Below are positions 1 through 64,000 of a stretch of 64,000 nucleotides of DNA, in pieces. How positions within the stretch are numbered: position 1 is the first letter of the stretch; each line of letters begins with the position of its first letter. Made by a program: the position numbers and the translations under genes. Under the pieces are notes generated by a model. That model searched no databases. It was not told the origin of the DNA and saw only the letters and a program-made list of their open reading frames with translations. The DNA is from a virus. The stretch is from the IMG/VR virus record IMGVR_UViG_3300045988_098886. One strand, written 5' to 3'.

Positions 1-963
1 TATATTAATTATGATGCATTAGAAACTGACCAAGAATTTGAAGTAAATCAACCTACTCAAGTTGTACCGGTACAAGGTCCGCCAGTTGTAGAAGAGGCTC
101 CTGTCGTAGAACAAATTAGTGATAAAATGAAGTTACTCAACGCACAACAAGATTTGATTGCAAATATTTTGAGTTCTGTGGAAAATAATGTAACTTTGCA
201 AAAGGATGAAATTAAAAGGATGCTAGAGACAATAGACATTACTAAGTTCAACTTAAATGGTGAAACTGTTGAAGATAGAATCCAATCATTCAATGCTCAA
301 TATATAAGTAAGGTGCGTGATAAATTAGCAAGTCTGCCAAGGAGACTCTATACGAACAGCAGCGATGTTGCGACAATAACTCCTGAATATCTTATTGATA
401 AAAACAATAATATTATTCCAGACCCTAATGCAATTGTTTCGTTTGCTGAACATATAAATGAAAATGAGTTACTGAAAAATACAGAAATAAATACTGTAAC
501 CCTTGAAGATAGTGATATAAAACTAAATGCAGAAGAACAGACCTTTACTGTAAGAGTAAATGGAAATGATTATGTATTTGGATTTGAGGAAAATGAAGCT
601 ATTCTAAAGGATATACGTCCTTTACCTCAAGACGAAAATCCTCAAATTAAGTTTGTAGAAGAATTTAACAAGGGAGTACAATCATTAATATCTTCTTTAG
701 GTAAGAATGAGGATATCACTAAAATGACTAAACCTAAATTGATGATTTATAATAAAGGAAAGGCAATTGCTAATCTACTTTCTACATTAGACATCAATAC
801 AATAGCTGAAGAATTGTTTAATCCAGACGCTGATGTTTCAGAGGTGATTGACAAATATGCCCCAGCAGAAGCTGATAAAAATGCTACTGAAGGAGTGAAG
901 AGTAAGCTAAATACTATTAGGGACTCAATAAGAAAGAATAACGAAGGAAAACCAAACTGCTAA
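1..963 (+). CDS. hypothetical virion-module protein, 5'-truncated at the window edge
   Basis: Frame 1 is open from nt 1 to TAA 961-963; the ORF track begins only at the internal ATG 127. The stop lies 1 nt before ATG 965 of the giant gene. No recognisable motif. Confidence 0.6.
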   Translation, partial: YINYDALETDQEFEVNQPTQVVPVQGPPVVEEAPVVEQISDKMKLLNAQQDLIANILSSVENNVTLQKDEIKRMLETIDITKFNLNGETVEDRIQSFNAQYISKVRDKLASLPRRLYTNSSDVATITPEYLIDKNNNIIPDPNAIVSFAEHINENELLKNTEINTVTLEDSDIKLNAEEQTFTVRVNGNDYVFGFEENEAILKDIRPLPQDENPQIKFVEEFNKGVQSLISSLGKNEDITKMTKPKLMIYNKGKAIANLLSTLDINTIAEELFNPDADVSEVIDKYAPAEADKNATEGVKSKLNTIRDSIRKNNEGKPNC

Positions 964-964
964 A

Positions 965-3900
965 ATGATTAAATGTAGAATTATTCCCGAATTAGTGGAA
1001 ATCTGGTCAGCTTATGATACAGCCGCTGAAAATTTCCCTGACACATTAGAACCAGATTCAGTTGAAGGTAGGAGAGAGATAATCTCTTCTGCCTTAAACT
1101 ATATAAAAGATAATGGAGTAGTTCCATCACAGCAAAGTCTGGGTATGCTCCAAAACGAATTGATTAGATATGATAGAGACAATTACGAGGGCTTATTCGG
1201 CTTTGCCACAAATGAAAAAGAAACTAGGGACTTAATAGAACAAAACTGGGATATTGTATCAATAGACGAAGATGCTAAAAATATAGCACCAGAAGCTAAC
1301 GATTTCCCACAAGCTCCTATACCCTCTATTAGCGAAGGATTGGATTCTATATTTGATAATATCAACGACCAATCAAGATTTGTTAGACATTTTCAAAATG
1401 AATTAACAAGATTTGCTTTCGTAAATTATAATCTTAATAAACTTATATCTACTAATAGAGATTTAAATGATTCTATTAGAATGTATAAGAATCAAATCTT
1501 TCAAGAACTTGCAAAAGAAATAGGAAGCCCTGTTACTCAAATGTATGCAGGAAGAGAGTTTCAGTTAGAAGCTTATAATGACCTTATTAGAGATGCAAGA
1601 ATATATTTCTTTGAAGATGTGAAAGACGGAGTGTTTGTATCAACTGACCAAGATAGAATCAATGCATATAATAAATATGTGATACTTACTAACTTTGATG
1701 GATTCTTATTACGTTATAGTAAGAATATAATTCAGGTAGCAAGAGGATTCGTTGGAGGACACATAGACCCTAAAGCCGGATATAAATACACCTTTAACTT
1801 AGGAAAGCATATCAAACAGGATTATAATAATGAACTTCAAGATATTAACGAACATGTTAATGGGGCTGTTCAAATGTTTGTTAATTTTATACCTATGGTA
1901 GATGAACATAATAATCCTACAGGACAATATGTTGAATTTAAGACATTCAACTCTCTTACTAGAATCTTTAGAAATATCTCTGAAAATAACCCAGGTATTA
2001 CTAGAGAAATAAGAAATAACCCAAGAGAAGCTATTAAAGAAATTATCAATATTGCATATAATAATAGTAAAACATACTTTAAAGGAAATGATGCAACATT
2101 ATATCCGACCTTTAGAAGTGTAAGACATGCTGTATTTGATGTAACAAATCCTTCTAGTTTAGCTTCTTTAGAAAGTAGTATAACTAGTCCAGACCAGATG
2201 AACTTATTCTCAATGGTACTAAATCATATTAATAAGACATCTCCTGTAAGTTATCTACAATACAAATATAATCCAGAGACAGGTAAATACGTAGTAAGTT
2301 ACTTGGATAGTGAAGCAATCTCTCAAAAGAGAACTGACTTAGAAAAGCACTTAATGATTCAAAGTACTTATGATAATTTCTCTGATATATTCTCTAAACA
2401 CTCAATTGCTCCAGTTGAAGATGCTGATGGAGTTGTAAGTAATATTACCTTTAATATTGGGGGAGCACATTATAATTACAACTTATCAAATAAAGCTCTT
2501 ACTAAGAATGGAACTATTGTTCAAGACTACCTATCTGAATTACTAAGTAATAGAAGTGGTTGGGGACAATTCTTCTCTGATGTTATGAGAAAACCTATTG
2601 ATGCGACATTTATTGAAACGGCAACAGAAGTTAATGATGCGGAAGACTTAAAAGGATTCTTAAATGTGGCTATGGCTACTATTGTTAATGCTGATGCTAA
2701 GGATGCTGCAATTAAAGCAGGAGAAACTTTAAAGGATGTTGTTTCCACTAGGTATTCGAGAATAATTCCAGAAGATAGTAAAGCTACAACATATTATGAT
2801 AGAAGACTTGATTCTTTAAGAATTGGTGGTATACTTGATGGACTTAGAGGATTAATTGCATTAAGTAGAACTATTGCTGCAAATAATAGAGATACTACAA
2901 AAAGTTATGTAAAAAATGCTGATGGGAATAATCTCCCAAAGTATCGTTTGACTAGTGCTGGTAATGATGATGCTTATATATTAAATGATATAAGAAGCGT
3001 TGCCAATTTTAACCCTAAAAATCCAATGAATAGTAATCTGTTTATTAGTACTGATGGACTATTAACAGGAACAGCTTTAAAGACTGACTTTACTAATTCA
3101 GAGGGAACTTCAAAGAATATTTTCAAAATGCAAGCAAATGAGTTATTGTATTCTCAATTTGTGTTTGACTATCTGCAAACCAGAGATAAAAACTCTGCAA
3201 ATAGACAATCAAATGAACTTGCAGGAATTGTTGCAATTCAGCCAACTACATATTCTGATAAATCAAATATATGGGTAAAGCTAGTCGATTTATATAAAAC
3301 TTTATCCTTCAAGGATATATATGGAAATAATCTGTTTGAAGGTAAATCCTTATCTGAACTAACAGTTAATGAAATAAATCAATTAAGATTCTCTACTTTA
3401 CATGGAATGTATCATGGTCTTGCAAACCAACTTGTTGAAGATTACAAGTTGTTATTTACTGCATCTGACGGAGTATTTGTAAATGAACTTGGAGAATATG
3501 ATGAAACTGATTATAAACAGTTACGTCCAGAAGTTAAGGCTTTAATGGAAAAAAGAACTCAATATATAGGTGACGATGGAAGTTATGAATATTATGGCTT
3601 TAAAGAAGACCTGACTGTTGAGGATTTTATTCCATTATTATCTAAACTTGATACAGATACAATACATAATGCTATCTATATGTTGCAGTCTCAGGGAATA
3701 GATATTACTGTTCTTCCAGAAGTACATTATATTCAAACAAAGAAGGGTCTAGCATTTAATACTACCTTACTTGAGAATATAAGAAATTATTCTTTAAAAA
3801 ATAAGGATAACCAATCTACTCTGGATAATATTAGTGATAGTTATTGGACAAAGAAAAAAGAAGAGGATAAATTATATGCCCTAACTCTTAAAATGAGTGA

Positions 3901-6900
3901 TGTGAAGTTTGACTTGTATGATGAATTTGGTAAAGAGATTACTACTCTTACTGAAAACATTGACAGAACAGCTTCTCAAAAAGACTTTGTTGATAGACTT
4001 ACTCCTAAAGCTAAACAGGAACTATACAATAAATTGCATATAGAGTCTGATGAAAAAGCAACTTACGAAAATATTTGGATTGACAATAGAACACAAAGAC
4101 TAAATAATTACTATATTCTTAAAAAGAATGGAAGTAAATATGACATAGTTGAAGATATAGACTTTATGAAGGTTGCAGGAAATACAGACTACGAAGTAGT
4201 ACTTAACCCTGACCTTGACCTTTATAAATCTATAGATAATTTAGTTAGTGATAACTACAATGCAGCAACTATCGGACTTCCATTTTTACATCCGGCTAAG
4301 AAAGCGGCAGTTGCAAATGATGCTTCTCTAATTGATAAAATTAATGAAGAAGCAGCAAGAACAACAGCTATGTATAAGAGAGGTGTAGTAGTTGGAGCTA
4401 CAATCCATCCATTTATTAAAGGTAAAATTACTGGTATTCCAGATACTTATAAGCTTGCAGTAATTGAAGACTTAAAAACTCCAGTATTTAATGTACAGGG
4501 AGATGATGATGGAGCTACACAATTTGACGGTGGTATCTTCCTAAATCCTATGATTGCAAGGTATGAGCAAAACTCTCTTGAAGAAATCGAAATGAGTCCT
4601 ATCCATAGAAAACCGCTTGGATATTTCTCTCTTTCAAATTATCTATCTTCTGGATTGTTAAAATGTGCTACCTTCGCTGTTACTAATGAATATCTAAGAG
4701 CAGCACAAACTGGCGATGTTATAGGTAACTCCTTATTAAAGCAAATGCTTGATGTTCAATGGGATATTCCAAATCTGGATATTACAGTTGATAGAAATGG
4801 AAGAAAAATCTCTTATAATGGACAAATGTATAGAGATATTAATACTCTTAAATACTGGAGCATTAACAATATCGAGAAGCTCAATAAGATAGGTTACGAT
4901 GAAAATGGCAACCTTGATAATACCTATGAAATCACTAGAACCCAAATTGACAAGAATGGACAAGCTCTAAAAAGAGATGGTTCTATCATTACTGAAAAAA
5001 TCAAGGTTAGAATTGATACTAACTATGATTTATGGATGGCTTTAGGTGGAGAGTTCTCTGTATCAAGAGACGATAAGACTCTAAAAGAAAGTGAATCTTC
5101 ATTAGATAAACTGACAGAAGTGGGAAACCAAGTAGCTTTCAACAGAAACAACATTGATGACATTCCTCTTATTCAAGAAGCTAGACGTCATGGAGCTAGA
5201 ATTGATATTTATCCAACTGGTTTTGATGAAGATGTATCTCAAAATACATACTATCAACCAATGAAATTCTCTGGTATCGCTTACCTTGCTACTGCTGGCG
5301 CAGTTAAAAACGGTATGGCTAATGTAAATCCAGGAAGATTATTCAAGAACGGATATAACCCAAATATACAGGCTCTTGAGGATTCTGATAGAGTTGTTTA
5401 TGGACATCCCGCTATTGGTAAAACATACGCAAAGGCAAGACATGATTCATTCCTATCATTTGATGATGATTACGGTAATGCAATAAAAGGCTTTATCGAT
5501 AAAAGACTTAAAGAGGATCAAACTCGTCAAGACTACAAAAGAGAATCTCCGGAGGAATATAGACAATTCCTACTTGGGCTTTATGAAACAGCAAAGGCTA
5601 GAGCCAATGAAGAAGGAAAGAGATTATTCTTCTCTGATTCAATCTTATTACAGGCTTTAGACGAAACTGGAAGACTTGAAGAAATTGACAAAGCTCTCTC
5701 CATGAATCCTGATGAATTCGTAGATAGAAGCAGAAATAGAGGAGAGGTTGATGATGCAAATACTAAGGATTGGAAGAATAAGATAGACCTTTACCTTAAT
5801 AAAATTCCTGATAGAATTGTTAATGTAGGAAGAAACTATTTACTAGACATTCTAGATAATACTAGAAAGAAACATCAACGTTCTCAACTTACATATATCA
5901 ATATCAAGCCAGACTTTATTGGAATTCAGCTAAATGCTGAACATAGTGTTGATGAAGCTGAAGTATCTGAAATGACGCAGGTAATTTCTGCACTTGAACA
6001 AATGAGTACAAGTCATGGAATGGCTAATCAAGTGTACGAAGATATTGGTAGAGTAATTGCTAGAGGGTTACGAGAATACAATTTCGATGCAAATAGTGAA
6101 GAGGATAAAACCAGAGTATATAAAATCTTAGGTAGAGACTTATTGAGAACATTCTCAACCGGAGATAAGGACAGACTAGGACTTGCAGGAGCTTATATGG
6201 AATTAGTAAAGAAAGACATTCTTAGTGATAAATCTTTACAAGATATGGCATATAAGATTCCGTTTGATGATAATAATATCTTTGGTGTATTTACTAATGG
6301 ATTTACTAATGGAATCAATAGAGACATTATTAAACGTAAATATGCTGGACTTCAAGCTATTTTGAATCCTTCTCATGATATTGTTACAGTATATGACAGC
6401 CCAGACGGGGGAATCCTTAAGTATTCTGATATTCTTGGAAGAGTTAATACTCCTGCCGAAAGAGATGCAATCTTTAGAAAAATGGATACAGAAGTAGAGA
6501 TTGGAGAAATTAGAGCTGGTGACTGGATTTCAATACAAGGTGGAGAACCTGTTAAAGTTCTTAACTATCGTAGTAAAGTTCCAGGAACGATAGGTATTAT
6601 AGACCTAAAGGATATGAGACTTAATGGAATATTATCTGTTAAACGTCTTGGCTCTAAAGGTAGAAATCTACGTTCTGCAAACCATGTTATTAAATTAGTT
6701 GATGGAAGTTCTTCTAATGGATTTACTACATTTGATGCTTATGACTTAGATACCTCAAGACTTTCTTGGGATTTAAAAGAAAAAAACTGGGCAGACAATG
6801 TAAAGAATAATCCAACGCAATTACAAGCTTGGAATGAAATAATTCAAAGAATCCAAGATAAGTATGGAAGAACAATTACTTTCAATACCGATAAAGGAGA

Positions 6901-9900
6901 AATCAATGGTTATTTAAGAGACTTAATCACTGATGATTTAGCTGAAATAGCACAAGGAAGATATAGAATCCCAGTAGCTTATAGAAGTGGAGAGAATATC
7001 TTTGCTCAAGTTGCAGAAGATAGATTCGATGCTAATGAACTTGCTATTGGTAAGAACACTGCTTCCAAATTTGGGTTGAAGATTGGTGACTCTCTAAGTG
7101 AAATTGAAACAACTGGACCTTTATTCTTTGAAAGAAGACAAAGAGAAATTTTGAATACTGATATAGGTAGTAACAATTATGACATGTATTTTGTTAAGAA
7201 CAATAAACAACATTTACATGTTATGTTAAGTAATAATCCTGCATCTAAAGCTAGAATTGATTCTTTAATAAAGGATGGAATTATGGTTGAGGATAAAGGA
7301 GTTGAAAAGACTACAGTTAATGGTAAAAACTATGTCATAGTAGACGGACAGATAGGTTACAGAATTGATGATGATTCTAAATTCTATAATTATATTACCT
7401 CTGCTGGAGAAAGTAGACAAGTCTTAGTTACATCTGATGTAGATACTTTAAGGGGAATTGATAAATCCAAATTATATAGTAATGCTGTGTATAGATATAG
7501 CTCTGGAAACATTGCAACTTTATTCCCATTACAAATAAATTCAATGTTTACTTCTTTAGAAGATAAAGCCATATTAGAAGAATGGTATGATGCTCTTAAA
7601 GAAGCAGAGACTGAACAGGATAAGTACGATATTGCAAACGAGGTGAATGAGCAAACAGCTTTAAATCTTGAAAGAAGAATTAAAAAATCTGCACAAGATA
7701 CTTTCACTTCCTGGCAAGAAGCTTTGAAGTTCATTGTGGCTCGTATTCCTTCACAGTCTATGCAGTCATTCATGAACATGAAAGTGGCAATGTTTACTGA
7801 ATCAGAGACAAATATTTGTTATGTTCCAGTAGAACAAATCTGGTATCAAGGTTCTGACTTCGATATTGATAAAGCCTTTATGTTAGGAGCTAGTATCTCT
7901 AATCAAGGTATTTATTACAATTGGAGTCCTTTATTTAACTTCAATAGCCAAGAATTACTTTCTATATCTCACGATTTACCATTCCCAACTGGGTATAAAT
8001 ATTTCTTAGATAATGAAGTGGGATTCCCTCTTGAAGGCGATTATTCAAACTTACTTGGTAAGACTTACGATGAAATTACACATGACCCTGTATTATTCAG
8101 AAGCCTAGTAAATCTAATGAGAGAAGTAAGTAAATTCCCACCAAGTGGAAATGCTAATATGGTTAAAATTGCAGGTCTTGATGAAGAATTAATTGACCTA
8201 ATAGGAATCCATAATGAGTATGAACTTGGAGAAGCTGATTATCAAGAAGCAATTAAGAATAAAGTATTTAATGCTTTATGGAGAATTGGAGCTGATGTTA
8301 AAAACGTGGTTTCTGCTACATCTCCTATCTCAATGGGGCCTGCACAAGATGCTGCGGCTGCTTCAACATCAGGACAGTTTAGTAAGCTAGTATCTAATGA
8401 AAATCCGGGAGCTAGAGTAATTTTACAATACCAGAACTCTATCGGTAAAGACGGTATTGGTGTATATGCTACCGGTATTAAAGTATTCTCTATTTTACTT
8501 AACTATTACAATGAAAAATTAAGTAAAGCAACAGAAGATAATCTAAATAGATATACCTTTTATAATGAGAATAGTGAAAACAAGGGAACAATAGAAGTAT
8601 ATGACAATGAAGGTAACAAACACATTATTCAACAGAGTCCTACACTTCCAAATGTTAAAGTAGACCCGACAACCAATCCTGCATTATTAAGTCTTGCGGA
8701 AGCAATAATCAAGAGAGGATTCCAAGAAGACGTATTCTTAACTGACTCTGTGCTTTTATCTGCTGCTACTGATAATGCTAAAGAACTTATTCTTGAAAAG
8801 ATTAATGCTGGTCCAGACCTTGCATCTGTTTACATTTATTTGTTTGCAACTGGAGTAGATTTTAAAACAGCTTCTGACTTTATGACAACAAGAGCTGTAA
8901 CAATGGCTCAAAACAAAGCTAAGACTAATATTCTGTATATTGACGGTAAGAGAAATAATCTCGATAGGGCTGTTAAATATTATACTGAATTAGCTGACCC
9001 TGATAGTTATATACCTCAAATTTATCAACAATCAATTATAGATTGGGGTAATGATACATTAGCTAAATTGTCTAATGACCCAGAAATTGGAGCTGAACTT
9101 AAGGAAATTATGAAAACTGAAACTAAGTTCTATAATATCCTTAATAAAATAACTAATCAGAAAGTCTTAGATGCTATTTTGGATTATGCTTATAATAGTA
9201 ATACTCCACTTAAAATATATAAGAAAGAATTAGCTAAGAAAAAGAGTAGAGCTGAGCTTGAATTAGAATGGGAAGGGGCTTTAGAAGCTGAAGAAGATTG
9301 GATGCAATCTGAAGATTCAGAAGACTTTAGAGTATATAATACTGGAGAAAATAAAGCAGAACAACTTAGATATATATTCTCAAGATATGTAAACGAGTTG
9401 AAGAGAAGAAGAACCGAACTTAATACATTGACAGACGGAGACTTACACAATATGAAAGTATTGTTAGAGTTAAAACAGAAGTCAGATGAACTTACCAGAC
9501 TTGGTAGATTAGGAAGCTTGAATCAAGGTATTAAAACCAAATTAATGGATAAAATTAAGTATATTAACCAAATAGAAAGTTTTGTTAATAGAAAGTTCAC
9601 TTCCTTTAATAAAGAGAATGAACTTAGTCCAGATGATGAAGGTTATATTACTCCAAACTTTAATCTAATTGAGTTTATCCAGAATCCAGAGTATAAGCAA
9701 GAAATGATTGATGCTTATGAACAAGCTAAAGATACTTTCAATATTTTGGATATTATTACATCTGTTCCTCACTTTAACGAAATGTTAAATGCTATGGCAG
9801 TAGATGATAAACTTTTAGGATTCTATGCTTCTAAATATACTCTTACTAAGAATCTGGCAATGTCTGCATTACATGCTAAAGCTATTGGTCAGCTTACTCC

Positions 9901-10837
9901 TAAAGACATGGGAGAGATTAATAGGTTTGTAAGTGATGTTACTATTGTTAAGTTCTTAAAGACTGAACTTGCTAATAAGATTTCATTATCTCCGGGAAGT
10001 AAAATGTATAACAGTTTAGGAAAAGTTGTTCCTGTTGCCACTTCTGGCAAAATAATTGACTTTGCTAATGTGTATGATAGAGCAACATTTAAGATGTGGT
10101 TTGAACAAGAATTTATTCCAAATATGAAGGCGATGAATCCTAAGAATAAATTCATACAAGCATTAACAAGTACATACTTTAAGAATAGCTTCCAAGACTA
10201 TAACTTCTTATATAAACTTCCTATTGATTTAGGAAACCTTGAGCAAGAATCAAACGAGATTGCGTACTCTAATTACTTGAAGGCATTTGATGAAATCAAG
10301 TATACAAGACCTCTTCCAGATGTAAATATGACTACTGGAGACTTATTCTTTTTATACAACCTATTGGTTAGTAAAAATGCTTTTGGAGACAATACTCTTA
10401 CTAAGATATTTGAAAACTCCTTGAGTATGAAAACAAAGAATGATGAAGTTGAAGTTAGAAACAGTTTACTTCTTAAGTTTATGGACTTTGAAGCAAAACA
10501 AAATCCTAATCTTAATGAAGGAACTAATGGCCTTGTTGAAGGAGAAGATTACAAACTCGACGATTTGTATGTAAGACTTATTAAATATAACGAACCAAAT
10601 GGAACTAGATTTACAAAAGAATATGATAACGATGCTGGAAAGATTGTAATTAAAGAAAGTAATTATGGAGAAAAGAGTACGTTAGACTTGTTTACTGATA
10701 ACAATACAATGTTACTTCCATTCTTAACTAAAGGATTTACAAGACTTGCAACAGAAACTAAGAACGATTTAATATCTAAATTAGTAAATCTAATTTCAAA
10801 CAATAAAGCTGAAATAAAATTAACTTGCGATGAGTAA
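965..10837 (+). CDS. giant 3290-aa virion-associated protein with a crAss-like single-polypeptide RNA polymerase module (DFDID metal-binding loop)
   Basis: Uninterrupted 9.9-kb ORF. WYQGSDFDIDKAF (DFDID at nt 7856-7870) resembles the DxDxD / NADFDGD-type catalytic loop of two-barrel RNAPs, as in the virion RNAP gp66 of crAss-like phage phi14:2. An embedded Walker A GHPAIGKT lies at nt 5402-5425. ATGAGTAA overlap with the next gene. Confidence 0.7.
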   Translation: MIKCRIIPELVEIWSAYDTAAENFPDTLEPDSVEGRREIISSALNYIKDNGVVPSQQSLGMLQNELIRYDRDNYEGLFGFATNEKETRDLIEQNWDIVSIDEDAKNIAPEANDFPQAPIPSISEGLDSIFDNINDQSRFVRHFQNELTRFAFVNYNLNKLISTNRDLNDSIRMYKNQIFQELAKEIGSPVTQMYAGREFQLEAYNDLIRDARIYFFEDVKDGVFVSTDQDRINAYNKYVILTNFDGFLLRYSKNIIQVARGFVGGHIDPKAGYKYTFNLGKHIKQDYNNELQDINEHVNGAVQMFVNFIPMVDEHNNPTGQYVEFKTFNSLTRIFRNISENNPGITREIRNNPREAIKEIINIAYNNSKTYFKGNDATLYPTFRSVRHAVFDVTNPSSLASLESSITSPDQMNLFSMVLNHINKTSPVSYLQYKYNPETGKYVVSYLDSEAISQKRTDLEKHLMIQSTYDNFSDIFSKHSIAPVEDADGVVSNITFNIGGAHYNYNLSNKALTKNGTIVQDYLSELLSNRSGWGQFFSDVMRKPIDATFIETATEVNDAEDLKGFLNVAMATIVNADAKDAAIKAGETLKDVVSTRYSRIIPEDSKATTYYDRRLDSLRIGGILDGLRGLIALSRTIAANNRDTTKSYVKNADGNNLPKYRLTSAGNDDAYILNDIRSVANFNPKNPMNSNLFISTDGLLTGTALKTDFTNSEGTSKNIFKMQANELLYSQFVFDYLQTRDKNSANRQSNELAGIVAIQPTTYSDKSNIWVKLVDLYKTLSFKDIYGNNLFEGKSLSELTVNEINQLRFSTLHGMYHGLANQLVEDYKLLFTASDGVFVNELGEYDETDYKQLRPEVKALMEKRTQYIGDDGSYEYYGFKEDLTVEDFIPLLSKLDTDTIHNAIYMLQSQGIDITVLPEVHYIQTKKGLAFNTTLLENIRNYSLKNKDNQSTLDNISDSYWTKKKEEDKLYALTLKMSDVKFDLYDEFGKEITTLTENIDRTASQKDFVDRLTPKAKQELYNKLHIESDEKATYENIWIDNRTQRLNNYYILKKNGSKYDIVEDIDFMKVAGNTDYEVVLNPDLDLYKSIDNLVSDNYNAATIGLPFLHPAKKAAVANDASLIDKINEEAARTTAMYKRGVVVGATIHPFIKGKITGIPDTYKLAVIEDLKTPVFNVQGDDDGATQFDGGIFLNPMIARYEQNSLEEIEMSPIHRKPLGYFSLSNYLSSGLLKCATFAVTNEYLRAAQTGDVIGNSLLKQMLDVQWDIPNLDITVDRNGRKISYNGQMYRDINTLKYWSINNIEKLNKIGYDENGNLDNTYEITRTQIDKNGQALKRDGSIITEKIKVRIDTNYDLWMALGGEFSVSRDDKTLKESESSLDKLTEVGNQVAFNRNNIDDIPLIQEARRHGARIDIYPTGFDEDVSQNTYYQPMKFSGIAYLATAGAVKNGMANVNPGRLFKNGYNPNIQALEDSDRVVYGHPAIGKTYAKARHDSFLSFDDDYGNAIKGFIDKRLKEDQTRQDYKRESPEEYRQFLLGLYETAKARANEEGKRLFFSDSILLQALDETGRLEEIDKALSMNPDEFVDRSRNRGEVDDANTKDWKNKIDLYLNKIPDRIVNVGRNYLLDILDNTRKKHQRSQLTYINIKPDFIGIQLNAEHSVDEAEVSEMTQVISALEQMSTSHGMANQVYEDIGRVIARGLREYNFDANSEEDKTRVYKILGRDLLRTFSTGDKDRLGLAGAYMELVKKDILSDKSLQDMAYKIPFDDNNIFGVFTNGFTNGINRDIIKRKYAGLQAILNPSHDIVTVYDSPDGGILKYSDILGRVNTPAERDAIFRKMDTEVEIGEIRAGDWISIQGGEPVKVLNYRSKVPGTIGIIDLKDMRLNGILSVKRLGSKGRNLRSANHVIKLVDGSSSNGFTTFDAYDLDTSRLSWDLKEKNWADNVKNNPTQLQAWNEIIQRIQDKYGRTITFNTDKGEINGYLRDLITDDLAEIAQGRYRIPVAYRSGENIFAQVAEDRFDANELAIGKNTASKFGLKIGDSLSEIETTGPLFFERRQREILNTDIGSNNYDMYFVKNNKQHLHVMLSNNPASKARIDSLIKDGIMVEDKGVEKTTVNGKNYVIVDGQIGYRIDDDSKFYNYITSAGESRQVLVTSDVDTLRGIDKSKLYSNAVYRYSSGNIATLFPLQINSMFTSLEDKAILEEWYDALKEAETEQDKYDIANEVNEQTALNLERRIKKSAQDTFTSWQEALKFIVARIPSQSMQSFMNMKVAMFTESETNICYVPVEQIWYQGSDFDIDKAFMLGASISNQGIYYNWSPLFNFNSQELLSISHDLPFPTGYKYFLDNEVGFPLEGDYSNLLGKTYDEITHDPVLFRSLVNLMREVSKFPPSGNANMVKIAGLDEELIDLIGIHNEYELGEADYQEAIKNKVFNALWRIGADVKNVVSATSPISMGPAQDAAAASTSGQFSKLVSNENPGARVILQYQNSIGKDGIGVYATGIKVFSILLNYYNEKLSKATEDNLNRYTFYNENSENKGTIEVYDNEGNKHIIQQSPTLPNVKVDPTTNPALLSLAEAIIKRGFQEDVFLTDSVLLSAATDNAKELILEKINAGPDLASVYIYLFATGVDFKTASDFMTTRAVTMAQNKAKTNILYIDGKRNNLDRAVKYYTELADPDSYIPQIYQQSIIDWGNDTLAKLSNDPEIGAELKEIMKTETKFYNILNKITNQKVLDAILDYAYNSNTPLKIYKKELAKKKSRAELELEWEGALEAEEDWMQSEDSEDFRVYNTGENKAEQLRYIFSRYVNELKRRRTELNTLTDGDLHNMKVLLELKQKSDELTRLGRLGSLNQGIKTKLMDKIKYINQIESFVNRKFTSFNKENELSPDDEGYITPNFNLIEFIQNPEYKQEMIDAYEQAKDTFNILDIITSVPHFNEMLNAMAVDDKLLGFYASKYTLTKNLAMSALHAKAIGQLTPKDMGEINRFVSDVTIVKFLKTELANKISLSPGSKMYNSLGKVVPVATSGKIIDFANVYDRATFKMWFEQEFIPNMKAMNPKNKFIQALTSTYFKNSFQDYNFLYKLPIDLGNLEQESNEIAYSNYLKAFDEIKYTRPLPDVNMTTGDLFFLYNLLVSKNAFGDNTLTKIFENSLSMKTKNDEVEVRNSLLLKFMDFEAKQNPNLNEGTNGLVEGEDYKLDDLYVRLIKYNEPNGTRFTKEYDNDAGKIVIKESNYGEKSTLDLFTDNNTMLLPFLTKGFTRLATETKNDLISKLVNLISNNKAEIKLTCDE

Positions 10838-13800
10838 TTGTATTCAATTTACCATTGGAGATAAGATATATAAGTTTAGGGATGTGGACTTGAAAAGGTC
10901 TGCAACCCTAGACGATATTATCACTGCAATTGCAGAAGACCCTAACTATGCTAGTCAATTGGAAGACTTAAACATAGATTTAAATAATAGAGGGGTAGAA
11001 TCTATATCTTCAACCAAAGAAATTCCAAATGATATAACAGATAGAAATACATACATAGCCGAAAACTTAATGGGAAACCTTAATCATTATGCATTAAGTC
11101 AAATCTATAAAAGGGTGGGAGTTCCTAACTCGGAGTTCTTTACTGCCTTTAAAGATATAATGGATAGAGGTAAAGGTAATAGATTGAGTTTTCTAGTAAC
11201 TGATTCTCCAACTCAAACATTTCTTGGTAATTCGAGAGATTTAGTTGTAATTAATAAGAATGATTTATATAATCAACCTAAATTACTTGGGGCATTAAGT
11301 TACGTTTATTCTCATTCCCAGTTACTTGATAATCAATCAGCTATATATAGAATAGTAGAAGATGCATACACTAAAATATTGGAATCTCCAACCAGAATAA
11401 GAGAAGAGTTACTTAATATTCCTGACAAATATTCTGCTTTAAGAAGATTGTTGTATTATACACAATCTGATATGTATGATACAAATGATGATATTGCCAA
11501 TTTAAAAATGACAATAGGAAATCATTTATTTGCAGAGGTTACTCGTAACATTCTTAGAAATAAAGACAAAGAGTTCTTTAACAATCTAAAGTTAAATCCA
11601 GTTCAATATAAGGCTTTAGAAAATCTAATTGTAAATCAAGAGCTTCCAAATTCAATTAACTTTGGAGATTATACTGTTTCTGTATCAGAACTAAATAAAT
11701 TTAGACTTGACTATATAGAAGCAGAAAGAAATCCAAAGAATGATACTCCTGACATTGATGATGATAGCATATTATTAAGACTTGCAACGTTAAATCCAAA
11801 CGGAGCTTTTGATGCTAATATGCTCCCTGCAAACAGAGAACAGAGATTAATGCTCTTATCCAATCCAATTGCAGCTTTTGTATTTGATACTTCTAATTTC
11901 AATAAGGTTTCTAAATATGTAACTAAATTTGAACAAGAAGTTGACTCCTCTATTTCCCAAGAGGAAAGAGAAGAACTTATTCAAAATAGACTTCAGAACG
12001 TTTACACTTCCTTTGGTAAGGGAAGACTTGATGTGAATGGTTATGTACTTGACCTTATTCAAGAAGCATCTACCAATAAGCTTGACTTTAAAAATGCAGA
12101 AGACATAAAAGGATTTAATACTATGTTTTATCCCAATACAAGGGTGAATATGGACGAATCTCTTACATCTAAGCCTAATAGGTTACTTAGATTTAACCAT
12201 TCCCAATCATTATCTAAGTTCTCTGAAAATGCATATAAGGTAGTATTCAATCCTAAAGTTAAGTATGTAAATGTAGTGGGCGGGTCTAATGCTCGTATTG
12301 AAATTAATCCAGACTTCAACTTAGAAGTTACAGAAGATTTTCAAGATAAAATCAGTGCATTGGAAGAAGCAGCAGTTAAAATAAACAATAGTCCTTCAAA
12401 AAGAAGAGCATTATCAGTTAAATATAATTCTGATTATGATTATTCTATTGAAGAAGGAAGTGCAAACATAAACAAAGCAATTAATTCATTTAGAAGTGTA
12501 TTTAAATATTTACAGGAAGCAGTTGATGCGAATAGAACTTTTTACTATTTAAATACTGATGGTATAGGTCAATTTTCTCAAGCAATGGTAGTAAATGCTG
12601 ACCAATTAGGAGTGACTCCAGTTGTGTTTGATGAACTTAGTAAATGGGTATACAGTAATGTAAAATCTCCTGATAAAGCTGAATGGGTTAGAACATTTAC
12701 TTCATTAATGAACTCTGCTGAATATACTGATAGTGCATTATTCAAATTCTACGATTCTCAATCATTTAAAGAGAGAGCATTTAGTTCTAAAAGAGTAGAC
12801 TCCTCTGGGAAATTATGGGAAAATCTTAATGACAGACTTACTAAAATAGAAGAAGAAAGAGGGCCATTATCACAGTTTGATATGTTAAAAGAAGGAGTTA
12901 TATCAATGATTCCTATTCTTCCACAAGGATATAATTATGCTTTAACAAGAAAGGAAGAAGGAGACATTTTCAAACTTAAGAATGAAAAGGATAAAGACCA
13001 ATTTATTAATGTAGAACTACAAAGAAAGATAGCTCTTACATATAGAAAACTTGGTGGCAGAAATATTTCTTCTCCAAGTGAGTTAATGGTTGGTGATGTT
13101 ATAAGAATAAATCCTAACGATACTTATCAAGCAGTTGTCCTAGAAGATAGACCAGAAGGTAAGTTCTGTGCTTGGGTTACAGCCAATGAAGTTCACTCTG
13201 GAGTTTTAACTAATGAAGATTTAAAGAACGTAGTTAGAACTCAATATACAGCAGAGAATAGACAAATCAGTCCAGATGTAAAAGCCTTCTACACTAATGT
13301 CGGAGTTTTTAGGACATCTGATGGAGCAGTTGACTTTAGATGGGTAAATAATGAAGCTTCCCTTCCAATATTGCATCAAATATTTGCTGATGAAATCACT
13401 GAAATATCAGAAGCAACTGGATTTACGGAAGACTTCATCAAGAGGAATTACTTAAATACTGTAAAGAGATTTCAAGTAGCAATGTTTATGGAACTTACTC
13501 CAACTACTGAAGAAATTACTTCTACTCCTAATGTAGAAACATTGTCCGATAATTTATCTACTCCTGAATTTGTAGAAGATTTAGTATCATCCTTAGCAAA
13601 AAGTGGAGTACAAGTTACTTCTTACAGAAAAGAAGAATTAAAGGAAAAATTTCCAACACTTGATAATGTTAAGGCATTTATCTATGATGGAGAAGTAATA
13701 GTAAATTCTGATTTAATGACTGATGATACTCTACTTCATGAATTATCTCACTTATTCCTAGCAGACTTAAAGAGTAGAAGTTATGATAGGTATGTAGACT

Positions 13801-14213
13801 TAGTGAGAGGAATGGAAGGTTCTGATGCTTATGATACTATTAATAATAGTAAAGCATATGATGAGCTTACATATAATGATAAGCTTGAAGAGGCCTTAGT
13901 TCATGAATTCTCTCAATATTTTACAAGAGTATTGAAAGATTACAGAGGACGTAATTTAAAGCTTGATGAAATAGAATGGGACGGAATCATTAGTGATGTT
14001 TTAAACATTGATGTAAGTGAATTCTATGATGATAATATATATACTTTAATGAGGAAAACTCTATCTGAAATACATAGCGGATATGCAATTCAGAAAACTT
14101 TATTTAATAAGTCTAATGCTCAAAAAATGGTAAAACTTAGTAATATTAAATCTTCTCTTATGAAGAACCTAAGCTCTACTGATGGATATGGATTAATTGA
14201 AATTTGCGAATAA
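10830..14213 (+). CDS. large virion or ejected protein with a zincin (HExxH) metallopeptidase motif
   Basis: 1127-aa ORF coupled to both neighbours. TLLHELSHLF (HELSH at nt 13737-13751) is followed about 50 aa later by EEALVHEF as a possible third ligand. Confidence 0.55.
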   Translation: MSNCIQFTIGDKIYKFRDVDLKRSATLDDIITAIAEDPNYASQLEDLNIDLNNRGVESISSTKEIPNDITDRNTYIAENLMGNLNHYALSQIYKRVGVPNSEFFTAFKDIMDRGKGNRLSFLVTDSPTQTFLGNSRDLVVINKNDLYNQPKLLGALSYVYSHSQLLDNQSAIYRIVEDAYTKILESPTRIREELLNIPDKYSALRRLLYYTQSDMYDTNDDIANLKMTIGNHLFAEVTRNILRNKDKEFFNNLKLNPVQYKALENLIVNQELPNSINFGDYTVSVSELNKFRLDYIEAERNPKNDTPDIDDDSILLRLATLNPNGAFDANMLPANREQRLMLLSNPIAAFVFDTSNFNKVSKYVTKFEQEVDSSISQEEREELIQNRLQNVYTSFGKGRLDVNGYVLDLIQEASTNKLDFKNAEDIKGFNTMFYPNTRVNMDESLTSKPNRLLRFNHSQSLSKFSENAYKVVFNPKVKYVNVVGGSNARIEINPDFNLEVTEDFQDKISALEEAAVKINNSPSKRRALSVKYNSDYDYSIEEGSANINKAINSFRSVFKYLQEAVDANRTFYYLNTDGIGQFSQAMVVNADQLGVTPVVFDELSKWVYSNVKSPDKAEWVRTFTSLMNSAEYTDSALFKFYDSQSFKERAFSSKRVDSSGKLWENLNDRLTKIEEERGPLSQFDMLKEGVISMIPILPQGYNYALTRKEEGDIFKLKNEKDKDQFINVELQRKIALTYRKLGGRNISSPSELMVGDVIRINPNDTYQAVVLEDRPEGKFCAWVTANEVHSGVLTNEDLKNVVRTQYTAENRQISPDVKAFYTNVGVFRTSDGAVDFRWVNNEASLPILHQIFADEITEISEATGFTEDFIKRNYLNTVKRFQVAMFMELTPTTEEITSTPNVETLSDNLSTPEFVEDLVSSLAKSGVQVTSYRKEELKEKFPTLDNVKAFIYDGEVIVNSDLMTDDTLLHELSHLFLADLKSRSYDRYVDLVRGMEGSDAYDTINNSKAYDELTYNDKLEEALVHEFSQYFTRVLKDYRGRNLKLDEIEWDGIISDVLNIDVSEFYDDNIYTLMRKTLSEIHSGYAIQKTLFNKSNAQKMVKLSNIKSSLMKNLSSTDGYGLIEICE

Positions 14214-14214
14214 A

Positions 14215-17200
14215 ATGGCGTGTAAATATACTTTAAAAATAAATAGTACTGGAAAGGTTCTTACATTCAATTCTGAAAAAGAACTTGACAACTATCTACT
14301 ATCTAACTACACTGAATTTGAAGGTATGGTTGACCATACCTTTAGATTTAGTAAAGACTACATAACTATGTTAGATACAGAACAGGTAAAATCTCAAGAT
14401 AAACTAGATAAAGATAGGAAACTTGCCTATGAAAAAGCCAAAGCAAGAAATGCTAAAAACGATGATACAATAGTAGTTAAAGGGCAAGGTGAAATGACTG
14501 ATGTCATTGAAAATGAAGAAACATATTCTGACGGATTTATATCAGTTCTAAAATTTTTATCACGTCAGAGAGGCACCTCTGCACCCCTTATTAACGCTTT
14601 CAGTAGGGAAGGGTACAAGAGGAACACCCGTATAGATAGGTCGCAAGGTAAGCCTGAAGACGTCTCTCCAGAAGAGTGGCTAAAACAGGTCGATTCCTCA
14701 ATAGACCAAGACTTTGAATACTGGGATTATTTGCAAGAAATAGGTCGTGGATTCCACTTAGTAATGGATACGGTTATAAATTCCAACTTTGATATTTCTG
14801 CTGACATGGTTGATTCTGTAATTAGTAAAAAGTTTGAAAGAGATTTCTTAGGGGGAAAGAATTTAAGTACGCTTAATGGAGTATCAACTGGGGCATTGAT
14901 GAGTTTTATTAAGGGAATTACAGCTCTAAAGAAAAATATAATCCTCAATAGTGGAAGAGGAAGAAAATTTAAGAAATTCTATACAGAATATGTGGTAGAC
15001 CACGATGGTGGGCCTGATGCGAAGCTTAGAGGTAAGATTGACTTACTTGCAGTATTTGAGGATAATGAAGGTAATCAAAGCGTTGAAATATATGACTTGA
15101 AACTTGCTACTAAACCACAAGATAGATGGGATGCTGATAAGAAAAATACTATTCAATATCAGCTTGGTTTCTACAAAAGAATGTTACAAGCCAAAGGAAT
15201 TGCGGCAAGAAATATATCTACTAAAATTATCCCAGTTCTTATTGAAGGAGACAAAATACTCCACAAGATTGATAAAGTATCAGTCGGAGAACCAGAAGTT
15301 TATCTTCCTAATATTGGACAAAAAGCTAATATTGACGAAATAATTAAAATACCTATTGGTACAGAAAATTTATCTAATCCATTAGAAAATACAGTATCAG
15401 AAAGAATGAGTAAGTTCTTCCCAATGAGTAAAATCAATCCTACTGATATTGTAGACTTTGATATGTTATTTGCTTCTCAAGTACATATTGATAAAAATAC
15501 TGGAGAGTACTGGTTTAGAGATGTTACTAAATCAACTAATGAAAAGGGAGAAATAAGAAGAGCTACTAAAGAAGAAGCGGAAGCTGCATTTGAGGACTAT
15601 CTAGTAAGAAAACTAGAGCATGATAACGATGTAACTCTCGCTATTACTAACAATCTTAAATATAATCTTGATAAGGTAAATGGCTTTGGTGGAAAGAACT
15701 TTAATCCTACAAGGACAGGTTTACAGATTGTTCCAGCTAATACATACGAACCTAAGCTTGGATTGTTTGAAGCAAACTTATCCAAATACAAAAATGAGCC
15801 AGGATGGAACATAATTAGTAATGATGCTCTTACTAATATGAATGTTATTCTTCTTATTAATGAGACAAGAAAAGAAATGGATTTAATTTCTATTGCTTCT
15901 CATGACCTTAATAGTACTATTAATCTAGGTAAGGGTAATAATATTTTTGGAAGATTTAAATCTGATAGAGAAGTAGAACTTGACAAACAAGTAATTAAAG
16001 CCACGGTTGGTAATGTAGAGCTTATGAAACTGCTTTCTATTGCCAATGCTTTTCAAGAAACCGACTTAGGTTCTTATACTATCGGAGAAATGAAGGTAGT
16101 TAATATTGGTAAGAGTGAATATCTTTCTTCCTATTTAAATCAAGAGAAAATAAATCATGCCTTTAATACTCTATCTGAATTATCTGGACAAAGTAAAGGA
16201 AACACATTGAAGTTTACTGATGAGTTTGATATAGCGTGGAGAACCTTTAACAATATCATGAATTATGGAACCTATGAAAATAGGGATAGACTTGATAAAA
16301 TTGCTAAAACGTTATCAATAGATGGAGATATTACATCATTTGATAAACAAGCGAAGATGGACATCCTTACAAGAATGTTCAAGGAACTTCAAGCTAGATA
16401 TTTCTCTACTAATGCATCTGCTGATATTTCTAATCCTATTGCATATTTATTTTTACAAGTATCTAATGCTTTGGCTAAATATGGAAACACTACCATTGAT
16501 ATCTATAATGAAGAACTTTGGGCAAAGAACTTTGGTAATCTGGCGGAGCAGTGGAAAAGGGGAGAATTATTTAATGGTACTTACTTAAATACTATTGATA
16601 CAATCCCAATTGTAAAATCAGTTGCTCATAGATTGGCAGAAACCAACAGAAATATCACTAATTTATATGGTAATTATAAGAACAAAGATAGAGCTATAAC
16701 CAATAAGTTCTATCAGGAATCTGGACAAGGTTTCGTAGGGAAGACCATTATCAATGATTCAACAATTCGTTTTAAAAGATTACTTGACCAATCTGATTCT
16801 GGAAAGAGAAAGTTTATGGTTAAGAATCCATATGATATGTCTACTGATTTAAATCCAGCAGAAAGAAACTATTTAAAATATTGGCTAGAGGATTTAAATA
16901 ATAGAAGATATCCAGGACAGGATAGAGCAGAAGTTGGAGAAAGATACTTTGAAATACCTTTATTAAGAGGTTCCTCATTCTCTAAAATAACTAACGGTAA
17001 GAATCCTCTAGTTACTTATAAAGAAGATGGCTCTTTAGAAATGGTAAACCCAAGAATGACCACAACAGCTCAAGAAGAATACTTATCTACTGATGCTTTA
17101 AAGAACCTTGTAGAAATGTATAACGTGTTTGATATTTCTAATTCAGTAGGGGGAAGAGAAAGACTTCTTTCCGATACTAATGGTAAACCGGAGCAAACAT

Positions 17201-18840
17201 ACGAAACTAACCTTGAGCATATTAAGGATATGTATGTATTCTCTGATATTAGAAAAAAAGAAATGGATACAGTCCTTCCTGCCATTAATGCAGCAATCAT
17301 TTCTCTTCAATTTACACAGAGACTTTCTAATAAAGATGCCCAAGCAACTATCGACTTCTTGAATGATTATATTAAGTCAGCTGTGTTTGATGAATCTTTA
17401 ATTGATAAAGAAAGTAGGGGAACATTCAGAACTTTAGGAATGTTAAAGTCAGTATCTACCAAATTTATTCTTGGTTTTAACTACTTATCAGGAGCTAAAG
17501 AAACTATTACTGGATTCTTTAATCTTTATGAAAGAGCAGTAGCTAACAGTTTACTTGATAAAGACAAGATAGGATTAAAGGATATGACTTCCGCTTATAC
17601 TACTGTTTGGGTTGATTCTGTAAGACAGATAAGCACAATTACTATCTTAGAGCACTTAAACTGGCAATATAGAATGGCTAACGTGGATATGAATGCATTA
17701 GTTAATAGAATGAACTACGAAAAGACTGATGGATTCAGATTTAATGACAGAATGTTCTGGGCTAATAGAGCTCCCGACTTCTTATCAAGAATGACAATCC
17801 TTATTGGCTATATGAAGAAACATGGTTGTTATGATGCACATGAATATAAGAACGGAGAAGTAACTTACAATTGGAAGAAAGATAAGAGATTTAGTCTTCT
17901 TGCAAATCCAAATGCTGACACTAATTCATCTGACTGGCAATATCAAAGGTCTTTATATAACGCTATGATGGAAACTTTCTTTGAAGAAAATTATAAAGTT
18001 CCGAATGCTGACGGAACTTCAAGATTCCTATCAAGAGAAAAGGATTCAAGAGGAGTTTATAAAGAAGCTCTTCCTCAAGCATATACTACTTTGGAAGCTA
18101 ATATGATTAAACAAGAATCTGATGGTATATTTGGATATATGGACCACGATACTAAGTCTTTATATCTAAAGAAAGGAATGTTTATATTCCTTCACCAATT
18201 CCAGACTTTCTTGTCAGCAAAGAAAAACCAATACTTCCTAAAAAGAGGCACTTACGACCAAGGTCATTGGGTTCAGGTAACTGATGATGCAGGAAATAAG
18301 CTTTATTGGGATACTGTTCAAGACAACGAAGGTAACACCATTAGAGTTAAAACTACAGAAAATACTGGAGACCCAATTGTGGATTGGCAAGGTAAAATCA
18401 TGGAAGGAATCGCATGGTCACTTAGAGACTTGTTTAACTTTACTAAGCCAGAGAGAATGAAGGATGCGTGGAGAGACCCTGTAAAAAGAAGAAATCTCCT
18501 ATTAGCTTTAGAAGATGGGGCTATTATAGGAATTATTTATTTAATGCTTGCTTTATTATTTGGAGATAAAGATGCAAAAGCTATGTCAAACACTGAACAA
18601 GCTATCGCAAGAATAGCAAGAAATGTAGGCGGAGAATTTAATATGTTTGCAATCTTTAATGGGGCTGTAGACTTTAAGATGCCTATGTATCAATTCTATA
18701 GTGGATTGTTCGAAGATGGAGTTAAAGTAGCATCCGGTGATATGCATGTATTAAGATTCTTTACTGATAATACTGGAGCATTCAGACCTCTTAAACCAAC
18801 TGTTATAGATAACTTTAAAGCACCTAACGCTAACGAGTAA
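14215..18840 (+). CDS. large 1541-aa virion or ejected protein with N-terminal RecB-like PD-(D/E)xK nuclease motifs and a C-terminal hydrophobic helix
   Basis: The track start 14197 is TTG; the first ATG (14215) follows the upstream TAA directly. Motifs: GKIDLLAV (D at 15040-15042), VEIYDLK (15085-15102), QLGFY (15160-15174). Hydrophobic segment LLLALEDGAIIGIIYLMLALLFG near the C-terminus. Confidence 0.55.
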   Translation: MACKYTLKINSTGKVLTFNSEKELDNYLLSNYTEFEGMVDHTFRFSKDYITMLDTEQVKSQDKLDKDRKLAYEKAKARNAKNDDTIVVKGQGEMTDVIENEETYSDGFISVLKFLSRQRGTSAPLINAFSREGYKRNTRIDRSQGKPEDVSPEEWLKQVDSSIDQDFEYWDYLQEIGRGFHLVMDTVINSNFDISADMVDSVISKKFERDFLGGKNLSTLNGVSTGALMSFIKGITALKKNIILNSGRGRKFKKFYTEYVVDHDGGPDAKLRGKIDLLAVFEDNEGNQSVEIYDLKLATKPQDRWDADKKNTIQYQLGFYKRMLQAKGIAARNISTKIIPVLIEGDKILHKIDKVSVGEPEVYLPNIGQKANIDEIIKIPIGTENLSNPLENTVSERMSKFFPMSKINPTDIVDFDMLFASQVHIDKNTGEYWFRDVTKSTNEKGEIRRATKEEAEAAFEDYLVRKLEHDNDVTLAITNNLKYNLDKVNGFGGKNFNPTRTGLQIVPANTYEPKLGLFEANLSKYKNEPGWNIISNDALTNMNVILLINETRKEMDLISIASHDLNSTINLGKGNNIFGRFKSDREVELDKQVIKATVGNVELMKLLSIANAFQETDLGSYTIGEMKVVNIGKSEYLSSYLNQEKINHAFNTLSELSGQSKGNTLKFTDEFDIAWRTFNNIMNYGTYENRDRLDKIAKTLSIDGDITSFDKQAKMDILTRMFKELQARYFSTNASADISNPIAYLFLQVSNALAKYGNTTIDIYNEELWAKNFGNLAEQWKRGELFNGTYLNTIDTIPIVKSVAHRLAETNRNITNLYGNYKNKDRAITNKFYQESGQGFVGKTIINDSTIRFKRLLDQSDSGKRKFMVKNPYDMSTDLNPAERNYLKYWLEDLNNRRYPGQDRAEVGERYFEIPLLRGSSFSKITNGKNPLVTYKEDGSLEMVNPRMTTTAQEEYLSTDALKNLVEMYNVFDISNSVGGRERLLSDTNGKPEQTYETNLEHIKDMYVFSDIRKKEMDTVLPAINAAIISLQFTQRLSNKDAQATIDFLNDYIKSAVFDESLIDKESRGTFRTLGMLKSVSTKFILGFNYLSGAKETITGFFNLYERAVANSLLDKDKIGLKDMTSAYTTVWVDSVRQISTITILEHLNWQYRMANVDMNALVNRMNYEKTDGFRFNDRMFWANRAPDFLSRMTILIGYMKKHGCYDAHEYKNGEVTYNWKKDKRFSLLANPNADTNSSDWQYQRSLYNAMMETFFEENYKVPNADGTSRFLSREKDSRGVYKEALPQAYTTLEANMIKQESDGIFGYMDHDTKSLYLKKGMFIFLHQFQTFLSAKKNQYFLKRGTYDQGHWVQVTDDAGNKLYWDTVQDNEGNTIRVKTTENTGDPIVDWQGKIMEGIAWSLRDLFNFTKPERMKDAWRDPVKRRNLLLALEDGAIIGIIYLMLALLFGDKDAKAMSNTEQAIARIARNVGGEFNMFAIFNGAVDFKMPMYQFYSGLFEDGVKVASGDMHVLRFFTDNTGAFRPLKPTVIDNFKAPNANE

Positions 18841-18852
18841 ATGAAAAAAAAA

Positions 18853-18898
18853 TAAGGGCGCCAATCAAGTAGTTTTACCTACCTGACTGACGCCCTTA
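18853..18898. terminator. convergent (bidirectional) hairpin terminator between the plus-strand virion block and the minus-strand block
   Basis: TAAGGGCG (18853-18860) pairs with CGCCCTTA (18891-18898). An inner imperfect stem pairs TCAAGTAG with CTACCTGA. An A-run lies upstream and TTTTA downstream. It sits in the only gap between convergent genes. Confidence 0.6.
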
Positions 18899-18902
18899 AA
18901 TT

Positions 18903-19559
18903 TTATCGTTCTAACATGTTCATAGTATCATCATAAGCTAATGTTATAGCTTTAACGTAATATTTCATATCCAAATTGTTTTCGATTATTATATCGACTC
19001 TTATACTATCAATAAGTTTCTCACTTATGTGATTTCCTGCTCCACTACCGTCTCGTTCTATTTTCCATAAAACTCCACCAGCATTTCGTATAGCATCTGC
19101 TTCATTTGGAAACCTGACATCTGGAATAATCCAGTGACTTTCTTTATCCCGACCATAGCTATACATTAACGCCTTTATCCATAAGTCTTTATCAATATTT
19201 CTTCCTACTTCTGTTCCAAAGTATTGAAGAAATTCTCTATTGGTCATGGGCTCTCCCTCTTTATTAGATAAAGGCAGTGTAGTAAAAGATTCTTTGAAGG
19301 AATTATATTCAAAACTTTCCCTACTTACCCCAAGTATCAGTGACGCACATTCTTTTAATTTATCAGCAAATGCATGCTTTTCCCATCTACAACCCATTAC
19401 AATAGTCTCGCTGTTTAGGTTTTCTAAAACAAAATCTTCTTCTGAAATTTTTAGTCGTTCTTCGTCTCCCAATAAGTATCTATAGTAGTCTACTAATTGT
19501 ACTATTTTACACGCAGTATCCTTCCCTGATTGGGCTTTTCCTGTTATTCCAATTATCAT
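18903..19559 (-). CDS. deoxynucleoside monophosphate kinase (T4 gp1-like)
   Basis: N-terminal P-loop IGITGKAQSGKDT and a later IPDVRFPNEADAIR block, typical of the phage dNMP kinase family. Confidence 0.7.
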   Translation of the reverse strand: MIIGITGKAQSGKDTACKIVQLVDYYRYLLGDEERLKISEEDFVLENLNSETIVMGCRWEKHAFADKLKECASLILGVSRESFEYNSFKESFTTLPLSNKEGEPMTNREFLQYFGTEVGRNIDKDLWIKALMYSYGRDKESHWIIPDVRFPNEADAIRNAGGVLWKIERDGSGAGNHISEKLIDSIRVDIIIENNLDMKYYVKAITLAYDDTMNMLER

Positions 19560-19774
19560 TTCATGTAGTATTTTAGTTCATTAAGAACAAAAGTAGGGTC
19601 TAGATACGGCATCTTTTCCCTAATTTTGTTATATTGCTCGACAAGTTCTTTTTTGTCAGCTATCTCATCAGAAAACCCTAAGAAACCGTCACTATCTGAC
19701 TTAAGAATAAGTCTATGAATTTCACATGAAATTGCAAAGAGTATCGGGTCTGACGTCTCAAGATTGTTCATCAT
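19556..19774 (-). CDS. hypothetical protein
   Basis: 72-aa ORF with 4-nt overlaps to both neighbours. Confidence 0.5.
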   Translation of the reverse strand: MMNNLETSDPILFAISCEIHRLILKSDSDGFLGFSDEIADKKELVEQYNKIREKMPYLDPTFVLNELKYYMK

Positions 19775-20232
19775 ACAACATACGATTTTACTAAGTCGGA
19801 AATTTGTTTACCGTCTGCAGCAGGGAACTTATCTTTCATTCCTTTAATTATTGTTCCCATATTCTTCTTTGGAATTACAAGGCTGTCAATTTTGTCTGAC
19901 ATTCTATAAATTGAAGCAAGGTCAAATAGGCCTGCACGTAACTGCTCTTCCCCAGGAATTTCGGGAAGGAATTCATTTAAGATAAGAGATTCTTGCATCT
20001 CTATGTCATACAAGTCTTGTCTTCCTGCCATACGGTATTGTTCAGCATTATCGATGCGCTGGTCTCTCAACTTCTTAATAATAGCAATCTCTGTTGCCTT
20101 ATCAAGAGGTTTTGCATTCTTTTGTGTTTCATGAACCAGAAACGCAGTTTTAATTGCCCTAAGAACTTCAGTACGAGTTCTTGTCTTTGCCTTCATTGAT
20201 TCTTTAATCAATTCATCAATATCCTCTCTCAT
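19771..20232 (-). CDS. GatB/YqeY-domain protein
   Basis: IKESMKAKTRTRTEVLRAIKTAF ... KKLRDQRIDNAEQYRMAGRQDLYDIEMQE ... LNEFLPE is colinear with the YqeY family pattern. Confidence 0.65.
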   Translation of the reverse strand: MREDIDELIKESMKAKTRTRTEVLRAIKTAFLVHETQKNAKPLDKATEIAIIKKLRDQRIDNAEQYRMAGRQDLYDIEMQESLILNEFLPEIPGEEQLRAGLFDLASIYRMSDKIDSLVIPKKNMGTIIKGMKDKFPAADGKQISDLVKSYVV

Positions 20233-20422
20233 TTTCTTCTAATATGTTTAAAGTTATACCTCCTATACCCATTAACAGTATGGCAGAGACGCATACTCCA
20301 AACCATACATTAAGTGAATATGTAAATGCTAAAAATAATGCCACTAGGGTTATACCTCCTATCCCAATGGCCCCGAGTGCAAAAAATAATGCTATTCGTT
20401 TTCGTAAATCTTCTTTATCCAT
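20216..20422 (-). CDS. small membrane protein (two predicted TM helices)
   Basis: Hydrophobic stretches FFALGAIGIGGITLVALFLAF and FGVCVSAILLMGIGGITL; coupled to neighbours. Confidence 0.5.
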   Translation of the reverse strand: MDKEDLRKRIALFFALGAIGIGGITLVALFLAFTYSLNVWFGVCVSAILLMGIGGITLNILEENERGY

Positions 20423-20804
20423 TTTTCTTTATAGTATGTCTTCTTTTGATATTTTGAGCAGTGCCACTATTCCAACGGCCTTCCCTGACATAAGCAATAT
20501 CAACATCTGACACTCTTGTCATTGCCGCGTCTCTATCTTCGTCAGTCTTGTAATATCCCATATAACTTATCATTGATTCATCTTTGGGAGTATTTCTGGG
20601 ATTTTCAAACATGTGATATATTGTTAAACCACATGGAAGGTTTTCTGTTATAAAGTCCATAGCCATCTTATCTACTCCTTCATAATCACCTACCACAAAT
20701 CCTTCAAAATCTTGATTGTGGTAGGCAGAGTAAATAGCTGGAACGTAGTACTTCTTAAATTCTTCTTCTGTAATGTCTCTATGTCCGCTTATAAAATATA
20801 TCAT
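20415..20804 (-). CDS. SLOG/DUF2493-like nucleotide-binding protein (tentative)
   Basis: MIYFISGHRD start, VVGDYEGVDKMAMDF and C-terminal GRWNSGTAQNIKR resemble the SLOG (Smf/DprA-LOG) layout recalled from memory. Confidence 0.4.
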   Translation of the reverse strand: MIYFISGHRDITEEEFKKYYVPAIYSAYHNQDFEGFVVGDYEGVDKMAMDFITENLPCGLTIYHMFENPRNTPKDESMISYMGYYKTDEDRDAAMTRVSDVDIAYVREGRWNSGTAQNIKRRHTIKKNG

Positions 20805-21355
20805 GGAACTATTTGTGCGTCTAAGTCTTTTTCAAAGACGTTAATATTATACCAAGAGATTGCCTCAAGGATTCTATCTTCATGGTTAAATGCCCATTTG
20901 TATTTTGAAATATCTCTTATAGGAACCCATTGGATAGTTTTTACTTCATTTTTCTCACCATCTCCATTCAATACAGCTTCCATAGAAGTAGATACATTAT
21001 CTTTTCCGTATTTAAGAATGGTCATATAACGTAATGTTACATTGCCGTTATTACAGTGTTCTGGGTCTGTCTCAACTCCAAATAAAGCCCATTTAGATGG
21101 GTCAATTTTAACTCCAGTTTCTTCAAATGCTTCACGAGAGCAGGCTTCTTCCGCTTTTTCCATATCTAGAAAACCGCAAGGACAGTTCCAATAACCTTGG
21201 AAATCGGGAGTTCCTTCTCCTCTTTGGTTAGCCAAGACACACCATTCACCCTTGATTTTACAAAATGCGAATGCAGCAACTGCACAATATCGACCAGACC
21301 ATAAGGTCTTGCCAGCATGTTCTCCTTCTTCAATTGTATAACTCCAATTTCTCAT
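20801..21355 (-). CDS. Nudix hydrolase (possible ADP-ribose or NAD-related pyrophosphatase)
   Basis: Nudix box GFLDMEKAEEACSREAFEETGV fits GX5EX7REUXEEXGU. The substrate is inferred only from the NAD-gene neighbourhood. Confidence 0.8.
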   Translation of the reverse strand: MRNWSYTIEEGEHAGKTLWSGRYCAVAAFAFCKIKGEWCVLANQRGEGTPDFQGYWNCPCGFLDMEKAEEACSREAFEETGVKIDPSKWALFGVETDPEHCNNGNVTLRYMTILKYGKDNVSTSMEAVLNGDGEKNEVKTIQWVPIRDISKYKWAFNHEDRILEAISWYNINVFEKDLDAQIVP

Positions 21356-21777
21356 TTATGTCTTCTTTTTGTTTTAGATGTTTCTTCGAGTTCTTCCAAT
21401 GGATTATACTTTAGGTCATTGTAAGGCATTAATGAAGTGCCTGCAATCCCTACCAAAGTCTTTCCATCATACTCTGATTTATAGATAGATAATACTTTAT
21501 CAGTTTTCCTTTTATATGCAATATATATTGGAATGTCTTTCTTATGACAGGTTTCAAGTTCTTTCTTGGTTCCTCTAGTCATGTCTTCGACTTTGATTCC
21601 CCAATTGAAATCATTTATAATAAACACTGCAATATCAGAACCAGTTAATAAGGAACTTTCATACTTGGTTCCCATTTTCCAGTGGTTTGGCTCATAACCA
21701 AGAGAGTCCAGAAATATTTCTACTTCTGGAACTAAGTTAGTATATTGCATACTATATGATACATATGCTTTATTCAT
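21352..21777 (-). CDS. nucleoside 2-deoxyribosyltransferase-like / TIR-like fold protein (tentative)
   Basis: Start moved to ATG 21777 (MNKAYVSY; AATGAATAA overlap with the nadD stop). SDIAVFIINDF ... RGTKKELETCHKKDIPIY resembles the D..GT..E.G...gKP pattern of NDT-like proteins. Confidence 0.35.
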   Translation of the reverse strand: MNKAYVSYSMQYTNLVPEVEIFLDSLGYEPNHWKMGTKYESSLLTGSDIAVFIINDFNWGIKVEDMTRGTKKELETCHKKDIPIYIAYKRKTDKVLSIYKSEYDGKTLVGIAGTSLMPYNDLKYNPLEELEETSKTKRRHK

Positions 21778-22330
21778 TTTTATAAAGATTAAATCGGTGA
21801 ATGTATTGGCTAATAGCTTTAGGTACAAGAGGGTAAATTTGTTTCTTGTCCCTAACCAAATACCTAATCATAGTAGAGCTTACGTCAAAAGTACAACTAA
21901 TATACCCATCCACCTTCGCCTTGAATGAACTGTTGGCTCTATTTACTGCAATCAGCTTAAAGTTTTCTAATATCCATTCTCCTTCCTTCCAATTTGCAAT
22001 ATCATCTACAATGTCTGCACCTACAATCAGATAAAGTTCTTCGTTTGGATAATATTCCTTCAAAAGTTGTAGGGTTTGATAGGAATAGTGAGGTTCTGGA
22101 GTGTAATAGTCAATACTAGATATTGTGCAATTATCAATTTCATCAATAGCCAGTTGTGTCATAAAACACCGGTGTTGAAATTCAGTTGCTTCGCGGTCTT
22201 TCCACACATTCTGCATAGTTGGAACCACCACTACTTCGTCAACCAAGTTATCATTTAGTGCTGATGTAATCATGTACAAATGACCCATATGGATTGGGTC
22301 AAATGTTCCTAATAAAAATCCTACTTTCAT
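21770..22330 (-). CDS. nadD: nicotinate/nicotinamide mononucleotide adenylyltransferase
   Basis: GTFDPIHMGHLYM ((T/H)xGH motif) and C-terminal VSSTMIRYL (ISSTxxR motif). Confidence 0.85.
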   Translation of the reverse strand: MKVGFLLGTFDPIHMGHLYMITSALNDNLVDEVVVVPTMQNVWKDREATEFQHRCFMTQLAIDEIDNCTISSIDYYTPEPHYSYQTLQLLKEYYPNEELYLIVGADIVDDIANWKEGEWILENFKLIAVNRANSSFKAKVDGYISCTFDVSSTMIRYLVRDKKQIYPLVPKAISQYIHRFNLYKNE

Positions 22331-22350
22331 TTTTATATATTTTAATTTTT

Positions 22351-22809
22351 TTAGTCTACGAAATATCCACGAGAGTCCAATTCTTTTGATAAAAAACTAA
22401 TAGCTTCTACACTGTATCGTTCGGTCAACTCCTCTATTTCATTGAGTAAATCATTAACCAAATCAGATACACCACAGAACCCTATATTTCCCACGAAATC
22501 GACAAGATTTTTAATAAGTTCGGGGTCATCTACCTCGAACTTCATTTCATCCTCGAAATCATCAGGAAGATAATCGTCGTCAGCATTATAGTATCTTTCT
22601 TGAACATATACTTCCACCAAGTCAAGAGTGGCATGGACTGTCTCTTCCTCAAGTCTAACAGTCAATCTAAATGCCTGAGAATCATCGTCCATTTTCTCAA
22701 CTATCATATAGAAAGAATCTTCCCATGTATAATCATAGTCAGATACAAGATAGTTGGCTTCTTTTAGAGCAACTAATAACTGCTCATATATTTCGTCAAT
22801 CGTTTTCAT
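22351..22809 (-). CDS. acidic hypothetical protein
   Basis: 152-aa ORF rich in D/E runs (NADDDYLPDDFEDEMKFEVDD); 14-nt overlap with the nadE end. Confidence 0.5.
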   Translation of the reverse strand: MKTIDEIYEQLLVALKEANYLVSDYDYTWEDSFYMIVEKMDDDSQAFRLTVRLEEETVHATLDLVEVYVQERYYNADDDYLPDDFEDEMKFEVDDPELIKNLVDFVGNIGFCGVSDLVNDLLNEIEELTERYSVEAISFLSKELDSRGYFVD

Positions 22810-23800
22810 ATTCTTTTCTGGGTATATAAATTGGAGCTTTCTTACGTTTAAATTCGGAAGCTAAATGTCGGCTCCAAACCTTATTGACTACATCTTCTCC
22901 ATGTTTAGCACATAACTGTGACCAGCAATCAGATTCTGCCATTTCATCATGTGGGTGCATGATTTGTCCAGCTGAATCATAGCTTTTTCTAAAGTCCTCG
23001 AATGGAATGAATCTACTAAGGATATCATCCACAGTAGCGTAGTCCTTAGCACCTATCTGGTCTAAGTCACTATTACTAATACCAAGACCATCAGTGGGAA
23101 CTAGCTTGCAAGAATTATATATAGCACATGACATTGCTTTATAATTATCGCAAGTTTCTTTATAATCATTACGAAGAGCTTCTAGAGCTTTACTTTTATA
23201 ATGGTCTTGCAAATAGTTTGCCAGTCCGTAAACTTCAGTCTTCCACAGGTCTTGAATAGGGTCAAAGTCACCAACATCACCATGAATAGTCCAGAATCCA
23301 AGCTGATATTCAGTTTGATTATCTGTACTCATTACTAATCCCTTGCGAATAGATGCTATATCATAAAGATGTATCATTCTACATCTAGCTTGGATATTGC
23401 CATTAGCAATAGGGGTTCTGCCAGCCAGTTCTTCTAAATCACTTAGCCAATACCAGTCGTAGCCTTTACAGTCTTTAATCAATCCTGCATCAGCACAAAG
23501 GTCAAATAAGGATGCCTTGTAAGAATCACTCAGATTGAATACTTTAAATTCATCACAGAAGGCTTCTCCGACAAGTTTAGATACGTCAAACTCATCTTCT
23601 TTATTCTTAATAGGAAGACTTCTACCTATAAGAGGAATGCCAGTCTTCTTACTAACTTCATGGCAGATAGCAGCAACAACAGTGGAGTCAATTCCTCCAC
23701 TGATGCCTAATACCATTGCTTTCAAACCATTAGAAGTAACATAATTTGCTGTTTCTTCTACTAAGGTATTAAATACCTTTTCATAATTTAATTCTTTCAT
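22796..23800 (-). CDS. nadE: NAD+ synthetase
   Basis: PP-loop GISGGIDSTVVAA close to the N-terminus; size and layout fit the NadE family. Confidence 0.8.
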   Translation of the reverse strand: MKELNYEKVFNTLVEETANYVTSNGLKAMVLGISGGIDSTVVAAICHEVSKKTGIPLIGRSLPIKNKEDEFDVSKLVGEAFCDEFKVFNLSDSYKASLFDLCADAGLIKDCKGYDWYWLSDLEELAGRTPIANGNIQARCRMIHLYDIASIRKGLVMSTDNQTEYQLGFWTIHGDVGDFDPIQDLWKTEVYGLANYLQDHYKSKALEALRNDYKETCDNYKAMSCAIYNSCKLVPTDGLGISNSDLDQIGAKDYATVDDILSRFIPFEDFRKSYDSAGQIMHPHDEMAESDCWSQLCAKHGEDVVNKVWSRHLASEFKRKKAPIYIPRKEYEND

Positions 23801-23958
23801 TGTTTTACTCGTTTAAGATAATAAACTATTACCCGACTGGAAACTCTGCCTCCTGATAAGAACTTAATTATAGTTGCGACTAATTCCCAACCGTCATCGC
23901 CCAGTCGATTAAGCTCTTCGCAGGTAATGTCTGTTTTTTCTAAATATTCAAATTTCAT
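23797..23958 (-). CDS. small DUF4177-like protein (tentative)
   Basis: The track start 23979 is TTG. ATG 23958 gives an ATGA overlap with the pncB stop. LNRLGDDGWELVA resembles the DUF4177 GWELV signature. Confidence 0.4.
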   Translation of the reverse strand: MKFEYLEKTDITCEELNRLGDDGWELVATIIKFLSGGRVSSRVIVYYLKRVKQ

Positions 23959-25115
23959 AGTCCAAGTTCTGCTAAACAAGAGTTAACTTCCATTGCACGT
24001 CCCGTATGTTTGCCTTCATCATCAGATAGCTTTACACAGTCATATACCGGCTGATTAGAGTTCATCTGACAAGATGTAAGTTTCATAACAATGTTAGAGG
24101 GTTTAAATCCAGTGTCATTGGTAAGGTTTGTACCTATACCGAACGATGCTCTAATTCTAGTCATACAATAGAGAGCAATATCTTCAGCCTTTTCAAAATC
24201 CAAAGCATTACTAAAGATAATGATTTTCGTAGTTGGGTCTATGCCCAATTCTTTATAGCGAGCAATCATTTTATTTACAAATTCATACTCGTCTCCAGAA
24301 TCACATCGTACTCCGTCAAACAACTTAGCTTGTTTACGTGAGAAGTTCTTGATGAATACATTCGATGTGTAAGTATCGGTAAGAGCTATTCCCAAGTCTC
24401 CGTCATAGACATTTACCCAATTCTCAAGAGCCATATAATTAGCTTGTTTGTAACCGTACATAGCGCCATGAAACATAAACCATTCATGTGGATGTGTTCC
24501 CATTGGTTTCATGTCATACTTCATCGCAAAGTAGCAGTTGGAAGTTCCGGTACAATAGATTGATTTCTCTTTAATATACTTAATAACTTCTTCTTGTATA
24601 TTGTAAGAGAATCTTCTACGAGTTCCAAATTCGGAGAAATAAATTCCTGATTGATTGGAACGTTTGATTTTACTTTCCAATTTATTAAGCATTACAGGAA
24701 TGTTGACCTTATAGCCTAACATCCTATTTCTTAATTCTGAAACCATTGCAAGAATAGGAACTTCATAAAGAGAAACTTTATAAAGATAATCCTTTGCTAT
24801 AATGTGAAGATGTTTTTCTTCATCCAAGAAGATTTGTACTTTACTTGGGTTAAATGTGAATTGAGATAACCATTCCCAGTAATGTCTTGGAATGAATCGA
24901 ATAGAGTTCATAAACTCAAATTCATCACTTGTAAGTCTTACCTGAGCAAGGTTATATAACTCAATACGAAGTTGCTCAACAAACTCTTCTGTGTATTCAG
25001 TATTATCACGGTCTTTAAACTCAAAAGTTCCTACCGCTTGTGGGAACAACTTCATGTAAGCATAAGAAGTTGTAAACTTGTATAAATCTGTATCTAAAAT
25101 TGATTTAATTATCAT
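23955..25115 (-). CDS. pncB: nicotinate phosphoribosyltransferase
   Basis: Colinear with E. coli PncB blocks: ILDTDLYKF, FGTRRRFS, GTSN, PMGTHPHEW, LGIALTD, DSGD, LGIDP..K..FS, SFGIGTNLT, KLSDDEGK. Confidence 0.85.
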   Translation of the reverse strand: MIIKSILDTDLYKFTTSYAYMKLFPQAVGTFEFKDRDNTEYTEEFVEQLRIELYNLAQVRLTSDEFEFMNSIRFIPRHYWEWLSQFTFNPSKVQIFLDEEKHLHIIAKDYLYKVSLYEVPILAMVSELRNRMLGYKVNIPVMLNKLESKIKRSNQSGIYFSEFGTRRRFSYNIQEEVIKYIKEKSIYCTGTSNCYFAMKYDMKPMGTHPHEWFMFHGAMYGYKQANYMALENWVNVYDGDLGIALTDTYTSNVFIKNFSRKQAKLFDGVRCDSGDEYEFVNKMIARYKELGIDPTTKIIIFSNALDFEKAEDIALYCMTRIRASFGIGTNLTNDTGFKPSNIVMKLTSCQMNSNQPVYDCVKLSDDEGKHTGRAMEVNSCLAELGL

Positions 25116-25720
25116 TTCTCTATTGGTTGATAAATGTTTAACTTATTTTCTTTTATAAATTTTTGGAGTGTTGTTCCGCCATCAATAGATGCAATCCCTG
25201 GGAGGTATACTGAAAGCCTATCCCAAATAGGTTGCAAGTTCTTAATTGTGTTAAGTACACAATAATCTCCCGCAACTCCACAAATTACAATTTCCGATTC
25301 ATTCGAAAGGTATATGTCAGCTCTACTATCGTAAATATCATCAAGCGAATAAGTATAATGGCTTTTCCTGTTTGGGTCAGGTTTAAGGTCTGGAAAAGCC
25401 CCATATTCCTCTTTAAACAGTCCTTTCTCAATTACATCGTATCGGAGATTATTATTTCTACAAGCTGTAAGAAGTAAATCATTAATTGCCGCACCTTGGG
25501 AATATTGGACACAATGAACTGGCCACTCTCCTCCATTTTCTTTAAAAGAAGGATGAAAGAAAGCGTGCCAGTCCACAGTAAACCACACTCTATCAAAATG
25601 CTCTTTATACATTAATTCTTCTATATTCCATAAAGCAGGAGTGGCTCCCTTTACATATAAAGAGCCACTCTCTAAGCAGAAATCATTCTGCATATCAACT
25701 ACTATAAGTATTTTACTCAT
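25112..25720 (-). CDS. pncA: nicotinamidase (isochorismatase family)
   Basis: ILIVVDMQNDFC N-terminal block and GVAGDYCV catalytic-Cys block. Confidence 0.8.
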   Translation of the reverse strand: MSKILIVVDMQNDFCLESGSLYVKGATPALWNIEELMYKEHFDRVWFTVDWHAFFHPSFKENGGEWPVHCVQYSQGAAINDLLLTACRNNNLRYDVIEKGLFKEEYGAFPDLKPDPNRKSHYTYSLDDIYDSRADIYLSNESEIVICGVAGDYCVLNTIKNLQPIWDRLSVYLPGIASIDGGTTLQKFIKENKLNIYQPIEK

Positions 25721-25905
25721 CGACTCCAGCTACTAAATATTCCTGCAATTGCAACAATAGCCAACCATAAGGCTATCGGAATCCATAATGGGCTTAAGAC
25801 CCACCACCAAGACCAAGCTATGACGCCACATAGCTTAAGAACAATAAATACTATAAGAAGAATTCCACCTATGCCAATTCCTCCACTACTGTTACTATTA
25901 CTCAT
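25717..25905 (-). CDS. small membrane protein
   Basis: GGIGIGGILLIVFIVLKLCGVIAWSWWWVLSPLWIPIALWLAIVAIAGIF is almost entirely hydrophobic. 4-nt overlaps on both sides. Confidence 0.55.
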   Translation of the reverse strand: MSNSNSSGGIGIGGILLIVFIVLKLCGVIAWSWWWVLSPLWIPIALWLAIVAIAGIFSSWSR

Positions 25906-26597
25906 AATTCAATTATTAAAGGTTCAAATGATTGAATGTATCTCTCGTCTACTAAAGACACATTTGCCATTTTCATATCATCTAAAGTCATCAATCTGTG
26001 TTCTCCTGAATGAATGTGTCCACAGAAAGCATACTTTGGATGTTTTCTCATAATTTCATCAGCCAACCAAGGATTACCTACATCCTCTCTAGTCCATGAC
26101 TGATGAATAACACCTAATCCACACAGCTTAGGAGCATCGTGTGAGATTACTATATCACAATGTTCGGGCATTGTGGAGTACGCTTCTATAAGAGTTTTCT
26201 CCTCATACATATATGCCCAATTTCCAAATATCTTGCAATATGGAGTTCCCCAAATTGTGTATTCGGTTCCATCTTTATAATCAATGTAAGTATATGACTC
26301 ATTATCGAGCATTACTAACTTCCCATCAGTGGGAGTATAAAGAAGGGAATTTTTGGAAAGAGTATTCTGATATATAGACGCTAATGCAAAGTCATGATTT
26401 CCGCCTACCATAAATACTTTTTCACAAGGTAAATCTTTTACCCATTGAGCAAATTCATGACTGAGCCATTTCTTGCTTTGTGGGATATTTCTTTGCATCT
26501 TTAGTGGGGTAATATCCCCACAGATTAAGTAAATATCACACTCTTCTTTTATTTCTGGAAGAATCCCATGTAAGTCTGATAATGCGCCAAATTTCAT
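25902..26597 (-). CDS. metallophosphoesterase (calcineurin-like)
   Basis: Ordered motifs SDLHG, GDITP, GGNHD, SHDAP, GHIHSG. Confidence 0.8.
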   Translation of the reverse strand: MKFGALSDLHGILPEIKEECDIYLICGDITPLKMQRNIPQSKKWLSHEFAQWVKDLPCEKVFMVGGNHDFALASIYQNTLSKNSLLYTPTDGKLVMLDNESYTYIDYKDGTEYTIWGTPYCKIFGNWAYMYEEKTLIEAYSTMPEHCDIVISHDAPKLCGLGVIHQSWTREDVGNPWLADEIMRKHPKYAFCGHIHSGEHRLMTLDDMKMANVSLVDERYIQSFEPLIIEL

Positions 26598-26845
26598 TTA
26601 TGTTTCCTAGTTTTTATGTATTTCTTACTCTCTAATTGTTGGGAAGGAGAAACAAGAGTAACATCTATTTCTATGATTTCTCCTTCTTTGGGGAGGTCTG
26701 CATAGCCAGTAATAGAGTAATAGATGCAAGAATTAATTTCTTCATAGTCTTCATCATCTTCCCACCAAACCCCATCTTCATTAAGGGCTGGTTTTGTTCT
26801 CCACAAACACAATCCTTCTTCGTCTTTTGTTATCCAAAGTCTCAT
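26594..26845 (-). CDS. hypothetical protein
   Basis: 83-aa ORF with 4-nt overlaps. N-terminus ITKDEEGLCLW resembles the two upstream small ORFs. Confidence 0.5.
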   Translation of the reverse strand: MRLWITKDEEGLCLWRTKPALNEDGVWWEDDEDYEEINSCIYYSITGYADLPKEGEIIEIDVTLVSPSQQLESKKYIKTRKHK

Positions 26846-27318
26846 TCTGTTACTTTCTTTTTAAATTCCTCAAATGATTTTATCTCTGGAACCTCGTCTC
26901 TGTTAATTACCCAATACTTACCTGGAGCCTTACCTCTATGGTTGGCTCTGTATTCATTGTACCTTTCAGTAATGTCAAAGAACTCTCTTAGTCTACATTC
27001 TCCAAGAGCATTAGCTAAATCCTCTATTTTGAATACAAAATATTTGAATTTATTGCCGTACTCATCTTTTCTTGAATATACATCTTTTATGAATTGCCCA
27101 AGTGGTGGGATTTCGACTGGTTCATCTTCCCACCTTTGCTCTCCAGCATAGAAATAGAACATTTCTCTAAAAATAGGTGGCAAATCTGGAAGATAATCAA
27201 AAGAGATGGCTTTACTATCAACCCACTCTCCTATCACAGTATCACGGATAGGAGTTCCTTTTGTATCAAGTAACCAACGCTTTCCGTCTTCATCGGTTAT
27301 TGCAAATGTCTTTCTCAT
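26842..27318 (-). CDS. hypothetical protein
   Basis: 158-aa ORF with 4-nt overlaps; N-terminus AITDEDGKRWLLD. Confidence 0.55.
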   Translation of the reverse strand: MRKTFAITDEDGKRWLLDTKGTPIRDTVIGEWVDSKAISFDYLPDLPPIFREMFYFYAGEQRWEDEPVEIPPLGQFIKDVYSRKDEYGNKFKYFVFKIEDLANALGECRLREFFDITERYNEYRANHRGKAPGKYWVINRDEVPEIKSFEEFKKKVTE

Positions 27319-27530
27319 ATTTCAATTTCAAATTTTATAGGTTCATTTTCATAAGTCATTCCTTCTGGTATAGGAAAGCTAAACAAAGATTTGGGATGAA
27401 GGTCGTTGACTTTACCCCAAGCATCATACTTAGGATTTACATTCCAAGATTCTCCATCCCAAATGGGAGGATTGTCATAATACCAACCCTTCCCATCTTT
27501 ATCTATTGCGTAGTAATAAGTTTTAATCAT
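27315..27530 (-). CDS. hypothetical protein
   Basis: 71-aa ORF, coupled; N-terminus YAIDKDGKGWYYD. Confidence 0.5.
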   Translation of the reverse strand: MIKTYYYAIDKDGKGWYYDNPPIWDGESWNVNPKYDAWGKVNDLHPKSLFSFPIPEGMTYENEPIKFEIEI

Positions 27531-27759
27531 TACTAAGAGTCACTGTACCTTTAAATAACTTAACGTCATCCATATATGAATACGTCATTAAAGTTCCTGG
27601 TACAAAAGCTGGATGTTCTAAAAGAATTATAGTGTGTCCTGTTTGGTCACGCCCTACATAGATGCCTATATTATTGGGTTTACCATCAAACGCAAACTCA
27701 ATAATATTCCCCTGCTTAAGAATAGAATCAATGCCAGGTTTATCTATAAAAACTTTCAT
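27523..27759 (-). CDS. hypothetical protein
   Basis: 78-aa ORF, coupled on both sides. Confidence 0.5.
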   Translation of the reverse strand: MKVFIDKPGIDSILKQGNIIEFAFDGKPNNIGIYVGRDQTGHTIILLEHPAFVPGTLMTYSYMDDVKLFKGTVTLSND

Positions 27760-28142
27760 TCCTTCAAGTCTCCCATTACGTTACGGTTAATTCTATCTTC
27801 AACACGTTCTTTACAAGCATCAAGGTATGCTTCAAGTGCTGCTACTTGCTTAGCGTTCTGTTCACAAGGGAACTTCTCATTCAGCTTCTTCACTCTATCA
27901 AGTAAGATAAGTGCAAGTTGCTCTGATTGCCAACCAGGAGTTACTGTACCGTCTTCATGCTTGTGAACAAACTGAATTGTGTCAGTAGCATCCACATACT
28001 TGGTTTTGCCATTAACAAAGCCAGCACACATTTGGGCACGGTAACGATGAGCACCATCATCTGGAATTACTTCAATGGTTGGTTCGAGACTTGGATAAAC
28101 CAATAATTCCTCTATTGTTTGATATTTCTTTTTTAAAGCCAT
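27756..28142 (-). CDS. Acb2/Tad1-hairpin-like (N4 gp49 / Sf6 gp66 family-like) protein, candidate signalling-nucleotide sponge (tentative)
   Basis: IQFVHKHEDGTVTPGWQSEQLALILLDRVKKLNEKFPCEQNAKQVAALEAYLDACKERVEDRINRNVMG follows the pattern I.FQ.G....NG...E.LL.I..DRL..FQ....C.EN..A...LEEAL.WL..R...R..RGV.G that I recall for this family. From memory only. Confidence 0.4.
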   Translation of the reverse strand: MALKKKYQTIEELLVYPSLEPTIEVIPDDGAHRYRAQMCAGFVNGKTKYVDATDTIQFVHKHEDGTVTPGWQSEQLALILLDRVKKLNEKFPCEQNAKQVAALEAYLDACKERVEDRINRNVMGDLKE

Positions 28143-28155
28143 AGTATTTTATTGT

Positions 28156-28332
28156 TTAATCATTATATGATATTATTTTGTAATATACGGTACTACCTAC
28201 CCAACGCCAACCCAGATAATTTACTGGAACCCATGCAGGTTTACTAAGCAAATCTCTAAATTCTAATGGCGTTAGATTACGTACTATATCTGTTTGTGGT
28301 GATGCTCCCTCAAGACTTATTAATACCTTCAT
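28156..28332 (-). CDS. small hypothetical protein (58 aa, below the ORF-track cutoff)
   Basis: Hand-translated ATG 28332 to TAA 28156: MKVLISLEGASPQTDIVRNLTPLEFRDLLSKPAWVPVNYLGWRWVGSTVYYKIISYND. It fills an otherwise empty 167-nt gap, overlaps the upstream gene by 23 nt and ends 13 nt before the next ATG. Confidence 0.5.
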   Translation of the reverse strand: MKVLISLEGASPQTDIVRNLTPLEFRDLLSKPAWVPVNYLGWRWVGSTVYYKIISYND

Positions 28333-29215
28333 GTTTTAACCAGTCTTGGAAGTACCACAATTGTCCACATCCTCCACCAATATCGTCCTGACCAGCAGGA
28401 TTAAATACTCTAGTGGAGAAACCTAGTTCACAGAGTCTCCTGTTAAAGTCTCTAATAAGACGAATTTGTCTATCAATAGAATTCTTTACAGTTTCATCCT
28501 TTTCACAAATTACAGAAAGAGTAGTTTCCCAAACATCGGTTCGAAAGAGTTTGTACAGTCTCCTTGCGTCTTCTTCTGTATCATTTCCTTCATGTACACA
28601 GTAATTGAAGAATGGTTTTCTTCCTGTGTTCGCTGCCCAAAATTCTCCCGCAGCAGCAATCTGGCGGAGAGTACAAGTCTTAGTCGGAATTAATTTTGCT
28701 CTAGCTTCATCAGTTGATTCATGTACTGAAAACTGCAATCCGACTTGAGGTATTCTTTTGGAGAGTTCAATAAACTCTGACATTGCATGATATAATGTAG
28801 ATGGAGCAGATGTGGACACTAATAGTTGAGCATTTGGATATAAGTCATGTAAAGACTCGATAGCTCGCTCCAAATTGATATAATTCAGAAATGGCTCTCC
28901 CATACTCATGAACATAATTTGGAATTTCTCAATGTCTTTAGTATTACAATCAATGGTACTTAGAACTGTAGTTACTTGTTCTATTATCTCATGCCAATCA
29001 AGATTCCTTACAAAGAACTTTCCTGTTCCACAGAACGTACAGCCAACCGGACATCCAGACTGTACAGAACAGCAAATTACTGTTCTCTTCGCGTATTCTC
29101 CATAACGATAAAGGACTGCTTCTGCAATTCCTTTTTTCGTTACTGCACTAGCTCCCCATTCAAATACAAACTTCTTGACATTAGTGTCAGAAGATTCAAA
29201 AATCTTATATTCCAT
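28310..29215 (-). CDS. RlmN/Cfr-family radical SAM RNA methyltransferase-like protein lacking the N-terminal accessory domain
   Basis: Colinear with E. coli RlmN: CCSVQSGCPVGCTFCGTG (CxxxCxxC plus the preceding Cys), NLDWHEIIEQV, FMSMGEPFLN, VSTSAP, LQFSVHESTDEARAKLIP and C-terminal GGGCGQL. Confidence 0.75.
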   Translation of the reverse strand: MEYKIFESSDTNVKKFVFEWGASAVTKKGIAEAVLYRYGEYAKRTVICCSVQSGCPVGCTFCGTGKFFVRNLDWHEIIEQVTTVLSTIDCNTKDIEKFQIMFMSMGEPFLNYINLERAIESLHDLYPNAQLLVSTSAPSTLYHAMSEFIELSKRIPQVGLQFSVHESTDEARAKLIPTKTCTLRQIAAAGEFWAANTGRKPFFNYCVHEGNDTEEDARRLYKLFRTDVWETTLSVICEKDETVKNSIDRQIRLIRDFNRRLCELGFSTRVFNPAGQDDIGGGCGQLWYFQDWLKHEGINKS

Positions 29216-29217
29216 TT

Positions 29218-29802
29218 TTAACCTCTTAAATTTCTTTTAGTGATTATTTCCTTTAATTGTTGCCAAGATACTGGTGTGTAATCGTTATTATCTACACCAA
29301 CATCATACTGATTTGGAACTAATTTATCTTCAAAAGGAGTTTTCTTTCCTTTTTCAGTATGAATGTGTCCATACAATTGCCAACTTCCTCTATGAGAACC
29401 GTCCCATGTAATCATAGGATAGTGACTCATAAAGAGTTGTTGGTTATTACATTCCTCATCACCTGTTATAGTAATCATCATTTGTCTTTCAACAGCTTCG
29501 AACCCATTTTCTGGGATGTATTTCAACTTGTCGTGATTACCTAATACAAGGTATTTATAGCCGTTTAGTTGAGGTAAAATTTTCTCCCAACGTGTCTTTT
29601 GACCAAAGCAGAAATCGCCCAATATGAAGACCGTATCGTCCCACTGGACTACTTTATTCCAATTTAATATGAGTTGCCGATTCATTTCATCAGCAGACTC
29701 AAATGGACGATTACAATACTTAATTATATTTGCGTGGTCAAAGTGACAATCAGAAGTGAAAAATACCTTATTACAGTCAAATTTATTTGTCAGATTTGCC
29801 AT
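29218..29802 (-). CDS. metallophosphoesterase
   Basis: The track start 29820 is TTG; the first ATG is 29802 (MANLTNKF). Motifs FFTSDCHFDH, ILGDF, LGNHD, GHIH. Confidence 0.75.
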   Translation of the reverse strand: MANLTNKFDCNKVFFTSDCHFDHANIIKYCNRPFESADEMNRQLILNWNKVVQWDDTVFILGDFCFGQKTRWEKILPQLNGYKYLVLGNHDKLKYIPENGFEAVERQMMITITGDEECNNQQLFMSHYPMITWDGSHRGSWQLYGHIHTEKGKKTPFEDKLVPNQYDVGVDNNDYTPVSWQQLKEIITKRNLRG

Positions 29803-30034
29803 GTATTTTCTTATTGTCAATTTTTAAATAACAAGAATCTGGCAGTTCTTGTCCATCCAACTTTACAGAAGGAATATCCATAGATACCAGATTCTCAAAC
29901 AATTTAGACTCCGTGGATATTTTTACATATCCTTCTGGAGCCATCAATTCTTCAGCTTGTTCATTAGTCAACCAAACCTCAAATATTTGCTTGACTTCCG
30001 CCCGTAATAAATGGGTCGGCTTTGTACCTTTCAT
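29783..30034 (-). CDS. hypothetical protein (start uncertain)
   Basis: The ORF overlaps the SEC-C ORF in another frame. Candidate ATGs are 30109, 30034 and 29944; I chose 30034 as a compromise. The downstream part (EVKQIFEVWLTNEQAEELMAPEGYVK) looks protein-like. Confidence 0.3.
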   Translation of the reverse strand: MKGTKPTHLLRAEVKQIFEVWLTNEQAEELMAPEGYVKISTESKLFENLVSMDIPSVKLDGQELPDSCYLKIDNKKIHGKSDK

Positions 30035-30299
30035 AACATTCGCACTTTTTAAATTTCTTTCCTGACGTACAGTAAGGACAGATTTCATTTCTTCCGGTCT
30101 TGTGACCATGAGTTCCAGTTCTAATTTTGCTCTTCCAAGGAGTATGCATCTTTATCCACATATTTCTGAACTCTTCATTCTGAAACATTTCTTGCATAAA
30201 TTCTGCACCATTGTTTTCCTTTTTGTCCTTCCTTTCATCTACTTCTTCAACACCTAAAGTTGTGTCGATGTCATACGGAGTTACTATTAAGTCTTCCAT
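29979..30299 (-). CDS. small protein with a C-terminal SEC-C-like zinc motif
   Basis: NEICPYCTSGKKFKKCEC resembles the SEC-C motif CPCGSGKKYKKCC. Confidence 0.5.
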   Translation of the reverse strand: MEDLIVTPYDIDTTLGVEEVDERKDKKENNGAEFMQEMFQNEEFRNMWIKMHTPWKSKIRTGTHGHKTGRNEICPYCTSGKKFKKCECYERYKADPFITGGSQANI

Positions 30300-30329
30300 T
30301 TTTAATTATATATTTTAAGTAAAACTAAT

Positions 30330-31283
30330 TTAGTTATTCTTTGTCCATCCTCTTTTAATAAATTCTTCGTGTAAAGGATGTGCCAACTCATAAGCCTGTG
30401 GGTGCGCACTACCTGCATCTCTTAACTTAAAGAAGCCTTCCCACTGTTCAATAGTGCCTGTCATTACTAATTCAGTCTTCAAGCTGTTAGGAAGTATTGC
30501 TCTTGCCTGTTGAGGTTTCCAATCACAATACTGGGTTAGATAATTATAAGTTCTCTCAGACTCTAGTAATAAATCTATAAAATACTCATGCTCAGATAGG
30601 TCAGTTCTAATACTGCAAGAAGAATCATTCTTGCTAACGAACTGTTGTTCTTCATAATTTAACCAGCTAGGAATAATAAAGGTACATTCATTACCAAATT
30701 TATCCTTGGAATAATTACAATAACGGGTGCTTTCTTGAGCAAAGCTGAATACTCTATGCCTTACATATTCATGGGATACACCTCTGTCACAAATAAACTT
30801 AACGGTAACTCTCTTAACATGATACTCTGTAGGCTCACAGATATATTGTAAGTCGTCAAGCCAATTATTTTCCACCAGTACTCTATAATTAGTAGTCACA
30901 TAAAAGACTGAATATGGATTTTGAGCAATTCCTTCTAATCTGGATTTTGTAACTGAATATTTGTTTCCGAGATATTTACCTTTCGCAGGATATACCCATT
31001 GACCGTCAGAGCTAACATCTGGAATTCTTAGATACACAGTACCATGCTCTAACATAGCACCGTGTCCCGACTTAACCATTCTATCCACAAACTCCTTCGC
31101 AGAAGTTTCTGTTATTTTGTCCTCTGATTTATAGCAAGTTCTTCCAGCCATTTCTATTTGTCTGTATACAGAGTTTATAAGCTCTTCTTTCCACATTTGA
31201 GGACCAATTTCCATATCTGCTGGAATAACTATATCTCTTGGTTTTTGTTCTATTATTTCAAAACTCGGTTTTATTAATTTCAT
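30330..31283 (-). CDS. thyX: FAD-dependent thymidylate synthase
   Basis: ThyX signature YVRHRVFSFAQESTRY (RHRxxSxxxxSxR). The track start 31310 is TTG; ATG 31283 lies just after the polymerase stop. Confidence 0.85.
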   Translation of the reverse strand: MKLIKPSFEIIEQKPRDIVIPADMEIGPQMWKEELINSVYRQIEMAGRTCYKSEDKITETSAKEFVDRMVKSGHGAMLEHGTVYLRIPDVSSDGQWVYPAKGKYLGNKYSVTKSRLEGIAQNPYSVFYVTTNYRVLVENNWLDDLQYICEPTEYHVKRVTVKFICDRGVSHEYVRHRVFSFAQESTRYCNYSKDKFGNECTFIIPSWLNYEEQQFVSKNDSSCSIRTDLSEHEYFIDLLLESERTYNYLTQYCDWKPQQARAILPNSLKTELVMTGTIEQWEGFFKLRDAGSAHPQAYELAHPLHEEFIKRGWTKNN

Positions 31284-31287
31284 ATTT

Positions 31288-33447
31288 TTAGTGAATCCAA
31301 TGGTCTCCAATTGATATATCTGCTGTTAATGGTGCTCTTGTACAAAATGGCTTACCTCCAGATTCCATACATTGAACTAATATCTTAGCTACTTCTTCTG
31401 CTATCTCTTCCGGAGCTTCAAGATTGATTTCATCATGTACAGGAATACAATACTTAACTTTAAAAAGCAAGTTATTTTCCTTTAGCCAATTAAATAGCTT
31501 TATAGAAGCTAATTTAAAGCACAATGCTCCTGCTCCTTGAATTGGATAATTTACAGACTGCTTCATAGAGTCAGATAATCTTCTTCTTAAGAAGTCAGCT
31601 TCTTGGAACAATGGATTACTCTCATCCCGAGTTTGCATAGCATACTGCCCATCTACTGTCCCTAAATCATCATTTATTCTATTCAGATTATCCCAATCAT
31701 AAATAAATGCTTTATGTCCTGTCACAGGACTTAGCAAAATATATCCATGTTTCACAACAAATTCCTTTTGACGTTCCTGATATGCCTTCAATCCCGCGAA
31801 ACCATTCATATAATTATCCTCAATTTCTTGAGCTCTCCTTTTCGGGATACCATAGTTTCTTACTAAAGTAGAAGCATTACCTGCATAATTAAAGCAGAAT
31901 TCATATCCCTTTGCCTCTTGTCTAAGTTCTGGGAATTGTTTTTTTACTTTTTCAGTAGGCATATCTTGAGGAATTTTGTCCTTAAATACCATCTTGGCTG
32001 TCAGAGAATGCATATCTTTAGAACCATTAATAAGTTCATCAAGCATAGCTTTATCATTAGCGACGGATGCCATTAGGAAAGATTCTTGTCCACTATAATC
32101 CACAGATATCCATTTGTTTCCAGGCTCTGAAACGAAACAGGCTCTAGTAATTGCAGTATGCGGAAGATTTTGGAGATTCGGATTACTTGAACTTAATCGT
32201 CCCGTATCCGTTCCAAGCTGATAAAAGTCAGCATGAATACGCCCACTTACTGGATTTATAAGCTTTAAAAACTTCTCTCCAAAAGCCTTTACTAATTGTC
32301 CTGTCTTTTTAAACTCTATATAAGGTTCAATAATAGAACATTTAGCTTTCTGTGGTTCAATAATATCAATTCCAGCAGATTTAGTTTTCTGCTTAGTTTT
32401 CTTGTCTACTGTTGTACAATTTATTCCAAGTAATTCAAATAGTGGAACGACTTGTTTACTACTGTTCCAGTTTATATTACACCTATATGCGTTATCAAAT
32501 CCAGAGAATAAATCTCCTTGCAGATTCATTTCTACATAGTCGAAAGGTATTCCAAATGAATATTCTATTCCTTCATCAACAACTTTCCTCTTTACTCCAA
32601 ATGCAGTGGGAGGAATCTTCATCAAATCTTTCATTTCCTTTCTAAGTGTAGTCATAATACTTGTCTTTACAAACGGACGATTTTTCAGCTGTGGGTCTGG
32701 ATGAATCATTTTATGTTCTTCATAAAAATCTTCCACCCATTTATTAATACTTGCTTCGGCATCCTTCATTTGCCTAATATCATCCTTCATTTTAGCTCTC
32801 CATTTGTCTACATCAATCTTTGCACCACAATATTCAATATAGGCAATAACAGGAACAAAATGATTTTCAAAGTCAACAGCTCTAAGAAGGTCTTTCTTTA
32901 CCAACTCAACTGTTTGCTTCTCTTTAATCTTAGTAAGATAAACAACATCATGTGCAGCATAAACTATGACATCTTCTGTTAATCCAGTATTAACAATCTT
33001 ACCCCGAATACTCTTATCCAAGTCTAAACCTAAATAATGGTGTGCTGCAGATTGTAAAGACAGGCTATGAAATTGGGCTGGATATCCCAAATATAATAGC
33101 TTCTCAGCTATCATTCCGTCCCATACATTTACAGGGACTATTCTGTGATGATATAAAAATTTCAAATCAAATGAAAGATTCCATCCTAGTAATGTAATAT
33201 CAGGATTCTCAAACACTGGTCTAAAATAATTAACATCAATTGTTGTAGTATCTACTACTATTTGGTCCTCACCTAAGCCAAATTGAATACATAATAAAGC
33301 TTTAGTGTAAGGGTCCAATCCTTCAGTTTCACTATCATATTCAATCCATTTGTGTTTTAGGATTTGCTCTAAAGCATCTTCTTTAGACATGATTTCATAT
33401 GCATCGGACTTAAAGAATCTTTGCTGCGTAGTAACTAGATAAATCAT
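31288..33447 (-). CDS. family A DNA polymerase with 3'-5' exonuclease domain
   Basis: Exo motifs YDSETEGL, NLSFDLKFL, YAAHDVVYL. Pol motifs DYSGQESFLMA (A), RQEAKGYEFCFNYAG (B), PVHDEINLE (C). Also TGRLSSSNPNLQNLP. Confidence 0.9.
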   Translation of the reverse strand: MIYLVTTQQRFFKSDAYEIMSKEDALEQILKHKWIEYDSETEGLDPYTKALLCIQFGLGEDQIVVDTTTIDVNYFRPVFENPDITLLGWNLSFDLKFLYHHRIVPVNVWDGMIAEKLLYLGYPAQFHSLSLQSAAHHYLGLDLDKSIRGKIVNTGLTEDVIVYAAHDVVYLTKIKEKQTVELVKKDLLRAVDFENHFVPVIAYIEYCGAKIDVDKWRAKMKDDIRQMKDAEASINKWVEDFYEEHKMIHPDPQLKNRPFVKTSIMTTLRKEMKDLMKIPPTAFGVKRKVVDEGIEYSFGIPFDYVEMNLQGDLFSGFDNAYRCNINWNSSKQVVPLFELLGINCTTVDKKTKQKTKSAGIDIIEPQKAKCSIIEPYIEFKKTGQLVKAFGEKFLKLINPVSGRIHADFYQLGTDTGRLSSSNPNLQNLPHTAITRACFVSEPGNKWISVDYSGQESFLMASVANDKAMLDELINGSKDMHSLTAKMVFKDKIPQDMPTEKVKKQFPELRQEAKGYEFCFNYAGNASTLVRNYGIPKRRAQEIEDNYMNGFAGLKAYQERQKEFVVKHGYILLSPVTGHKAFIYDWDNLNRINDDLGTVDGQYAMQTRDESNPLFQEADFLRRRLSDSMKQSVNYPIQGAGALCFKLASIKLFNWLKENNLLFKVKYCIPVHDEINLEAPEEIAEEVAKILVQCMESGGKPFCTRAPLTADISIGDHWIH

Positions 33448-33677
33448 TAATGAACTCCCACACTAATTTCATCCAAATCTATATCTCCATTTGATGCCAT
33501 AAAATCTGCAATCCGTTCTTTTAACATTCTTGCAATCTCAAATTCATCAGTATCTAAGGTTCCTTGATATTCATAATAGAAGTCTCCTGTAATCTCTACA
33601 GAAAACTTGAATACTTTTTCATTAACATTAAACGGAGCTCTTTCGTCTAGTTCTGCTCCTAATGGTAGGTTTGACAT
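33447..33677 (-). CDS. hypothetical protein
   Basis: 76-aa ORF; TAATG junction with the polymerase start. Confidence 0.5.
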   Translation of the reverse strand: MSNLPLGAELDERAPFNVNEKVFKFSVEITGDFYYEYQGTLDTDEFEIARMLKERIADFMASNGDIDLDEISVGVH

Positions 33678-33849
33678 TCTGTTCGTCTTTTAAAATTGTA
33701 CATATATCCTTCATCTCTTGTAATGTATAATGTAACATCTTCTCTATTTGGATACGTAGTTCGGCTGGAAGAAATTGGGTACAAAGACTAACTGCTTGTA
33801 AAAAGGTGGTTACGCTTTTCAGCTTAGCCACCAACAATTCTTGGTTCAT
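33628..33849 (-). CDS. hypothetical protein
   Basis: 73-aa ORF with an ATG start; it overlaps both neighbours by 26 and 50 nt, which lowers confidence. Confidence 0.4.
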   Translation of the reverse strand: MNQELLVAKLKSVTTFLQAVSLCTQFLPAELRIQIEKMLHYTLQEMKDICTILKDEQNVKPTIRSRTRRKSSV

Positions 33850-34462
33850 GATAATACAATAATGTAGGATTGTCTCTATGAATGTCTAGAGCATCAATTC
33901 CATTAATTGCTAATTCTTGTTGACACTGTTCAACATCGAATTTAGATGTAATAAGGTGATAGCCATGTAGAGTGGGAACAACAAGCTTTACTTTATTATC
34001 CTCATTACCTCTACATGAATTTACAATTTTTATAATGGCGTTTAATTTCCATTTATCACAAGTATCAACATCTACTAACCTTAATAGATTTCTCCCACTT
34101 TGTGCAGGAAGTTCCCCACAGACATGGTCCCAAACCCTTGGAGCTTGGAAGGCATTTCCTTCCATAAGCATCCTTGCAAGTTTCTCTTGAGCTCCACATG
34201 CTGTCTTGAAGTAACTTCTTTTATTAAGATGAATGTATGCTCTAGCATTATTGTTTTGGCACAGTTCAATTATCTTTTGTTTCTTTTCCTCAAGATAATC
34301 AATACTGTGTATATAATAGGCTTTAATGAGTCTTGCCCCATTATTGCCTCTCCCAGTTACATTTCCATCCTTCTTTCGTTGAATTACTTGAAGAAAGTAG
34401 AAATCATCATTAGATTCAAACTTTAAGTTTTCCTCTATTAAATCAAAATTATCAATTGTCAT
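33824..34462 (-). CDS. hypothetical protein with DxD and HxH motifs (possible primase-polymerase/AEP-like fold)
   Basis: Start set to ATG 34462 (ATGACAATTGA overlap with the upstream stop); ATGs at 34504 and 34489 are alternatives. Ordered motifs LLRLVDVDTCD, PTLHGYHLIT, LDIHRDNPT. Confidence 0.5.
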   Translation of the reverse strand: MTIDNFDLIEENLKFESNDDFYFLQVIQRKKDGNVTGRGNNGARLIKAYYIHSIDYLEEKKQKIIELCQNNNARAYIHLNKRSYFKTACGAQEKLARMLMEGNAFQAPRVWDHVCGELPAQSGRNLLRLVDVDTCDKWKLNAIIKIVNSCRGNEDNKVKLVVPTLHGYHLITSKFDVEQCQQELAINGIDALDIHRDNPTLLYYHEPRIVGG

Positions 34463-34742
34463 ACACTTTCTCAACTTTGCAGTTTCCATAATAATGGCTG
34501 CCATCTACTGAATAAGTTAAATTCCCTTTAGTAAATGTAGCCCAATAATCCAAATCCCAACCGTTTGTTTCATGTTCAAGCTCCTCGAATCCTAGCTGTT
34601 CCATTACCTCTAGAACTATATCAAAAGGACACTTACCAACAAAACACTCCGGTAATGTTTCCATGATAGCTAGGAAATTAGCTTTAACATCTCTAAGAGA
34701 TTGAGTTAACAATTCTCCGTGATTTATATATGTTTCAGTCAT
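34452..34742 (-). CDS. hypothetical protein
   Basis: 96-aa ORF, coupled on both sides. Confidence 0.5.
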   Translation of the reverse strand: MTETYINHGELLTQSLRDVKANFLAIMETLPECFVGKCPFDIVLEVMEQLGFEELEHETNGWDLDYWATFTKGNLTYSVDGSHYYGNCKVEKVYDN

Positions 34743-34911
34743 TTGGAATTACATCTAAGTTTGTTAAATAAAATCTGTCATCGTTTAGGTCTTTCTGTAC
34801 GAAATACCCATTAACTTCGACATTTTCTCCATTAAGAGTATGTATCATTACTACTCTATCTTGGTCGTATTTCTGGAGAATTTCAATTAATTGTCCTACT
34901 AGTATTCCCAT
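34735..34911 (-). CDS. small hypothetical protein (58 aa, below the ORF-track cutoff)
   Basis: Hand-translated: MGILVGQLIEILQKYDQDRVVMIHTLNGENVEVNGYFVQKDLNDDRFYLTNLDVIPND. TAATG junction with the Thg1-like stop and ATGACTGA overlap with the next gene. It fills the 168-nt gap exactly. Confidence 0.55.
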   Translation of the reverse strand: MGILVGQLIEILQKYDQDRVVMIHTLNGENVEVNGYFVQKDLNDDRFYLTNLDVIPND

Positions 34912-35696
34912 TATAATAGTGTTTCAATATATTCCCTTCCTTCTCCTGTAAAGATTGGAATTTCATCATCAATAAACCAGTGACTTCTCAAAACTGAACC
35001 CGTGGCTTGGTAACATTTCTTTATGCAGCAACTCCCTCTTTTAAATTTGGTAGGATAATTGTTCCAATTAATTCCTTTTTCTTGAAATAATAGCTCTTGG
35101 ATTTGTTTAGAATCCAAACCTTCTAATCTTTTATGGGAGAAATTAGCCTGTCCTACAGAGGAAATACTATTCCTAATAGCGTCTTGTTGCCGCCATAAGA
35201 TACAATTAGTTACTTCCTCCTTTGGAATGTTAAAGCATCTGGCATCAAACACTGCTCCAGCTTTAGCAGAACGCTTGTACGAATTAGTTAGTTCGTCATT
35301 ATCTAATTTCCCATTATAGGAAAGCTCTACAATTTGTCTCTGGAATTGTCTATTGAAAGCAAGAGTTGCCATAGATGCAGCTACACTACATACTTTCTGG
35401 ACGTTATAATCGAACCAAGCATCAGTAGTAAGTTTCTGATAGTCAATAAGTACTAAAGTTATTTCATCAGATTGTGTATATCCTAAAACACATCCCTGAA
35501 TGTTCTCACATAAATATTTCATTGTTTGTTGCATAGCACTACACATAACTTCATCAAAGGGCTTATTAAAACCCTTTGTGAATGTATGAAATGCTTTTCC
35601 ATCCAGCCTTATAATAACTGGAGTACGCCTAGTCAAAAATGTTTTAGAACGATTCTCATAGTAAGATTTCATTCTATCTCCCAAGTTGTCTATCAT
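34911..35696 (-). CDS. tRNA-His guanylyltransferase (Thg1)-like 3'-5' nucleotidyltransferase
   Basis: Colinear with Thg1: VIIRLDGKAFHTF, GYTQSDEITLVL, FDARCFNIPKEEVTNCILWRQQDAIRNS, GINWNNYPTKFKRG. Confidence 0.85.
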   Translation of the reverse strand: MIDNLGDRMKSYYENRSKTFLTRRTPVIIRLDGKAFHTFTKGFNKPFDEVMCSAMQQTMKYLCENIQGCVLGYTQSDEITLVLIDYQKLTTDAWFDYNVQKVCSVAASMATLAFNRQFQRQIVELSYNGKLDNDELTNSYKRSAKAGAVFDARCFNIPKEEVTNCILWRQQDAIRNSISSVGQANFSHKRLEGLDSKQIQELLFQEKGINWNNYPTKFKRGSCCIKKCYQATGSVLRSHWFIDDEIPIFTGEGREYIETLL

Positions 35697-35697
35697 A

Positions 35698-36612
35698 CTA
35701 AAACTTTCCCTCGTTTGGTTGTAAACAGGTCAAACCTTGTTCTCTCCACATCTCTACACATTTGTAATTGTCTTCAAGAACGAATTGAACATTATATTTT
35801 CCCTTAATATTGTCCTCGTAGATTTTCTTCTTACATTCAGCTCCGGGACTGTAATCCTTAACTGGACGGAAGAATAGTTCATCAACCTTAATATCATGCT
35901 TAGCCAACCATTCTTTAGTAGCTGCTACGATTTCAGGAGTGCCTTCTCTACCAGTGACAATAAATACTTTACACTTCTCATACATACGTCTAACAAGTGT
36001 ACAAGTACCTTCAATAGCAATATCATTCAACATGCCTTCAGCCGCACCATCGCCATAGTAAGGTCTACCAGTAGTATTCAAACATAAAGTAGCATCCATA
36101 TCCACCAATATAACAGGGTGACCTCCGTCTACATGCTCGGCACTCTTACTTAACATATTTTTAATATCCTCTTGGATAATAAAATCACGGTATCTTCTCC
36201 AAGTGTCTTTAATTACCTTAGCTCCCATTGGCTGCTCACGCATTGCATCACGACGAATACATTCATCAACTGAAACAAAGAAATCCTTAAATTCCAGTTC
36301 ATATTCAAATTCTGTAATGGAATTAGCAACTTTAATGATGTCTTCCCACCACTTTACCTCTTTGGGATTAAGATTCATGTTGTCTATAACAATGTTATAT
36401 CCTTTTCTAGTTGCTTCACAAGCAAAAGAATGCTTAAGTTCAGTTACTAGCCCTTCTCTGTTCGGAACCCAATATTCTCCAAGCATGTTACGAATATCGT
36501 CATTATTGAAACGGACTCTATGTTCTGGGTCTTCTTTAGCCCATGCCTTTGCCCAGGTTGATTTACCAGAGGCTTGAATACCTCTACAAAGTATTAATTT
36601 TCGTTTTTCCAT
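35698..36612 (-). CDS. polynucleotide 5'-kinase / 3'-phosphatase (T4 Pnkp-like)
   Basis: N-terminal P-loop CRGIQASGKSTWAK followed by RFNNDDIR, as in the T4 Pnk kinase. C-terminal HAD phosphatase DxDxT motif ILVDMDATL. Confidence 0.8.
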   Translation of the reverse strand: MEKRKLILCRGIQASGKSTWAKAWAKEDPEHRVRFNNDDIRNMLGEYWVPNREGLVTELKHSFACEATRKGYNIVIDNMNLNPKEVKWWEDIIKVANSITEFEYELEFKDFFVSVDECIRRDAMREQPMGAKVIKDTWRRYRDFIIQEDIKNMLSKSAEHVDGGHPVILVDMDATLCLNTTGRPYYGDGAAEGMLNDIAIEGTCTLVRRMYEKCKVFIVTGREGTPEIVAATKEWLAKHDIKVDELFFRPVKDYSPGAECKKKIYEDNIKGKYNVQFVLEDNYKCVEMWREQGLTCLQPNEGKF

Positions 36613-36812
36613 TACTCACGGTACACTAATTGATTAATTACTCCTTCTTTACCTTCGTATGTAGCTCCTACTATTTGTTCGAGATTTTCATCTGGATACT
36701 CATCCCCATTTTGTTCTCGAATAATCTCCATAGCCCTAAAAGCATTACGAGCAGCGACTATAATTATCCCTGCTTCGTAATTCCCATAAAATTCATTAGT
36801 ATATAAATACAT
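36612..36812 (-). CDS. hypothetical protein
   Basis: 66-aa ORF with 1-nt junction overlaps on both sides. Confidence 0.5.
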   Translation of the reverse strand: MYLYTNEFYGNYEAGIIIVAARNAFRAMEIIREQNGDEYPDENLEQIVGATYEGKEGVINQLVYRE

Positions 36813-37267
36813 TACTTTACAGCTCTATATAGTTCAATTACACTGTGCATAGTATAGTTACGGTACGCTTCTTCAACAAGCTCTTGAGCTTTAACTGTCT
36901 CTGTTCTAGACAATTCTGGAACCATAAACATTCCATCCTTGGTTTCAATAACAAAAGTAATTCCTTCTACTATTGGATTCTTCTCCGCATCGGGATATCC
37001 ATAGAACATAAAGCCACCAAATGGTATTGCACTAAATCTATACAAGTTGTCTTTAATGTTGTCAAATGGTTTATCGGTTAGTTTGTCTGGAAGAGGAGTT
37101 TCACAATCAAGTTTATATTTCTTTCTCCATCTGATTTTTACCACAGATTCATTTACGGTATATTCAAGGTAGTCATCTCCTACCATACTTGGAATTTTAG
37201 GCAGTAAAGCCCAAAATAATTTGCCAATGTTTTCGTCTACGATTTGTTTTACTTCTTTACTAGTCAT
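36812..37267 (-). CDS. hypothetical protein
   Basis: 151-aa ORF between the RNA ligase and Pnkp genes. Confidence 0.55.
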   Translation of the reverse strand: MTSKEVKQIVDENIGKLFWALLPKIPSMVGDDYLEYTVNESVVKIRWRKKYKLDCETPLPDKLTDKPFDNIKDNLYRFSAIPFGGFMFYGYPDAEKNPIVEGITFVIETKDGMFMVPELSRTETVKAQELVEEAYRNYTMHSVIELYRAVK

Positions 37268-37279
37268 TTTATTAATTTT

Positions 37280-38653
37280 TTAAGATTCTGATTCAATATC
37301 AACTTCCCCCTTATCAAGGGCTTTACCTTCTCCATCTAAGAACTTGAAACACTTCAATTTAAATGCTTCTGATTTCATGTTCTCAATCTTGATTACAATT
37401 CCTTCATGTGGAACTTTATTATCACAAGTTGGAGAGTTACATTCCATATAGAAGTTCTTATCGTTAGCTAACTTTGACAAGAAATTCTCATTCCAGTGTT
37501 CAGATGGGTCTAAGTCAGGGTATAAATCCTTTGCATAACCATAATAATATTGCTCAACCGGAACAAGACCTACCATTTGAGCCCATAATTGTACTTCACG
37601 AGCAGAGAACTCATGTACTTTACCGCTCACATCTGTAATAGTTACACGATAAATTTGCACTTTAAAATGCTTTCCATATGTATAAGCTTCATCTCCTACA
37701 GGCGGCAGACAACCATAATCATAATTCTTTTGGATATAACCACCATTAGGTAAGAATCCAATAATTTCATAATAAGCAGTCATACCTTTAGAAAGACATG
37801 GACGAACAATGTCATCAGCATACTTCCATACATCGACTCCGTAGAATCCACCTTGAACACTTTTGTTGTAATACTGGTTCTTAATTACAGAGCGAGAAGA
37901 ATATAAATAATCATACTTATCAAATTCTTCTCCAGTTAACCAACGAGCAATCTTCTGCTTCCAGTTTAATTCCTGCTTACACAATACATAAGCAGATATT
38001 CCAGAAGTCCCATGAACTTTAGAAGTTATACTGATAAGGTCACTGGGATGTAAAACATGTGGACACTTTTTGATAAGGACGGTATCATAGTGGAATCTGA
38101 ACTGATTCTCGATGATTTTATCAAGTCCCTTAGGCTGTTTTCCTTTACCTGAATTTCCTGAGCCCGGTGCTCCTGGAGTGCGAGTATTTTTAGGGATATA
38201 CTTCTTATTAACCCAAAATGTTTTTCCGTCATGTTCAATAGAATCAAATTCTGTTCCTTCTTCTACTTTAAGTTCAACATTTACTGTTGACATTACCCAA
38301 TTTTCAAGAACTACAATAGGGATGATAAATCCTTCAGACAACTCACCACGCAATCTGATAGCCTTCACACGACCATTGTCGTCAAACATTCCAGTCTTCG
38401 TCTGGTCTACATTTAGCTCACCATGACGATACAAATTTGCATAGCTAAGGAATTTGGGATTGATACAACAAGCTGTCGGGAAATATACATACAACCCCGG
38501 TTCGGAATCAATACCAGTAATGATATTAAATCCATCAATACAGCAACATTTTAACTTCGTAACCTCTGGGTCAGAGTGTTTATGGAAGTTATCAATTTTT
38601 ACAATCTTTGCCAAATAGTTTACATTGGCATTTTTACTTTGGATTAATTTCAT
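37280..38653 (-). CDS. ATP-dependent RNA ligase (Rnl5/DRB0094-like architecture with an N-terminal OB-like module)
   Basis: Nucleotidyltransferase motifs: I SKVHGTS (KxxG), IV HEGIVIK, V AFKLKCFKF. The N-terminus YLAKIVKIDNF..KLKCCCIDGFNIITG resembles the N-terminal OB domain of DraRnl-type ligases. Confidence 0.65.
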   Translation of the reverse strand: MKLIQSKNANVNYLAKIVKIDNFHKHSDPEVTKLKCCCIDGFNIITGIDSEPGLYVYFPTACCINPKFLSYANLYRHGELNVDQTKTGMFDDNGRVKAIRLRGELSEGFIIPIVVLENWVMSTVNVELKVEEGTEFDSIEHDGKTFWVNKKYIPKNTRTPGAPGSGNSGKGKQPKGLDKIIENQFRFHYDTVLIKKCPHVLHPSDLISITSKVHGTSGISAYVLCKQELNWKQKIARWLTGEEFDKYDYLYSSRSVIKNQYYNKSVQGGFYGVDVWKYADDIVRPCLSKGMTAYYEIIGFLPNGGYIQKNYDYGCLPPVGDEAYTYGKHFKVQIYRVTITDVSGKVHEFSAREVQLWAQMVGLVPVEQYYYGYAKDLYPDLDPSEHWNENFLSKLANDKNFYMECNSPTCDNKVPHEGIVIKIENMKSEAFKLKCFKFLDGEGKALDKGEVDIESES

Positions 38654-38943
38654 AATTCAATTAATTGTTCTGGTGTTATAAAATGAAAATCACTGTCCTC
38701 AAATGCAAGGTGTAATTTGTAGGTTTCAAAGCTTTTAATTGCTTCAATGTAGTCTTCTACAGTACAATCCTCATCGAATATTCCTGAAGACCATACATGT
38801 ATTTCTCCATTTGCTTTAAAGAAACTGACAAACTCTAAAGTATCAGTTTTTATAGCTAAACAGGAGTAACCAACAGGCTTAAGAAATTTATCCTTAGATA
38901 TTTCTCTATAGCCCATGAATAAGGCAGCTTTCTTAAGGTTCAT
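38650..38943 (-). CDS. hypothetical protein
   Basis: Start set at ATG 38943 (11-nt overlap) rather than 38973 (41-nt overlap). Confidence 0.45.
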   Translation of the reverse strand: MNLKKAALFMGYREISKDKFLKPVGYSCLAIKTDTLEFVSFFKANGEIHVWSSGIFDEDCTVEDYIEAIKSFETYKLHLAFEDSDFHFITPEQLIEL

Positions 38944-39139
38944 ATATACTCCATTCTTTAGACAAGACTGCATCAGTGTAGAACTTGGTCACCACATAGT
39001 TTACATGTGAATCCTTGATTCCACATATAATTTTTCCGTCTTCCATGAAGTACATTCTAGTCTTGCCTTCTATAGTTAAACAAACTGTAAGACCACTTTC
39101 CATAAAGGAGATAGCATCTCCAAATCCAAATTTTTCCAT
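38933..39139 (-). CDS. small DUF2829-like protein (Tad2-family-like; tentative)
   Basis: MEKFGFGDAISFMESGLTV ... AVLSKEWSIYE resembles the DUF2829 pattern (FGeAl.alk.Gk.v ... DW.i). From memory only. Confidence 0.3.
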   Translation of the reverse strand: MEKFGFGDAISFMESGLTVCLTIEGKTRMYFMEDGKIICGIKDSHVNYVVTKFYTDAVLSKEWSIYEP

Positions 39140-39143
39140 ATTT

Positions 39144-39365
39144 TTATCTTTCTTTTATTAGTTCTAAAAATTCATCCCAGTTCTCTGTGCTGTCGTACAT
39201 AGCTTCAACAACATCGCTAGTAAAACGGCTCATTAACCGAAGTGTTTGTTCGAATACGTCTTTAAACATATCGTCCTGTTCATCCTTACTAAGCGTCTTG
39301 CCAGTCATTCCGACCAGCAATTCGCCTACTTTGGATGCAATGTCTATTTGTTTTTTATAACTCAT
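39144..39365 (-). CDS. hypothetical protein
   Basis: The track start 39404 is TTG. ATG 39365 gives an 11-nt overlap with the upstream stop. Confidence 0.45.
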   Translation of the reverse strand: MSYKKQIDIASKVGELLVGMTGKTLSKDEQDDMFKDVFEQTLRLMSRFTSDVVEAMYDSTENWDEFLELIKER

Positions 39366-39657
39366 AGCTTCGTGTGGCTCTATACTCACACATAAAATTT
39401 GCAAAAGATTGTGCTAAAGATTCATCTTGTTCATTGCAGTAGTAAAATTGAAAACAATGAAATAACTCATGCCAAAATGTATTTTCAATTTGACCTTCTG
39501 TTAATTTCACATCTTCTCCGTCCTCTTCCATAGTTGTAGCTACAACTATTTTCCTCTTTACATCACTATGCCAACCATAGCTTCCATCATCAGTTTTATC
39601 AACGGTATCTACTGTATAATCAGTATTGGCTACTTTAAACCTTTTAGGGATTTCCAT
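39355..39657 (-). CDS. small HExxH-motif protein (possible minimal metallopeptidase)
   Basis: FWHELFHCFQF contains HELFH; 100 aa. Confidence 0.4.
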   Translation of the reverse strand: MEIPKRFKVANTDYTVDTVDKTDDGSYGWHSDVKRKIVVATTMEEDGEDVKLTEGQIENTFWHELFHCFQFYYCNEQDESLAQSFANFMCEYRATRSYEL

Positions 39658-39869
39658 TCTTCAAAGAAACTAGCCATATCAAGTTCTGCTTCTGATTCAT
39701 CTATTTGAACATCTCCTGTGTCGGTTTCGGAATATACTATATCATATATAGCATCCGTAAGCTCTTCTTCATTTTCACAGTGTAAAAAGTCAGCAGGGTC
39801 TAGCTCAAAACCAACACACATAGACGCTCTATAAATGTACCTATTAAAGATTATTTCATGTTTGCTCAT
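39630..39869 (-). CDS. hypothetical protein
   Basis: The track start 39890 is TTG; the first ATG is 39869 (MSKHEIIF). Confidence 0.45.
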   Translation of the reverse strand: MSKHEIIFNRYIYRASMCVGFELDPADFLHCENEEELTDAIYDIVYSETDTGDVQIDESEAELDMASFFEEWKSLKGLK

Positions 39870-40071
39870 GCTTTTAGAATTTATAGTCAATGCAAGTTAT
39901 TTCATATCTATTACCTGCAAAATGGTATATCCCATCCTCTTTCAAAAATCTGCCAAAATTTTCATCCACAGCTTCTTGAAATGTTTTAGGGAAACTTAAG
40001 TACCAATAATTGCCAGTGGGGCTGGGGCATTTTGAACTAAGTTTATAATTGTTTGTAGAATAATTTCACTA

Positions 40072-41262
40072 TTAGTCATAATCTCTAATACATTTTAGTA
40101 CTGGCTGCAGTGGAGTTCCTTCTTCTGAATAATAGAAGAACTTAACAGTAGCCATCTTTCCGATAATATCATCGAGATTGTCTCTATATTCCTGCTTTAA
40201 TTCTCTACTTCCCATTGGCTTAGCCTTAAATTCTATCCCATCTTCAGTTACACAGGTGAAACACATATCTTCATCACGAAGACCTTCTGAAATACCAGTG
40301 ATTTCAAATTCCGCATCCTGATATTCCTTGATTTTAATCATGTCATTAGTTCGTTTACCAAAGCCATATAGCTTACTCGGATTACGAATAACAACACCTT
40401 CAAAACCTTCACCTACATACTTATCATGTAACTTTTTAATATTTGCCCAACCACTAACTTCTTCTTGAGGAACAAGTCTTATTTGTAAATCCTTAGTAAG
40501 AATAGGGGCAAATAAATCAGAAGTAATATTTAACTCTTCTGCCATTTCAAGCATTTGCTCATTTCTTTGAGTGAAATCAGCTTCTGCATCCATAATGTCA
40601 TACATCCAAAACTCTAATTCTAGAGTTCTAGGGTCGTCTTGCTCCAATCTTGCAGTACCAGAAATCCATTGAAGTGGTCTACCATGAGAATATAGTTCTC
40701 CGTCAATAGATACATCTGGATGATTCTTAAACCATTCGATTAAAGCTGGATTATTTCTTATGTGTACAGTAGCTGGGTCATAGTCTCCTCCACCTCTACT
40801 TGAAGAATGAACTTCACCATCTTTAAAATAGAAGGAACAGCGGACTCCATCAATCTTACGAGATGCTAGCCACACTTTGACCTTATCATATACACTTGTT
40901 GCAACTTTATTAAAGTCTTTAGCAAGCATATGTTTTTTACAACCATTAGCATCGGTCTTATGCTCTGGAAGAATTTCATCAAGTTGGGCTTTAGTATAAT
41001 CTTCGATTTCTCCCTCAATTAACTTATAGCCTTTATCTTGATATTTTTTCAGGTGGGAATTATATTCGAGTTCTGCCTGTTGTGTGACAGTTCTCTTTAC
41101 CTTACCTTTAGTAATAGTTATATCTGGCTGTGCTGTAACCTTACCTTGATATTGGTAAGTATTTCTTTTAATTGTAAAGCCAGAGAGTTCACTTCCTTCA
41201 CAGGAAATTTCAACTACTCTGATTTTACCCTTTGAGTCTTTAGAAATTAAAGTATTCCTCAT
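40072..41262 (-). CDS. lig: ATP-dependent DNA ligase
   Basis: Motif I SRKIDGVR (KxDG), motif IV EGVVIRNP, motif V MIKIKEY. The gene ends in three consecutive in-frame stops, TAA TAG TGA. Confidence 0.85.
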   Translation of the reverse strand: MRNTLISKDSKGKIRVVEISCEGSELSGFTIKRNTYQYQGKVTAQPDITITKGKVKRTVTQQAELEYNSHLKKYQDKGYKLIEGEIEDYTKAQLDEILPEHKTDANGCKKHMLAKDFNKVATSVYDKVKVWLASRKIDGVRCSFYFKDGEVHSSSRGGGDYDPATVHIRNNPALIEWFKNHPDVSIDGELYSHGRPLQWISGTARLEQDDPRTLELEFWMYDIMDAEADFTQRNEQMLEMAEELNITSDLFAPILTKDLQIRLVPQEEVSGWANIKKLHDKYVGEGFEGVVIRNPSKLYGFGKRTNDMIKIKEYQDAEFEITGISEGLRDEDMCFTCVTEDGIEFKAKPMGSRELKQEYRDNLDDIIGKMATVKFFYYSEEGTPLQPVLKCIRDYD

Positions 41263-41789
41263 TATTTCTCTCCAGTATGTCCAAATCCACCTTTACGGTC
41301 TGTTTCGTTTAATCTAGCTACTTCTTCCCATTCAGCCTTAGCTACCGTTGCAAATACTAATTGAGCAATACGTTCTCCATCCTCAATCCACACCGCTTCG
41401 TGACCTTGGTTAATGACTATTATACCAATTTCGTTTCTGTAGTCAGCATCAATTGTACCTGGAGTGTTAAGTATAGTAATTCCCTTCTTTAGAGCCAGTC
41501 CGCTTCTAGGTCTTACTTGGCACTCATAGATAAACTCACAGTCTTGGTCAGTAACTGGAAGAGCAATCTTTAATCCAGTCGGAATAAGTGCCCTAGCACC
41601 TGGGTCAAGACGAAGCATTGTAACCTTGTTAATATCGGATTTAAAAAGAATTTCACAATCCCCGAATGCTTTAATAGGATTATCAACTGTTACTCTACTA
41701 AAGTCTGCACGTACATCCATACCTGCTGACATAGGAGTTTCATACTGTGGAAGTTTATTGTTCGATAGATTAATTACTTGTACCTTCAT
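41262..41789 (-). CDS. dut: dUTP pyrophosphatase (trimeric dUTPase)
   Basis: [53 protein letters not shown]. Confidence 0.9.
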
Positions 41790-42042
41790 TTAAATAATTT
41801 ATTAGGGAGTTTAATACGTCTTTATCTGCTTCTGAATAGAAAGCCTTAATTAGTTCATCTCCTTCATAAACAGCAACAAACGGAGTCATTCTGGCTCCGC
41901 ATGATGCTTTTATTTTATATGCTTGCTTTTTTTCTTTATAGCTGCCTTCATCAAACAACTCTAAAAAGATTCCAGATAAATTTGCATCTAGTATCCTCTT
42001 TGAATCAGAAGGATTACTATAAACAAACTTTACTGTTACCAT
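41770..42042 (-). CDS. hypothetical protein (possibly a thioredoxin-fold relative lacking CxxC)
   Basis: 90-aa [20 protein letters not shown] is reminiscent of the glutaredoxin-like C-terminal region, but no CxxC is present. Confidence 0.45.
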
Positions 42043-42497
42043 GCAATTGTTATGTAAAGATACTTAGTAGTGTAAGGACCTGTCTCACATGAGAACTCAA
42101 TTATGTCACTATCATCGAATAAATCATAGATACTTCCATATCTGTCTTCCCCTAGTGTAGTCCAATCAACATAATCCCTTAAATCTTCTGGAATTCTATG
42201 TCTCTCATCCATTATGTAGTCTTGTCTAGCGTCATAGAGCATATCATCAATATCATCGTCATTATATACTCTATATGTCTCTTCGGTACCATCTTCTTTC
42301 TCAAAAGTAATTTCTCCATCATCCCACTCATCAACTGTGATTTTTTCAAGGATATTCTGAATTTCTTCTTCTGGAGTGTCTTCATCAAAATAAGCTTTAT
42401 ACAGGTCTAGGACGGCTACAACTTTCCAAGGGTTATCATATTCTTTATCTTCTAAGTAAGTAGCCATAAAATTGAGTTTCTCTTCTCTTTCAGTCAT
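42036..42497 (-). CDS. highly acidic hypothetical protein
   Basis: D/E runs such as DEDTPEEE, DEWDDGE, NDDDIDD, DLFDDSD. Confidence 0.5.
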   Translation of the reverse strand: MTEREEKLNFMATYLEDKEYDNPWKVVAVLDLYKAYFDEDTPEEEIQNILEKITVDEWDDGEITFEKEDGTEETYRVYNDDDIDDMLYDARQDYIMDERHRIPEDLRDYVDWTTLGEDRYGSIYDLFDDSDIIEFSCETGPYTTKYLYITIAW

Positions 42498-42509
42498 TTT
42501 AGTAAATTT

Positions 42510-43919
42510 TTATTGTAATAAATGAACATCTTTTCTTGTCCGAGACAATGCTACATACTGCAATTGTCTTCTTTCATCTTCATCTTTACAAAGGTTGATA
42601 TTCTTCATATCAACGAAAACCTCTCCATAAGAACTTCCTTGAGACTTATGTGTAGAGCAGGCATAGCCATAATCAAAGGACTTCTTTCTAATTAACCTAT
42701 TTTCATAGAACATATCTACTGGAGTTGTGAAACTTCCAATGACATTGTAGTATTCCTTCCAAGCAGTTCTAGATTGCTGAAGTCTACCATTCTCCTTTAG
42801 GTTAATAGCTTGTAATCGCAGTCCTTCAATACGTGATGCTAGAGCTTGCATATAATCAGAATCAATATCTCTTGAAATCATAGATATTGGAGTTCTGTCA
42901 TCTGTATTAGAATCATACAGTGTAAGCTCATATCCTGGGACTTTCATAAACCCAGGAATATAAATATCACGCTTTTCCGGCTCGTCTACTATAATATAAT
43001 CCATTGAGTTCCAGAACTTAATGCCATTAAATTCGAGATTCTCATATCCGGTTAAGAACTCAAACTGATGATATTCAACAGTTTTTGCATCTTCCCAGAT
43101 TACTCTTCTGATACAATTGTTATAGCTAGTAACCATAACATTCGTATATGACAATATTTTAGTTGCCAATATATCTCCATCTCTCATTGCTTTCTTGTAA
43201 GCTGGCACTGCTGCCTTTAGAAATGGAATAACATCAGAATGACAATATAGAGAACCCTCCTCTGATTCAACAGAGTGGAATCTATCAATGGTGTTACTTC
43301 TTAAAGTAGTTAATATGGGCATTAGTGCATTATTCTCTGCCTGCCTATAAATCTTAGTAAGAATATACCTATCCTCTAAGTTAAATACTTTAGAAGTAGT
43401 GAGTGAATTAACAGGACGTAATTGACATTTGTCTCCCACAAATATCACTTTACAATTAAATGCAACACACTTCTCTATTAACAAATCAAATAAATCATCA
43501 TTTATCATAGAAGATTCGTCACATATAACTACTCCACCTCTCGGTATCTGTATTCTCTTATCATTCACCCTGAACTTTAAATCCTTAAAGTCCAATTCAA
43601 GGATTTCAATATTTGGAGAAAGTTGCAATAACTGATGCAATGTTATAGCGTCTCTATTGGTAAATCTTGAAAGTACCAATTTGGCTTTGTGAGTTGGGGC
43701 ACATAAAGCATACTCCATTGTAAATTCAGAATCCATATACTCAATGAGAGTTCTCATTAAGAAACTTTTTCCTGTACCTGCTGCTCCAATTAATGAAAAT
43801 GCTCTTTTGTTTTTATCCTTTAAGAACTCTTTCATTGCATCTAATGCTTCTACTTGCTGTTCTCCCAGTTGAGGTTTTTCTGTTTCTACACCTATGTTTG
43901 ATAGTGTGAAGTTAAACAT
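42510..43919 (-). CDS. SF1 DNA helicase (Dda/RecD-like)
   Basis: Walker A GAAGTGKSF, Walker B VVICDESSM, then VGDKCQLRPV, TKIYRQ, ACSTHKSQGSSY, YVALSRTRKDVHL. The track start 43928 is TTG; ATG 43919 follows the upstream stop. Confidence 0.85.
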   Translation of the reverse strand: MFNFTLSNIGVETEKPQLGEQQVEALDAMKEFLKDKNKRAFSLIGAAGTGKSFLMRTLIEYMDSEFTMEYALCAPTHKAKLVLSRFTNRDAITLHQLLQLSPNIEILELDFKDLKFRVNDKRIQIPRGGVVICDESSMINDDLFDLLIEKCVAFNCKVIFVGDKCQLRPVNSLTTSKVFNLEDRYILTKIYRQAENNALMPILTTLRSNTIDRFHSVESEEGSLYCHSDVIPFLKAAVPAYKKAMRDGDILATKILSYTNVMVTSYNNCIRRVIWEDAKTVEYHQFEFLTGYENLEFNGIKFWNSMDYIIVDEPEKRDIYIPGFMKVPGYELTLYDSNTDDRTPISMISRDIDSDYMQALASRIEGLRLQAINLKENGRLQQSRTAWKEYYNVIGSFTTPVDMFYENRLIRKKSFDYGYACSTHKSQGSSYGEVFVDMKNINLCKDEDERRQLQYVALSRTRKDVHLLQ

Positions 43920-43920
43920 A

Positions 43921-44109
43921 CTATGCAAACATTAGCGTAAGTAATACTATCACTGTAATAACAGCCTTATATGGGTATCTATCCATTTCTTTATCAAGGT
44001 CACTATGCCGTTTGATGTAATCTCTTCCTACAGGATTGAGTGTAAATATAGAAGTTAATACTACATCTGCAATCCATATCCATGCAATAATTTGTGCTAT
44101 TAAAACCAT
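43921..44109 (-). CDS. small membrane protein
   Basis: Hydrophobic N-terminus MVLIAQIIAWIWIADVVLTSIF and C-terminus AVITVIVLLTLMF. Confidence 0.45.
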   Translation of the reverse strand: MVLIAQIIAWIWIADVVLTSIFTLNPVGRDYIKRHSDLDKEMDRYPYKAVITVIVLLTLMFA

Positions 44110-44111
44110 AA

Positions 44112-44142
44112 TAAATAAAAAAGAGCAACCTTATGGCTGCTC
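44112..44142 (-). terminator. intrinsic terminator at the end of the nrdD-nrdG unit
   Basis: Minus-strand RNA GAGCAGCC-AUAA-GGUUGCUC (one G-U pair) followed by UUUUUUAUUUAU. The nrdG stop codon sits in the loop. Confidence 0.55.
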
Positions 44143-44637
44143 CTTCCAAAATAAACGTGTAATATCTTCTAATACATAAAGACCTGCTTCCTCATAGGTT
44201 TTATTAACCTTATACATTTTTTGATTGGTATTAGGATTATCAAGTGGTCCACATTCTTCAATGTAAGGACCAAGCTTGATATAATCAAAGTTTTTTAAAC
44301 AAATATCTTGGGGTATTTCTTTTCTACCACTATACCAAGCTATCTTTACATCGGCCCAACTTCCAGGAGTATCATTCATACTGCGCATTATATCAGCTAA
44401 CCAATTAATGTATGCTGGCTCTGAATCCCCTCCCATGAATGCTACACAGGTAATTCCTTTATTATCAAGCATTAGTTCTACTAGAGAATCTTCGTCAAGA
44501 GGTTTTCCAATATCCTCTGCCAAGTAAGAGCTATGACAGCCCTTACAATGACATGGGCAATTGGATATATTTATACAGAGAGTGATTTCATCTGGAATCT
44601 CCCTTAAAGTTACTGCTGTGTCTGTGTATTTTATCAT
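44131..44637 (-). CDS. nrdG: anaerobic ribonucleotide reductase activating protein (radical SAM)
   Basis: Cys cluster NCPCHCKGCHS near the N-terminus; small size; two genes downstream of nrdD. Confidence 0.8.
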   Translation of the reverse strand: MIKYTDTAVTLREIPDEITLCINISNCPCHCKGCHSSYLAEDIGKPLDEDSLVELMLDNKGITCVAFMGGDSEPAYINWLADIMRSMNDTPGSWADVKIAWYSGRKEIPQDICLKNFDYIKLGPYIEECGPLDNPNTNQKMYKVNKTYEEAGLYVLEDITRLFWKEQP

Positions 44638-44640
44638 ACT

Positions 44641-45000
44641 TTAATCAGATTCGTGTAATACAAATACAATTGGCTTGCCATCTACTTCACATACTGATAA
44701 CACCTCTTCATTAGGGTCACAATCATTCATTTCTTTCAGCCATGTATCTAATGTACAAATAACAAAGCCAGACCAGCCATCTGGACCACCTAAGAACCAA
44801 CCCTTTTCTCTAATGATAGAGAAATCTCCATCAAAATCCTGTAGATTATTTCTAACCTTGTCCAACCAATCGTCCATGGATTTATCTCCATAGACTGAAC
44901 AACAGTAATATTTAGATGTATCGAAATGAGCTAAGATAATTTTCTTAGCCAATTCTACGTCGCACACCCAACCATTCTCTATACCTGTCATATTATTCAT
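44641..45000 (-). CDS. hypothetical protein
   Basis: 119-aa ORF between nrdD and nrdG with an 8-nt overlap with the nrdD end. Confidence 0.5.
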   Translation of the reverse strand: MNNMTGIENGWVCDVELAKKIILAHFDTSKYYCCSVYGDKSMDDWLDKVRNNLQDFDGDFSIIREKGWFLGGPDGWSGFVICTLDTWLKEMNDCDPNEEVLSVCEVDGKPIVFVLHESD

Positions 45001-47206
45001 TTACTGTATACCCTAGTTTAGATTCATCTACTGTATATGTAAGATGATTATATACTCTATGTGTTTGCTCCTCTTGTCTACCTGCTGACCAATTTCTTAT
45101 TTTAGTAAGATAACCTATGATTCTATCGTAAAGGTCAATGTGAGTACTTCCACACATTGGACATTTAGAAACAGGAACCTTAGTTATAAATCCGCAGTCT
45201 TGACATTCAGAATTAGGAACATTGAATGTTAAATAGCTACATCCAACAGTTGCAGCATAGTTGAGTAACAGACTTGCCTGATTCTTGGTAGGATGTTCAG
45301 ATAGATTGATGTGTGCGGCACTTCCTCCGTCTAACCAATCTCCTACATATTCACTACCATGTAGCTTGATTTTCTCAAGAATAGAACTATTTGATTCTGG
45401 TAGGAATACATAAGAAGTGTATAGATTTCTGTCTTTAGGAACCCAATATCCATCAGCTTTATCCCAGTTGTAGTTCTTTACAGCTAAAGATTCAGCAGGA
45501 ACTAGTTCAGTATTAAACATGGTTTTCTTAGTATTGTGAAGTTGATTTTGTTCCTTGATAGTTCCAAATATAAAGTTACAGAATTCCTTATATTCTTTGT
45601 TGTCACTACATTTTATCCCTAAGAACATTGCAGCTTCATTTAATCCATTTAGACCAATAGTTAAATACTGGTTATTTAGATTAATGAATCCGGCTTCATA
45701 AACAGGAAGTAAGTGCGCGTTATATAAATCCCAAAGTAATTCATTATAAGCTGTATGGTATTTATAGACCCTTTCAAGAATATCCTTTAAATACTCTCCA
45801 AGTTCCGGATAGCATGAAGGACTTAATTGAGTTCCGGGTATCGGACAATCATCCTTGTATTCTCGGATATAATTCTGAATAATTCTATTCAGGTTAAGAG
45901 TAATTACAGATTTAGAACCAGTTTGTTCTCCAACTAACCCATTGGTAAATGTAAATTCATTGGATTGTAATTTATTCTTTAGTCTACAACAGCTTGATAA
46001 AGAATCTACACTGTCACTTATATAAGTAAAGAATGAATGTCCTTCCGCATATTCTTCTGATATAAAGTCAGCCCATTCTTGGTCTTCGAATTTCCCATCT
46101 TTATAAAGAAGAGATACAGTTTCAACTGGGAATGTGAGCATACAACGAAGTCTCTCTGCATTAAACCATTTCATGAATTTCTTTTGCAGCCAATTTAAAG
46201 AATCCCATTTTGGAGTATCTCCATCCGGGAATACGAAATGTCCGTACATTCCTTCAAAATAAGGTTTATCAAAATAACTTACATTCCAGAAAGCTGATTG
46301 GAAACCCCTTGCTGCTGCTGGCTGATTTACAGAATATACAATTTGTTGAAAGTACTGCTCTATTTGCTTACCGATAGTACCTTCATCAATTTTATTTCCA
46401 TTTTCGTCTTCATGCCATCTATGTTTAGCATTATCACCGTCAGCATATTTGAAATAATGGTCACCCCATTTCTTACGAGCAAAGTGGTCAAACATTACTA
46501 AGAAACTGGCTGTTGCAACAGCTCCTGCGAATTGAGAAGATACAGCAAATATCATATTTACAAACATTCCACAAAATGAATCAAGGTTCTTTGGAGATGC
46601 AGATAGACCACCAATTCCCTTAATTCCGCCTTGTAGAAATGGATAACAAGATAAAGCTACACAATATGGGAATCCAAATGTAGAGTTCTCATCATGCTTG
46701 TAAAGAATATGATTCTTCAAGTCTCTTTCATATTGTTTCGAATCGAAATCTGGATAAAGAACTTGTAATTTTTCCTTTACTCTGTACCTATTAAGGTCTA
46801 TATTATTGCTTTTATACAATTCATTGTTAAGTACAGCAATGTTCTTATTCGCAACGTTTGAATTATCGTCAACTTCAGAACCTTCTGCTGCATTAGAAGC
46901 TCTCATAAATTCCTTTATAAATTCTTCTCTTTCTCTCACATTCTCACGAACACGAGCTCTATTTTCTCTATATAATATATAGGCTTTAGCAACATCGGGG
47001 AAGTCAAAGTCCATAAGAATTTCTTCTATTTGGTCTTGAATATCCTCAATAGCTATTTCATCCCATATCTCAATAGAATCTAAAATATCATTAACAGTAT
47101 CTTCTTGTGGTGTGTATCCGCAAGCAGTAAATGCTTTTAGGATTGCAATTTTGATTTTAGAAGCATTAAAAGCTTCGCTTGTTCCGTCTCTTTTTACTAC
47201 GTTCAT
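44993..47206 (-). CDS. nrdD: anaerobic (class III) ribonucleoside-triphosphate reductase
   Basis: N-terminal ATP-cone VVKRDGTSEAFNASKI, C-terminal Zn site CQDCGF..CPMCGS, and a glycyl-radical segment RIIGYLTKIRNWSAGRQEE. Confidence 0.9.
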   Translation of the reverse strand: MNVVKRDGTSEAFNASKIKIAILKAFTACGYTPQEDTVNDILDSIEIWDEIAIEDIQDQIEEILMDFDFPDVAKAYILYRENRARVRENVREREEFIKEFMRASNAAEGSEVDDNSNVANKNIAVLNNELYKSNNIDLNRYRVKEKLQVLYPDFDSKQYERDLKNHILYKHDENSTFGFPYCVALSCYPFLQGGIKGIGGLSASPKNLDSFCGMFVNMIFAVSSQFAGAVATASFLVMFDHFARKKWGDHYFKYADGDNAKHRWHEDENGNKIDEGTIGKQIEQYFQQIVYSVNQPAAARGFQSAFWNVSYFDKPYFEGMYGHFVFPDGDTPKWDSLNWLQKKFMKWFNAERLRCMLTFPVETVSLLYKDGKFEDQEWADFISEEYAEGHSFFTYISDSVDSLSSCCRLKNKLQSNEFTFTNGLVGEQTGSKSVITLNLNRIIQNYIREYKDDCPIPGTQLSPSCYPELGEYLKDILERVYKYHTAYNELLWDLYNAHLLPVYEAGFINLNNQYLTIGLNGLNEAAMFLGIKCSDNKEYKEFCNFIFGTIKEQNQLHNTKKTMFNTELVPAESLAVKNYNWDKADGYWVPKDRNLYTSYVFLPESNSSILEKIKLHGSEYVGDWLDGGSAAHINLSEHPTKNQASLLLNYAATVGCSYLTFNVPNSECQDCGFITKVPVSKCPMCGSTHIDLYDRIIGYLTKIRNWSAGRQEEQTHRVYNHLTYTVDESKLGYTVNE

Positions 47207-47243
47207 AAATATATAATTGTTTATATTGTGCCGAAATGCTTTA

Positions 47244-47274
47244 CAAAGATAATAAAAATTTTCGACACCTCAAA
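47244..47274 (-). promoter_or_regulatory. Bacteroides-type promoter upstream of nrdD (-33 TTTG, 19-nt spacer, -7 TATCTTTG)
   Basis: Read on the minus strand: TTTG (47274-47271), 19 nt, TATCTTTG (47251-47244). The -7 box ends 37 nt before the nrdD ATG. Confidence 0.6.
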
Positions 47275-47282
47275 ACAAATCA

Positions 47283-48059
47283 CTATACTGTTAAGATGTC
47301 TTTTAGTAGCAAAGTTTTCTCAACCTTGTTCATTATATCTTTTCCTCCATCATTACTAATTAATTGAGTAAATGCATTATATACAGTGAACATATTTACC
47401 GGCTGGTCTTCTGGAATGAAATATTCAGATTTCTTATCGAATAATAATTTATAAGCATCTATTGGAGTACTAGTTGCCAACTTTACTTTTCCATATCCAG
47501 AATCATATGCCATATTAATAGAGTTTCTCACCCACATTCCAAGATTTCTCTCGATTTGTTCATCAGTTCTTGCAAACTCTGTATTGTGTAATTTTTCCAA
47601 CCATACTTTCATATCATTAGTCTGTTCCATTAGAGTGGTTACAGGTCTATAATTGATAGCTTTTTCTGGTGATAATTCTTGAATACTCAAGAAAGAAGGA
47701 TTGAATACACAGAGATTTGTACAAGCTCTATTAAGTCCACCTCTATAAATCTTTACTATTGGCTTACGTACATCTAATCCATATATAAAACCAACTACTT
47801 CATCGTGATTATCAAATGAATACTCTTCTGGCATTACTGCCTGTATCCATACACGATTATAAGTAATATCTTCCATATCTATTCCTCCATCTTTGGTTTT
47901 AGTTATCTGGTCTGGCATCTTTACTTGGATTCTGAAATCATCAGTAAATTTAGACATTCTTTCCAAGAAAGGTGTTACGTAAGCTTCAGTTCTAAAATAC
48001 TCATTGTCTTTAATAACTGTAGCTTTACCTTTCAATAATTCAGGCAGCGTTATTTCCAT
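47283..48059 (-). CDS. hypothetical protein
   Basis: 258-aa ORF with an ATG start; no motif recognised. Confidence 0.6.
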   Translation of the reverse strand: MEITLPELLKGKATVIKDNEYFRTEAYVTPFLERMSKFTDDFRIQVKMPDQITKTKDGGIDMEDITYNRVWIQAVMPEEYSFDNHDEVVGFIYGLDVRKPIVKIYRGGLNRACTNLCVFNPSFLSIQELSPEKAINYRPVTTLMEQTNDMKVWLEKLHNTEFARTDEQIERNLGMWVRNSINMAYDSGYGKVKLATSTPIDAYKLLFDKKSEYFIPEDQPVNMFTVYNAFTQLISNDGGKDIMNKVEKTLLLKDILTV

Positions 48060-48066
48060 TTATTAT

Positions 48067-49203
48067 TTATTTATCGTTATTGTTAAGCAGTTTTTCATTC
48101 AAAACTTCCCACACATCTTCATCATAACGAATCTCTATCAATTTTATGTCATTGTCTTTGCAATATTGTCTAACATACTCGTCGCGAGCCTGCTGTTGTT
48201 CAAATTTAAAAGTTCCTCCAAAAGCCATCTCAGGCTCATAATGTTGAATACCATTATATTCAATGAAAGTGTTATGCTCTGGTAAATAAAAATCAATATA
48301 AGCTCTGCCAGAGGTATTAATCTCGTTTGGTATTTGAATAGTATACTCTCTTACAAATTTAATTTTTTCATTTAACAATACATTGCATATTTCTCCTTCT
48401 CCTTTAGAACTAGAACAACTAGGACATCCTTCACCTTGTATATGGGAAGCAGGAGTTTGCCAAAATTCACCATGTTCGGGACATAAAATGCAAATTTTTG
48501 TATGGCTACCTGCATAGTTCACCTTTGAATAATCATATCGTTCTCCGTGAACATATTTGGCGTCTTTTAGAAAGTCATCTAGGGACTTTCTTGTATACTC
48601 ACTATGCTTTTCAGCCGAACACTTGGGACATCCCACATACTTATGAAATTGTCCAGGAAGAACTTCAAAATCACCGTGCTTAGGACATGTTATAGTTACT
48701 TTAGTGTCCCACCCAGTATACACAGTTTTACTATAATCTAATTCTGGGTGGAATTTTTTAAACTCTTGTATATAAGTATCAGTAAACTTTCTAAGCCTTT
48801 CTTCTTCTTTACATTTTAAGCAGCCAACTCCTTTAGATAAGGTGCTAACAAGTGCATTGAATTCTCCATGATTCGGACAAATCAGGGTAACAGAACCTCT
48901 ATTTCCAGTATATCTTACTTTGGAGTAATCATATTTGTCTCCAAATGTATTATATAAACGATTGATAAATTCTTCATTCGATAATCTAAGTTTAGTACTT
49001 TTAGCTAAAGAAGCACACTTATGGCAGCCATCACCTCTCCTAACATGCATTTGAGCTATAACTTCAAAGTCTCCATGCTCTGGACAGGTGACAGTTATTT
49101 TGTTTTGACTGCCAGTATATATAGATTTAGAATAATCATATTTATCCCCATGCTTTTCTTTAGCTCTAGCTATCCATTCTTCGGTGGTGAGCTTTTTGGG
49201 CAT
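48067..49203 (-). CDS. free-standing homing-endonuclease-like protein: four tandem zinc-ribbon repeats plus a C-terminal Vsr/PD-(D/E)xK-like nuclease module
   Basis: Four copies of (K/R)YDYSK..Y.G....I.(I/L)CP.HG(D/E)F..........GC..C. C-terminal RAYIDFYLPEHNTFIEYNGIQH ... IKLIEIRY. Confidence 0.55.
   Translation of the reverse strand: MPKKLTTEEWIARAKEKHGDKYDYSKSIYTGSQNKITVTCPEHGDFEVIAQMHVRRGDGCHKCASLAKSTKLRLSNEEFINRLYNTFGDKYDYSKVRYTGNRGSVTLICPNHGEFNALVSTLSKGVGCLKCKEEERLRKFTDTYIQEFKKFHPELDYSKTVYTGWDTKVTITCPKHGDFEVLPGQFHKYVGCPKCSAEKHSEYTRKSLDDFLKDAKYVHGERYDYSKVNYAGSHTKICILCPEHGEFWQTPASHIQGEGCPSCSSSKGEGEICNVLLNEKIKFVREYTIQIPNEINTSGRAYIDFYLPEHNTFIEYNGIQHYEPEMAFGGTFKFEQQQARDEYVRQYCKDNDIKLIEIRYDEDVWEVLNEKLLNNNDK
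48412..49182 (-). repeat. four in-frame tandem repeats (about 65-69 codons each) encoding the zinc-ribbon modules
   Basis: The first Cys of each CP.HG motif falls at aa 40, 109, 173 and 241 of the 378-aa protein. Confidence 0.7.
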
Positions 49204-50799
49204 TTATTGTAATACAATTCTTCCGTCAATAATTTTTGCTCCATCTACAATTGAATAATCAGTACAAGCCGGAGTATTTCCGAAATTCTTGTGAATCCAT
49301 TCAGAACTTCCGAATAAAGAGCCTACTGATTTATATGTAAACCTACGTCCATAGGTTGTTGCAGATTGATGTAAATCTCCCTTTACGAATACAACCTTAT
49401 TTCCAAATATCTGTTTGTTATCAAGATATTCATTAATAAAGTTCTCTGTCTTTACATCTAAAGTCAGAGGAAGATTCTTAAACATATCCTTATTATCCTT
49501 TCCATGACAGAGGACAAATGTTGTGTCTCCTACATTGAACTCTCCAATGAACTTATCAAAGATTGTACAATCTACACCTTTATGAGTAAGAATTGCTTCT
49601 AAAGCTACATTGGCGGCATATCCAAAATCGCCGTCATGATTTGATTCCCCGACACAGATATACTTCATTTTGTTATAGTTCATGTGGTTTAATGTATCAA
49701 AGAATTCTGCCATACATTCGATAAATGTATGGATTTGTTCTTTATTACACATGTTTTGTGGCAAAGAATGTCCACCACGAGTAGTCTGACCATTATATCC
49801 ATCAAGAGAATCTCCAAGATTACAAATATAGATGTTATTGAATCCTCCATATAAAGCATTCAGTCTGAACAATTCATCAGTAATCAGTCTCAATCGTCTT
49901 TCTACTTCAGCCTTATCATAAGGATTAGAATAGATTGACAGCGAAGATACATATGCTCCAATGTGCATATCTGACAGATAAATGATTATATCTTGTTTAC
50001 CACAAGACTTCTTTGGGACATACTTAGTAAGGTTTGTGAGATTCAATCCATCTAATTCAATATGGATTCCTTCTTCCAGTTTTCTTTTCAATTCAACATT
50101 TTCAAGAGCATATTTCTTAAGAAGAAGTCTATCATTTTTAATGGATTGTTCCTCCATTGTTCTAAGGAAATCATTTTCCTTTTCACGCATTTGCATATTA
50201 ACTAACTCTTCTTGAGTGTGTTCCTCAATAATATGAGGTGCAAATGGAGCTACAGCTTTAGTAATACTGAATACTCGGAGAATACGTTTAAAATCAATAA
50301 GAGAATATTCTGGGAAATATCTACTTACTTCTCTTTGAGTAATAGACATTCCATAATATGAATACATACGATGTATGTTGTTCATTTCATCCCTTGTAAG
50401 TCTTCCTGTAAGAGGGGCCTTGTCCTTTCTTAGAACTTTAAATTCATAGAACTTAATCTTTCCGTCCTCATCACGAATAAGATTAACACTATTTCTATCG
50501 TCGTCTGCTTCAAGTTGGACTTGTTCCAAAGTAGTATCATCAGATACTTGTTCTTCAACCGGCTGTGAGAATATAGAACTCTTATCTTCAAGAGATTTTT
50601 CCCACAATTCATTGATAGCATCCATATCTTCTTTACTTACCATTCCTTCTTTGTAATGATTGGAGATATTTTCATACGTATCTTCAAAATACTTTTTAGG
50701 AAGTTTATTGGCTTTAGTAAAGTCCGACTTTGTAGTTTCTAGTTCAACTAACTGTGATAAACGTGTGATAAAATTAGTAATTGTTTTTTTGTAAATCAT
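49204..50799 (-). CDS. metallophosphoesterase-domain protein with a long N-terminal extension (possible nuclease or phosphodiesterase)
   Basis: The C-terminal half carries YLSDMHIG, LGDSLDG, GESNHDG, CHGKD, GDLHQ in canonical order. Confidence 0.65.
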   Translation of the reverse strand: MIYKKTITNFITRLSQLVELETTKSDFTKANKLPKKYFEDTYENISNHYKEGMVSKEDMDAINELWEKSLEDKSSIFSQPVEEQVSDDTTLEQVQLEADDDRNSVNLIRDEDGKIKFYEFKVLRKDKAPLTGRLTRDEMNNIHRMYSYYGMSITQREVSRYFPEYSLIDFKRILRVFSITKAVAPFAPHIIEEHTQEELVNMQMREKENDFLRTMEEQSIKNDRLLLKKYALENVELKRKLEEGIHIELDGLNLTNLTKYVPKKSCGKQDIIIYLSDMHIGAYVSSLSIYSNPYDKAEVERRLRLITDELFRLNALYGGFNNIYICNLGDSLDGYNGQTTRGGHSLPQNMCNKEQIHTFIECMAEFFDTLNHMNYNKMKYICVGESNHDGDFGYAANVALEAILTHKGVDCTIFDKFIGEFNVGDTTFVLCHGKDNKDMFKNLPLTLDVKTENFINEYLDNKQIFGNKVVFVKGDLHQSATTYGRRFTYKSVGSLFGSSEWIHKNFGNTPACTDYSIVDGAKIIDGRIVLQ

Positions 50800-50844
50800 T
50801 TTTCAATGTTTTAAGTTAAGCTGTTACGCCTTTAAAGTTTATTA

Positions 50845-50885
50845 AAATAAAAAAGGAGTCCGCCTAAATTAATAGACGGACTCCT
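50845..50885 (-). terminator. intrinsic terminator downstream of the 183-aa gene
   Basis: Minus-strand AGGAGUCCG-(14-nt loop)-CGGACUCCU followed by UUUUUUAUUUU. Confidence 0.7.
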
Positions 50886-50910
50886 CTGGGGCTGTATTGA
50901 TACATAGAAA

Positions 50911-51462
50911 TTATGCTACAATACCAAAGCAAAGGTATGTTCCTTTCTTAGCACTCTTAGAAGGAGTATATTCTACCTCAAATGCGATAGGTTCACCTTC
51001 AAGTACTTGTTTTGTGTAAGTGCAAACGATGTCACCTTTATAACCTTTATCAGTGTAAAGGGATTTTGCAATTTCTTTAGCCTTAGCTTTTGTTTCGCTA
51101 GTTTCTGCGATAACAGAGCCAGATTTCTTATCAATTAACTGATAAGTAGTTTTGTACTTTCTCTTACCTTTTTCGTTCTTTACGTCATTTACTTTGTAAG
51201 GACGTTCACGAGTGTCAGCAGCTCCGGCTTCGATTGTAATCATACAACCTGCGTTCTTAACATTCTTAGTGTGTTTTGCAAGATAATCCAGACAGAACTC
51301 TTTGATGTCCTTTTCTGTGATTCCACCTTCGTGGTTTTTCTTCCAATTCTTATACGCCTGAGTTGCGTCTTTCATTACTTCAAATGGTAATTGAGCCTTT
51401 GCTTCTTCTTTAGTAAATGCACATACTTCTAATTTCTGGAAATTCAATACTTGTGTTGCCAT
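50911..51462 (-). CDS. Lys-rich hypothetical protein in its own promoter-to-terminator unit
   Basis: 183-aa ORF flanked by promoters at 51518-51549 and 51627-51657 and by the terminator at 50845-50885. Confidence 0.65.
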   Translation of the reverse strand: MATQVLNFQKLEVCAFTKEEAKAQLPFEVMKDATQAYKNWKKNHEGGITEKDIKEFCLDYLAKHTKNVKNAGCMITIEAGAADTRERPYKVNDVKNEKGKRKYKTTYQLIDKKSGSVIAETSETKAKAKEIAKSLYTDKGYKGDIVCTYTKQVLEGEPIAFEVEYTPSKSAKKGTYLCFGIVA

Positions 51463-51517
51463 AATTCAAAAAATTTTTTAAACATTATTCTTATTAATCA
51501 TCTTCTATTTATTGTTA

Positions 51518-51549
51518 CAAAGATAGTCATTTTTCTGTAACTTACCAAA
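51518..51549 (-). promoter_or_regulatory. Bacteroides-type promoter (proximal) for the 183-aa gene
   Basis: Minus strand: TTTG (51549-51546), 20 nt, TATCTTTG (51525-51518). The -33 element lies inside the palindrome TTACCAAA-CTTA-TTTGGTAA (51542-51561). Confidence 0.55.
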
Positions 51550-51626
51550 TAAGTTTGGTAAACAAATCTTAATAAAGTATAATCTAATTCTTGAATTATC
51601 TATTATGTTCTTCCGAAGAAGTGATA

Positions 51627-51657
51627 CAAAGATACTACATTTTTTCGAGGTTGCAAA
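51627..51657 (-). promoter_or_regulatory. Bacteroides-type promoter (distal) in the same intergenic region
   Basis: Minus strand: TTTG (51657-51654), 19 nt, TATCTTTG (51634-51627). Confidence 0.5.
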
Positions 51658-51693
51658 ACCTCACTTGTTAAAAAGTGTGAAAATAAATTTATA

Positions 51694-51918
51694 TCAAATT
51701 TCTTCTTTAGAGTTTGGAGGAAAGCAAAAATTGTTGTGGCACATTTGCTTCCAAGTGTCCTCACTTTCCTCGTAGAATTTATCCACTACTTTATCATCAC
51801 GCCTTTCCATAAGACCAGCAGCCCATAAGAGCTGGTGAAATCTCATCTCTGGATGCTCTGCCATCAAATTTGTCAATTTAAATATGATAGCTTTATTATA
51901 CATCAATCTTTGTGTCAT
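51694..51918 (-). CDS. hypothetical protein
   Basis: 74-aa ORF with an ATG start. Confidence 0.5.
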   Translation of the reverse strand: MTQRLMYNKAIIFKLTNLMAEHPEMRFHQLLWAAGLMERRDDKVVDKFYEESEDTWKQMCHNNFCFPPNSKEEI

Positions 51919-51920
51919 GA

Positions 51921-52283
51921 TTAAAATGGTAAATATTCGTGAAGTATCTTTCCAATCTGTTTTGCCATCTCGGCTGGAGTTTTAATTCCAAATGTGGGGA
52001 ACTCTGTACAGCCATACATAAAGTCCTCACACATAATAGCAAGCCCCTTTATAAACTTCTCTGGAAGGGGGTCTTTAGCAGTAATCTGCATTAATATCTT
52101 ATAAGGAGTGATATCTGGCTTTTGCTGTTTGGCTTTCATAGTCAAATGGCAAGTCAGAGCAATCACTGCAAACTTATTATTGACGTCAACATTCAAATAT
52201 CCGAGAGAAAAATTCTCGTTATAAATGTCTTTCATTTCTTCATACGTCATATCGTAATATTCCATTAAATAGGTGTCTCCCAT
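51921..52283 (-). CDS. hypothetical protein
   Basis: 120-aa ORF; the alternative ATG 52265 would give a TAATG junction with the upstream stop. Confidence 0.5.
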   Translation of the reverse strand: MGDTYLMEYYDMTYEEMKDIYNENFSLGYLNVDVNNKFAVIALTCHLTMKAKQQKPDITPYKILMQITAKDPLPEKFIKGLAIMCEDFMYGCTEFPTFGIKTPAEMAKQIGKILHEYLPF

Positions 52284-53299
52284 GGATTTACTGTATAAAA
52301 TGCAACCATGCGCAGTAATTTAGTAAATTCTGCAAATCCTCTTAACATTTCTTTCTTTGTGACTTTATATACTCCAGCAAAGTAATTGGGAACTGTAGAT
52401 ATTAATAACATATTAGCTTTCATATCTGGATTTTTAAGTCCATATATCTTTTCAGCAGCCAACATTAACATCCAACCATACATTCCCATTTGTCGATAGT
52501 AGTGATATTGTTCCCAACTTTCACTAAATCGAGTCAAATAATGACCAGTAGTTTTTAAGTCATTCAATGTGATAAGGTTCTCATCCGGACATATTGTGTA
52601 ATTATCCAGTTTAGCCTTTAGCTTTAATATGAACGGCTCATGTTCAGGCACACTTACTTCAACATCAATCAAAACCGCTTGTTCATTTAAAGACATAGGT
52701 GGAGTCATTATATAAGAAGGGTTTAACAAAGACTGTATCTCTGTATTTCTTCTTGCTGAATCCAAACAGGCTTGTAACCTTTCCCTTGATTTAGCATCCA
52801 AATAAATTGGAGTTCTAGCTTTATCAAAACTATCTCCATATTCGTATGTCTTACGTTGTACGAAGTAGTCATCACATTTAATTCTAAGGGTTTCTATCCT
52901 TTCTTCTGTCATTTTCCCTTTGTAGTAGTCAATTTTATCAGACGCGGCTATAATATCATCTTCTGTGACTACACCATTTTTACAAAATGTAGGATAGAGT
53001 TCATCAGCCATAAATCCTGCTTTTGCTGTCGGTCTATCAACCGATTCTACTAAGACAAAATCATTAGGCTGTAATATTAACTCATGAACAGCAGAACCAA
53101 ACACTAGAGAATCGGAATAGATAGTTTTTATTCCTTCGAAATATAATTTAGGAGACCCTCCTTGTTCAGGGTTTATATATTTAAGTCTCGAATTACTGAT
53201 ATAATCTCTATATCCATTTCCGAAATACTCATCATCACTGATGTCAAGTATTCGGAGTGTTTCTACAAGGGGACGTAACTTAATATCCTCAAGCTTCAT
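52265..53299 (-). CDS. RecE/RecB-family PD-(D/E)xK exonuclease
   Basis: FGSAVHELILQP, LKAKLDNY (D), LITLNDLKTTG (DxK), YYRQMGMYG (QxxxY). Confidence 0.65.
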   Translation of the reverse strand: MKLEDIKLRPLVETLRILDISDDEYFGNGYRDYISNSRLKYINPEQGGSPKLYFEGIKTIYSDSLVFGSAVHELILQPNDFVLVESVDRPTAKAGFMADELYPTFCKNGVVTEDDIIAASDKIDYYKGKMTEERIETLRIKCDDYFVQRKTYEYGDSFDKARTPIYLDAKSRERLQACLDSARRNTEIQSLLNPSYIMTPPMSLNEQAVLIDVEVSVPEHEPFILKLKAKLDNYTICPDENLITLNDLKTTGHYLTRFSESWEQYHYYRQMGMYGWMLMLAAEKIYGLKNPDMKANMLLISTVPNYFAGVYKVTKKEMLRGFAEFTKLLRMVAFYTVNPWETPI

Positions 53300-53519
53300 T
53301 TACCTGTAACTCAAGTTTATAGGTTGCATTGGGAGCATCTAATTCATCAGCGGATTCATATACATACATAAGTCCTTCTTCGAAGTTCATATCAATACAA
53401 TATACTTTGTCTCCCGCTTTATATTTACCAATGTCCTTGATAAATACACAATTCATAAAAGCTATAAAAAGATTATCGCATAGGTCCCAACTTCCCCAAG
53501 TAAATAATTGTTTTTCCAT
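53289..53519 (-). CDS. hypothetical protein
   Basis: 76-aa ORF with an 11-nt overlap downstream and a 1-nt junction upstream. Confidence 0.5.
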   Translation of the reverse strand: MEKQLFTWGSWDLCDNLFIAFMNCVFIKDIGKYKAGDKVYCIDMNFEEGLMYVYESADELDAPNATYKLELQVNEA

Positions 53520-54028
53520 TAACCGTAGGTTTTCATAAAGCAGTAGGCATCCATAATTTCGTCCTTACAAAGAGAGAAAACCTTATACATAGGAAAGTCA
53601 GAAGTTCTTTCAGTGTGATATACCAATGCAGGAAGTCCTGAATTGTGACATTTCAGTACATTACTAATTGAATCGTCTATAAATACATCAACTTTACCTT
53701 TAATCATATCAGCTTTATTGCCATGCTGATAGACCATTTGATAAATTGGAGCTTTAGGGAATCCATTCATCTCCAACCACTTCTTAGTCCATTCTTTGTT
53801 ATTTACTCTCTTTGTGCAATACAGAGCTGGCTGGAAATCCGGCATATTAATAACCTTCAAACCAAGCCAGAAATCTCTGTCTTTGGATAATACCTGCTGC
53901 ACGTTTTTAGTAATTATACTATCTTCGAGCATACGTGGATTATTCTTTGTATCAAAATACTCACAATATGCTCCCCAAAAGTCGGCTAGACAATCGTCAA
54001 TGTCCAGTCCAATTCTAAATCTCTTCAT
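53519..54028 (-). CDS. 5'(3')-deoxyribonucleotidase (HAD, NT5C-like)
   Basis: RIGLDIDDCLADF (DxDxx nucleophile motif) and later VFIDDS. Confidence 0.65.
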   Translation of the reverse strand: MKRFRIGLDIDDCLADFWGAYCEYFDTKNNPRMLEDSIITKNVQQVLSKDRDFWLGLKVINMPDFQPALYCTKRVNNKEWTKKWLEMNGFPKAPIYQMVYQHGNKADMIKGKVDVFIDDSISNVLKCHNSGLPALVYHTERTSDFPMYKVFSLCKDEIMDAYCFMKTYG

Positions 54029-54045
54029 GTAAAAATTTAATTCGT

Positions 54046-54258
54046 TTATAAAGCGTCTATATCAATGACATCGCCTACTTGAGCATTAGCTGCTTCAACG
54101 ATATCAACAAACTCATTCCAATCTCCAGGATAATCTAAATCCCAGAGATTTACATAAGTTTCAATGATTTTATCCTTAGCTTCCTGAAGACTTCTGGCTG
54201 TAACTTTTTCAATCCAGACGCTATCAGATGTGCCAAAAGGAACTACGTATGTGTTCAT
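54046..54258 (-). CDS. hypothetical protein
   Basis: 70-aa ORF with a 4-nt overlap with the ARH end. Confidence 0.5.
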   Translation of the reverse strand: MNTYVVPFGTSDSVWIEKVTARSLQEAKDKIIETYVNLWDLDYPGDWNEFVDIVEAANAQVGDVIDIDAL

Positions 54259-55058
54259 TCACAAACATCATCAAAGGTTTCAATAATATCAATCATCTCC
54301 TCTGGAAGAACATCCCATACTTGGTCAAAGATAGTTTGTGGCATTTTTTCGTAATAAGCATAAGCAATACTTCCAGCCATAGCTGCAATAGTATCACTAT
54401 CTCCGCCCATAGAAATAGCCAGTTTCAAACAATCTTCATAGTCTTCAGATTCCAGAAATGCAAGCAAAGCAATTGGAACGCTGCCTTGACAAGTAGAGTC
54501 AAAATGGTATCCCGGGCGAATTTCATCAAGAGTTTTTTCGGTATACTCAGGATAATAGTTATCCAAAACGTACCAAATTTGATTCTTAGTAATAGAATCA
54601 TGCTTGGCTCGATAAATAGCTAGTGCGATAGCTTGAGCGCCCTTTACTCCCTCTGGGTCATTATGAGAACACAGGGCAGAATTCTTGGCAAGTTCAAGAC
54701 ATTCTTTTGCGTTATGCGCATAGAATCCAACAGGACTAACACGCATAGCAGAACCATTTCCATAACTTCCATAAGGAACAGGATTATCTATCCATTTACG
54801 GAACATTCCTCCATATCCTCTATTGGGATGTTTCTTACACATTTCCTGAATACATTCTCCAAATTGCTCCGGAGTAGGATTCTTGTATTTCAAAATAGCA
54901 TTTGCTACTCCAATAGTACAAACTGTATCATCAGTAAAATCATTACCTGTTCTTACTAAACGAACAGCTTCATACAGTTTTGTTCTTCCAAATTTTGCTT
55001 CATAGGAGGAACCGCAGACATCTCCTGCGATTGCTCCAAATAGTACATAGTCCATCAT
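54255..55058 (-). CDS. ADP-ribosylglycohydrolase (ARH/DraG family)
   Basis: N-terminal GAIAGDVCGSSYE and C-terminal MGGDSDTIAAMAGSIAYAYY blocks, typical of the family. Confidence 0.8.
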   Translation of the reverse strand: MMDYVLFGAIAGDVCGSSYEAKFGRTKLYEAVRLVRTGNDFTDDTVCTIGVANAILKYKNPTPEQFGECIQEMCKKHPNRGYGGMFRKWIDNPVPYGSYGNGSAMRVSPVGFYAHNAKECLELAKNSALCSHNDPEGVKGAQAIALAIYRAKHDSITKNQIWYVLDNYYPEYTEKTLDEIRPGYHFDSTCQGSVPIALLAFLESEDYEDCLKLAISMGGDSDTIAAMAGSIAYAYYEKMPQTIFDQVWDVLPEEMIDIIETFDDVCE

Positions 55059-55360
55059 TGATAATTGGCTGAGTTTTTAATAGTTATTTCTTTGTTGTAG
55101 AAATTGAATCCTTCGGGAGTCCCAAAATCTGTTAATGAAAAACAGTTGTCTATTGCTCCTTCAAAAATTTCGTCATCCGCGTCTTTGTTAAACACTTTAA
55201 CAATTATTCCTTTAAAACTCTTAAGTGATGGCTCTATTGCGAGAACAACGTAATCGTAACCATGACAGGCATACCTAAGAAGGCATGGATAAGGAAGTGT
55301 TTCAGACGTTATAGTAGATGTAATTTTTACGCCCTCTATTTTAGGAGTTGATTTAATCAT
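55055..55360 (-). CDS. hypothetical protein
   Basis: 101-aa ORF with 4-nt overlaps to both ARH and the radical SAM gene. Confidence 0.5.
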   Translation of the reverse strand: MIKSTPKIEGVKITSTITSETLPYPCLLRYACHGYDYVVLAIEPSLKSFKGIIVKVFNKDADDEIFEGAIDNCFSLTDFGTPEGFNFYNKEITIKNSANYQ

Positions 55361-56277
55361 AATTCAATTGTTTTAATTGGATTTAAGTTAAATGAACTTG
55401 GGGTTATTTGAACTTTATCCTTTGTAAGAATTACATTCTTACTTAAAGATTCAGGCGGATAAAGATAAGTAGGAATCCTTGAGTTTTCCAAATACTTACA
55501 AAAGTGTGCTCCAAATGCAACATTAGTTACATTCTCCTCAAGAATTTTCTCTTCGAGATATTCAAACACTCCTTCGTCAAGTCCTTTTGAACTTCTACCA
55601 GAAGGCATTAACGGCAATAGAACATGATACTTAATATCACTACCATAGCGTTTCCACTCTTTAATAAAATCATCAACAGAGTCTTTGGCAGAAATAATGT
55701 GATGGATATTCACATTGGTATCACCCATTGTAATTAAGTTGACAATAGCCATATCAGCATTCCTTTTTAATGCTTTATTGCCAAGACTTACTGCCACTCC
55801 ACCAACAAAGTTCCGAGTATACTCAAGCAATTCTCTACTAGTTTTAATATTGGACAGTGTAATACCGTTAGTAGTGTAATTAGGAACCACTCCAGTATTA
55901 TACACAGTTTCCAAGAACTTACAAAAGTCTGGATGAATGGTAGGTTCACCAGTAGAACCGATAGCAATTTGGAATGGCTTGCTGGTAAATACTGTTCCAT
56001 CTTTTACTTCAGATTGGTACATGTACATCCATTTCTTCCATGTTTCACAAATGTCGGGATAATTTATTCCTTTGTGTGAAGCACTTACATAACAAAAGGG
56101 ACACTCTGCATTACACAGTGTATTAATTCCAACATCATAAAATTCAGCCATATCAGCAGGAAGTTCTTTAGCAACTCCACTACCAAGTCTGATTGTTTTA
56201 AGATTGAACCACAGTGCATTGTAATTATATGCGGGGAACATTCTCTTCTTGGCACCCCAATGTTTAAAATCTTTCAT
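55357..56277 (-). CDS. radical SAM enzyme of unassigned subfamily
   Basis: CNAECPFCY (CxxxCxxC), GSTGEPT (GGE-like SAM motif), TTNG. No C-terminal Cys-rich SPASM-like region is visible. Confidence 0.75.
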   Translation of the reverse strand: MKDFKHWGAKKRMFPAYNYNALWFNLKTIRLGSGVAKELPADMAEFYDVGINTLCNAECPFCYVSASHKGINYPDICETWKKWMYMYQSEVKDGTVFTSKPFQIAIGSTGEPTIHPDFCKFLETVYNTGVVPNYTTNGITLSNIKTSRELLEYTRNFVGGVAVSLGNKALKRNADMAIVNLITMGDTNVNIHHIISAKDSVDDFIKEWKRYGSDIKYHVLLPLMPSGRSSKGLDEGVFEYLEEKILEENVTNVAFGAHFCKYLENSRIPTYLYPPESLSKNVILTKDKVQITPSSFNLNPIKTIEL

Positions 56278-56288
56278 CTTATTCTTTA

Positions 56289-56813
56289 TTAATTTCGTTC
56301 GTTTTCGGGAAGTTTATTCCATTCTGAATATCCAACAAGTTCAACAATTCTCTTAGTCTCTGGGTCTATTCTGCAATAGCCAGTACAACCTATGACATTG
56401 AGATTGTTGATTATCCATTGAATTGTGCCTCTTCTGGCATCATCAATATCAATCCAGAGACGCTTTTCCAGTTCTTCAATAGACTCTTTAAACATAAGAG
56501 AGTATATTTCTTTGGTAAAGAACTCTCTTTTATTCTCTGGAATTTCATCGAACTTGTAACGATTGTATGAATCATCGAATGTCAGTATTTCCAATTCTCC
56601 ACCCATTCCAGAAGAAGAATCATACTTATTCATTTCCTCATCAGAGAGTTTTTCCCATTCCTTCCAAGAACCTTTAAAATAGTTCTTGTCAGCAATTTCA
56701 ATAATAAGCTGCTTGAGCTCACTGATAGGCATTTCTGCCTTAACAGTGAACACTTCAGAGCTTGAATTTGTAATGATGTCTGATACAGACTGCAAATCTA
56801 TTCCTATTCTCAT
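56289..56813 (-). CDS. paralog 1 of the QSxSDxITNSSSExF N-terminal-tag family
   Basis: MRIGIDLQSVSDIITNSSSEVF; the motif is encoded at 56748-56792; the C-terminal region is divergent. Confidence 0.65.
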   Translation of the reverse strand: MRIGIDLQSVSDIITNSSSEVFTVKAEMPISELKQLIIEIADKNYFKGSWKEWEKLSDEEMNKYDSSSGMGGELEILTFDDSYNRYKFDEIPENKREFFTKEIYSLMFKESIEELEKRLWIDIDDARRGTIQWIINNLNVIGCTGYCRIDPETKRIVELVGYSEWNKLPENERN

Positions 56814-57124
56814 ACTATTATTGTATAGTTGTCTTCTCCAAATTTCTCCTTTAGAATCGCTCTAATTCCAGCTTCGTAGAATGTTTCAAAGTCCTCAATT
56901 CCATAAGGAACTTCAAGAGATATAGAATATTCACCGTCTTCGGTATATTCCCACACTCCAGGAGACATTTCGTAATCATTTCCAGGAAATAGTTCTTGCA
57001 TGACTTTATATATCTCATTATGAGTCTTTTCGTCTTTAGAATCTATCCTAAGAAATACTTCCGAGCTCGAATTAGTGATAATATCAGAGAGTGATTGAAC
57101 TTTAAATGTTATTTTAAGCTTCAT
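56810..57124 (-). CDS. paralog 2 of the N-terminal-tag family
   Basis: MKLKITFKVQSLSDIITNSSSEVF; the motif is encoded at 57053-57097. Confidence 0.65.
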   Translation of the reverse strand: MKLKITFKVQSLSDIITNSSSEVFLRIDSKDEKTHNEIYKVMQELFPGNDYEMSPGVWEYTEDGEYSISLEVPYGIEDFETFYEAGIRAILKEKFGEDNYTIIV

Positions 57125-57130
57125 AATTTT

Positions 57131-57517
57131 TTAATGTCTTGATGTCCAGCAAATTGAGTCATCTATCGCATCTTCGAGAACTTCACAACAATCTTCGAAA
57201 TGGTCTTCAATTTCTACAAAGTAAATGTCGTCAAATTCATCGATACGAGGCATTATGTACGAATCCACAAATTCATTCCAGTCTTCAGAGCTAAAACAAT
57301 CGTCGTCTGGTTCTTCGATATTGAGGAAGTCACATATTAATTCCCTTTCCCAATAATTGTTACGAATCCATTCTTCACCAACTGCATCAATACTAATACA
57401 CCCGTCTGATGGTAGATTATCATAACGTTCTGCATCTCTCTGATGCATTAGGAATGTTTCAGAAGAGGAGTTCGTGATAATATCGGAGATACTTTGTATT
57501 TTTGTTAAAATTTTCAT
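57131..57517 (-). CDS. paralog 3 of the N-terminal-tag family
   Basis: MKILTKIQSISDIITNSSSETF; the motif is encoded at 57452-57496; the C-terminal region is very acidic. Confidence 0.65.
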   Translation of the reverse strand: MKILTKIQSISDIITNSSSETFLMHQRDAERYDNLPSDGCISIDAVGEEWIRNNYWERELICDFLNIEEPDDDCFSSEDWNEFVDSYIMPRIDEFDDIYFVEIEDHFEDCCEVLEDAIDDSICWTSRH

Positions 57518-57684
57518 ACTTTAATCTTTTTAAATCTACCACATTTTTTACATAAAAAAGTAATTTCTACCCAAGTGGGGCGTTTATCAGTCTCACTCCA
57601 GTATACTTCACTCTCTTTTATTTGTTCCCATTCATGGCAGCATAGGAATTTCTTTTTAAACGCTTCTACTAAGTCTCTAAACAT
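57514..57684 (-). CDS. small zinc-ribbon protein
   Basis: The track start 57705 is GTG; ATG 57684 follows the upstream stop. CCHEW ... CKKCG. Confidence 0.45.
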   Translation of the reverse strand: MFRDLVEAFKKKFLCCHEWEQIKESEVYWSETDKRPTWVEITFLCKKCGRFKKIKV

Positions 57685-57685
57685 A

Positions 57686-58225
57686 TCAATAACGATAATC
57701 AGCACTGTATAGAGTATCTAATGAGTTCAGAGCTTTGGCAGCCATTTCAGCGTCCTCATTGTCTAATCCATCCTTAACTCTGATATTCAGTTCTTCAAGA
57801 GCTGGCATACAGTCATACTCATCGTTATTTTCCTGCACACAGTATTCTTCGTATGTCAGTGCCCCATTTTCAATTGCAACTCTCTTTACTTCATCGAAAA
57901 TATATTCAAGTGCTTTAGACTTATTTTCACTCCAGTCACCCGTATTCCAGCCATCGGAGTAAATTTTTTCAAGAGATTTAGCATAATCATTATCTCCATC
58001 CTTGATATAATTTCTGATGTAGTCATAGTATGCATCCTCCCATCTGTCATCGAACTTAGTGTCGAATACAAATAGGTCAGAGAACATAAGAGTACTTCCT
58101 ACTGATGCAAGTAAAGAATCCACAATATTTCTGATAATACATTCTGCATCATCGTTCAATACTGTAAATGTTTCAGTGGAGCTGTTAGTAATCAAATCTG
58201 TAATAGATTGAATTTTGATTTTCAT
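57686..58225 (-). CDS. paralog 4 of the N-terminal-tag family
   Basis: MKIKIQSITDLITNSSTETF; the motif is encoded at 58166-58210. Confidence 0.65.
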   Translation of the reverse strand: MKIKIQSITDLITNSSTETFTVLNDDAECIIRNIVDSLLASVGSTLMFSDLFVFDTKFDDRWEDAYYDYIRNYIKDGDNDYAKSLEKIYSDGWNTGDWSENKSKALEYIFDEVKRVAIENGALTYEEYCVQENNDEYDCMPALEELNIRVKDGLDNEDAEMAAKALNSLDTLYSADYRY

Positions 58226-58226
58226 T

Positions 58227-58559
58227 TTATCCTAAATGATAACGGTTAATATTTGAATAATCTAGACTTTCTATAAACTCCATTACCCATCCCGGTATGC
58301 TGTTATCTGTTACTGACTCGATGACTAAGTCTCCTCTTTTTATTTTAATGTGTCTGTAAAAATCATAGGTCATATCATTTGATGCTACCCAAGTTTTGTA
58401 CAATTCGCTCGGAACTAATCCGGCAGCGGTTACTACTTCATCAATCAGTTCTTCTATTTCCTGATTTTTACTTTTTTGATTGTGAACTACAAACAACTCA
58501 CTCGAGCTATTTGTTATCACATCTGATATTGACTGCGTCCTCAAGATTACTATCATCAT
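58227..58559 (-). CDS. paralog 5 of the N-terminal-tag family
   Basis: MMIVILRTQSISDVITNSSSELF; the motif is encoded at 58491-58535. Confidence 0.65.
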   Translation of the reverse strand: MMIVILRTQSISDVITNSSSELFVVHNQKSKNQEIEELIDEVVTAAGLVPSELYKTWVASNDMTYDFYRHIKIKRGDLVIESVTDNSIPGWVMEFIESLDYSNINRYHLG

Positions 58560-58683
58560 CTAAAAGTGTTTGTAAGTTATTAATTTCTCTTTGGTGATAG
58601 TCTATTTCGTCCTCTAAATCCATAATTATAAGATTATGTTCAAGGATTTGGCTCTCTATCACTTCTCTCTGTTCATTTGTCAT
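58507..58683 (-). CDS. possible small coiled-coil protein (58 aa, below the ORF-track cutoff)
   Basis: Hand-translated: MTNEQREVIESQILEHNLIIMDLEDEIDYHQREINNLQTLLDDDSNLEDAVNIRCDNK. It fills the 141-nt gap but overlaps the start of paralog 5 by 53 nt. Confidence 0.3.
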   Translation of the reverse strand: MTNEQREVIESQILEHNLIIMDLEDEIDYHQREINNLQTLLDDDSNLEDAVNIRCDNK

Positions 58684-58686
58684 AAC

Positions 58687-58718
58687 AATAAAAAAGGCGA
58701 CTATTGTTTAGTCGCCTT
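58687..58718 (-). terminator. intrinsic terminator overlapping the 3' end of the resolvase-like gene
   Basis: Minus strand AAGGCGACUA-AACAA-UAGUCGCCUU followed by UUUUUAUU. The stop codon TAG lies in the descending arm of the stem. Confidence 0.6.
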
Positions 58719-59096
58719 AATTAGTTCATAGAAATATTCTTTTGTCATAATGACATATTCTCCAATAGAGCCCATGTTGACTTCCTTATTTACCTGATAG
58801 TTATGAAACACTACCAATGGTCTGTCTTTACGAGGGCATCCGGGAATAATGTCTTGATACGAGGGCTTATTCTTAGTACATTTGCATTGCACATAGAATG
58901 GTAACGTGTTTGGAATTGTCTCTGCTATATCTATTTTATCAGCATCAAGGTTTTTCGATTCAGAACGAGAGGACTTCAATCCTTCAAATCCAAGTGCCGT
59001 TAATTCCTTGATAATCTTTAACTCATAATTGTTACCCTTCCTCTTTGCATACGCTCCTGTGTGTTTCTTCTTTGGTTTCTCTTGTTCTTCTGCCAT
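58701..59096 (-). CDS. PD-(D/E)xK endonuclease, Holliday-junction-resolvase (Hjc)-like
   Basis: KRKGNNYELKIIKELTALGFEGLKSSRSES...DADKIDIAE...FYVQCKCT follows the G..E....L...G....R....D.D....ECK layout. Confidence 0.5.
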   Translation of the reverse strand: MAEEQEKPKKKHTGAYAKRKGNNYELKIIKELTALGFEGLKSSRSESKNLDADKIDIAETIPNTLPFYVQCKCTKNKPSYQDIIPGCPRKDRPLVVFHNYQVNKEVNMGSIGEYVIMTKEYFYELIKATKQ

Positions 59097-60081
59097 AATA
59101 ATTTACTCCTTCTTGGATTAATTCCAAGGTTTTTTTGTGTCCATACTTCTTGTGAAAATCTGAAATATCCTTAGCATCATAGCTACGAGGTATCATAAGA
59201 CAGACCAAACCAGTTTCTTTTCTAATCTTTTTCATATTAGAAACACCGGCTAGGTCATTGTCATATAACACACAAATGTGCTCAAATCTACTTTTCAATT
59301 CATCAAAAAGAGTTTGCGGAATAAATAAATTCTCAGAGTTAGGCGCTATGGCAGGTATTCCACACGAATAAAAAGTCATTACGTCTTTCAGTGACTTAGT
59401 AATAACCAACACTTTGCCCTTTTTCGGAAGTTGGTCTAGTCCCTGTATCATTTTAGCAGACCAATTAGAAAGGAATCTATACGACTTGCGTTTAGGAAAA
59501 TAAATTCTCCATAGCTCTAGTCCATCCTTTTTACCTTTATAGTAACCATAAATGGGACTTTGTTCGTTGGAAGAAGCAAAATAATTTCCATTTAAAAAAA
59601 TGGATTTACAAGAATATACCCTAAACTTTCTAAGTATGGGTAATGTGATACCATAAGAAGCCCACCACTCAAGCTCCTTTTGAGAGAAATCTTGCATTTC
59701 AATTTGAATACTGGCTGGTCCAGTCTCCTCAAATTTCTCTGCACGTTCATTAATTTTGCCTTTGTTCTTTTTAAGATTTGGGGAAGATATTAGTCCAAAA
59801 TCATTGGCTATGATTTTCAAGGCCTGATGATATGTACAACTAAATTTCCTCATTACAACGCTAATAAAATTTCCGTAGAAATCTCCCTTAAAGTCATTAA
59901 AGATAACATCTCCAGACTTATTCACATAAAATGAACAAGTCGGATGGTCATCAATTCTTAGAGGCGATTTAAATAATCCCTTCTTAACAGGAATACCCAA
60001 ATAGTATTCCATATAAGTTTCTTGGGAGTATTTAGATAACAAATAGTCTTTTGTGATTGTAGGTTCAATCGTAAATTGCAT
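59032..60081 (-). CDS. DnaG-like (TOPRIM) DNA primase with a degenerate N-terminal zinc-finger region
   Basis: DDHPTCSFYVNKSGDVIFNDFKGDFYGNFISV mimics the CHC2 finger region but lacks most of the Cys residues. TOPRIM-like VLVITKSLKDVM..PNSE and VLYDNDLAG. Confidence 0.55.
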   Translation of the reverse strand: MQFTIEPTITKDYLLSKYSQETYMEYYLGIPVKKGLFKSPLRIDDHPTCSFYVNKSGDVIFNDFKGDFYGNFISVVMRKFSCTYHQALKIIANDFGLISSPNLKKNKGKINERAEKFEETGPASIQIEMQDFSQKELEWWASYGITLPILRKFRVYSCKSIFLNGNYFASSNEQSPIYGYYKGKKDGLELWRIYFPKRKSYRFLSNWSAKMIQGLDQLPKKGKVLVITKSLKDVMTFYSCGIPAIAPNSENLFIPQTLFDELKSRFEHICVLYDNDLAGVSNMKKIRKETGLVCLMIPRSYDAKDISDFHKKYGHKKTLELIQEGVNYYGRRTRETKEETHRSVCKEEG

Positions 60082-60106
60082 ATTAACATATTATTTCATT
60101 GAACCA

Positions 60107-60138
60107 CAAAGATAATAGTTTTAAATCTCAATTCCAAA
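60107..60138 (-). promoter_or_regulatory. Bacteroides-type promoter upstream of the primase gene
   Basis: Minus strand: TTTG (60138-60135), 20 nt, TATCTTTG (60114-60107). The -7 box ends 25 nt before ATG 60081. Confidence 0.6.
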
Positions 60139-60180
60139 TAACTCTTAATAAGATTAGTAAGAGCTAAGAAATGTTAGCTT

Positions 60181-60879
60181 TTACTTTAAAGAATTAAAGT
60201 CGATTTCGTCAACTGATTGAGTATCAGAAGCTGCATCAGCCGCACTGTTCTTTTTCTCAATGGCGTCGACATCAGTTGGTTTCTTAGCCTTCAATTCTTC
60301 TTTTCTCTTTAAATCATATTCAGTAAAGAATAGATTGTCTCCAATAAAGTTATCAGAAACGAACACTTCACCTTGTTTGTTAAGTGCTAAGAAATAAGGA
60401 AGACGAGGTACGAAATTTCCGTCTTTGTCAGTTGCCCCAATCAATTTCAAATTAGTCTCTGTACCATATTTCGGCTTAAGAATTTTGATGAAGTGGTCAC
60501 ACAACTCACCAAAGCTCTTGAATGGTATACCCTTTAATTTTTCAAACTCAGTTGGGTTCATCACTGTACCTACTTGAGCGATAAAGGACATTGTTCTCTC
60601 GAAATTGCTAGGGCTTTCAACTTCGTGTCCTTCTTTGTTCTGTCTTGTGGGTCTTTTATCATCCCCTTCTTTTGGGAAGAAAATGCTTTCTTCGTAATAG
60701 CCTTCGTTGTTCTCGAATCTAACTTTTAGAATTTCATACACAGCATCAGGGTCTTTCTTACCTTTAAGTGTTTCCACCTTAGCTTCTGCGAGCTTAACTC
60801 TATGAATCTCATAAGGTTTCAATCTAGGTTTAGATGTTGATACTGACGGTGTTGCTGAGAGGTTAAAATTTAATTCCAT
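60181..60879 (-). CDS. single-stranded DNA-binding protein (T7 gp2.5-like; tentative)
   Basis: 232 aa within the replication module. The acidic C-terminal tail (AADAASDTQSVDEIDFNSLK) carries an aromatic residue, as in phage SSBs. Confidence 0.45.
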   Translation of the reverse strand: MELNFNLSATPSVSTSKPRLKPYEIHRVKLAEAKVETLKGKKDPDAVYEILKVRFENNEGYYEESIFFPKEGDDKRPTRQNKEGHEVESPSNFERTMSFIAQVGTVMNPTEFEKLKGIPFKSFGELCDHFIKILKPKYGTETNLKLIGATDKDGNFVPRLPYFLALNKQGEVFVSDNFIGDNLFFTEYDLKRKEELKAKKPTDVDAIEKKNSAADAASDTQSVDEIDFNSLK

Positions 60880-60887
60880 ATTGTAGA

Positions 60888-61511
60888 TTATTTTAATGTA
60901 AAGTCAAATGATGTAATAGTATCTTCTTCTACTGAATCATCTTGAATCATATTTGCTAATTGAATATCCAATGGGATATCTTCACTAGGCTCTTCATCTA
61001 CCTTGCTTGTATCAATCTTATCATCCGTTGATTGTGGTTCCTCTGGGGTCTTATCCCCAATAAGCATGAACAATCCATCCTTATGTGCATGGGGAACTAA
61101 CGTAAATTGAGAACCATATTCACTAAGAGTTTCATTAGCTTTACCTCTGCAACTTACAGTTAAAGAGTTAGTCAGCTTATTTCCTCCCTTAGTTCCAAAC
61201 GCTTCATTAGAACCTATCACAGGCTTTAGAAGCTTACCTTGCTTTTCATACTTAATGTCAATTCTATCATCAGGACTAACACCAAGTGCTTCTGCAGCGG
61301 CTTCATTTAATATATACTTATTATCTTCAAGAACAATTAAAGGTTCTTTACTATCTGGAAGGGAAGACTTAGACTTCTTTTTAGAGGTGCTTTTAGTTTC
61401 AGTTTTCTTTGCACCAGTCTCTCCTTCATTTATGATTTCGCGAGAGACGGGAGTATACTCCCCTGTCTCTGGGTCGAAATCGAATACAATCAGCATTTTA
61501 ATCCTCACCAT
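60888..61511 (-). CDS. hypothetical protein with a Lys/Ser-rich linker and an acidic C-terminus
   Basis: ATG 61511 (14-nt overlap) or ATG 61496. YILNEAAAEALGVSPDDRIDIKY is faintly AbrB/SpoVT-like. Confidence 0.5.
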   Translation of the reverse strand: MVRIKMLIVFDFDPETGEYTPVSREIINEGETGAKKTETKSTSKKKSKSSLPDSKEPLIVLEDNKYILNEAAAEALGVSPDDRIDIKYEKQGKLLKPVIGSNEAFGTKGGNKLTNSLTVSCRGKANETLSEYGSQFTLVPHAHKDGLFMLIGDKTPEEPQSTDDKIDTSKVDEEPSEDIPLDIQLANMIQDDSVEEDTITSFDFTLK

Positions 61512-62196
61512 TATATTCCTTAATACGTGAAATTACCATATTTAAATCGTTATCTATCAATAGTTCGTCAAACAATCCCATAGGAGACTTAGCAGTGCAA
61601 GTTCCGTCTGAATTGGTCTTGAACATATACTTAGGCTTATTTTCTTCATCCTTTTCGATTGTAGTGAAAAGTACATAAGTGAACAAACCTTCCAGAGTAA
61701 TAACTGAATCCAACATCTTTCCAAGAGTCTTAATCTTTAGATATTGGTTAACTCTATCTCCAATATTTTCACTATGAGTAGATACCACAATATACAAATC
61801 ATCACGAAGATTCATTGCATTCTTCAATACAGAATAAGCATGTTGTGCCATTTCAGTAAACTTCTCATATCCTTTCTCCTTAGCTCTATCCATAGCTTCA
61901 AACGCCATGAAATATTGGAAGTCATCAATGATAACATATTTAATCCATGTCATTTTACTGTTAATAAGTTTCAACATAGTTGCAACATTATCAACACTAG
62001 TCGTAGTATAAAAGTTTCCTAACTCTTCTGGATTCTTACCAGCAGTATTAAGATTACGATACTTCTTCTTTGCTCCAGGAATACCCGGTCTTTTACCTGT
62101 TGTTGTAATGATAAAGGTTTCTTCTGGATTTAAATTTCTGATTGAAGTAGTCTTTCCAGAACCAGACTCTCCACAAATACAAATCATTTCTGCCAT
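61498..62196 (-). CDS. Sak4-like / AAA_24 RecA-fold ATPase
   Basis: N-terminal Walker A ICICGESGSGKTTS and Walker B-like YVIIDDFQ; about 230 aa, typical of phage Sak4. Confidence 0.55.
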   Translation of the reverse strand: MAEMICICGESGSGKTTSIRNLNPEETFIITTTGKRPGIPGAKKKYRNLNTAGKNPEELGNFYTTTSVDNVATMLKLINSKMTWIKYVIIDDFQYFMAFEAMDRAKEKGYEKFTEMAQHAYSVLKNAMNLRDDLYIVVSTHSENIGDRVNQYLKIKTLGKMLDSVITLEGLFTYVLFTTIEKDEENKPKYMFKTNSDGTCTAKSPMGLFDELLIDNDLNMVISRIKEYNGED

Positions 62197-63296
62197 TATA
62201 GTTTAATACTTATTTGTAAAGGTTTATTTTCTTTGGCATCTATTTTCTTTGGTTGTATCTCTTCATAGGTTTCCTTTACATAGTCGGAAGTTAAATACTT
62301 CCCGTAATCATAGATTTCGTCAGATTTAGGTAACTCCTTCCAGAGTCCACATTTTCCATAGAACGTAGTTCCTACTTCTATGTCTGACTCACCATAACGA
62401 TTCTTCAGAACAGTTATGCTTCTAAATCTAGATTGTAATGTCTTTATATCATAACCCTTGTATTTATTCAGTCTTTCTCTATGTGGATTGAAAATGGAAA
62501 TAATGATTTCGCTATCCTGAGCTGGAGAACCACTATCCTTAATATCTGAGATTTGCATATTATCAAACCCGGCTTTCTTTCTGTCCATTGAGGTAGAATC
62601 TCTATTCGCCTGCATAATGACTAGCGGACTGATTCCACATCTATTTCTCAAAGTAACTAAGTAAGACGAAATTAAATCCATTTCCTCTTTTAGGCTTCTT
62701 CCTTGAGATTTACGAACAAGACTTAAGTGGTCTATTACTACTAAATGAATCAGGTCTTCATTGTCCGGTTCATAAATAGTTCTAGTCTCCGTTTCAATAA
62801 ACTTACCTCTTCCTTCCAGTTCTTTCATTAAAGACGAATACAGGATTTCTGCATTTAAAGCCTTATCATGAACTGTAATAACTTTTTCTACATCATGTAG
62901 CCAAGGTAAAGAGTTAAGGACAAGTTGATAGTTTTCCTCACTTAATGTATATCCCTTTTCTTTGGAAAGTAATTCTTTAGTAGATAATTCAACTCCATAT
63001 TCCTCGAATATGTGCATACATAATAATTTGGCAAACAGCAATTCGCTACTCATTTCCAAACTATAATATGTAACTTTGAATTTATTATCATGTAAGTGTT
63101 CAACCAGTGGTCTATAAATGTAAGAATACAAAGCCAATGAAGTCTTACCAGAGCCAGTTCCACTAAATAACAGAGTATAAGTTCCCTTAGTTACTCCATC
63201 TATAATACTTTCCAACTTGGGCATCCCCATACTTAATCCCCAGTTCTTTCCACTTCTTCCTAATGTGATTTGATGTACTAATGAATTTGTTATCAT
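62196..63296 (-). CDS. DnaB-family replicative helicase (RecA-like core)
   Basis: Walker A LFSGTGSGKTSLAL, Walker B LVVIDHLSLV, later MQANRD and LKNRYGES. Confidence 0.7.
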   Translation of the reverse strand: MITNSLVHQITLGRSGKNWGLSMGMPKLESIIDGVTKGTYTLLFSGTGSGKTSLALYSYIYRPLVEHLHDNKFKVTYYSLEMSSELLFAKLLCMHIFEEYGVELSTKELLSKEKGYTLSEENYQLVLNSLPWLHDVEKVITVHDKALNAEILYSSLMKELEGRGKFIETETRTIYEPDNEDLIHLVVIDHLSLVRKSQGRSLKEEMDLISSYLVTLRNRCGISPLVIMQANRDSTSMDRKKAGFDNMQISDIKDSGSPAQDSEIIISIFNPHRERLNKYKGYDIKTLQSRFRSITVLKNRYGESDIEVGTTFYGKCGLWKELPKSDEIYDYGKYLTSDYVKETYEEIQPKKIDAKENKPLQISIKL

Positions 63297-63913
63297 AGAG
63301 ACCTAATTGCAGAAAAGTTCACGCCATCATAATCTCCATTCATCAGTATTTCTATATCCTTCCATTTCTGGGATATAACAAATTCACAAATACCAAAATT
63401 AATAAAGTTAGTATTTTCTAGTGCCCAGTTCAAACATTCCAAAATGTGTTCATGCTCGGCTGGGTTGTGTCTTATGGATTTACCATAAAACCGGAAGAAA
63501 TCTTCAAGACTGTCAAATTTCTTAGCAATATTACGTAATCCATAGGTTACCCCATTGATGTTCGTAAATGCTGGATAAGCTTCAAATAATTCCTTACCCA
63601 TATCAAAAGAAGCTCTATAAAAAGTCTTTAAGAAGTTTACAGCAAAATCGACTTGTTCAGGATAAAACTGTTCTCCTTTATTGGGAATCTTATAAGACTT
63701 CAATATTATGCCTTTATTTTGTAAAGAGATTAAAGTACTTCTTAAATCTCCTCTCATTTCTTCTGGTATTGCTAAAAATCTAAAAACGTATTCAGGGTTA
63801 TATTCTTCTTTCGCAAGAAGTAAAATTCTAATTGTAAATAGCTCATTTGGAGAAATTTGATACTTCTCTAAAATTGCTAGCTCATTGTCTATTGTTAAAC
63901 TTAATTTATCCAA
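63293..63913 (-). CDS. hypothetical protein upstream of the helicase (possible loader or initiator by position only)
   Basis: The ORF begins with TTG at 63913. The first ATG is 51 codons in, and an in-frame TAA lies 9 codons upstream of the TTG. Confidence 0.45.
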   Translation of the reverse strand: MDKLSLTIDNELAILEKYQISPNELFTIRILLLAKEEYNPEYVFRFLAIPEEMRGDLRSTLISLQNKGIILKSYKIPNKGEQFYPEQVDFAVNFLKTFYRASFDMGKELFEAYPAFTNINGVTYGLRNIAKKFDSLEDFFRFYGKSIRHNPAEHEHILECLNWALENTNFINFGICEFVISQKWKDIEILMNGDYDGVNFSAIRSL

Positions 63914-64000
63914 ACAGTTAAAAATTAAATAAGTAATTTATTAATCTCTAACTGTAATCACTTTAATCTCCTTTCAGAGCGTTATCAATTACATACGGTT

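Follow-up and report, generated by a model that had tools for sequence, protein, structure and literature searches.

A clustered PncA, PncB, NadD and NadE gene set in a crAss-like phage: a probable NAD+ salvage module with a plausible counter-defence role

A gene cluster at positions 20415-26597 of the 64-kb window (the whole stretch of 64,000 nucleotides analysed, IMG/VR record IMGVR_UViG_3300045988_098886) raises the question of whether a phage can rebuild NAD+ from nicotinamide, and what it would gain by doing so. Open reading frames and profile searches place PncA, PncB, NadE and NadD all on the minus strand (Table 1), and every motif quoted in the original prediction of such a route was located in a minus-strand open reading frame where it had been placed. 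Pfam and NCBIfam searches bear out the four identifications: PncB, NadD and NadE pass the equivalog cut-offs, and PncA, which falls below its own, passes the Pfam cut-off instead.

Table 1. Features of the NAD+ gene cluster and its downstream neighbours
Feature	Position	Strand	Length (aa)	Evidence, predicted reaction or remarks
intrinsic-terminator-like hairpin	18853..18898	-		20-bp stem then T run; closes the leftward transcription unit
deoxynucleoside monophosphate (dNMP) kinase	18903..19559	-		PF21448 67.1 bits; phrog_139 160.9 bits; last gene of the leftward unit
YqeY-domain protein	19771..20232	-	153	PF09424 84.1 bits; downstream neighbour in the leftward unit
small two-helix membrane protein	20216..20422	-	68	hydropathy
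YspA/DUF2493-type SLOG-domain protein	20415..20804	-	129	AlphaFold and Foldseek
Nudix hydrolase	20801..21355	-	184	PF00293 49.4 bits
small alpha/beta protein	21352..21777	-	141	from ATG at 21777; TTG ORF reaches 21828
NadD nicotinate-mononucleotide adenylyltransferase	21770..22330	-	186	NaMN + ATP -> NaAD
acidic protein	22351..22809	-	152	pI 4.05; lineage-restricted
NadE, NH3-dependent NAD+ synthetase type	22796..23800	-	334	NaAD + ATP + NH3 -> NAD+
small DUF4177-like ORF	23797..23979	-	60	PF13783 23.9 bits, slightly below the cut-off of 25
PncB nicotinate phosphoribosyltransferase	23955..25115	-	386	nicotinate + PRPP (+ATP) -> NaMN
PncA nicotinamidase	25112..25720	-	202	nicotinamide -> nicotinate + NH3; Pfam Isochorismatase 37.3 bits (cut-off 27)
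small two-helix membrane protein	25717..25905	-	62	two hydrophobic 19-residue windows; GRAVY 1.37
MPPED2-like metallophosphoesterase	25902..26597	-	231	PF00149 39.6 bits; phrog_1649; first gene of the conserved module

The sole NCBIfam match of PncA is nicotinamidase (NF008623, 45.2 bits, under the cut-off of 174), and all nine of its matches among PDB sequences are nicotinamidases or pyrazinamidases, in alignments that span VDMQNDF, DWH..H, WPxHCV and GDYCV; the catalytic triad and metal site of nicotinamidases are retained, and D9, K99, C154, D50, H52 and H69 are kept in 57-58 of 58 orthologues at identities as low as 23%. PncB scores 430.9 bits against TIGR01514 (cut-off 269.55) and 446.7 bits against NF003704 (cut-off 379), matches the Porphyromonas gingivalis NAPRTase (2im5, E 4e-117), is 67-69% identical to PncB of Bacteroides and Phocaeicola, and keeps GTRRR, H210-E211 and the GIGTNLTND motif in its orthologues. 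NadD (TIGR00482, 143.9 bits, cut-off 112.45; B. subtilis NadD 1kam, E 4e-25) has H14-x-G16-H17 in 58 of 58 orthologues and also keeps SxTxxR. NadE (TIGR00552, 117.8 bits, cut-off 63.65) matches PF02540 (118.7 bits) as its sole Pfam family and therefore lacks a glutaminase domain; its nearest PDB structures are the short NH3-dependent enzymes 3p52, 1xng and 3fiu, and SGGIDS is kept in 63 of 65 orthologues. Catalytic and metal-binding residues are unchanged across 58-65 distinct phage orthologues per enzyme, even at 23% overall identity, and between phages that are near-identical elsewhere, NadE, PncA and NadD diverge in a mosaic, allele-like manner. These profile scores and conserved catalytic residues establish the four assignments, and the complete nicotinamide-nicotinate-NaMN-NaAD-NAD+ enzyme set stands as first proposed. 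Together the four enzymes very probably provide a functional NAD+ route, with predicted activities and step order.

Along this route, nicotinamide would be deamidated to nicotinate by PncA, nicotinate and PRPP would be converted, with ATP, to NaMN by PncB, NaMN would be adenylylated to NaAD by NadD, and NaAD would be amidated to NAD+ by the ammonia-dependent NadE. Francisella NadE amidates NaMN, not NaAD, and because the short NadE type includes this enzyme (3fiu), the order of the NadD and NadE steps is not fixed. A different chemistry, in which NadE serves as NMN synthetase (NaMN to NMN) and NadD adenylylates NMN, or in which NAD+ or NaAD is supplied for phage ADP-ribosylation, RNA NAD-capping or signal mimicry, seems improbable: the kinship of NadE to the short type agrees with it, as does an ADP-ribosylglycohydrolase gene elsewhere in the window, which implies that the phage handles ADP-ribosylation, but NadD passes the nicotinate(nicotinamide)-nucleotide adenylyltransferase equivalog model and has NaMN-preferring NadD enzymes as its best solved relatives, no ADP-ribosyltransferase turned up in the window, and NAD+ is the end product whichever step comes first.

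Overlaps of 4-25 nt or gaps of 20 nt lie between adjacent module genes, and no convincing terminator was found within the leftward unit, the single strong one lying at its end. Gene packing and this terminator predict co-transcription of the NAD+ salvage module as a compact, operon-like leftward unit. The cluster lies in a phage gene array with PolA on one side and dNMP kinase on the other, and its surroundings form a nucleotide-metabolism and replication block, with ThyX, dNMP kinase, dUTPase and anaerobic ribonucleotide reductase nearby.

The carrier is, as judged from its sequence, a crAss-like (Crassvirales) phage, which confirms that the cluster is phage-encoded; its PolA is closest to Steigviridae, and its hosts are likely of the Bacteroides or Phocaeicola type. 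About 400 viral contigs in IMG/VR encode a relative of its PncB. Among the 81 viral loci closest to this PncB, 70 hold all four genes within 10 kb in conserved order, on related contigs of 64-188 kb, and distant viral contigs (up to 405 kb) carry differently ordered sets of NadE-PncA-PncB, to which NadD and Nudix may or may not be added. Because the four genes co-occur in these 70 loci and are reordered in distant phages, their clustering is not due to chance. The module is absent from cultured and reference Crassvirales; PncB is encoded in 13 of 50,697 GenBank phage records, none of them a named crAss phage. Some database matches to PncB that are labelled as phage are in fact bacterial DNA.

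Recent capture of host genes, or contamination during assembly or binning, would leave the cluster without a role in the phage. Such an origin, to which the similarity of PncB to that of Bacteroides and Phocaeicola and the mislabelled bacterial records could point, is very unlikely and already contradicted: more than 70 independent viral contigs, drawn from many samples, show the cluster in the same PolA-dNMP kinase context, catalytic residues are kept over deep divergence, and base composition does not shift anywhere across the region. The nearest pncB genes of bacteria (Bacteroides, Phocaeicola) are, moreover, solitary, with no partner gene within 8 kb; it follows that the cluster was put together in phages, and this speaks for selection on the whole pathway.

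Nudix, SLOG and metallophosphoesterase genes are conserved companions of the four enzymes across related loci. The metallophosphoesterase (nearest PDB relative MPPED2, 3rl4, E 1.5e-9) has the motifs DxH, GD, GNHD, H and GHxH unchanged in 47 distinct orthologues, and its gene adjoins those of the 62-aa membrane protein and PncA in 67 of the 81 loci. The Nudix protein accompanies the four enzymes in distant phage lineages as well, and its residues G61, E66, R74, E75, E78, E79 and G81 are invariant (52/52); its top NCBIfam match, weak at 22.5 bits, is the Nudix part of a bifunctional NMN adenylyltransferase/Nudix protein. Its likeliest activity is that of an ADP-ribose pyrophosphatase; hydrolysis of NAD(H) could instead count against a role in rebuilding NAD+. 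The SLOG protein (60 of 81 loci) had zero matches in HMM profile searches, but nr names one of its 411 homologues YspA, and its confident AlphaFold model (pLDDT 92) matches DprA, LOG and Moco-carrier structures in Foldseek (TM 0.57-0.64) and, among viral proteins, YspA/SLOG and DprA-like proteins (E down to 5e-8). Nudix and SLOG proteins belong to the NAD+/ADPr conflict repertoire of viruses (PMC9503650).

These three companions had been predicted correctly; an NDT-like protein placed at 21352-21828 was not confirmed: the small alpha/beta protein encoded there has no match in Pfam, NCBIfam or PHROG, and a structure search with its low-confidence model (pLDDT 62) gave no meaningful fold match. 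It has 23 close homologues only, G69 and E73 are almost invariant, and among its 60 remote relatives two match TIR_2 and one matches STALD. Both predicted small membrane proteins exist, although that at 20216-20422 lies mostly beyond the 20415-26597 region; it occurs in 12 of the 81 loci, the closest ones only, and has an IGIGGI motif in common with the 62-aa protein, which matched nothing in Pfam above cut-off and whose gene is directly upstream of pncA in 62 loci. Pfam, NCBIfam and PHROG profile searches gave no family for the acidic protein, which is confined to the 12 closest loci; the DUF4177-like ORF is variable (35 of 81 loci, with a DUF7448 gene in its place in 4), and the YqeY-domain gene is present in 68.

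A complete set had been thought undescribed in phages as a counter-defence module; two publications contradict this. Gut 'NAD-jumbo phages' (e.g. Kuafu_71) carry pncB-nadD-nadE clusters that constitute a complete Preiss-Handler pathway (PMC11662467, Microbiome 2024), and the same study mentions phage pncA and proposes, as a hypothesis, counter-defence against NAD+ depletion. Like the present phage, they cluster pncB, nadD and nadE into a complete deamidated route, come from gut metagenomes and, where human-associated, have Bacteroidota hosts; the same gene sets occur on very large viral contigs in our IMG/VR survey. The present carrier differs in belonging to a crAss-like podovirus lineage with smaller related contigs (those of NAD-jumbo phages exceed 200 kb), in including pncA in the operon, and in its fixed set of metallophosphoesterase, small membrane protein, Nudix and YspA-type SLOG genes. 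The same four enzymes (nadE, nadD, pncA and pncB; K01916, K00969, K08281 and K00763) are co-encoded in shared genetic contexts on human gut viral contigs (PMC11780533, Theranostics 2025); that study lists crAss-like viruses among control-enriched vOTUs, does not state that the NAD-encoding contigs are crAss-like, and frames the genes as disease-associated metabolic genes, without analysis of mechanism, carrier lineage or accessory genes. The Preiss-Handler cluster type was already known in phages, and the present one is a further member, a real and probably functional NAD+ salvage module.

Bacterial Preiss-Handler salvage (PncA and PncB with the universal NadD and NadE) employs the same four families and the same chemistry, and the phage PncB clearly descends from a Bacteroidales enzyme. 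Among the sampled bacterial genomes, however, pncB lies apart from the other three genes; the phage pathway is clustered, has the short ammonia-dependent NadE, and alone joins the four enzymes with Nudix, SLOG and phosphoesterase genes. Precedents for NAD+ reconstitution by phages are NARP1 (Adps and Namat) and NARP2 (Nampt and Nmnat; 10.1101/2024.02.11.579819) and NARP3 (PnuC and NadR; PMC13464706), and NARP1 operons carry accessory phosphatases, including an ADPR-1P phosphatase in an extended form (10.64898/2026.01.28.702374). NARP1 and NARP3 resemble the present module as phage operons for NAD+ restoration and as precedents for the prior processing of NADase products by accessory enzymes, but PRPS-like Adps, Namat, Macro phosphatase, PnuC and NadR are absent from the present cluster (Pfam, NCBIfam and PHROG profiles). 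NARP2 (KVP40 NadV/NatV type) likewise turns nicotinamide and PRPP into NAD+ independently of the ADPr product and is often Nudix-linked (NadM/NatV type), but it takes two amidated steps via NMN, whereas the present route takes four via nicotinate, NaMN, NaAD and re-amidation, costs one ATP and ammonia more, and uses a bona fide PncB (TIGR01514) in place of NadV.

The module might serve general metabolic augmentation, its products raising the NAD(P) available to phage replication and nucleotide metabolism inside anaerobic gut hosts, independently of defence. This is possible, if rather unlikely. Its position within the nucleotide-metabolism block fits this explanation, PMC11662467 and PMC11780533 treat phage NAD+ genes as metabolic first, and the host's own pncB would make the phage copy a flux booster; since PncB, and presumably also NadD and NadE, are already present in the host, the phage contribution would be flux rather than new chemistry. 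However, no NAD+-consuming enzyme was found within the window, and its phage ligase is ATP-dependent, so that no NAD+-consuming replication enzyme there accounts for the module; a role in recycling cleaved NAD+ agrees with the conserved association with Nudix and SLOG genes and with a route that begins at nicotinamide (an NADase product) rather than at nicotinate alone; and NARP2, a related two-enzyme salvage route, is experimentally active against NAD+-depleting defences.

We lean towards interpreting the region as an NAD+ salvage module that was assembled in phages, is transcribed as one unit and has as its likeliest value the upkeep or rebuilding of NAD+, especially under NADase defence; we give even odds that it is retained mainly to counter NAD+ depletion. 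A counter-defence role is plausible by analogy with NARP1-3 and in view of the ADPr-related neighbours, although no experimental test of the deamidated route in this capacity was found in the literature. ADP-ribose, the other NADase product, would most likely be split by the Nudix protein into AMP and ribose 5-phosphate, which host enzymes could return to the pathway as ATP and PRPP; the SLOG protein and MPPED2-like phosphoesterase might, more speculatively, act on by-products or signals that derive from ADPr or are cyclic nucleotides, by binding or degrading them. Because it starts from nicotinamide, the route would be insensitive to the ADPr derivative left by a defence, although its price of PRPP and 3 ATP per NAD+ may be hard to meet once NAD+ has collapsed. 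The NAD+ pool would be kept or rebuilt during infection, above all when TIR/SIR2-type abortive-infection effectors of the host cleave NAD+; TIR NADases are described from gut Bacteroidota (PMC9092222). If this reading is true, the module would help the phage to survive bacterial defences that destroy NAD+.

Analysis of the cluster suggests that it is very probably a working NAD+ salvage operon, in which PncA, PncB, NadD and NadE, judging from the biochemistry of their four families, would convert nicotinamide to NAD+ by way of nicotinate, NaMN and NaAD, at a cost of PRPP, three ATP and ammonia. The four-enzyme set named in the original prediction is borne out by profile scores and conserved catalytic residues: PncB, NadD and NadE exceed equivalog cut-offs, and PncA exceeds its Pfam cut-off only. 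PncB (TIGR01514, 430.9 bits versus a cut-off of 269.55) possesses both the N-terminal domain (PF17767) and the catalytic domain (PF04095), and aligns end to end (residues 2-385) with the Porphyromonas gingivalis enzyme (PDB 2im5, E 4e-117). The best solved relatives of NadD (TIGR00482, 143.9 bits versus 112.45) are NadD enzymes, the nearest being that of B. subtilis (1kam). NadE (TIGR00552, 117.8 bits versus 63.65) is likened by its PDB matches to short ammonia-dependent enzymes (3p52, 1xng and Francisella 3fiu), the large glutamine-dependent NAD synthetases giving only weaker matches; PF02540 is the only Pfam family reported for it, which indicates that it lacks a glutaminase domain.

By sequence matches, PncA is the weakest of the four assignments: it matches the isochorismatase family (PF00857, 37.3 bits versus a cut-off of 27), and its sole NCBIfam match is the nicotinamidase equivalog NF008623, at 45.2 bits, below the cut-off of 174. 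The call is strengthened by its nine PDB sequence matches, all of which are nicotinamidases or pyrazinamidases, and by alignments that span the Asp, the DWH..H and WPxHCV metal-site stretches, the Lys and the GDYCV cysteine. Residues D9, K99, C154, D50, H52, H69 and H56 align with structures 3r2j, 29iv and 1ilw; from PncA structures, we take D9, K99 and C154 to be the catalytic triad and D50, H52 and H69 (and H56) to be the metal site.

The catalytic residues are present in alignments of orthologues gathered from 81 related viral loci, where they are invariant or nearly so: D9, D50, H52, H69, K99 and C154 of PncA (58 phage orthologues); GTRRR and H210-E211 of PncB; H14xGH17 (invariant) and S152-T153-x-x-R156 (conserved) of NadD; and the SGGIDS P-loop of NadE, kept in 63 of 65 orthologues. 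Overall identity among orthologues falls to 23% for PncA and NadD with these residues kept, a constancy that looks like the pattern of purifying selection on active enzymes.

The module lies within a long minus-strand gene array (see table) of even GC content (0.35-0.36 across the module region), in which adjacent genes either overlap by 4-25 nt or are separated by gaps of at most 20 nt. Only one strong terminator-like hairpin occurs in the array, after the dNMP kinase gene; together with the tight packing, this suggests that the array is a single transcription unit or the distal portion of a longer one. A sigma-70 promoter scan was discarded because it yielded 50 sites versus 54.8 expected from shuffled sequence, i.e. 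no enrichment, and because its model is unsuited to Bacteroidales promoters.

Genes and terminator-like element of the array containing the NAD+ module, in 5' to 3' order of the coding strand
Feature	Coordinates	Strand	Remark
Metallophosphoesterase	25902-26597	-	first in 5' to 3' order
62-aa membrane protein	25717-25905	-	
PncA	25112-25720	-	
PncB	23955-25115	-	
60-aa ORF, DUF4177-like	23797-23979	-	score just under cut-off
NadE	22796-23800	-	
Acidic 152-aa protein	22351-22809	-	
NadD	21770-22330	-	
141-aa protein	21352-21777	-	
Nudix hydrolase	20801-21355	-	PF00293
129-aa SLOG protein	20415-20804	-	predicted structure
68-aa membrane protein	20216-20422	-	
YqeY-domain protein	19771-20232	-	
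72-aa ORF	19556-19774	-	
dNMP kinase	18903-19559	-	
Terminator-like hairpin	18853-18898	-	20-bp stem, then T run; just past kinase gene

Several companions of the four enzymes can also be assigned. The Nudix hydrolase is a solid assignment (49.4 bits), with the REx2EE box present, REx2EExG found across orthologues, and R74, E75, E78, E79 and G81 invariant; its best NCBIfam matches, which are weak, are to the Nudix portion of bifunctional enzymes of the NadM type and to the ADPR-responsive regulator NtrR. A proline stands 16 residues past the box, a position that we take to be diagnostic for the ADP-ribose pyrophosphatase subgroup. The phosphoesterase has mammalian MPPED2 as its nearest solved relative, and all five of its metal motifs are invariant or nearly so among orthologues. 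For the 129-aa protein there is no HMM match, Pfam included, and PDB E-values exceed 1e-3, so that support for the original SLOG-like call is structural and moderate: the predicted structure (pLDDT 92) matches DprA, LOG and Moco-carrier proteins (TM 0.57-0.64) as well as viral YspA/SLOG, DprA-like and DUF2493 proteins (E down to 5e-8), one of its 411 homologues is named YspA by nr, and a glycine-rich loop (G39-D40-x-x-G43-x-D45) is conserved. We assign it with moderate confidence, from the model, to the SLOG superfamily as a YspA/DUF2493-like protein. Both of the small membrane proteins expected from the first reading of the sequence are found, one at either flank of the module, each with two hydrophobic helices; their common IGIGGI(L/T)L motif suggests that they may be paralogues. 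The 62-aa protein is encoded directly upstream of PncA in 62 of the 81 loci.

The NDT-like identity proposed for ORF 21352-21828 was not confirmed: no Pfam (E up to 10), NCBIfam or PHROG match was obtained, Foldseek matches to an AlphaFold model of the 141-aa protein (pLDDT 62 on a shallow alignment) are at chance level, and neither the SLOG family, compared by hhalign, nor PDB sequences, searched with a profile, gave a match. The protein has only 23 close homologues. Profile search of 1.8 billion representatives yielded 149 remote relatives, and among the 60 of these that were scanned, two contain a faint TIR_2 match and one a faint STALD match, a faint hint that the protein may be linked to the TIR/SLOG class of Rossmann-like domains.

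PncB is present in 13 of 50,697 GenBank phage records, and three of the 13 (two Acinetobacter 'phage' entries and Moraxella phage Mcat17; records checked, L021, CAKLQH020000008.1, and L020, KR093641.1) are really bacterial DNA or bacterial flank. The 'Acinetobacter phage MD-2021a' records with a PncB match are ordinary bacterial chromosome, in which glmS, ribH, nusB and phoR lie around the match, and the pncB match of Mcat17 lies beyond the annotated attR. Alignment of PncB matched approximately 400 IMG/VR viral contigs, the best 80 of which, with GenBank MT835470, make up the set of 81 loci closest to the window PncB. All four enzymes are encoded within 10 kb in 70 of these, the shortfalls being mostly incomplete contigs, and the recurrent order is PolA, ThyX, phosphoesterase, radical SAM, phosphoesterase, membrane protein, PncA, PncB, small ORF, NadE, acidic protein, NadD, 141-aa protein, Nudix, SLOG, YqeY and dNMP kinase, of which the radical SAM protein, small ORF, acidic protein and 141-aa protein are variable. 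This conserved phage context rules out contamination or misbinning. A second IMG/VR query, centred on a megaphage PncB (best 80 of approximately 400), reached more distant contigs, including some of 290-405 kb from non-gut samples, which encode NadE-PncA-PncB, often with NadD and Nudix, in differing orders.

Individual loci vary further. Fourteen of the 81, but not the window, possess an extra 187-aa gene between the acidic protein and NadD (10737-11300 in the related locus L003), with no Pfam match and an HSGGADGSD motif reminiscent of SLOG/DprA-type loops. In four of the 81, the 60-aa DUF4177-like ORF in the gap between PncB and NadE is replaced by a DUF7448 gene (95 bits; 9158-9541 in locus L010). 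PncB appears interrupted or shortened in two otherwise intact relatives (61% covered in L016/L078 and 79% in L014/L075); the cause may be a frameshift or a fault of assembly, or the gene may have lost its function.

The carrier is most similar, judged from PolA, to crAss-like phages: the best classified matches of the window PolA (31288-33447) are all Crassvirales, with 50% identity to cr111_1 and cr108_1 of the Steigviridae, 44% to IAS virus and 41% to crAss001. As in crAss-like genomes, giant ORFs (3290, 1127 and 1547 aa; window 965-18840, plus strand) occupy the opposite strand; they have no PHROG match at E <= 1e-5 and are presumably divergent versions of the virion-associated proteins typical of such genomes. 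Closely related contigs are 64-188 kb in length, and the PolA relatives are crAss-like genomes of approximately 100 kb. In cr111_1 (L109, NC_055880.1), PolA and the dNMP kinase gene are immediate neighbours, whereas in the window (18903-33447 compared) 11.7 kb separate the two and contain ThyX, two phosphoesterases, a radical SAM protein, small ORFs, YqeY and the NAD+ module, which fills much of the interval, so that the module looks like an accessory island inside a replication block. Reference crAss phages are devoid of it.

The radical SAM gene between PolA and the module (28310-29215, minus strand) encodes an RlmN/Cfr-like RNA methyltransferase by its GCxxGCxFC motif and TIGR00048 match (107.9 bits, below the cut-off of 290), and is found in 22 of the 81 loci, the closest relatives only. 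Elsewhere on the minus strand, a second radical SAM protein (55357-56277) has faint matches that include a viperin-family model (26.5 bits; cut-off 180), and what looks like an RNA/tRNA repair set is encoded at 34911-36612 and 40072-41262, made up of a Thg1-like tRNA-His guanylyltransferase, a PNKP-type kinase/phosphatase and an ATP-dependent ligase. With the window ligase being ATP-dependent, the need of an NAD+-dependent ligase is rejected as the reason for the module.

The nearest bacterial PncB proteins, from Bacteroides and Phocaeicola, are 67-69% identical to that of the window, and the seven loci around the most similar PncB genes (from Bacteroides, Phocaeicola or MAGs) contain no partner gene within 8 kb, which rules out capture of a host operon en bloc. 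The solitary state of bacterial pncB, together with a phage NadE unlike the large glutamine-dependent type, indicates that phages put the cluster together out of genes with differing origins, and this in turn argues that the pathway as a whole has been selected. Identities within the module are mosaic: NadE can be only 63-65% identical between phages whose flanking genes are approximately 99% identical, by block-wise replacement of segments. In the window gene compared with related loci L023-L096, residues ~91-120, 181-240 and 270-300 are at 6-50% identity, with the P-loop and residues 121-180 staying above 90%. In a sister lineage, NadD is 28-32% identical and NadE 82-93%.

Experiments have established three pathways by which phages rebuild NAD+, NARP1 and NARP2 (10.1101/2024.02.11.579819) and NARP3 (PMC13464706). 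NARP2 needs NadV/Nampt, which makes NMN directly, whereas the window's only phosphoribosyltransferase is the PncB equivalog, to which the PHROG 'nicotinamide phosphoribosyl transferase' match is weak (47.9 bits). The NARP1 families (PRPS-like ADPR pyrophosphokinase and nicotinamide ADPR-transferase) were not found among all long and most short ORFs between 18.9 and 29.8 kb. NARP3 needs PnuC and a bifunctional NadR, and the module shows neither: there is no PnuC match in the 62-aa or 68-aa membrane protein, and on NadD the NadR models reach no more than 20-28 bits. The suggestion that a complete PncA/PncB/NadD/NadE set was undescribed in phages does not survive comparison with two prior reports. 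One describes complete pathways, of the NAD+ salvage or Preiss-Handler type, in 174 jumbo phages of the gut; it singles out a pncB-nadD-nadE cluster, refers to pncA in phages, gives Bacteroidota as hosts of the human-associated phages, and proposes counter-defence, stated there as needing verification (PMC11662467). The other finds nadE, nadD, pncA and pncB together on viral contigs from the human gut (PMC11780533). The clustered pncB, nadD and nadE are common to the jumbo type and the window, whereas the jumbo carriers exceed 200 kb and the window's close relatives do not. What appear to be undescribed in the searched literature are the carrier lineage, judged crAss-like from PolA, and the fixed set of phosphoesterase, membrane protein, Nudix and SLOG genes; NAD, nicotinamide and Nudix genes are absent from the main text of the main comparative crAss paper. 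No experimental test of the deamidated route was found in the searched literature, and the term 'NARP4' returned no matches.

Bacterial immunity to phages commonly ends in NAD+ depletion. NADase defences release nicotinamide and ADPR or an ADPR derivative; from its context, the pathway would consume the nicotinamide, and the Nudix hydrolase, acting as an ADPR pyrophosphatase, would convert ADPR to AMP and ribose 5-phosphate, from which the ATP and PRPP used by the pathway can be made. More speculatively, the SLOG protein and phosphoesterase might remove immune signals. Association of NAD+ salvage with Nudix proteins, and predicted processing of ADPr-derived molecules by viral SLOG domains, have been discussed (PMC9503650).

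We give roughly an even chance to a role of the module in counter-defence against NAD+-depleting immunity. Such a role has precedents in NARP1, NARP2 and NARP3, and accessory phosphatases are known in NARP1 operons (10.64898/2026.01.28.702374); TIR NADases occur in gut Bacteroidota (PMC9092222). The genes next to the module are ADPr-related, the window also encodes an ADP-ribosylglycohydrolase (54255-55058, minus strand; PF03747, 125.7 bits; phrog_6572) 28 kb away from it, and no enzyme that consumes NAD+ was found in the window. Against this role stand the overlapping enzymes of the host, the energetic cost of the route and the absence of the module from the reference crAss phages. A plain metabolic boost with no part in defence is a possible but less probable explanation. 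Equally tentative is an integrated version of the counter-defence reading, a fourth, deamidated phage NAD+ reconstitution pathway in which the four enzymes might rebuild NAD+ from nicotinamide, the Nudix hydrolase recycle ADP-ribose to refill PRPP and ATP, and the SLOG protein and MPPED2-like phosphoesterase eliminate immune signals, whether ADPr-derived or cyclic nucleotides, by destroying or sequestering them.

That a phage should make NAD+ would not in itself surprise a specialist. What the locus offers is the deamidated route as a conserved, phage-assembled operon in a probably crAss-like lineage, with fixed ADPr-related companions. The crAss-like phages are the dominant phage group of the human gut. 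Since the route is prevalent among gut phages that are probably crAss-like, and its companions are conserved, the compact cassette of approximately 6 kb is a good experimental target, and it raises the questions of how the Preiss-Handler route fares against TIR, SIR2 or RES-type defences in Bacteroides, why the costlier route is retained, and what its Nudix, SLOG and phosphoesterase companions do. If counter-defence is false, the module is still a clear example of metabolic genes carried by a phage, and one with a possible influence on how niacin and NAD+ are turned over in the gut. If the integrated pathway is real, it would need nothing but nicotinamide and so would also overcome defences in which the ADPr product is spoiled, one of them being aRES, which blocks NARP1. 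It would then weigh heavily in deciding which strains of Bacteroidales are open to infection by the abundant crAss-like phages of the human gut.

What the first reader, a model, noticed from the sequence alone, without database searches (positions are those of the whole stretch)
55357..58559. Five tandem paralogs sharing an invariant N-terminal tag QS(I/L/V)(S/T)D(I/L/V)ITNSS(S/T)E-x-F with unrelated C-terminal domains, adjacent to a radical SAM enzyme
Seen in sequence:
- Five consecutive genes (56289-56813, 56810-57124, 57131-57517, 57686-58225, 58227-58559) begin with a short basic/hydrophobic strand followed by nearly the same 15 residues: QSVSDIITNSSSEVF, QSLSDIITNSSSEVF, QSISDIITNSSSETF, QSITDLITNSSTETF and QSISDVITNSSSELF. 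These are encoded at 56748-56792, 57053-57097, 57452-57496, 58166-58210 and 58491-58535.
- After the tag the proteins differ in length (104-179 aa) and show no similarity obvious by eye. Most are acidic.
- The tag is encoded with different synonymous codons in each copy. The Ser triplets, for example, are tca-agc-tct, tcg-agc-tcg, tcc-tct-tct, agc-tcc-act and agc-tcg-agt. This points to old duplications with strong selection on the peptide rather than a recent DNA repeat.
- The array is interrupted only by a 56-aa zinc-ribbon ORF. It is directly followed, in the same transcriptional direction, by a radical SAM enzyme (CNAECPFCY), a 101-aa ORF and an ADP-ribosylglycohydrolase.

Inference, three non-exclusive models:
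1. The tag is a recognition or leader element for modification of the Ser-rich segment by the neighbouring radical SAM enzyme, following RiPP-like logic applied to whole proteins.
2. The tag is a targeting sequence, analogous to the shared capsid-targeting peptide of the T4 internal proteins, that delivers variable cargo.
3. The tag is a common docking strand carrying a diversified set of effector or decoy domains.

I do not recognise this motif as belonging to a characterised family.
Basis: partly seen in the sequence, partly recalled or inferred. Interest (0 to 1): 0.85.

Follow-up and report, generated by a model that had tools for sequence, protein, structure and literature searches.

The report
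Radical-SAM-linked tagged phage protein arrays
Large crAss-like gut phages carry rows of otherwise unrelated small acidic proteins that all start with the same 15-residue motif and always sit just upstream of one dedicated radical-SAM enzyme, which points to an undescribed system for marking or modifying whole proteins.

Summary
Five minus-strand genes (56289-58559) start with a short strand followed by QSx[ST]DxITNSS[ST]ExF, encoded with different synonymous codons. Once the tag is removed, their C-terminal parts show no detectable homology to each other.

- **Spread of the tag:** It defines at least 1153 clusters (at 50% identity) of 80-330-aa proteins. The motif is almost always within the first ~45 residues. 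No member matches Pfam, NCBIfam, PHROGs or PADLOC, and I found no paper that mentions the motif.
- **Linkage to the enzyme:** In all 72 distinct rSAM loci, 1-7 tag genes lie directly upstream on the same strand. Every tag locus with enough flanking sequence has the rSAM. This also holds in jumbo-phage contigs with different neighbouring genes, and where the rSAM has diverged to 31-35% identity.
- **Neighbours that are not part of the module:** The ADP-ribosylglycohydrolase, the 101-aa ORF and the zinc-ribbon ORF are not conserved alongside it.
- **The enzyme:** It is an orphan single-cluster rSAM. Its modelled fold is closest to the RiPP maturases SuiB, SkfB and EpeE.
- **The tag in the model:** It is the only low-confidence stretch in an otherwise confident AlphaFold model.

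Best reading: the tag is the element through which each protein engages the rSAM, most likely as a substrate. No chemistry has been shown. Natural variants that have lost the rSAM exist.

The parts
58227..58559 (-). Tagged protein, 110 aa, first gene of the array. It belongs to the 'HLG-ending' class, whose C-terminus reads ...DNSIPGW...RYHLG.
   Evidence: ORF; tag at 58491-58535. 100 of 134 distinct arrays have exactly one HLG-ending member, usually the first gene.
57686..58225 (-). Tagged protein, 179 aa, of the '...F(S/D)DLF...' family.
   Evidence: The same C-terminal type sits next to an rSAM of only 31-33% identity in L184 and L187.
57514..57705 (-). Small Cys-pair (zinc-ribbon-like) ORF inserted in the array. 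It is not conserved with the module.
   Evidence: tblastn finds it only in close relatives.
57131..57517 (-). Tagged protein, 128 aa.
   Evidence: tag at 57452-57496.
56810..57124 (-). Tagged protein, 104 aa, of the '...LFPGxDxExxP...' family.
   Evidence: tag at 57053-57097.
56289..56813 (-). Tagged protein, 174 aa, of the 'YDxxSGMGG / IPENKK / DIDxxRxxTIxW' family.
   Evidence: The AlphaFold model has pLDDT 84 and pTM 0.77, with only residues 9-26 (the tag) below 50. No fold match in PDB or BFVD.
55357..56277 (-). Orphan radical-SAM enzyme, 306 aa. Features: CNAECPFCY cluster motif, a GSTGEP motif, a conserved 45-aa N-terminal beta extension, and no auxiliary-cluster cysteines.
   Evidence: It is always directly downstream of tag arrays.
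58694..58718 (-). Terminator-like hairpin (10-bp stem followed by a T run) between the RusA-like gene and the array. It is the likely upstream limit of the array-rSAM transcription unit.
   Evidence: The genes from 58559 down to 54255 overlap or are at most 11 nt apart.
54255..55360 (-). 101-aa ORF and ADP-ribosylglycohydrolase. They are co-oriented neighbours but not part of the conserved module.
   Evidence: PF03747 hit. Present only in a subset of related loci.

Best explanation
The array and the rSAM form one two-part module.

**The tag.** The N-terminal cassette is an amphipathic strand followed by QSx[ST]DhITNSS[ST]EhF. It is portable and sits on many unrelated small acidic domains. Through it, each of these proteins engages the phage's own rSAM enzyme.

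**Most likely mechanism (inferred).**
1. The N-terminal strand docks by strand addition onto the enzyme's extra N- and C-terminal beta elements.
2. This places the invariant TNSS loop in the open side of the partial TIM barrel.
3. The 5'-deoxyadenosyl radical abstracts a hydrogen from a tag residue, producing a post-translational change. The chemistry is unknown. Candidates are epimerisation, a C-C or C-O cross-link, or oxidation or cleavage at Ser or Asn.

One enzyme would therefore mature a changing set of 1-7 proteins per phage. This is RiPP logic (conserved recognition part, variable payload) applied to folded proteins.

**Likely role (inferred).** The payloads are probably accessory host-takeover or counter-defence proteins, because array content turns over quickly between close relatives.

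**Shown:** the motif, its spread, its fixed N-terminal position, the near-obligate adjacency to the rSAM, and the enzyme's fold class.

**Inferred:** physical binding, modification, and the biological role.
For: 1. **Linkage.**
   - All 72 distinct rSAM loci with at least 3 kb of upstream sequence have 1-7 tag genes on the same strand. The last tag motif lies a median of 305 nt before the rSAM start.
   - Tag-first searches give no counterexample with adequate flank, in IMG/VR, in metagenome contigs (65 with rSAM, 13 too short, 0 without), or in contigs from MAG bins.
2. **Linkage outlives synteny and divergence.**
   - Contigs of 237-400 kb lack the primase and RusA neighbours but keep tags plus rSAM.
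   - L180, L184 and L187 have an rSAM of only 31-35% identity, yet the tags still read HSx[SV]D[LVI]ITNSS[ST].
3. **The tag behaves like a recognised linear element.**
   - Conservation across 378 non-redundant tags: Q 91%, S 97%, D 98%, I/V 100%, S/T 96%, E 96%, F/Y 99%. T-N-S-S is fixed by the regex used to collect these tags, so its invariance in that set is not an independent result.
   - The Asp lies at residue 10-14 in most of these proteins.
   - The tag is the only segment with pLDDT below 50 in a confident model.
   - Synonymous sites are scrambled between copies.
4. **Concerted change.** Where position -4 is not Q, nearly all copies in that genome changed together, across different payload families (HHH, KKKKK, KK, ILL). 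rSAM residue A36 is Ala in all 88 Q-type enzymes and in none of the 18 others. This second point is confounded by phylogeny.
5. **Enzyme class.** CxxxCxxC is invariant. The best structural matches of the model are peptide-modifying rSAMs: SuiB (E 7.5e-7), SkfB, EpeE, PqqE and CteB. The N-terminal 45 residues are strongly conserved and modelled as a three-stranded sheet.
6. **Not the enzyme for another pathway here.** The window has its own NrdG next to NrdD and a separate RlmN/Cfr-like rSAM, so this one is not the activase for the anaerobic reductase.
Against: - No modification or binding has been observed.
- Natural variants have lost the rSAM by an in-frame microhomology deletion yet keep other tagged genes (P0154, 4 contigs up to 96 kb). 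Either the enzyme is dispensable for those proteins, or the whole module is accessory.
- The enzyme lacks both a recognisable RRE domain and the SPASM/twitch auxiliary clusters that its closest structural neighbours use.
- Its sequence matches to known rSAM families cover only the core and fall far below their cut-offs.
- The AlphaFold model places residues 2-6 as a strand of the payload domain. The cassette may therefore be an anchored loop rather than a free leader.
- All carriers are phage contigs, and most belong to related lineages, so some of the co-occurrence is inherited.
Confidence: 0.5

Rival explanations
1. Adaptor model. The tag is a docking peptide that binds the rSAM but is not itself modified. 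The variable C-terminal domains would recruit different targets (host proteins, nucleic acids or small molecules) to a single radical enzyme.
For: This uses the same linkage, invariance and concerted-change evidence as the main model. The payload families are individually old and conserved, as expected for binding modules. The enzyme lacks the auxiliary clusters typical of peptide cross-linking rSAMs.
Against: No precedent I know of (own knowledge) has an rSAM that uses interchangeable adaptor subunits. The strictly conserved polar TNSS[ST]E loop looks more like a reaction site than a docking strand. The rSAM-deletion variants keep tagged genes.
Confidence: 0.15
2. Ligand model. The rSAM makes a small molecule, for example a modified nucleotide as viperin does. 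The tag would be a binding loop for that product, or for a metal, so that the tagged proteins sense or use it.
For: The tag is rich in D, T, N, S and E, as ligand- and metal-binding loops are. Viperin is among the fold and profile matches. A ligand-dependent loop would also be modelled with low confidence.
Against: A ~15-residue element at a fixed N-terminal position on unrelated folds is unlikely to form a binding pocket on its own. Genome-wide concerted changes at tag positions -4 and 0 are not expected if the ligand stays the same. The best fold matches are peptide maturases rather than viperin.
Confidence: 0.1
3. Other-partner model. The tag targets the proteins somewhere else: into the capsid (like the T4 internal-protein targeting sequence), to a host hub protein, or to a protease. 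The rSAM would merely be a conserved neighbour.
For: The position is N-terminal, as for the T4 capsid-targeting sequence (own knowledge). Cargo is variable and acidic. rSAM-less variants retain tagged genes. crAss-like phages are known to package cargo proteins (own knowledge).
Against: The array lies in the replication and nucleotide-metabolism block, not among structural genes. Adjacency to the rSAM survives changes of gene context and divergence to 31% identity, while every other neighbour is lost. There is no L/I-x-E type cleavage motif. The concerted tag changes argue for a partner encoded by the phage itself.
Confidence: 0.12
4. Common-fold model. All tagged proteins are highly diverged homologues of one small domain, and the tag is its conserved active-site or core element, not a portable module.
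For: After the tag, most families continue with a hydrophobic strand and then a helix. Several families share a second motif at the far C-terminus...DNSIP...HLG.
Against: Profile-profile probabilities between the five tag-less families are at most 5.7%. Lengths range from 81 to 332 aa. The tag is the disordered part of the model, not its core. Natural chimeras swap payloads behind the same tag (P0237, P0169). No known domain is detected in 15 families tested.
Confidence: 0.08

Closest known systems
RiPP precursor families with a shared leader and an rSAM maturase (streptide SuiA/SuiB, SkfA/SkfB, EpeX/EpeE, SCIFF, and multi-precursor NHLP/Nif11 arrays)
   Same: Several tandem genes share a conserved N-terminal part and differ downstream, and they lie directly upstream of a single rSAM. 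The modelled enzyme fold is closest to SuiB, SkfB and EpeE.
   Different: - The payloads are folded, individually conserved domains of 80-330 aa, not short hypervariable core peptides.
- The conserved part is only ~15 residues and is itself the likely reaction site.
- No RRE, no SPASM/twitch clusters, and no protease or exporter are present.
- The system is encoded by lytic-type crAss-like and jumbo phages, in the replication block.
Anaerobic sulfatase-maturating enzyme (anSME/AtsB) acting on sulfatases
   Same: An rSAM acts on full-length proteins that are recognised through a short conserved Ser/Cys-containing motif near the N-terminus, and one enzyme serves many substrate paralogues (own knowledge).
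   Different: The C/S-x-P/A-x-R sulfatase motif is absent from the tag. anSME carries two auxiliary clusters in a SPASM domain, while this enzyme has none. The substrates here are not homologous to each other.
Glycyl-radical enzyme activases (PflA, NrdG)
   Same: These are small single-cluster rSAMs that act on a loop of a folded protein. PflA appears among the fold matches.
   Different: The tag has no conserved Gly and no RVxG-type motif. A genuine NrdG/NrdD pair is encoded elsewhere in the window.
T4 internal proteins with a shared capsid-targeting sequence
   Same: A short shared N-terminal sequence sits on otherwise unrelated small phage proteins (own knowledge).
   Different: There is no link to head genes or to a prohead protease, and no L/I-x-E cleavage motif. 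Here the constant partner is an rSAM.

Membership tests
Radical SAM superfamily (306-aa protein, 55357-56277) | CxxxCxxC motif that binds the [4Fe-4S] cluster | tested here: met
   C55, C59 and C62 are invariant in 19 homologues down to 53% identity. They are also present in homologues of 31-35% identity.
Radical SAM superfamily (306-aa protein, 55357-56277) | Match to the family profile (PF04055) at or above its gathering score | tested here: inconclusive
   The window protein scores 24.9 bits against a cut-off of 29.5, E 2.5e-5. Many close homologues do carry a precomputed PF04055 hit.
Radical SAM superfamily (306-aa protein, 55357-56277) | Partial (beta/alpha)6 TIM-barrel fold | tested here: met
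   The AlphaFold model has pLDDT 82 and pTM 0.83. Foldseek gives probability 1.0 to SuiB, SkfB, EpeE, viperin, NifB, PqqE and PflA.
SPASM/twitch rSAM peptide maturases | C-terminal Cys-rich domain that binds one or two auxiliary Fe-S clusters | tested here: not met
   The only invariant cysteines are C55, C59, C62 and C77, and none lies in the C-terminal 200 residues. NCBIfam hits to SPASM families cover only the core, at 15-30 bits against cut-offs of 170-650.
RiPP system | RiPP recognition element (PqqD-like domain) on the maturase or on a partner protein | tested here: not met
   Pfam gives no RRE/PqqD match for the N-terminal extension even at E<=10. The model shows only a three-stranded sheet at residues 9-30. 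A structural relationship was not tested.
RiPP system | Short precursor made of a leader plus a core peptide that is released as the product | tested here: not met
   Tagged proteins have a median length of 134 aa (range 81-332) and carry conserved, confidently folded payload domains. No protease or exporter is conserved nearby.
anSME-sulfatase pair | C/S-x-P/A-x-R motif in the substrate | tested here: not met
   The tag consensus is QSx[ST]DhITNSS[ST]EhF, with no Pro or Arg at the required spacing.
Glycyl-radical enzyme and activase | Conserved Gly in an RVxG-type loop of the substrate | tested here: not met
   No conserved Gly occurs in the tag. A separate NrdG (TIGR02826, E 1.3e-40) sits next to NrdD.
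T4-type capsid-targeting sequence | Proteins packaged in the head, with the tag removed by the prohead protease | not testable with these tools
   This needs virion proteomics. The gene context (replication block) does not favour it.
Any curated protein family, for the five tagged proteins | Significant match to Pfam, NCBIfam, PHROGs or PADLOC | tested here: not met
   No hit passes a curated cut-off or reaches E<1e-3 for any of the five (NCBIfam tried for two of them). The same holds for ten further tag families in Pfam. The precomputed Pfam column is '-' for all listed hits except the P0154 chimera.

The most novel reading that the evidence does not exclude
A phage-encoded radical-SAM system installs a so far undescribed post-translational modification in a 15-residue N-terminal cassette. 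That cassette has been grafted onto dozens of unrelated folded effector domains. This would be RiPP-style 'leader plus one maturase' logic operating on whole proteins, used by crAss-like and jumbo phages to arm a rapidly changing set of host-takeover or counter-defence proteins.
Probability: 0.4. Interest if true: 0.88.

Novelty: new variant of a known kind. Interest (0 to 1): 0.74.

Why it matters
If the tag is indeed a handle for the rSAM, four things follow.

1. **New enzymology.** It would define a new family of protein-modifying radical enzymes and possibly a new modification chemistry. The substrate motif is already known, so the enzymology can be tested directly.
2. **Annotation.** It would give a first functional foothold for more than a thousand clusters of 'hypothetical' proteins in abundant human-gut crAss-like phages.
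3. **RiPP logic on folded proteins.** It would show that the recognition logic of RiPP pathways can be applied to folded proteins.
4. **A portable tag.** A short peptide recognised by a single enzyme could be useful for protein engineering.

Even if the tag turns out to be only a docking element, the module is a clean marker for a variable accessory locus in these phages.

Tried and rejected
- **Known families.** Pfam, PHROGs, NCBIfam and PADLOC scans of the five proteins and of ten further tag families found nothing.
- **Literature.** Searching for the motif strings found only unrelated papers. Searches on phage rSAM, RiPP and crAss found no description of this system.
- **Fold of the 174-aa protein.** Foldseek against PDB and BFVD gave no meaningful match.
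- **First homologue search.** The search with the 40-aa tag profile returned only proteins under 80 aa, apparently because of a length filter. It was informative only about spread.
- **Cultured phages.**
  - The only GenBank hit to the rSAM is in Vibrio phage D479, at 28% identity.
  - An ORF upstream of it begins MKIRNGFVSNSSSSSFVI, but it scores -2 bits against the tag HMM.
  - The T4-like (RB43/KP15 group) homologues of the D479 enzyme have no tag-like ORF within 7 kb. I rejected this as a membership extension.
- **NrdD activase.** I considered that the rSAM could be the NrdD activase. This is rejected, because a true NrdG is present.
- **ARH as a partner (Ser-ADP-ribosylation idea).** Rejected as part of the core, because the ARH is absent from most related loci.
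- **Insertion in the rSAM gene.** An Rfam scan of the insertion that splits the rSAM in L046 found no intron family.
- **RRE.** A Pfam scan of the rSAM N-terminal extension at E<=10 found nothing.
- **Clustering.** Single-linkage clustering of C-termini merged families through chimeras and was replaced by family-wise hhalign.
- **Tag-rSAM covariation.** The analysis gave one perfectly partitioning column (A36) and some enrichment in the N-terminal extension. It is confounded by phylogeny, so I treat it as weak evidence.

Full report
**1. The observation**

The five minus-strand ORFs are at the stated coordinates: 56289-56813 (174 aa), 56810-57124 (104 aa), 57131-57517 (128 aa), 57686-58225 (179 aa) and 58227-58559 (110 aa). 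All begin with a short alternating hydrophobic/basic stretch followed by QSx[ST]DxITNSS[ST]ExF. Outside the tag, the alignment has almost no conserved columns.

They use different synonymous codons: identical codons at only 1-5 of 10-14 identical residues, and 53-71% nucleotide identity. A six-frame scan finds the motif nowhere else in the 64-kb window.

The genes from 58559 down to 54255 overlap or are at most 11 nt apart. A strong terminator-like hairpin (58694-58718, minus strand) precedes the array. The array, the rSAM, the 101-aa ORF and the ADP-ribosylglycohydrolase therefore look like one transcription unit.

**2. The tagged proteins**

None of the five matches Pfam, PHROGs, NCBIfam or PADLOC at a meaningful level.

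A profile of the first ~40 residues was searched against 1.84 billion cluster representatives.
- It finds 1153 proteins at E<=1e-3.
- Nearly all are 80-190 aa long.
- In almost all of the 150 listed, the match lies within residues ~1-45.

Over 378 non-redundant tags, the conservation is:

| Position | Residue | Frequency |
|---|---|---|
| -4 | Q | 91% |
| -3 | S | 97% |
| -1 | S/T | 90% |
| 0 | D | 98% |
| +2 | I/V | 100% |
| +3 to +6 | T-N-S-S | 100% (partly imposed by the regex used to collect the tags) |
| +7 | S/T | 96% |
| +8 | E | 96% |
| +10 | F/Y | 99% |

The Asp sits at residue 10-14 in most of these proteins. Of the proteins, 91% have pI below 5, with a median of 4.4.

With the tag removed, the five window proteins belong to five non-overlapping families (108, 54, 49, 43 and 16 members in my sample). 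Profile-profile comparison gives at most 5.7% probability of homology between any two. Each family is well conserved in itself. The 174-aa family, for example, has invariant motifs YDxxSGMGG, IPENKK and DIDxxRxxTIxW. Ten further tag families also lack any Pfam domain. 'Paralogs' is therefore only half right: this is a portable N-terminal module on unrelated payloads.

Natural chimeras show the modularity directly.
- P0237 joins the N-terminal part of a 179-type protein to the C-terminus of the 174-type.
- P0169 joins the 174-type to the C-terminus of the 104-type.

An AlphaFold model of the 174-aa protein is confident overall (pLDDT 84, pTM 0.77). Residues 9-26, which are the tag, are the only stretch below pLDDT 50. 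Residues 2-6 are modelled as a strand of the domain. The model has no meaningful match in PDB or BFVD.

**3. The rSAM enzyme**

Evidence on the 306-aa protein (55357-56277):
- It has an invariant CxxxCxxC (C55, C59, C62), a GSTGEP motif, a strongly conserved 45-residue N-terminal extension, and conserved C-terminal motifs (LLPLMPSGRS, AFGAHF, ITPSSF).
- It has no further conserved cysteines that could hold an auxiliary cluster.
- Sequence matches to known families cover only the core and fall far below their cut-offs. These include the tungsten-cofactor maturase, viperin, the lipid synthase Tes, and the mycofactocin maturase.
- Its AlphaFold model (pLDDT 82, pTM 0.83) adds a three-stranded sheet at residues 9-30 and strands at 279-305 to the barrel.
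- The best fold matches are the RiPP maturases SuiB (E 7.5e-7, TM 0.58), SkfB and EpeE. AbmM, viperin, NifB, PqqE, CteB and PflA also match.
- The window encodes two other rSAM proteins with clear assignments: NrdG (TIGR02826, E 1.3e-40) next to NrdD, and an RlmN/Cfr-like enzyme. This one is therefore an orphan.
- The family has at least 835 members at E<=1e-3, all on phage-like contigs and named only generically.

**4. Linkage of tags and enzyme**

- *Starting from the enzyme:* all 72 distinct rSAM loci in IMG/VR with at least 3 kb of upstream sequence have 1-7 tag genes on the same strand. The last tag motif lies a median of 305 nt before the rSAM start.
- *Starting from the tag:* every IMG/VR locus with enough downstream sequence has the rSAM. 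In metagenome contigs, 65 of 78 tag loci have it, 13 are too short to tell, and none is a counterexample.
- *Different gene contexts:* most carriers share a primase, RusA-like gene, array, rSAM order, but the pairing also occurs elsewhere.
  - Contigs of 237-400 kb have unrelated neighbours. In L171 a metallophosphatase and a 71-aa ORF lie between the tags (KSISGLITNSSTECF) and the rSAM.
  - Contigs binned with assorted MAGs carry an rSAM of only 31-35% identity, yet the tags still read HSx[SV]D[LVI]ITNSS[ST]. Some of the same payload families (the 179-type and the 110-type) are present there too.
- *Neighbours that come and go:* the ADP-ribosylglycohydrolase, the 101-aa ORF and the zinc-ribbon ORF are not conserved with the module.
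- *Turnover:* array content differs even between close relatives with 83-95% rSAM identity.

**5. Signs of a shared, phage-encoded partner**

Where tag position -4 is not Q, nearly all copies in that genome have changed together, although they sit on different payload families (HHH, KKKKK, KK, ILL). Q almost never mixes with these states. Because synonymous sites are scrambled, recent gene conversion is an unlikely cause.

rSAM residue A36, in the N-terminal extension, is Ala in all 88 enzymes paired with Q-type tags and in none of the 18 paired with other types. Five of the ten best-separating columns lie in residues 1-45. This is suggestive, but it is confounded by phylogeny.

**6. Evidence against an obligatory enzyme-substrate relation**

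Four contigs (up to 96 kb, from at least two samples) carry an in-frame microhomology deletion. It fuses the 104-aa protein to the C-terminal part of the ADP-ribosylglycohydrolase, and it removes the 174-aa protein, the rSAM and the 101-aa ORF. Two other tagged genes remain. The module, or at least the enzyme, is therefore dispensable for persistence of the genome.

The enzyme also lacks a recognisable RRE and auxiliary clusters.

**7. Interpretation**

The simplest account of four facts together is that the tag is the element by which each protein engages the rSAM. The four facts are:
1. A nearly invariant, N-terminally fixed, structurally unassigned 15-residue motif on unrelated payloads.
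2. Its essentially complete adjacency to one orphan rSAM, across contexts and deep divergence.
3. Concerted lineage-specific changes in the tag.
4. An enzyme fold nearest to peptide maturases.

I rate 'the tag is a substrate, and the TNSS loop is modified' as most likely, at about 0.5 including uncertainty about the link itself. The rivals are:
- a docking-only adaptor (0.15);
- a ligand- or metal-binding loop for an rSAM product (0.1);
- targeting to another partner, such as the capsid or a host hub (0.12);
- a hidden common fold (0.08).

The chemistry is unknown.

**8. Comparison with what is known**

The arrangement works like multi-precursor RiPP clusters with a shared leader and one rSAM maturase. 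It also works like anSME, which acts on many sulfatases through a short Ser/Cys motif. It fails the membership tests for each related family:
- RiPP systems: no short core peptide, no RRE, no SPASM domain.
- anSME: no C/SxPxR motif.
- Glycyl-radical systems: no conserved Gly.

I found no description in the curated libraries or in the searchable literature.

No cultured phage in the GenBank phage collection carries the module. The nearest lead, Vibrio phage D479, does not hold up.

The carrier is a crAss-like phage from the human gut. Its DNA polymerase is 41-60% identical to those of cr111_1, IAS virus and PhiCrAssBcn, and close relatives are human-gut contigs of 175-187 kb.

**9. Verdict**

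This is a real, widespread and unannotated two-part module. I class it as a new variant of a known kind (rSAM maturase with tagged clients). It is of high interest because the candidate substrate motif and the enzyme are both in hand, so the hypothesis can be tested directly.

Noticed in passing
window 58227-58559; related loci L011, L027, L053, L147, L184, L187 and others: A second shared module lies at the far C-terminus of a subset of tagged proteins: ...hhS(x)(D/E)(D/E)N(S/P)(I/D)(P/W)...xHLG-COOH. It occurs in 72 of 509 tagged proteins, which range from 95 to 332 aa. Of 134 distinct arrays, 100 have exactly one such member, usually as the first gene. The window's 110-aa protein is one of them. 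It may be a semi-core component of the module.
   Followed up: partly
L046 10318-12458; also L026, L053, L054, L066, L068, L073: In several lineages the rSAM gene is split at exactly residue 107/108, inside the GSTGEP motif, by insertions of about 0.3 to 2 kb. This looks like intron or homing-element insertion at a conserved catalytic site. Rfam finds no intron family in the L046 insert.
   Followed up: partly
P0154 (locus L174 8001-8738), P0389, P0237, P0169: In-frame chimeras arise by deletion at tiny microhomologies. The 104-aa protein is fused to the ADP-ribosylglycohydrolase at 'PYG', which deletes the rSAM. A 179-type tag is fused directly to the rSAM at 'NAEC'. Payload swaps between tag families also occur.
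   Followed up: partly
window 22796-25115 and 54255-55058: The phage encodes NAD synthase (NadE) and nicotinate phosphoribosyltransferase side by side, plus a DraG/Tri1-like ADP-ribosylglycohydrolase. This is a possible NAD-replenishing, anti-ADP-ribosylation counter-defence set.
   Followed up: partly
window 28310-29215, 44131-44637, 44993-47206: Two further rSAM genes are present: an RlmN/Cfr-like RNA methyltransferase homologue (E 5e-31, but far below the family cut-offs), and NrdG next to an NrdD-like anaerobic ribonucleotide reductase.
   Followed up: yes
window 965-18840 (+ strand): Three consecutive giant ORFs of 3290, 1127 and 1547 aa have no Pfam hits, and the two tested in PHROGs have none there either. 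By size and position they may be the virion RNA polymerase and ejection-protein block of crAss-like or N4-like phages. I did not test this.
   Followed up: no
window 55357-56277, residues 288-296 of the rSAM: The enzyme's own conserved C-terminal strand, 'VQITPSSF', resembles the tag's 'DIITNSSSEVF'. This could be chance, or it could be a pseudo-substrate or strand-exchange element.
   Followed up: no
L146 about 6640-6745; proteins P0057, P0087, P0014, P0012: Tag-only mini-ORFs of 34-48 aa (the tag plus about 12 residues) recur on several ~150-kb contigs. They could be decayed genes or genuine short products. Some loci, such as L054, have many truncated tag ORFs, which might indicate stop-codon recoding.
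   Followed up: no
L176 4110-4508 (Vibrio phage D479, VPHD479_0110): An ORF beginning MKIRNGFVSNSSSSSFVI lies 1.3 kb upstream of a distant rSAM (28% identity) that has a Cys-rich C-terminus. It does not score with the tag HMM. The enzyme's T4-like homologues (RB43/KP15 group) have no such ORF nearby.
   Followed up: yes
window 48067-49203: A DUF723/HNH-type homing-endonuclease-like gene is embedded in the replication block.
   Followed up: no
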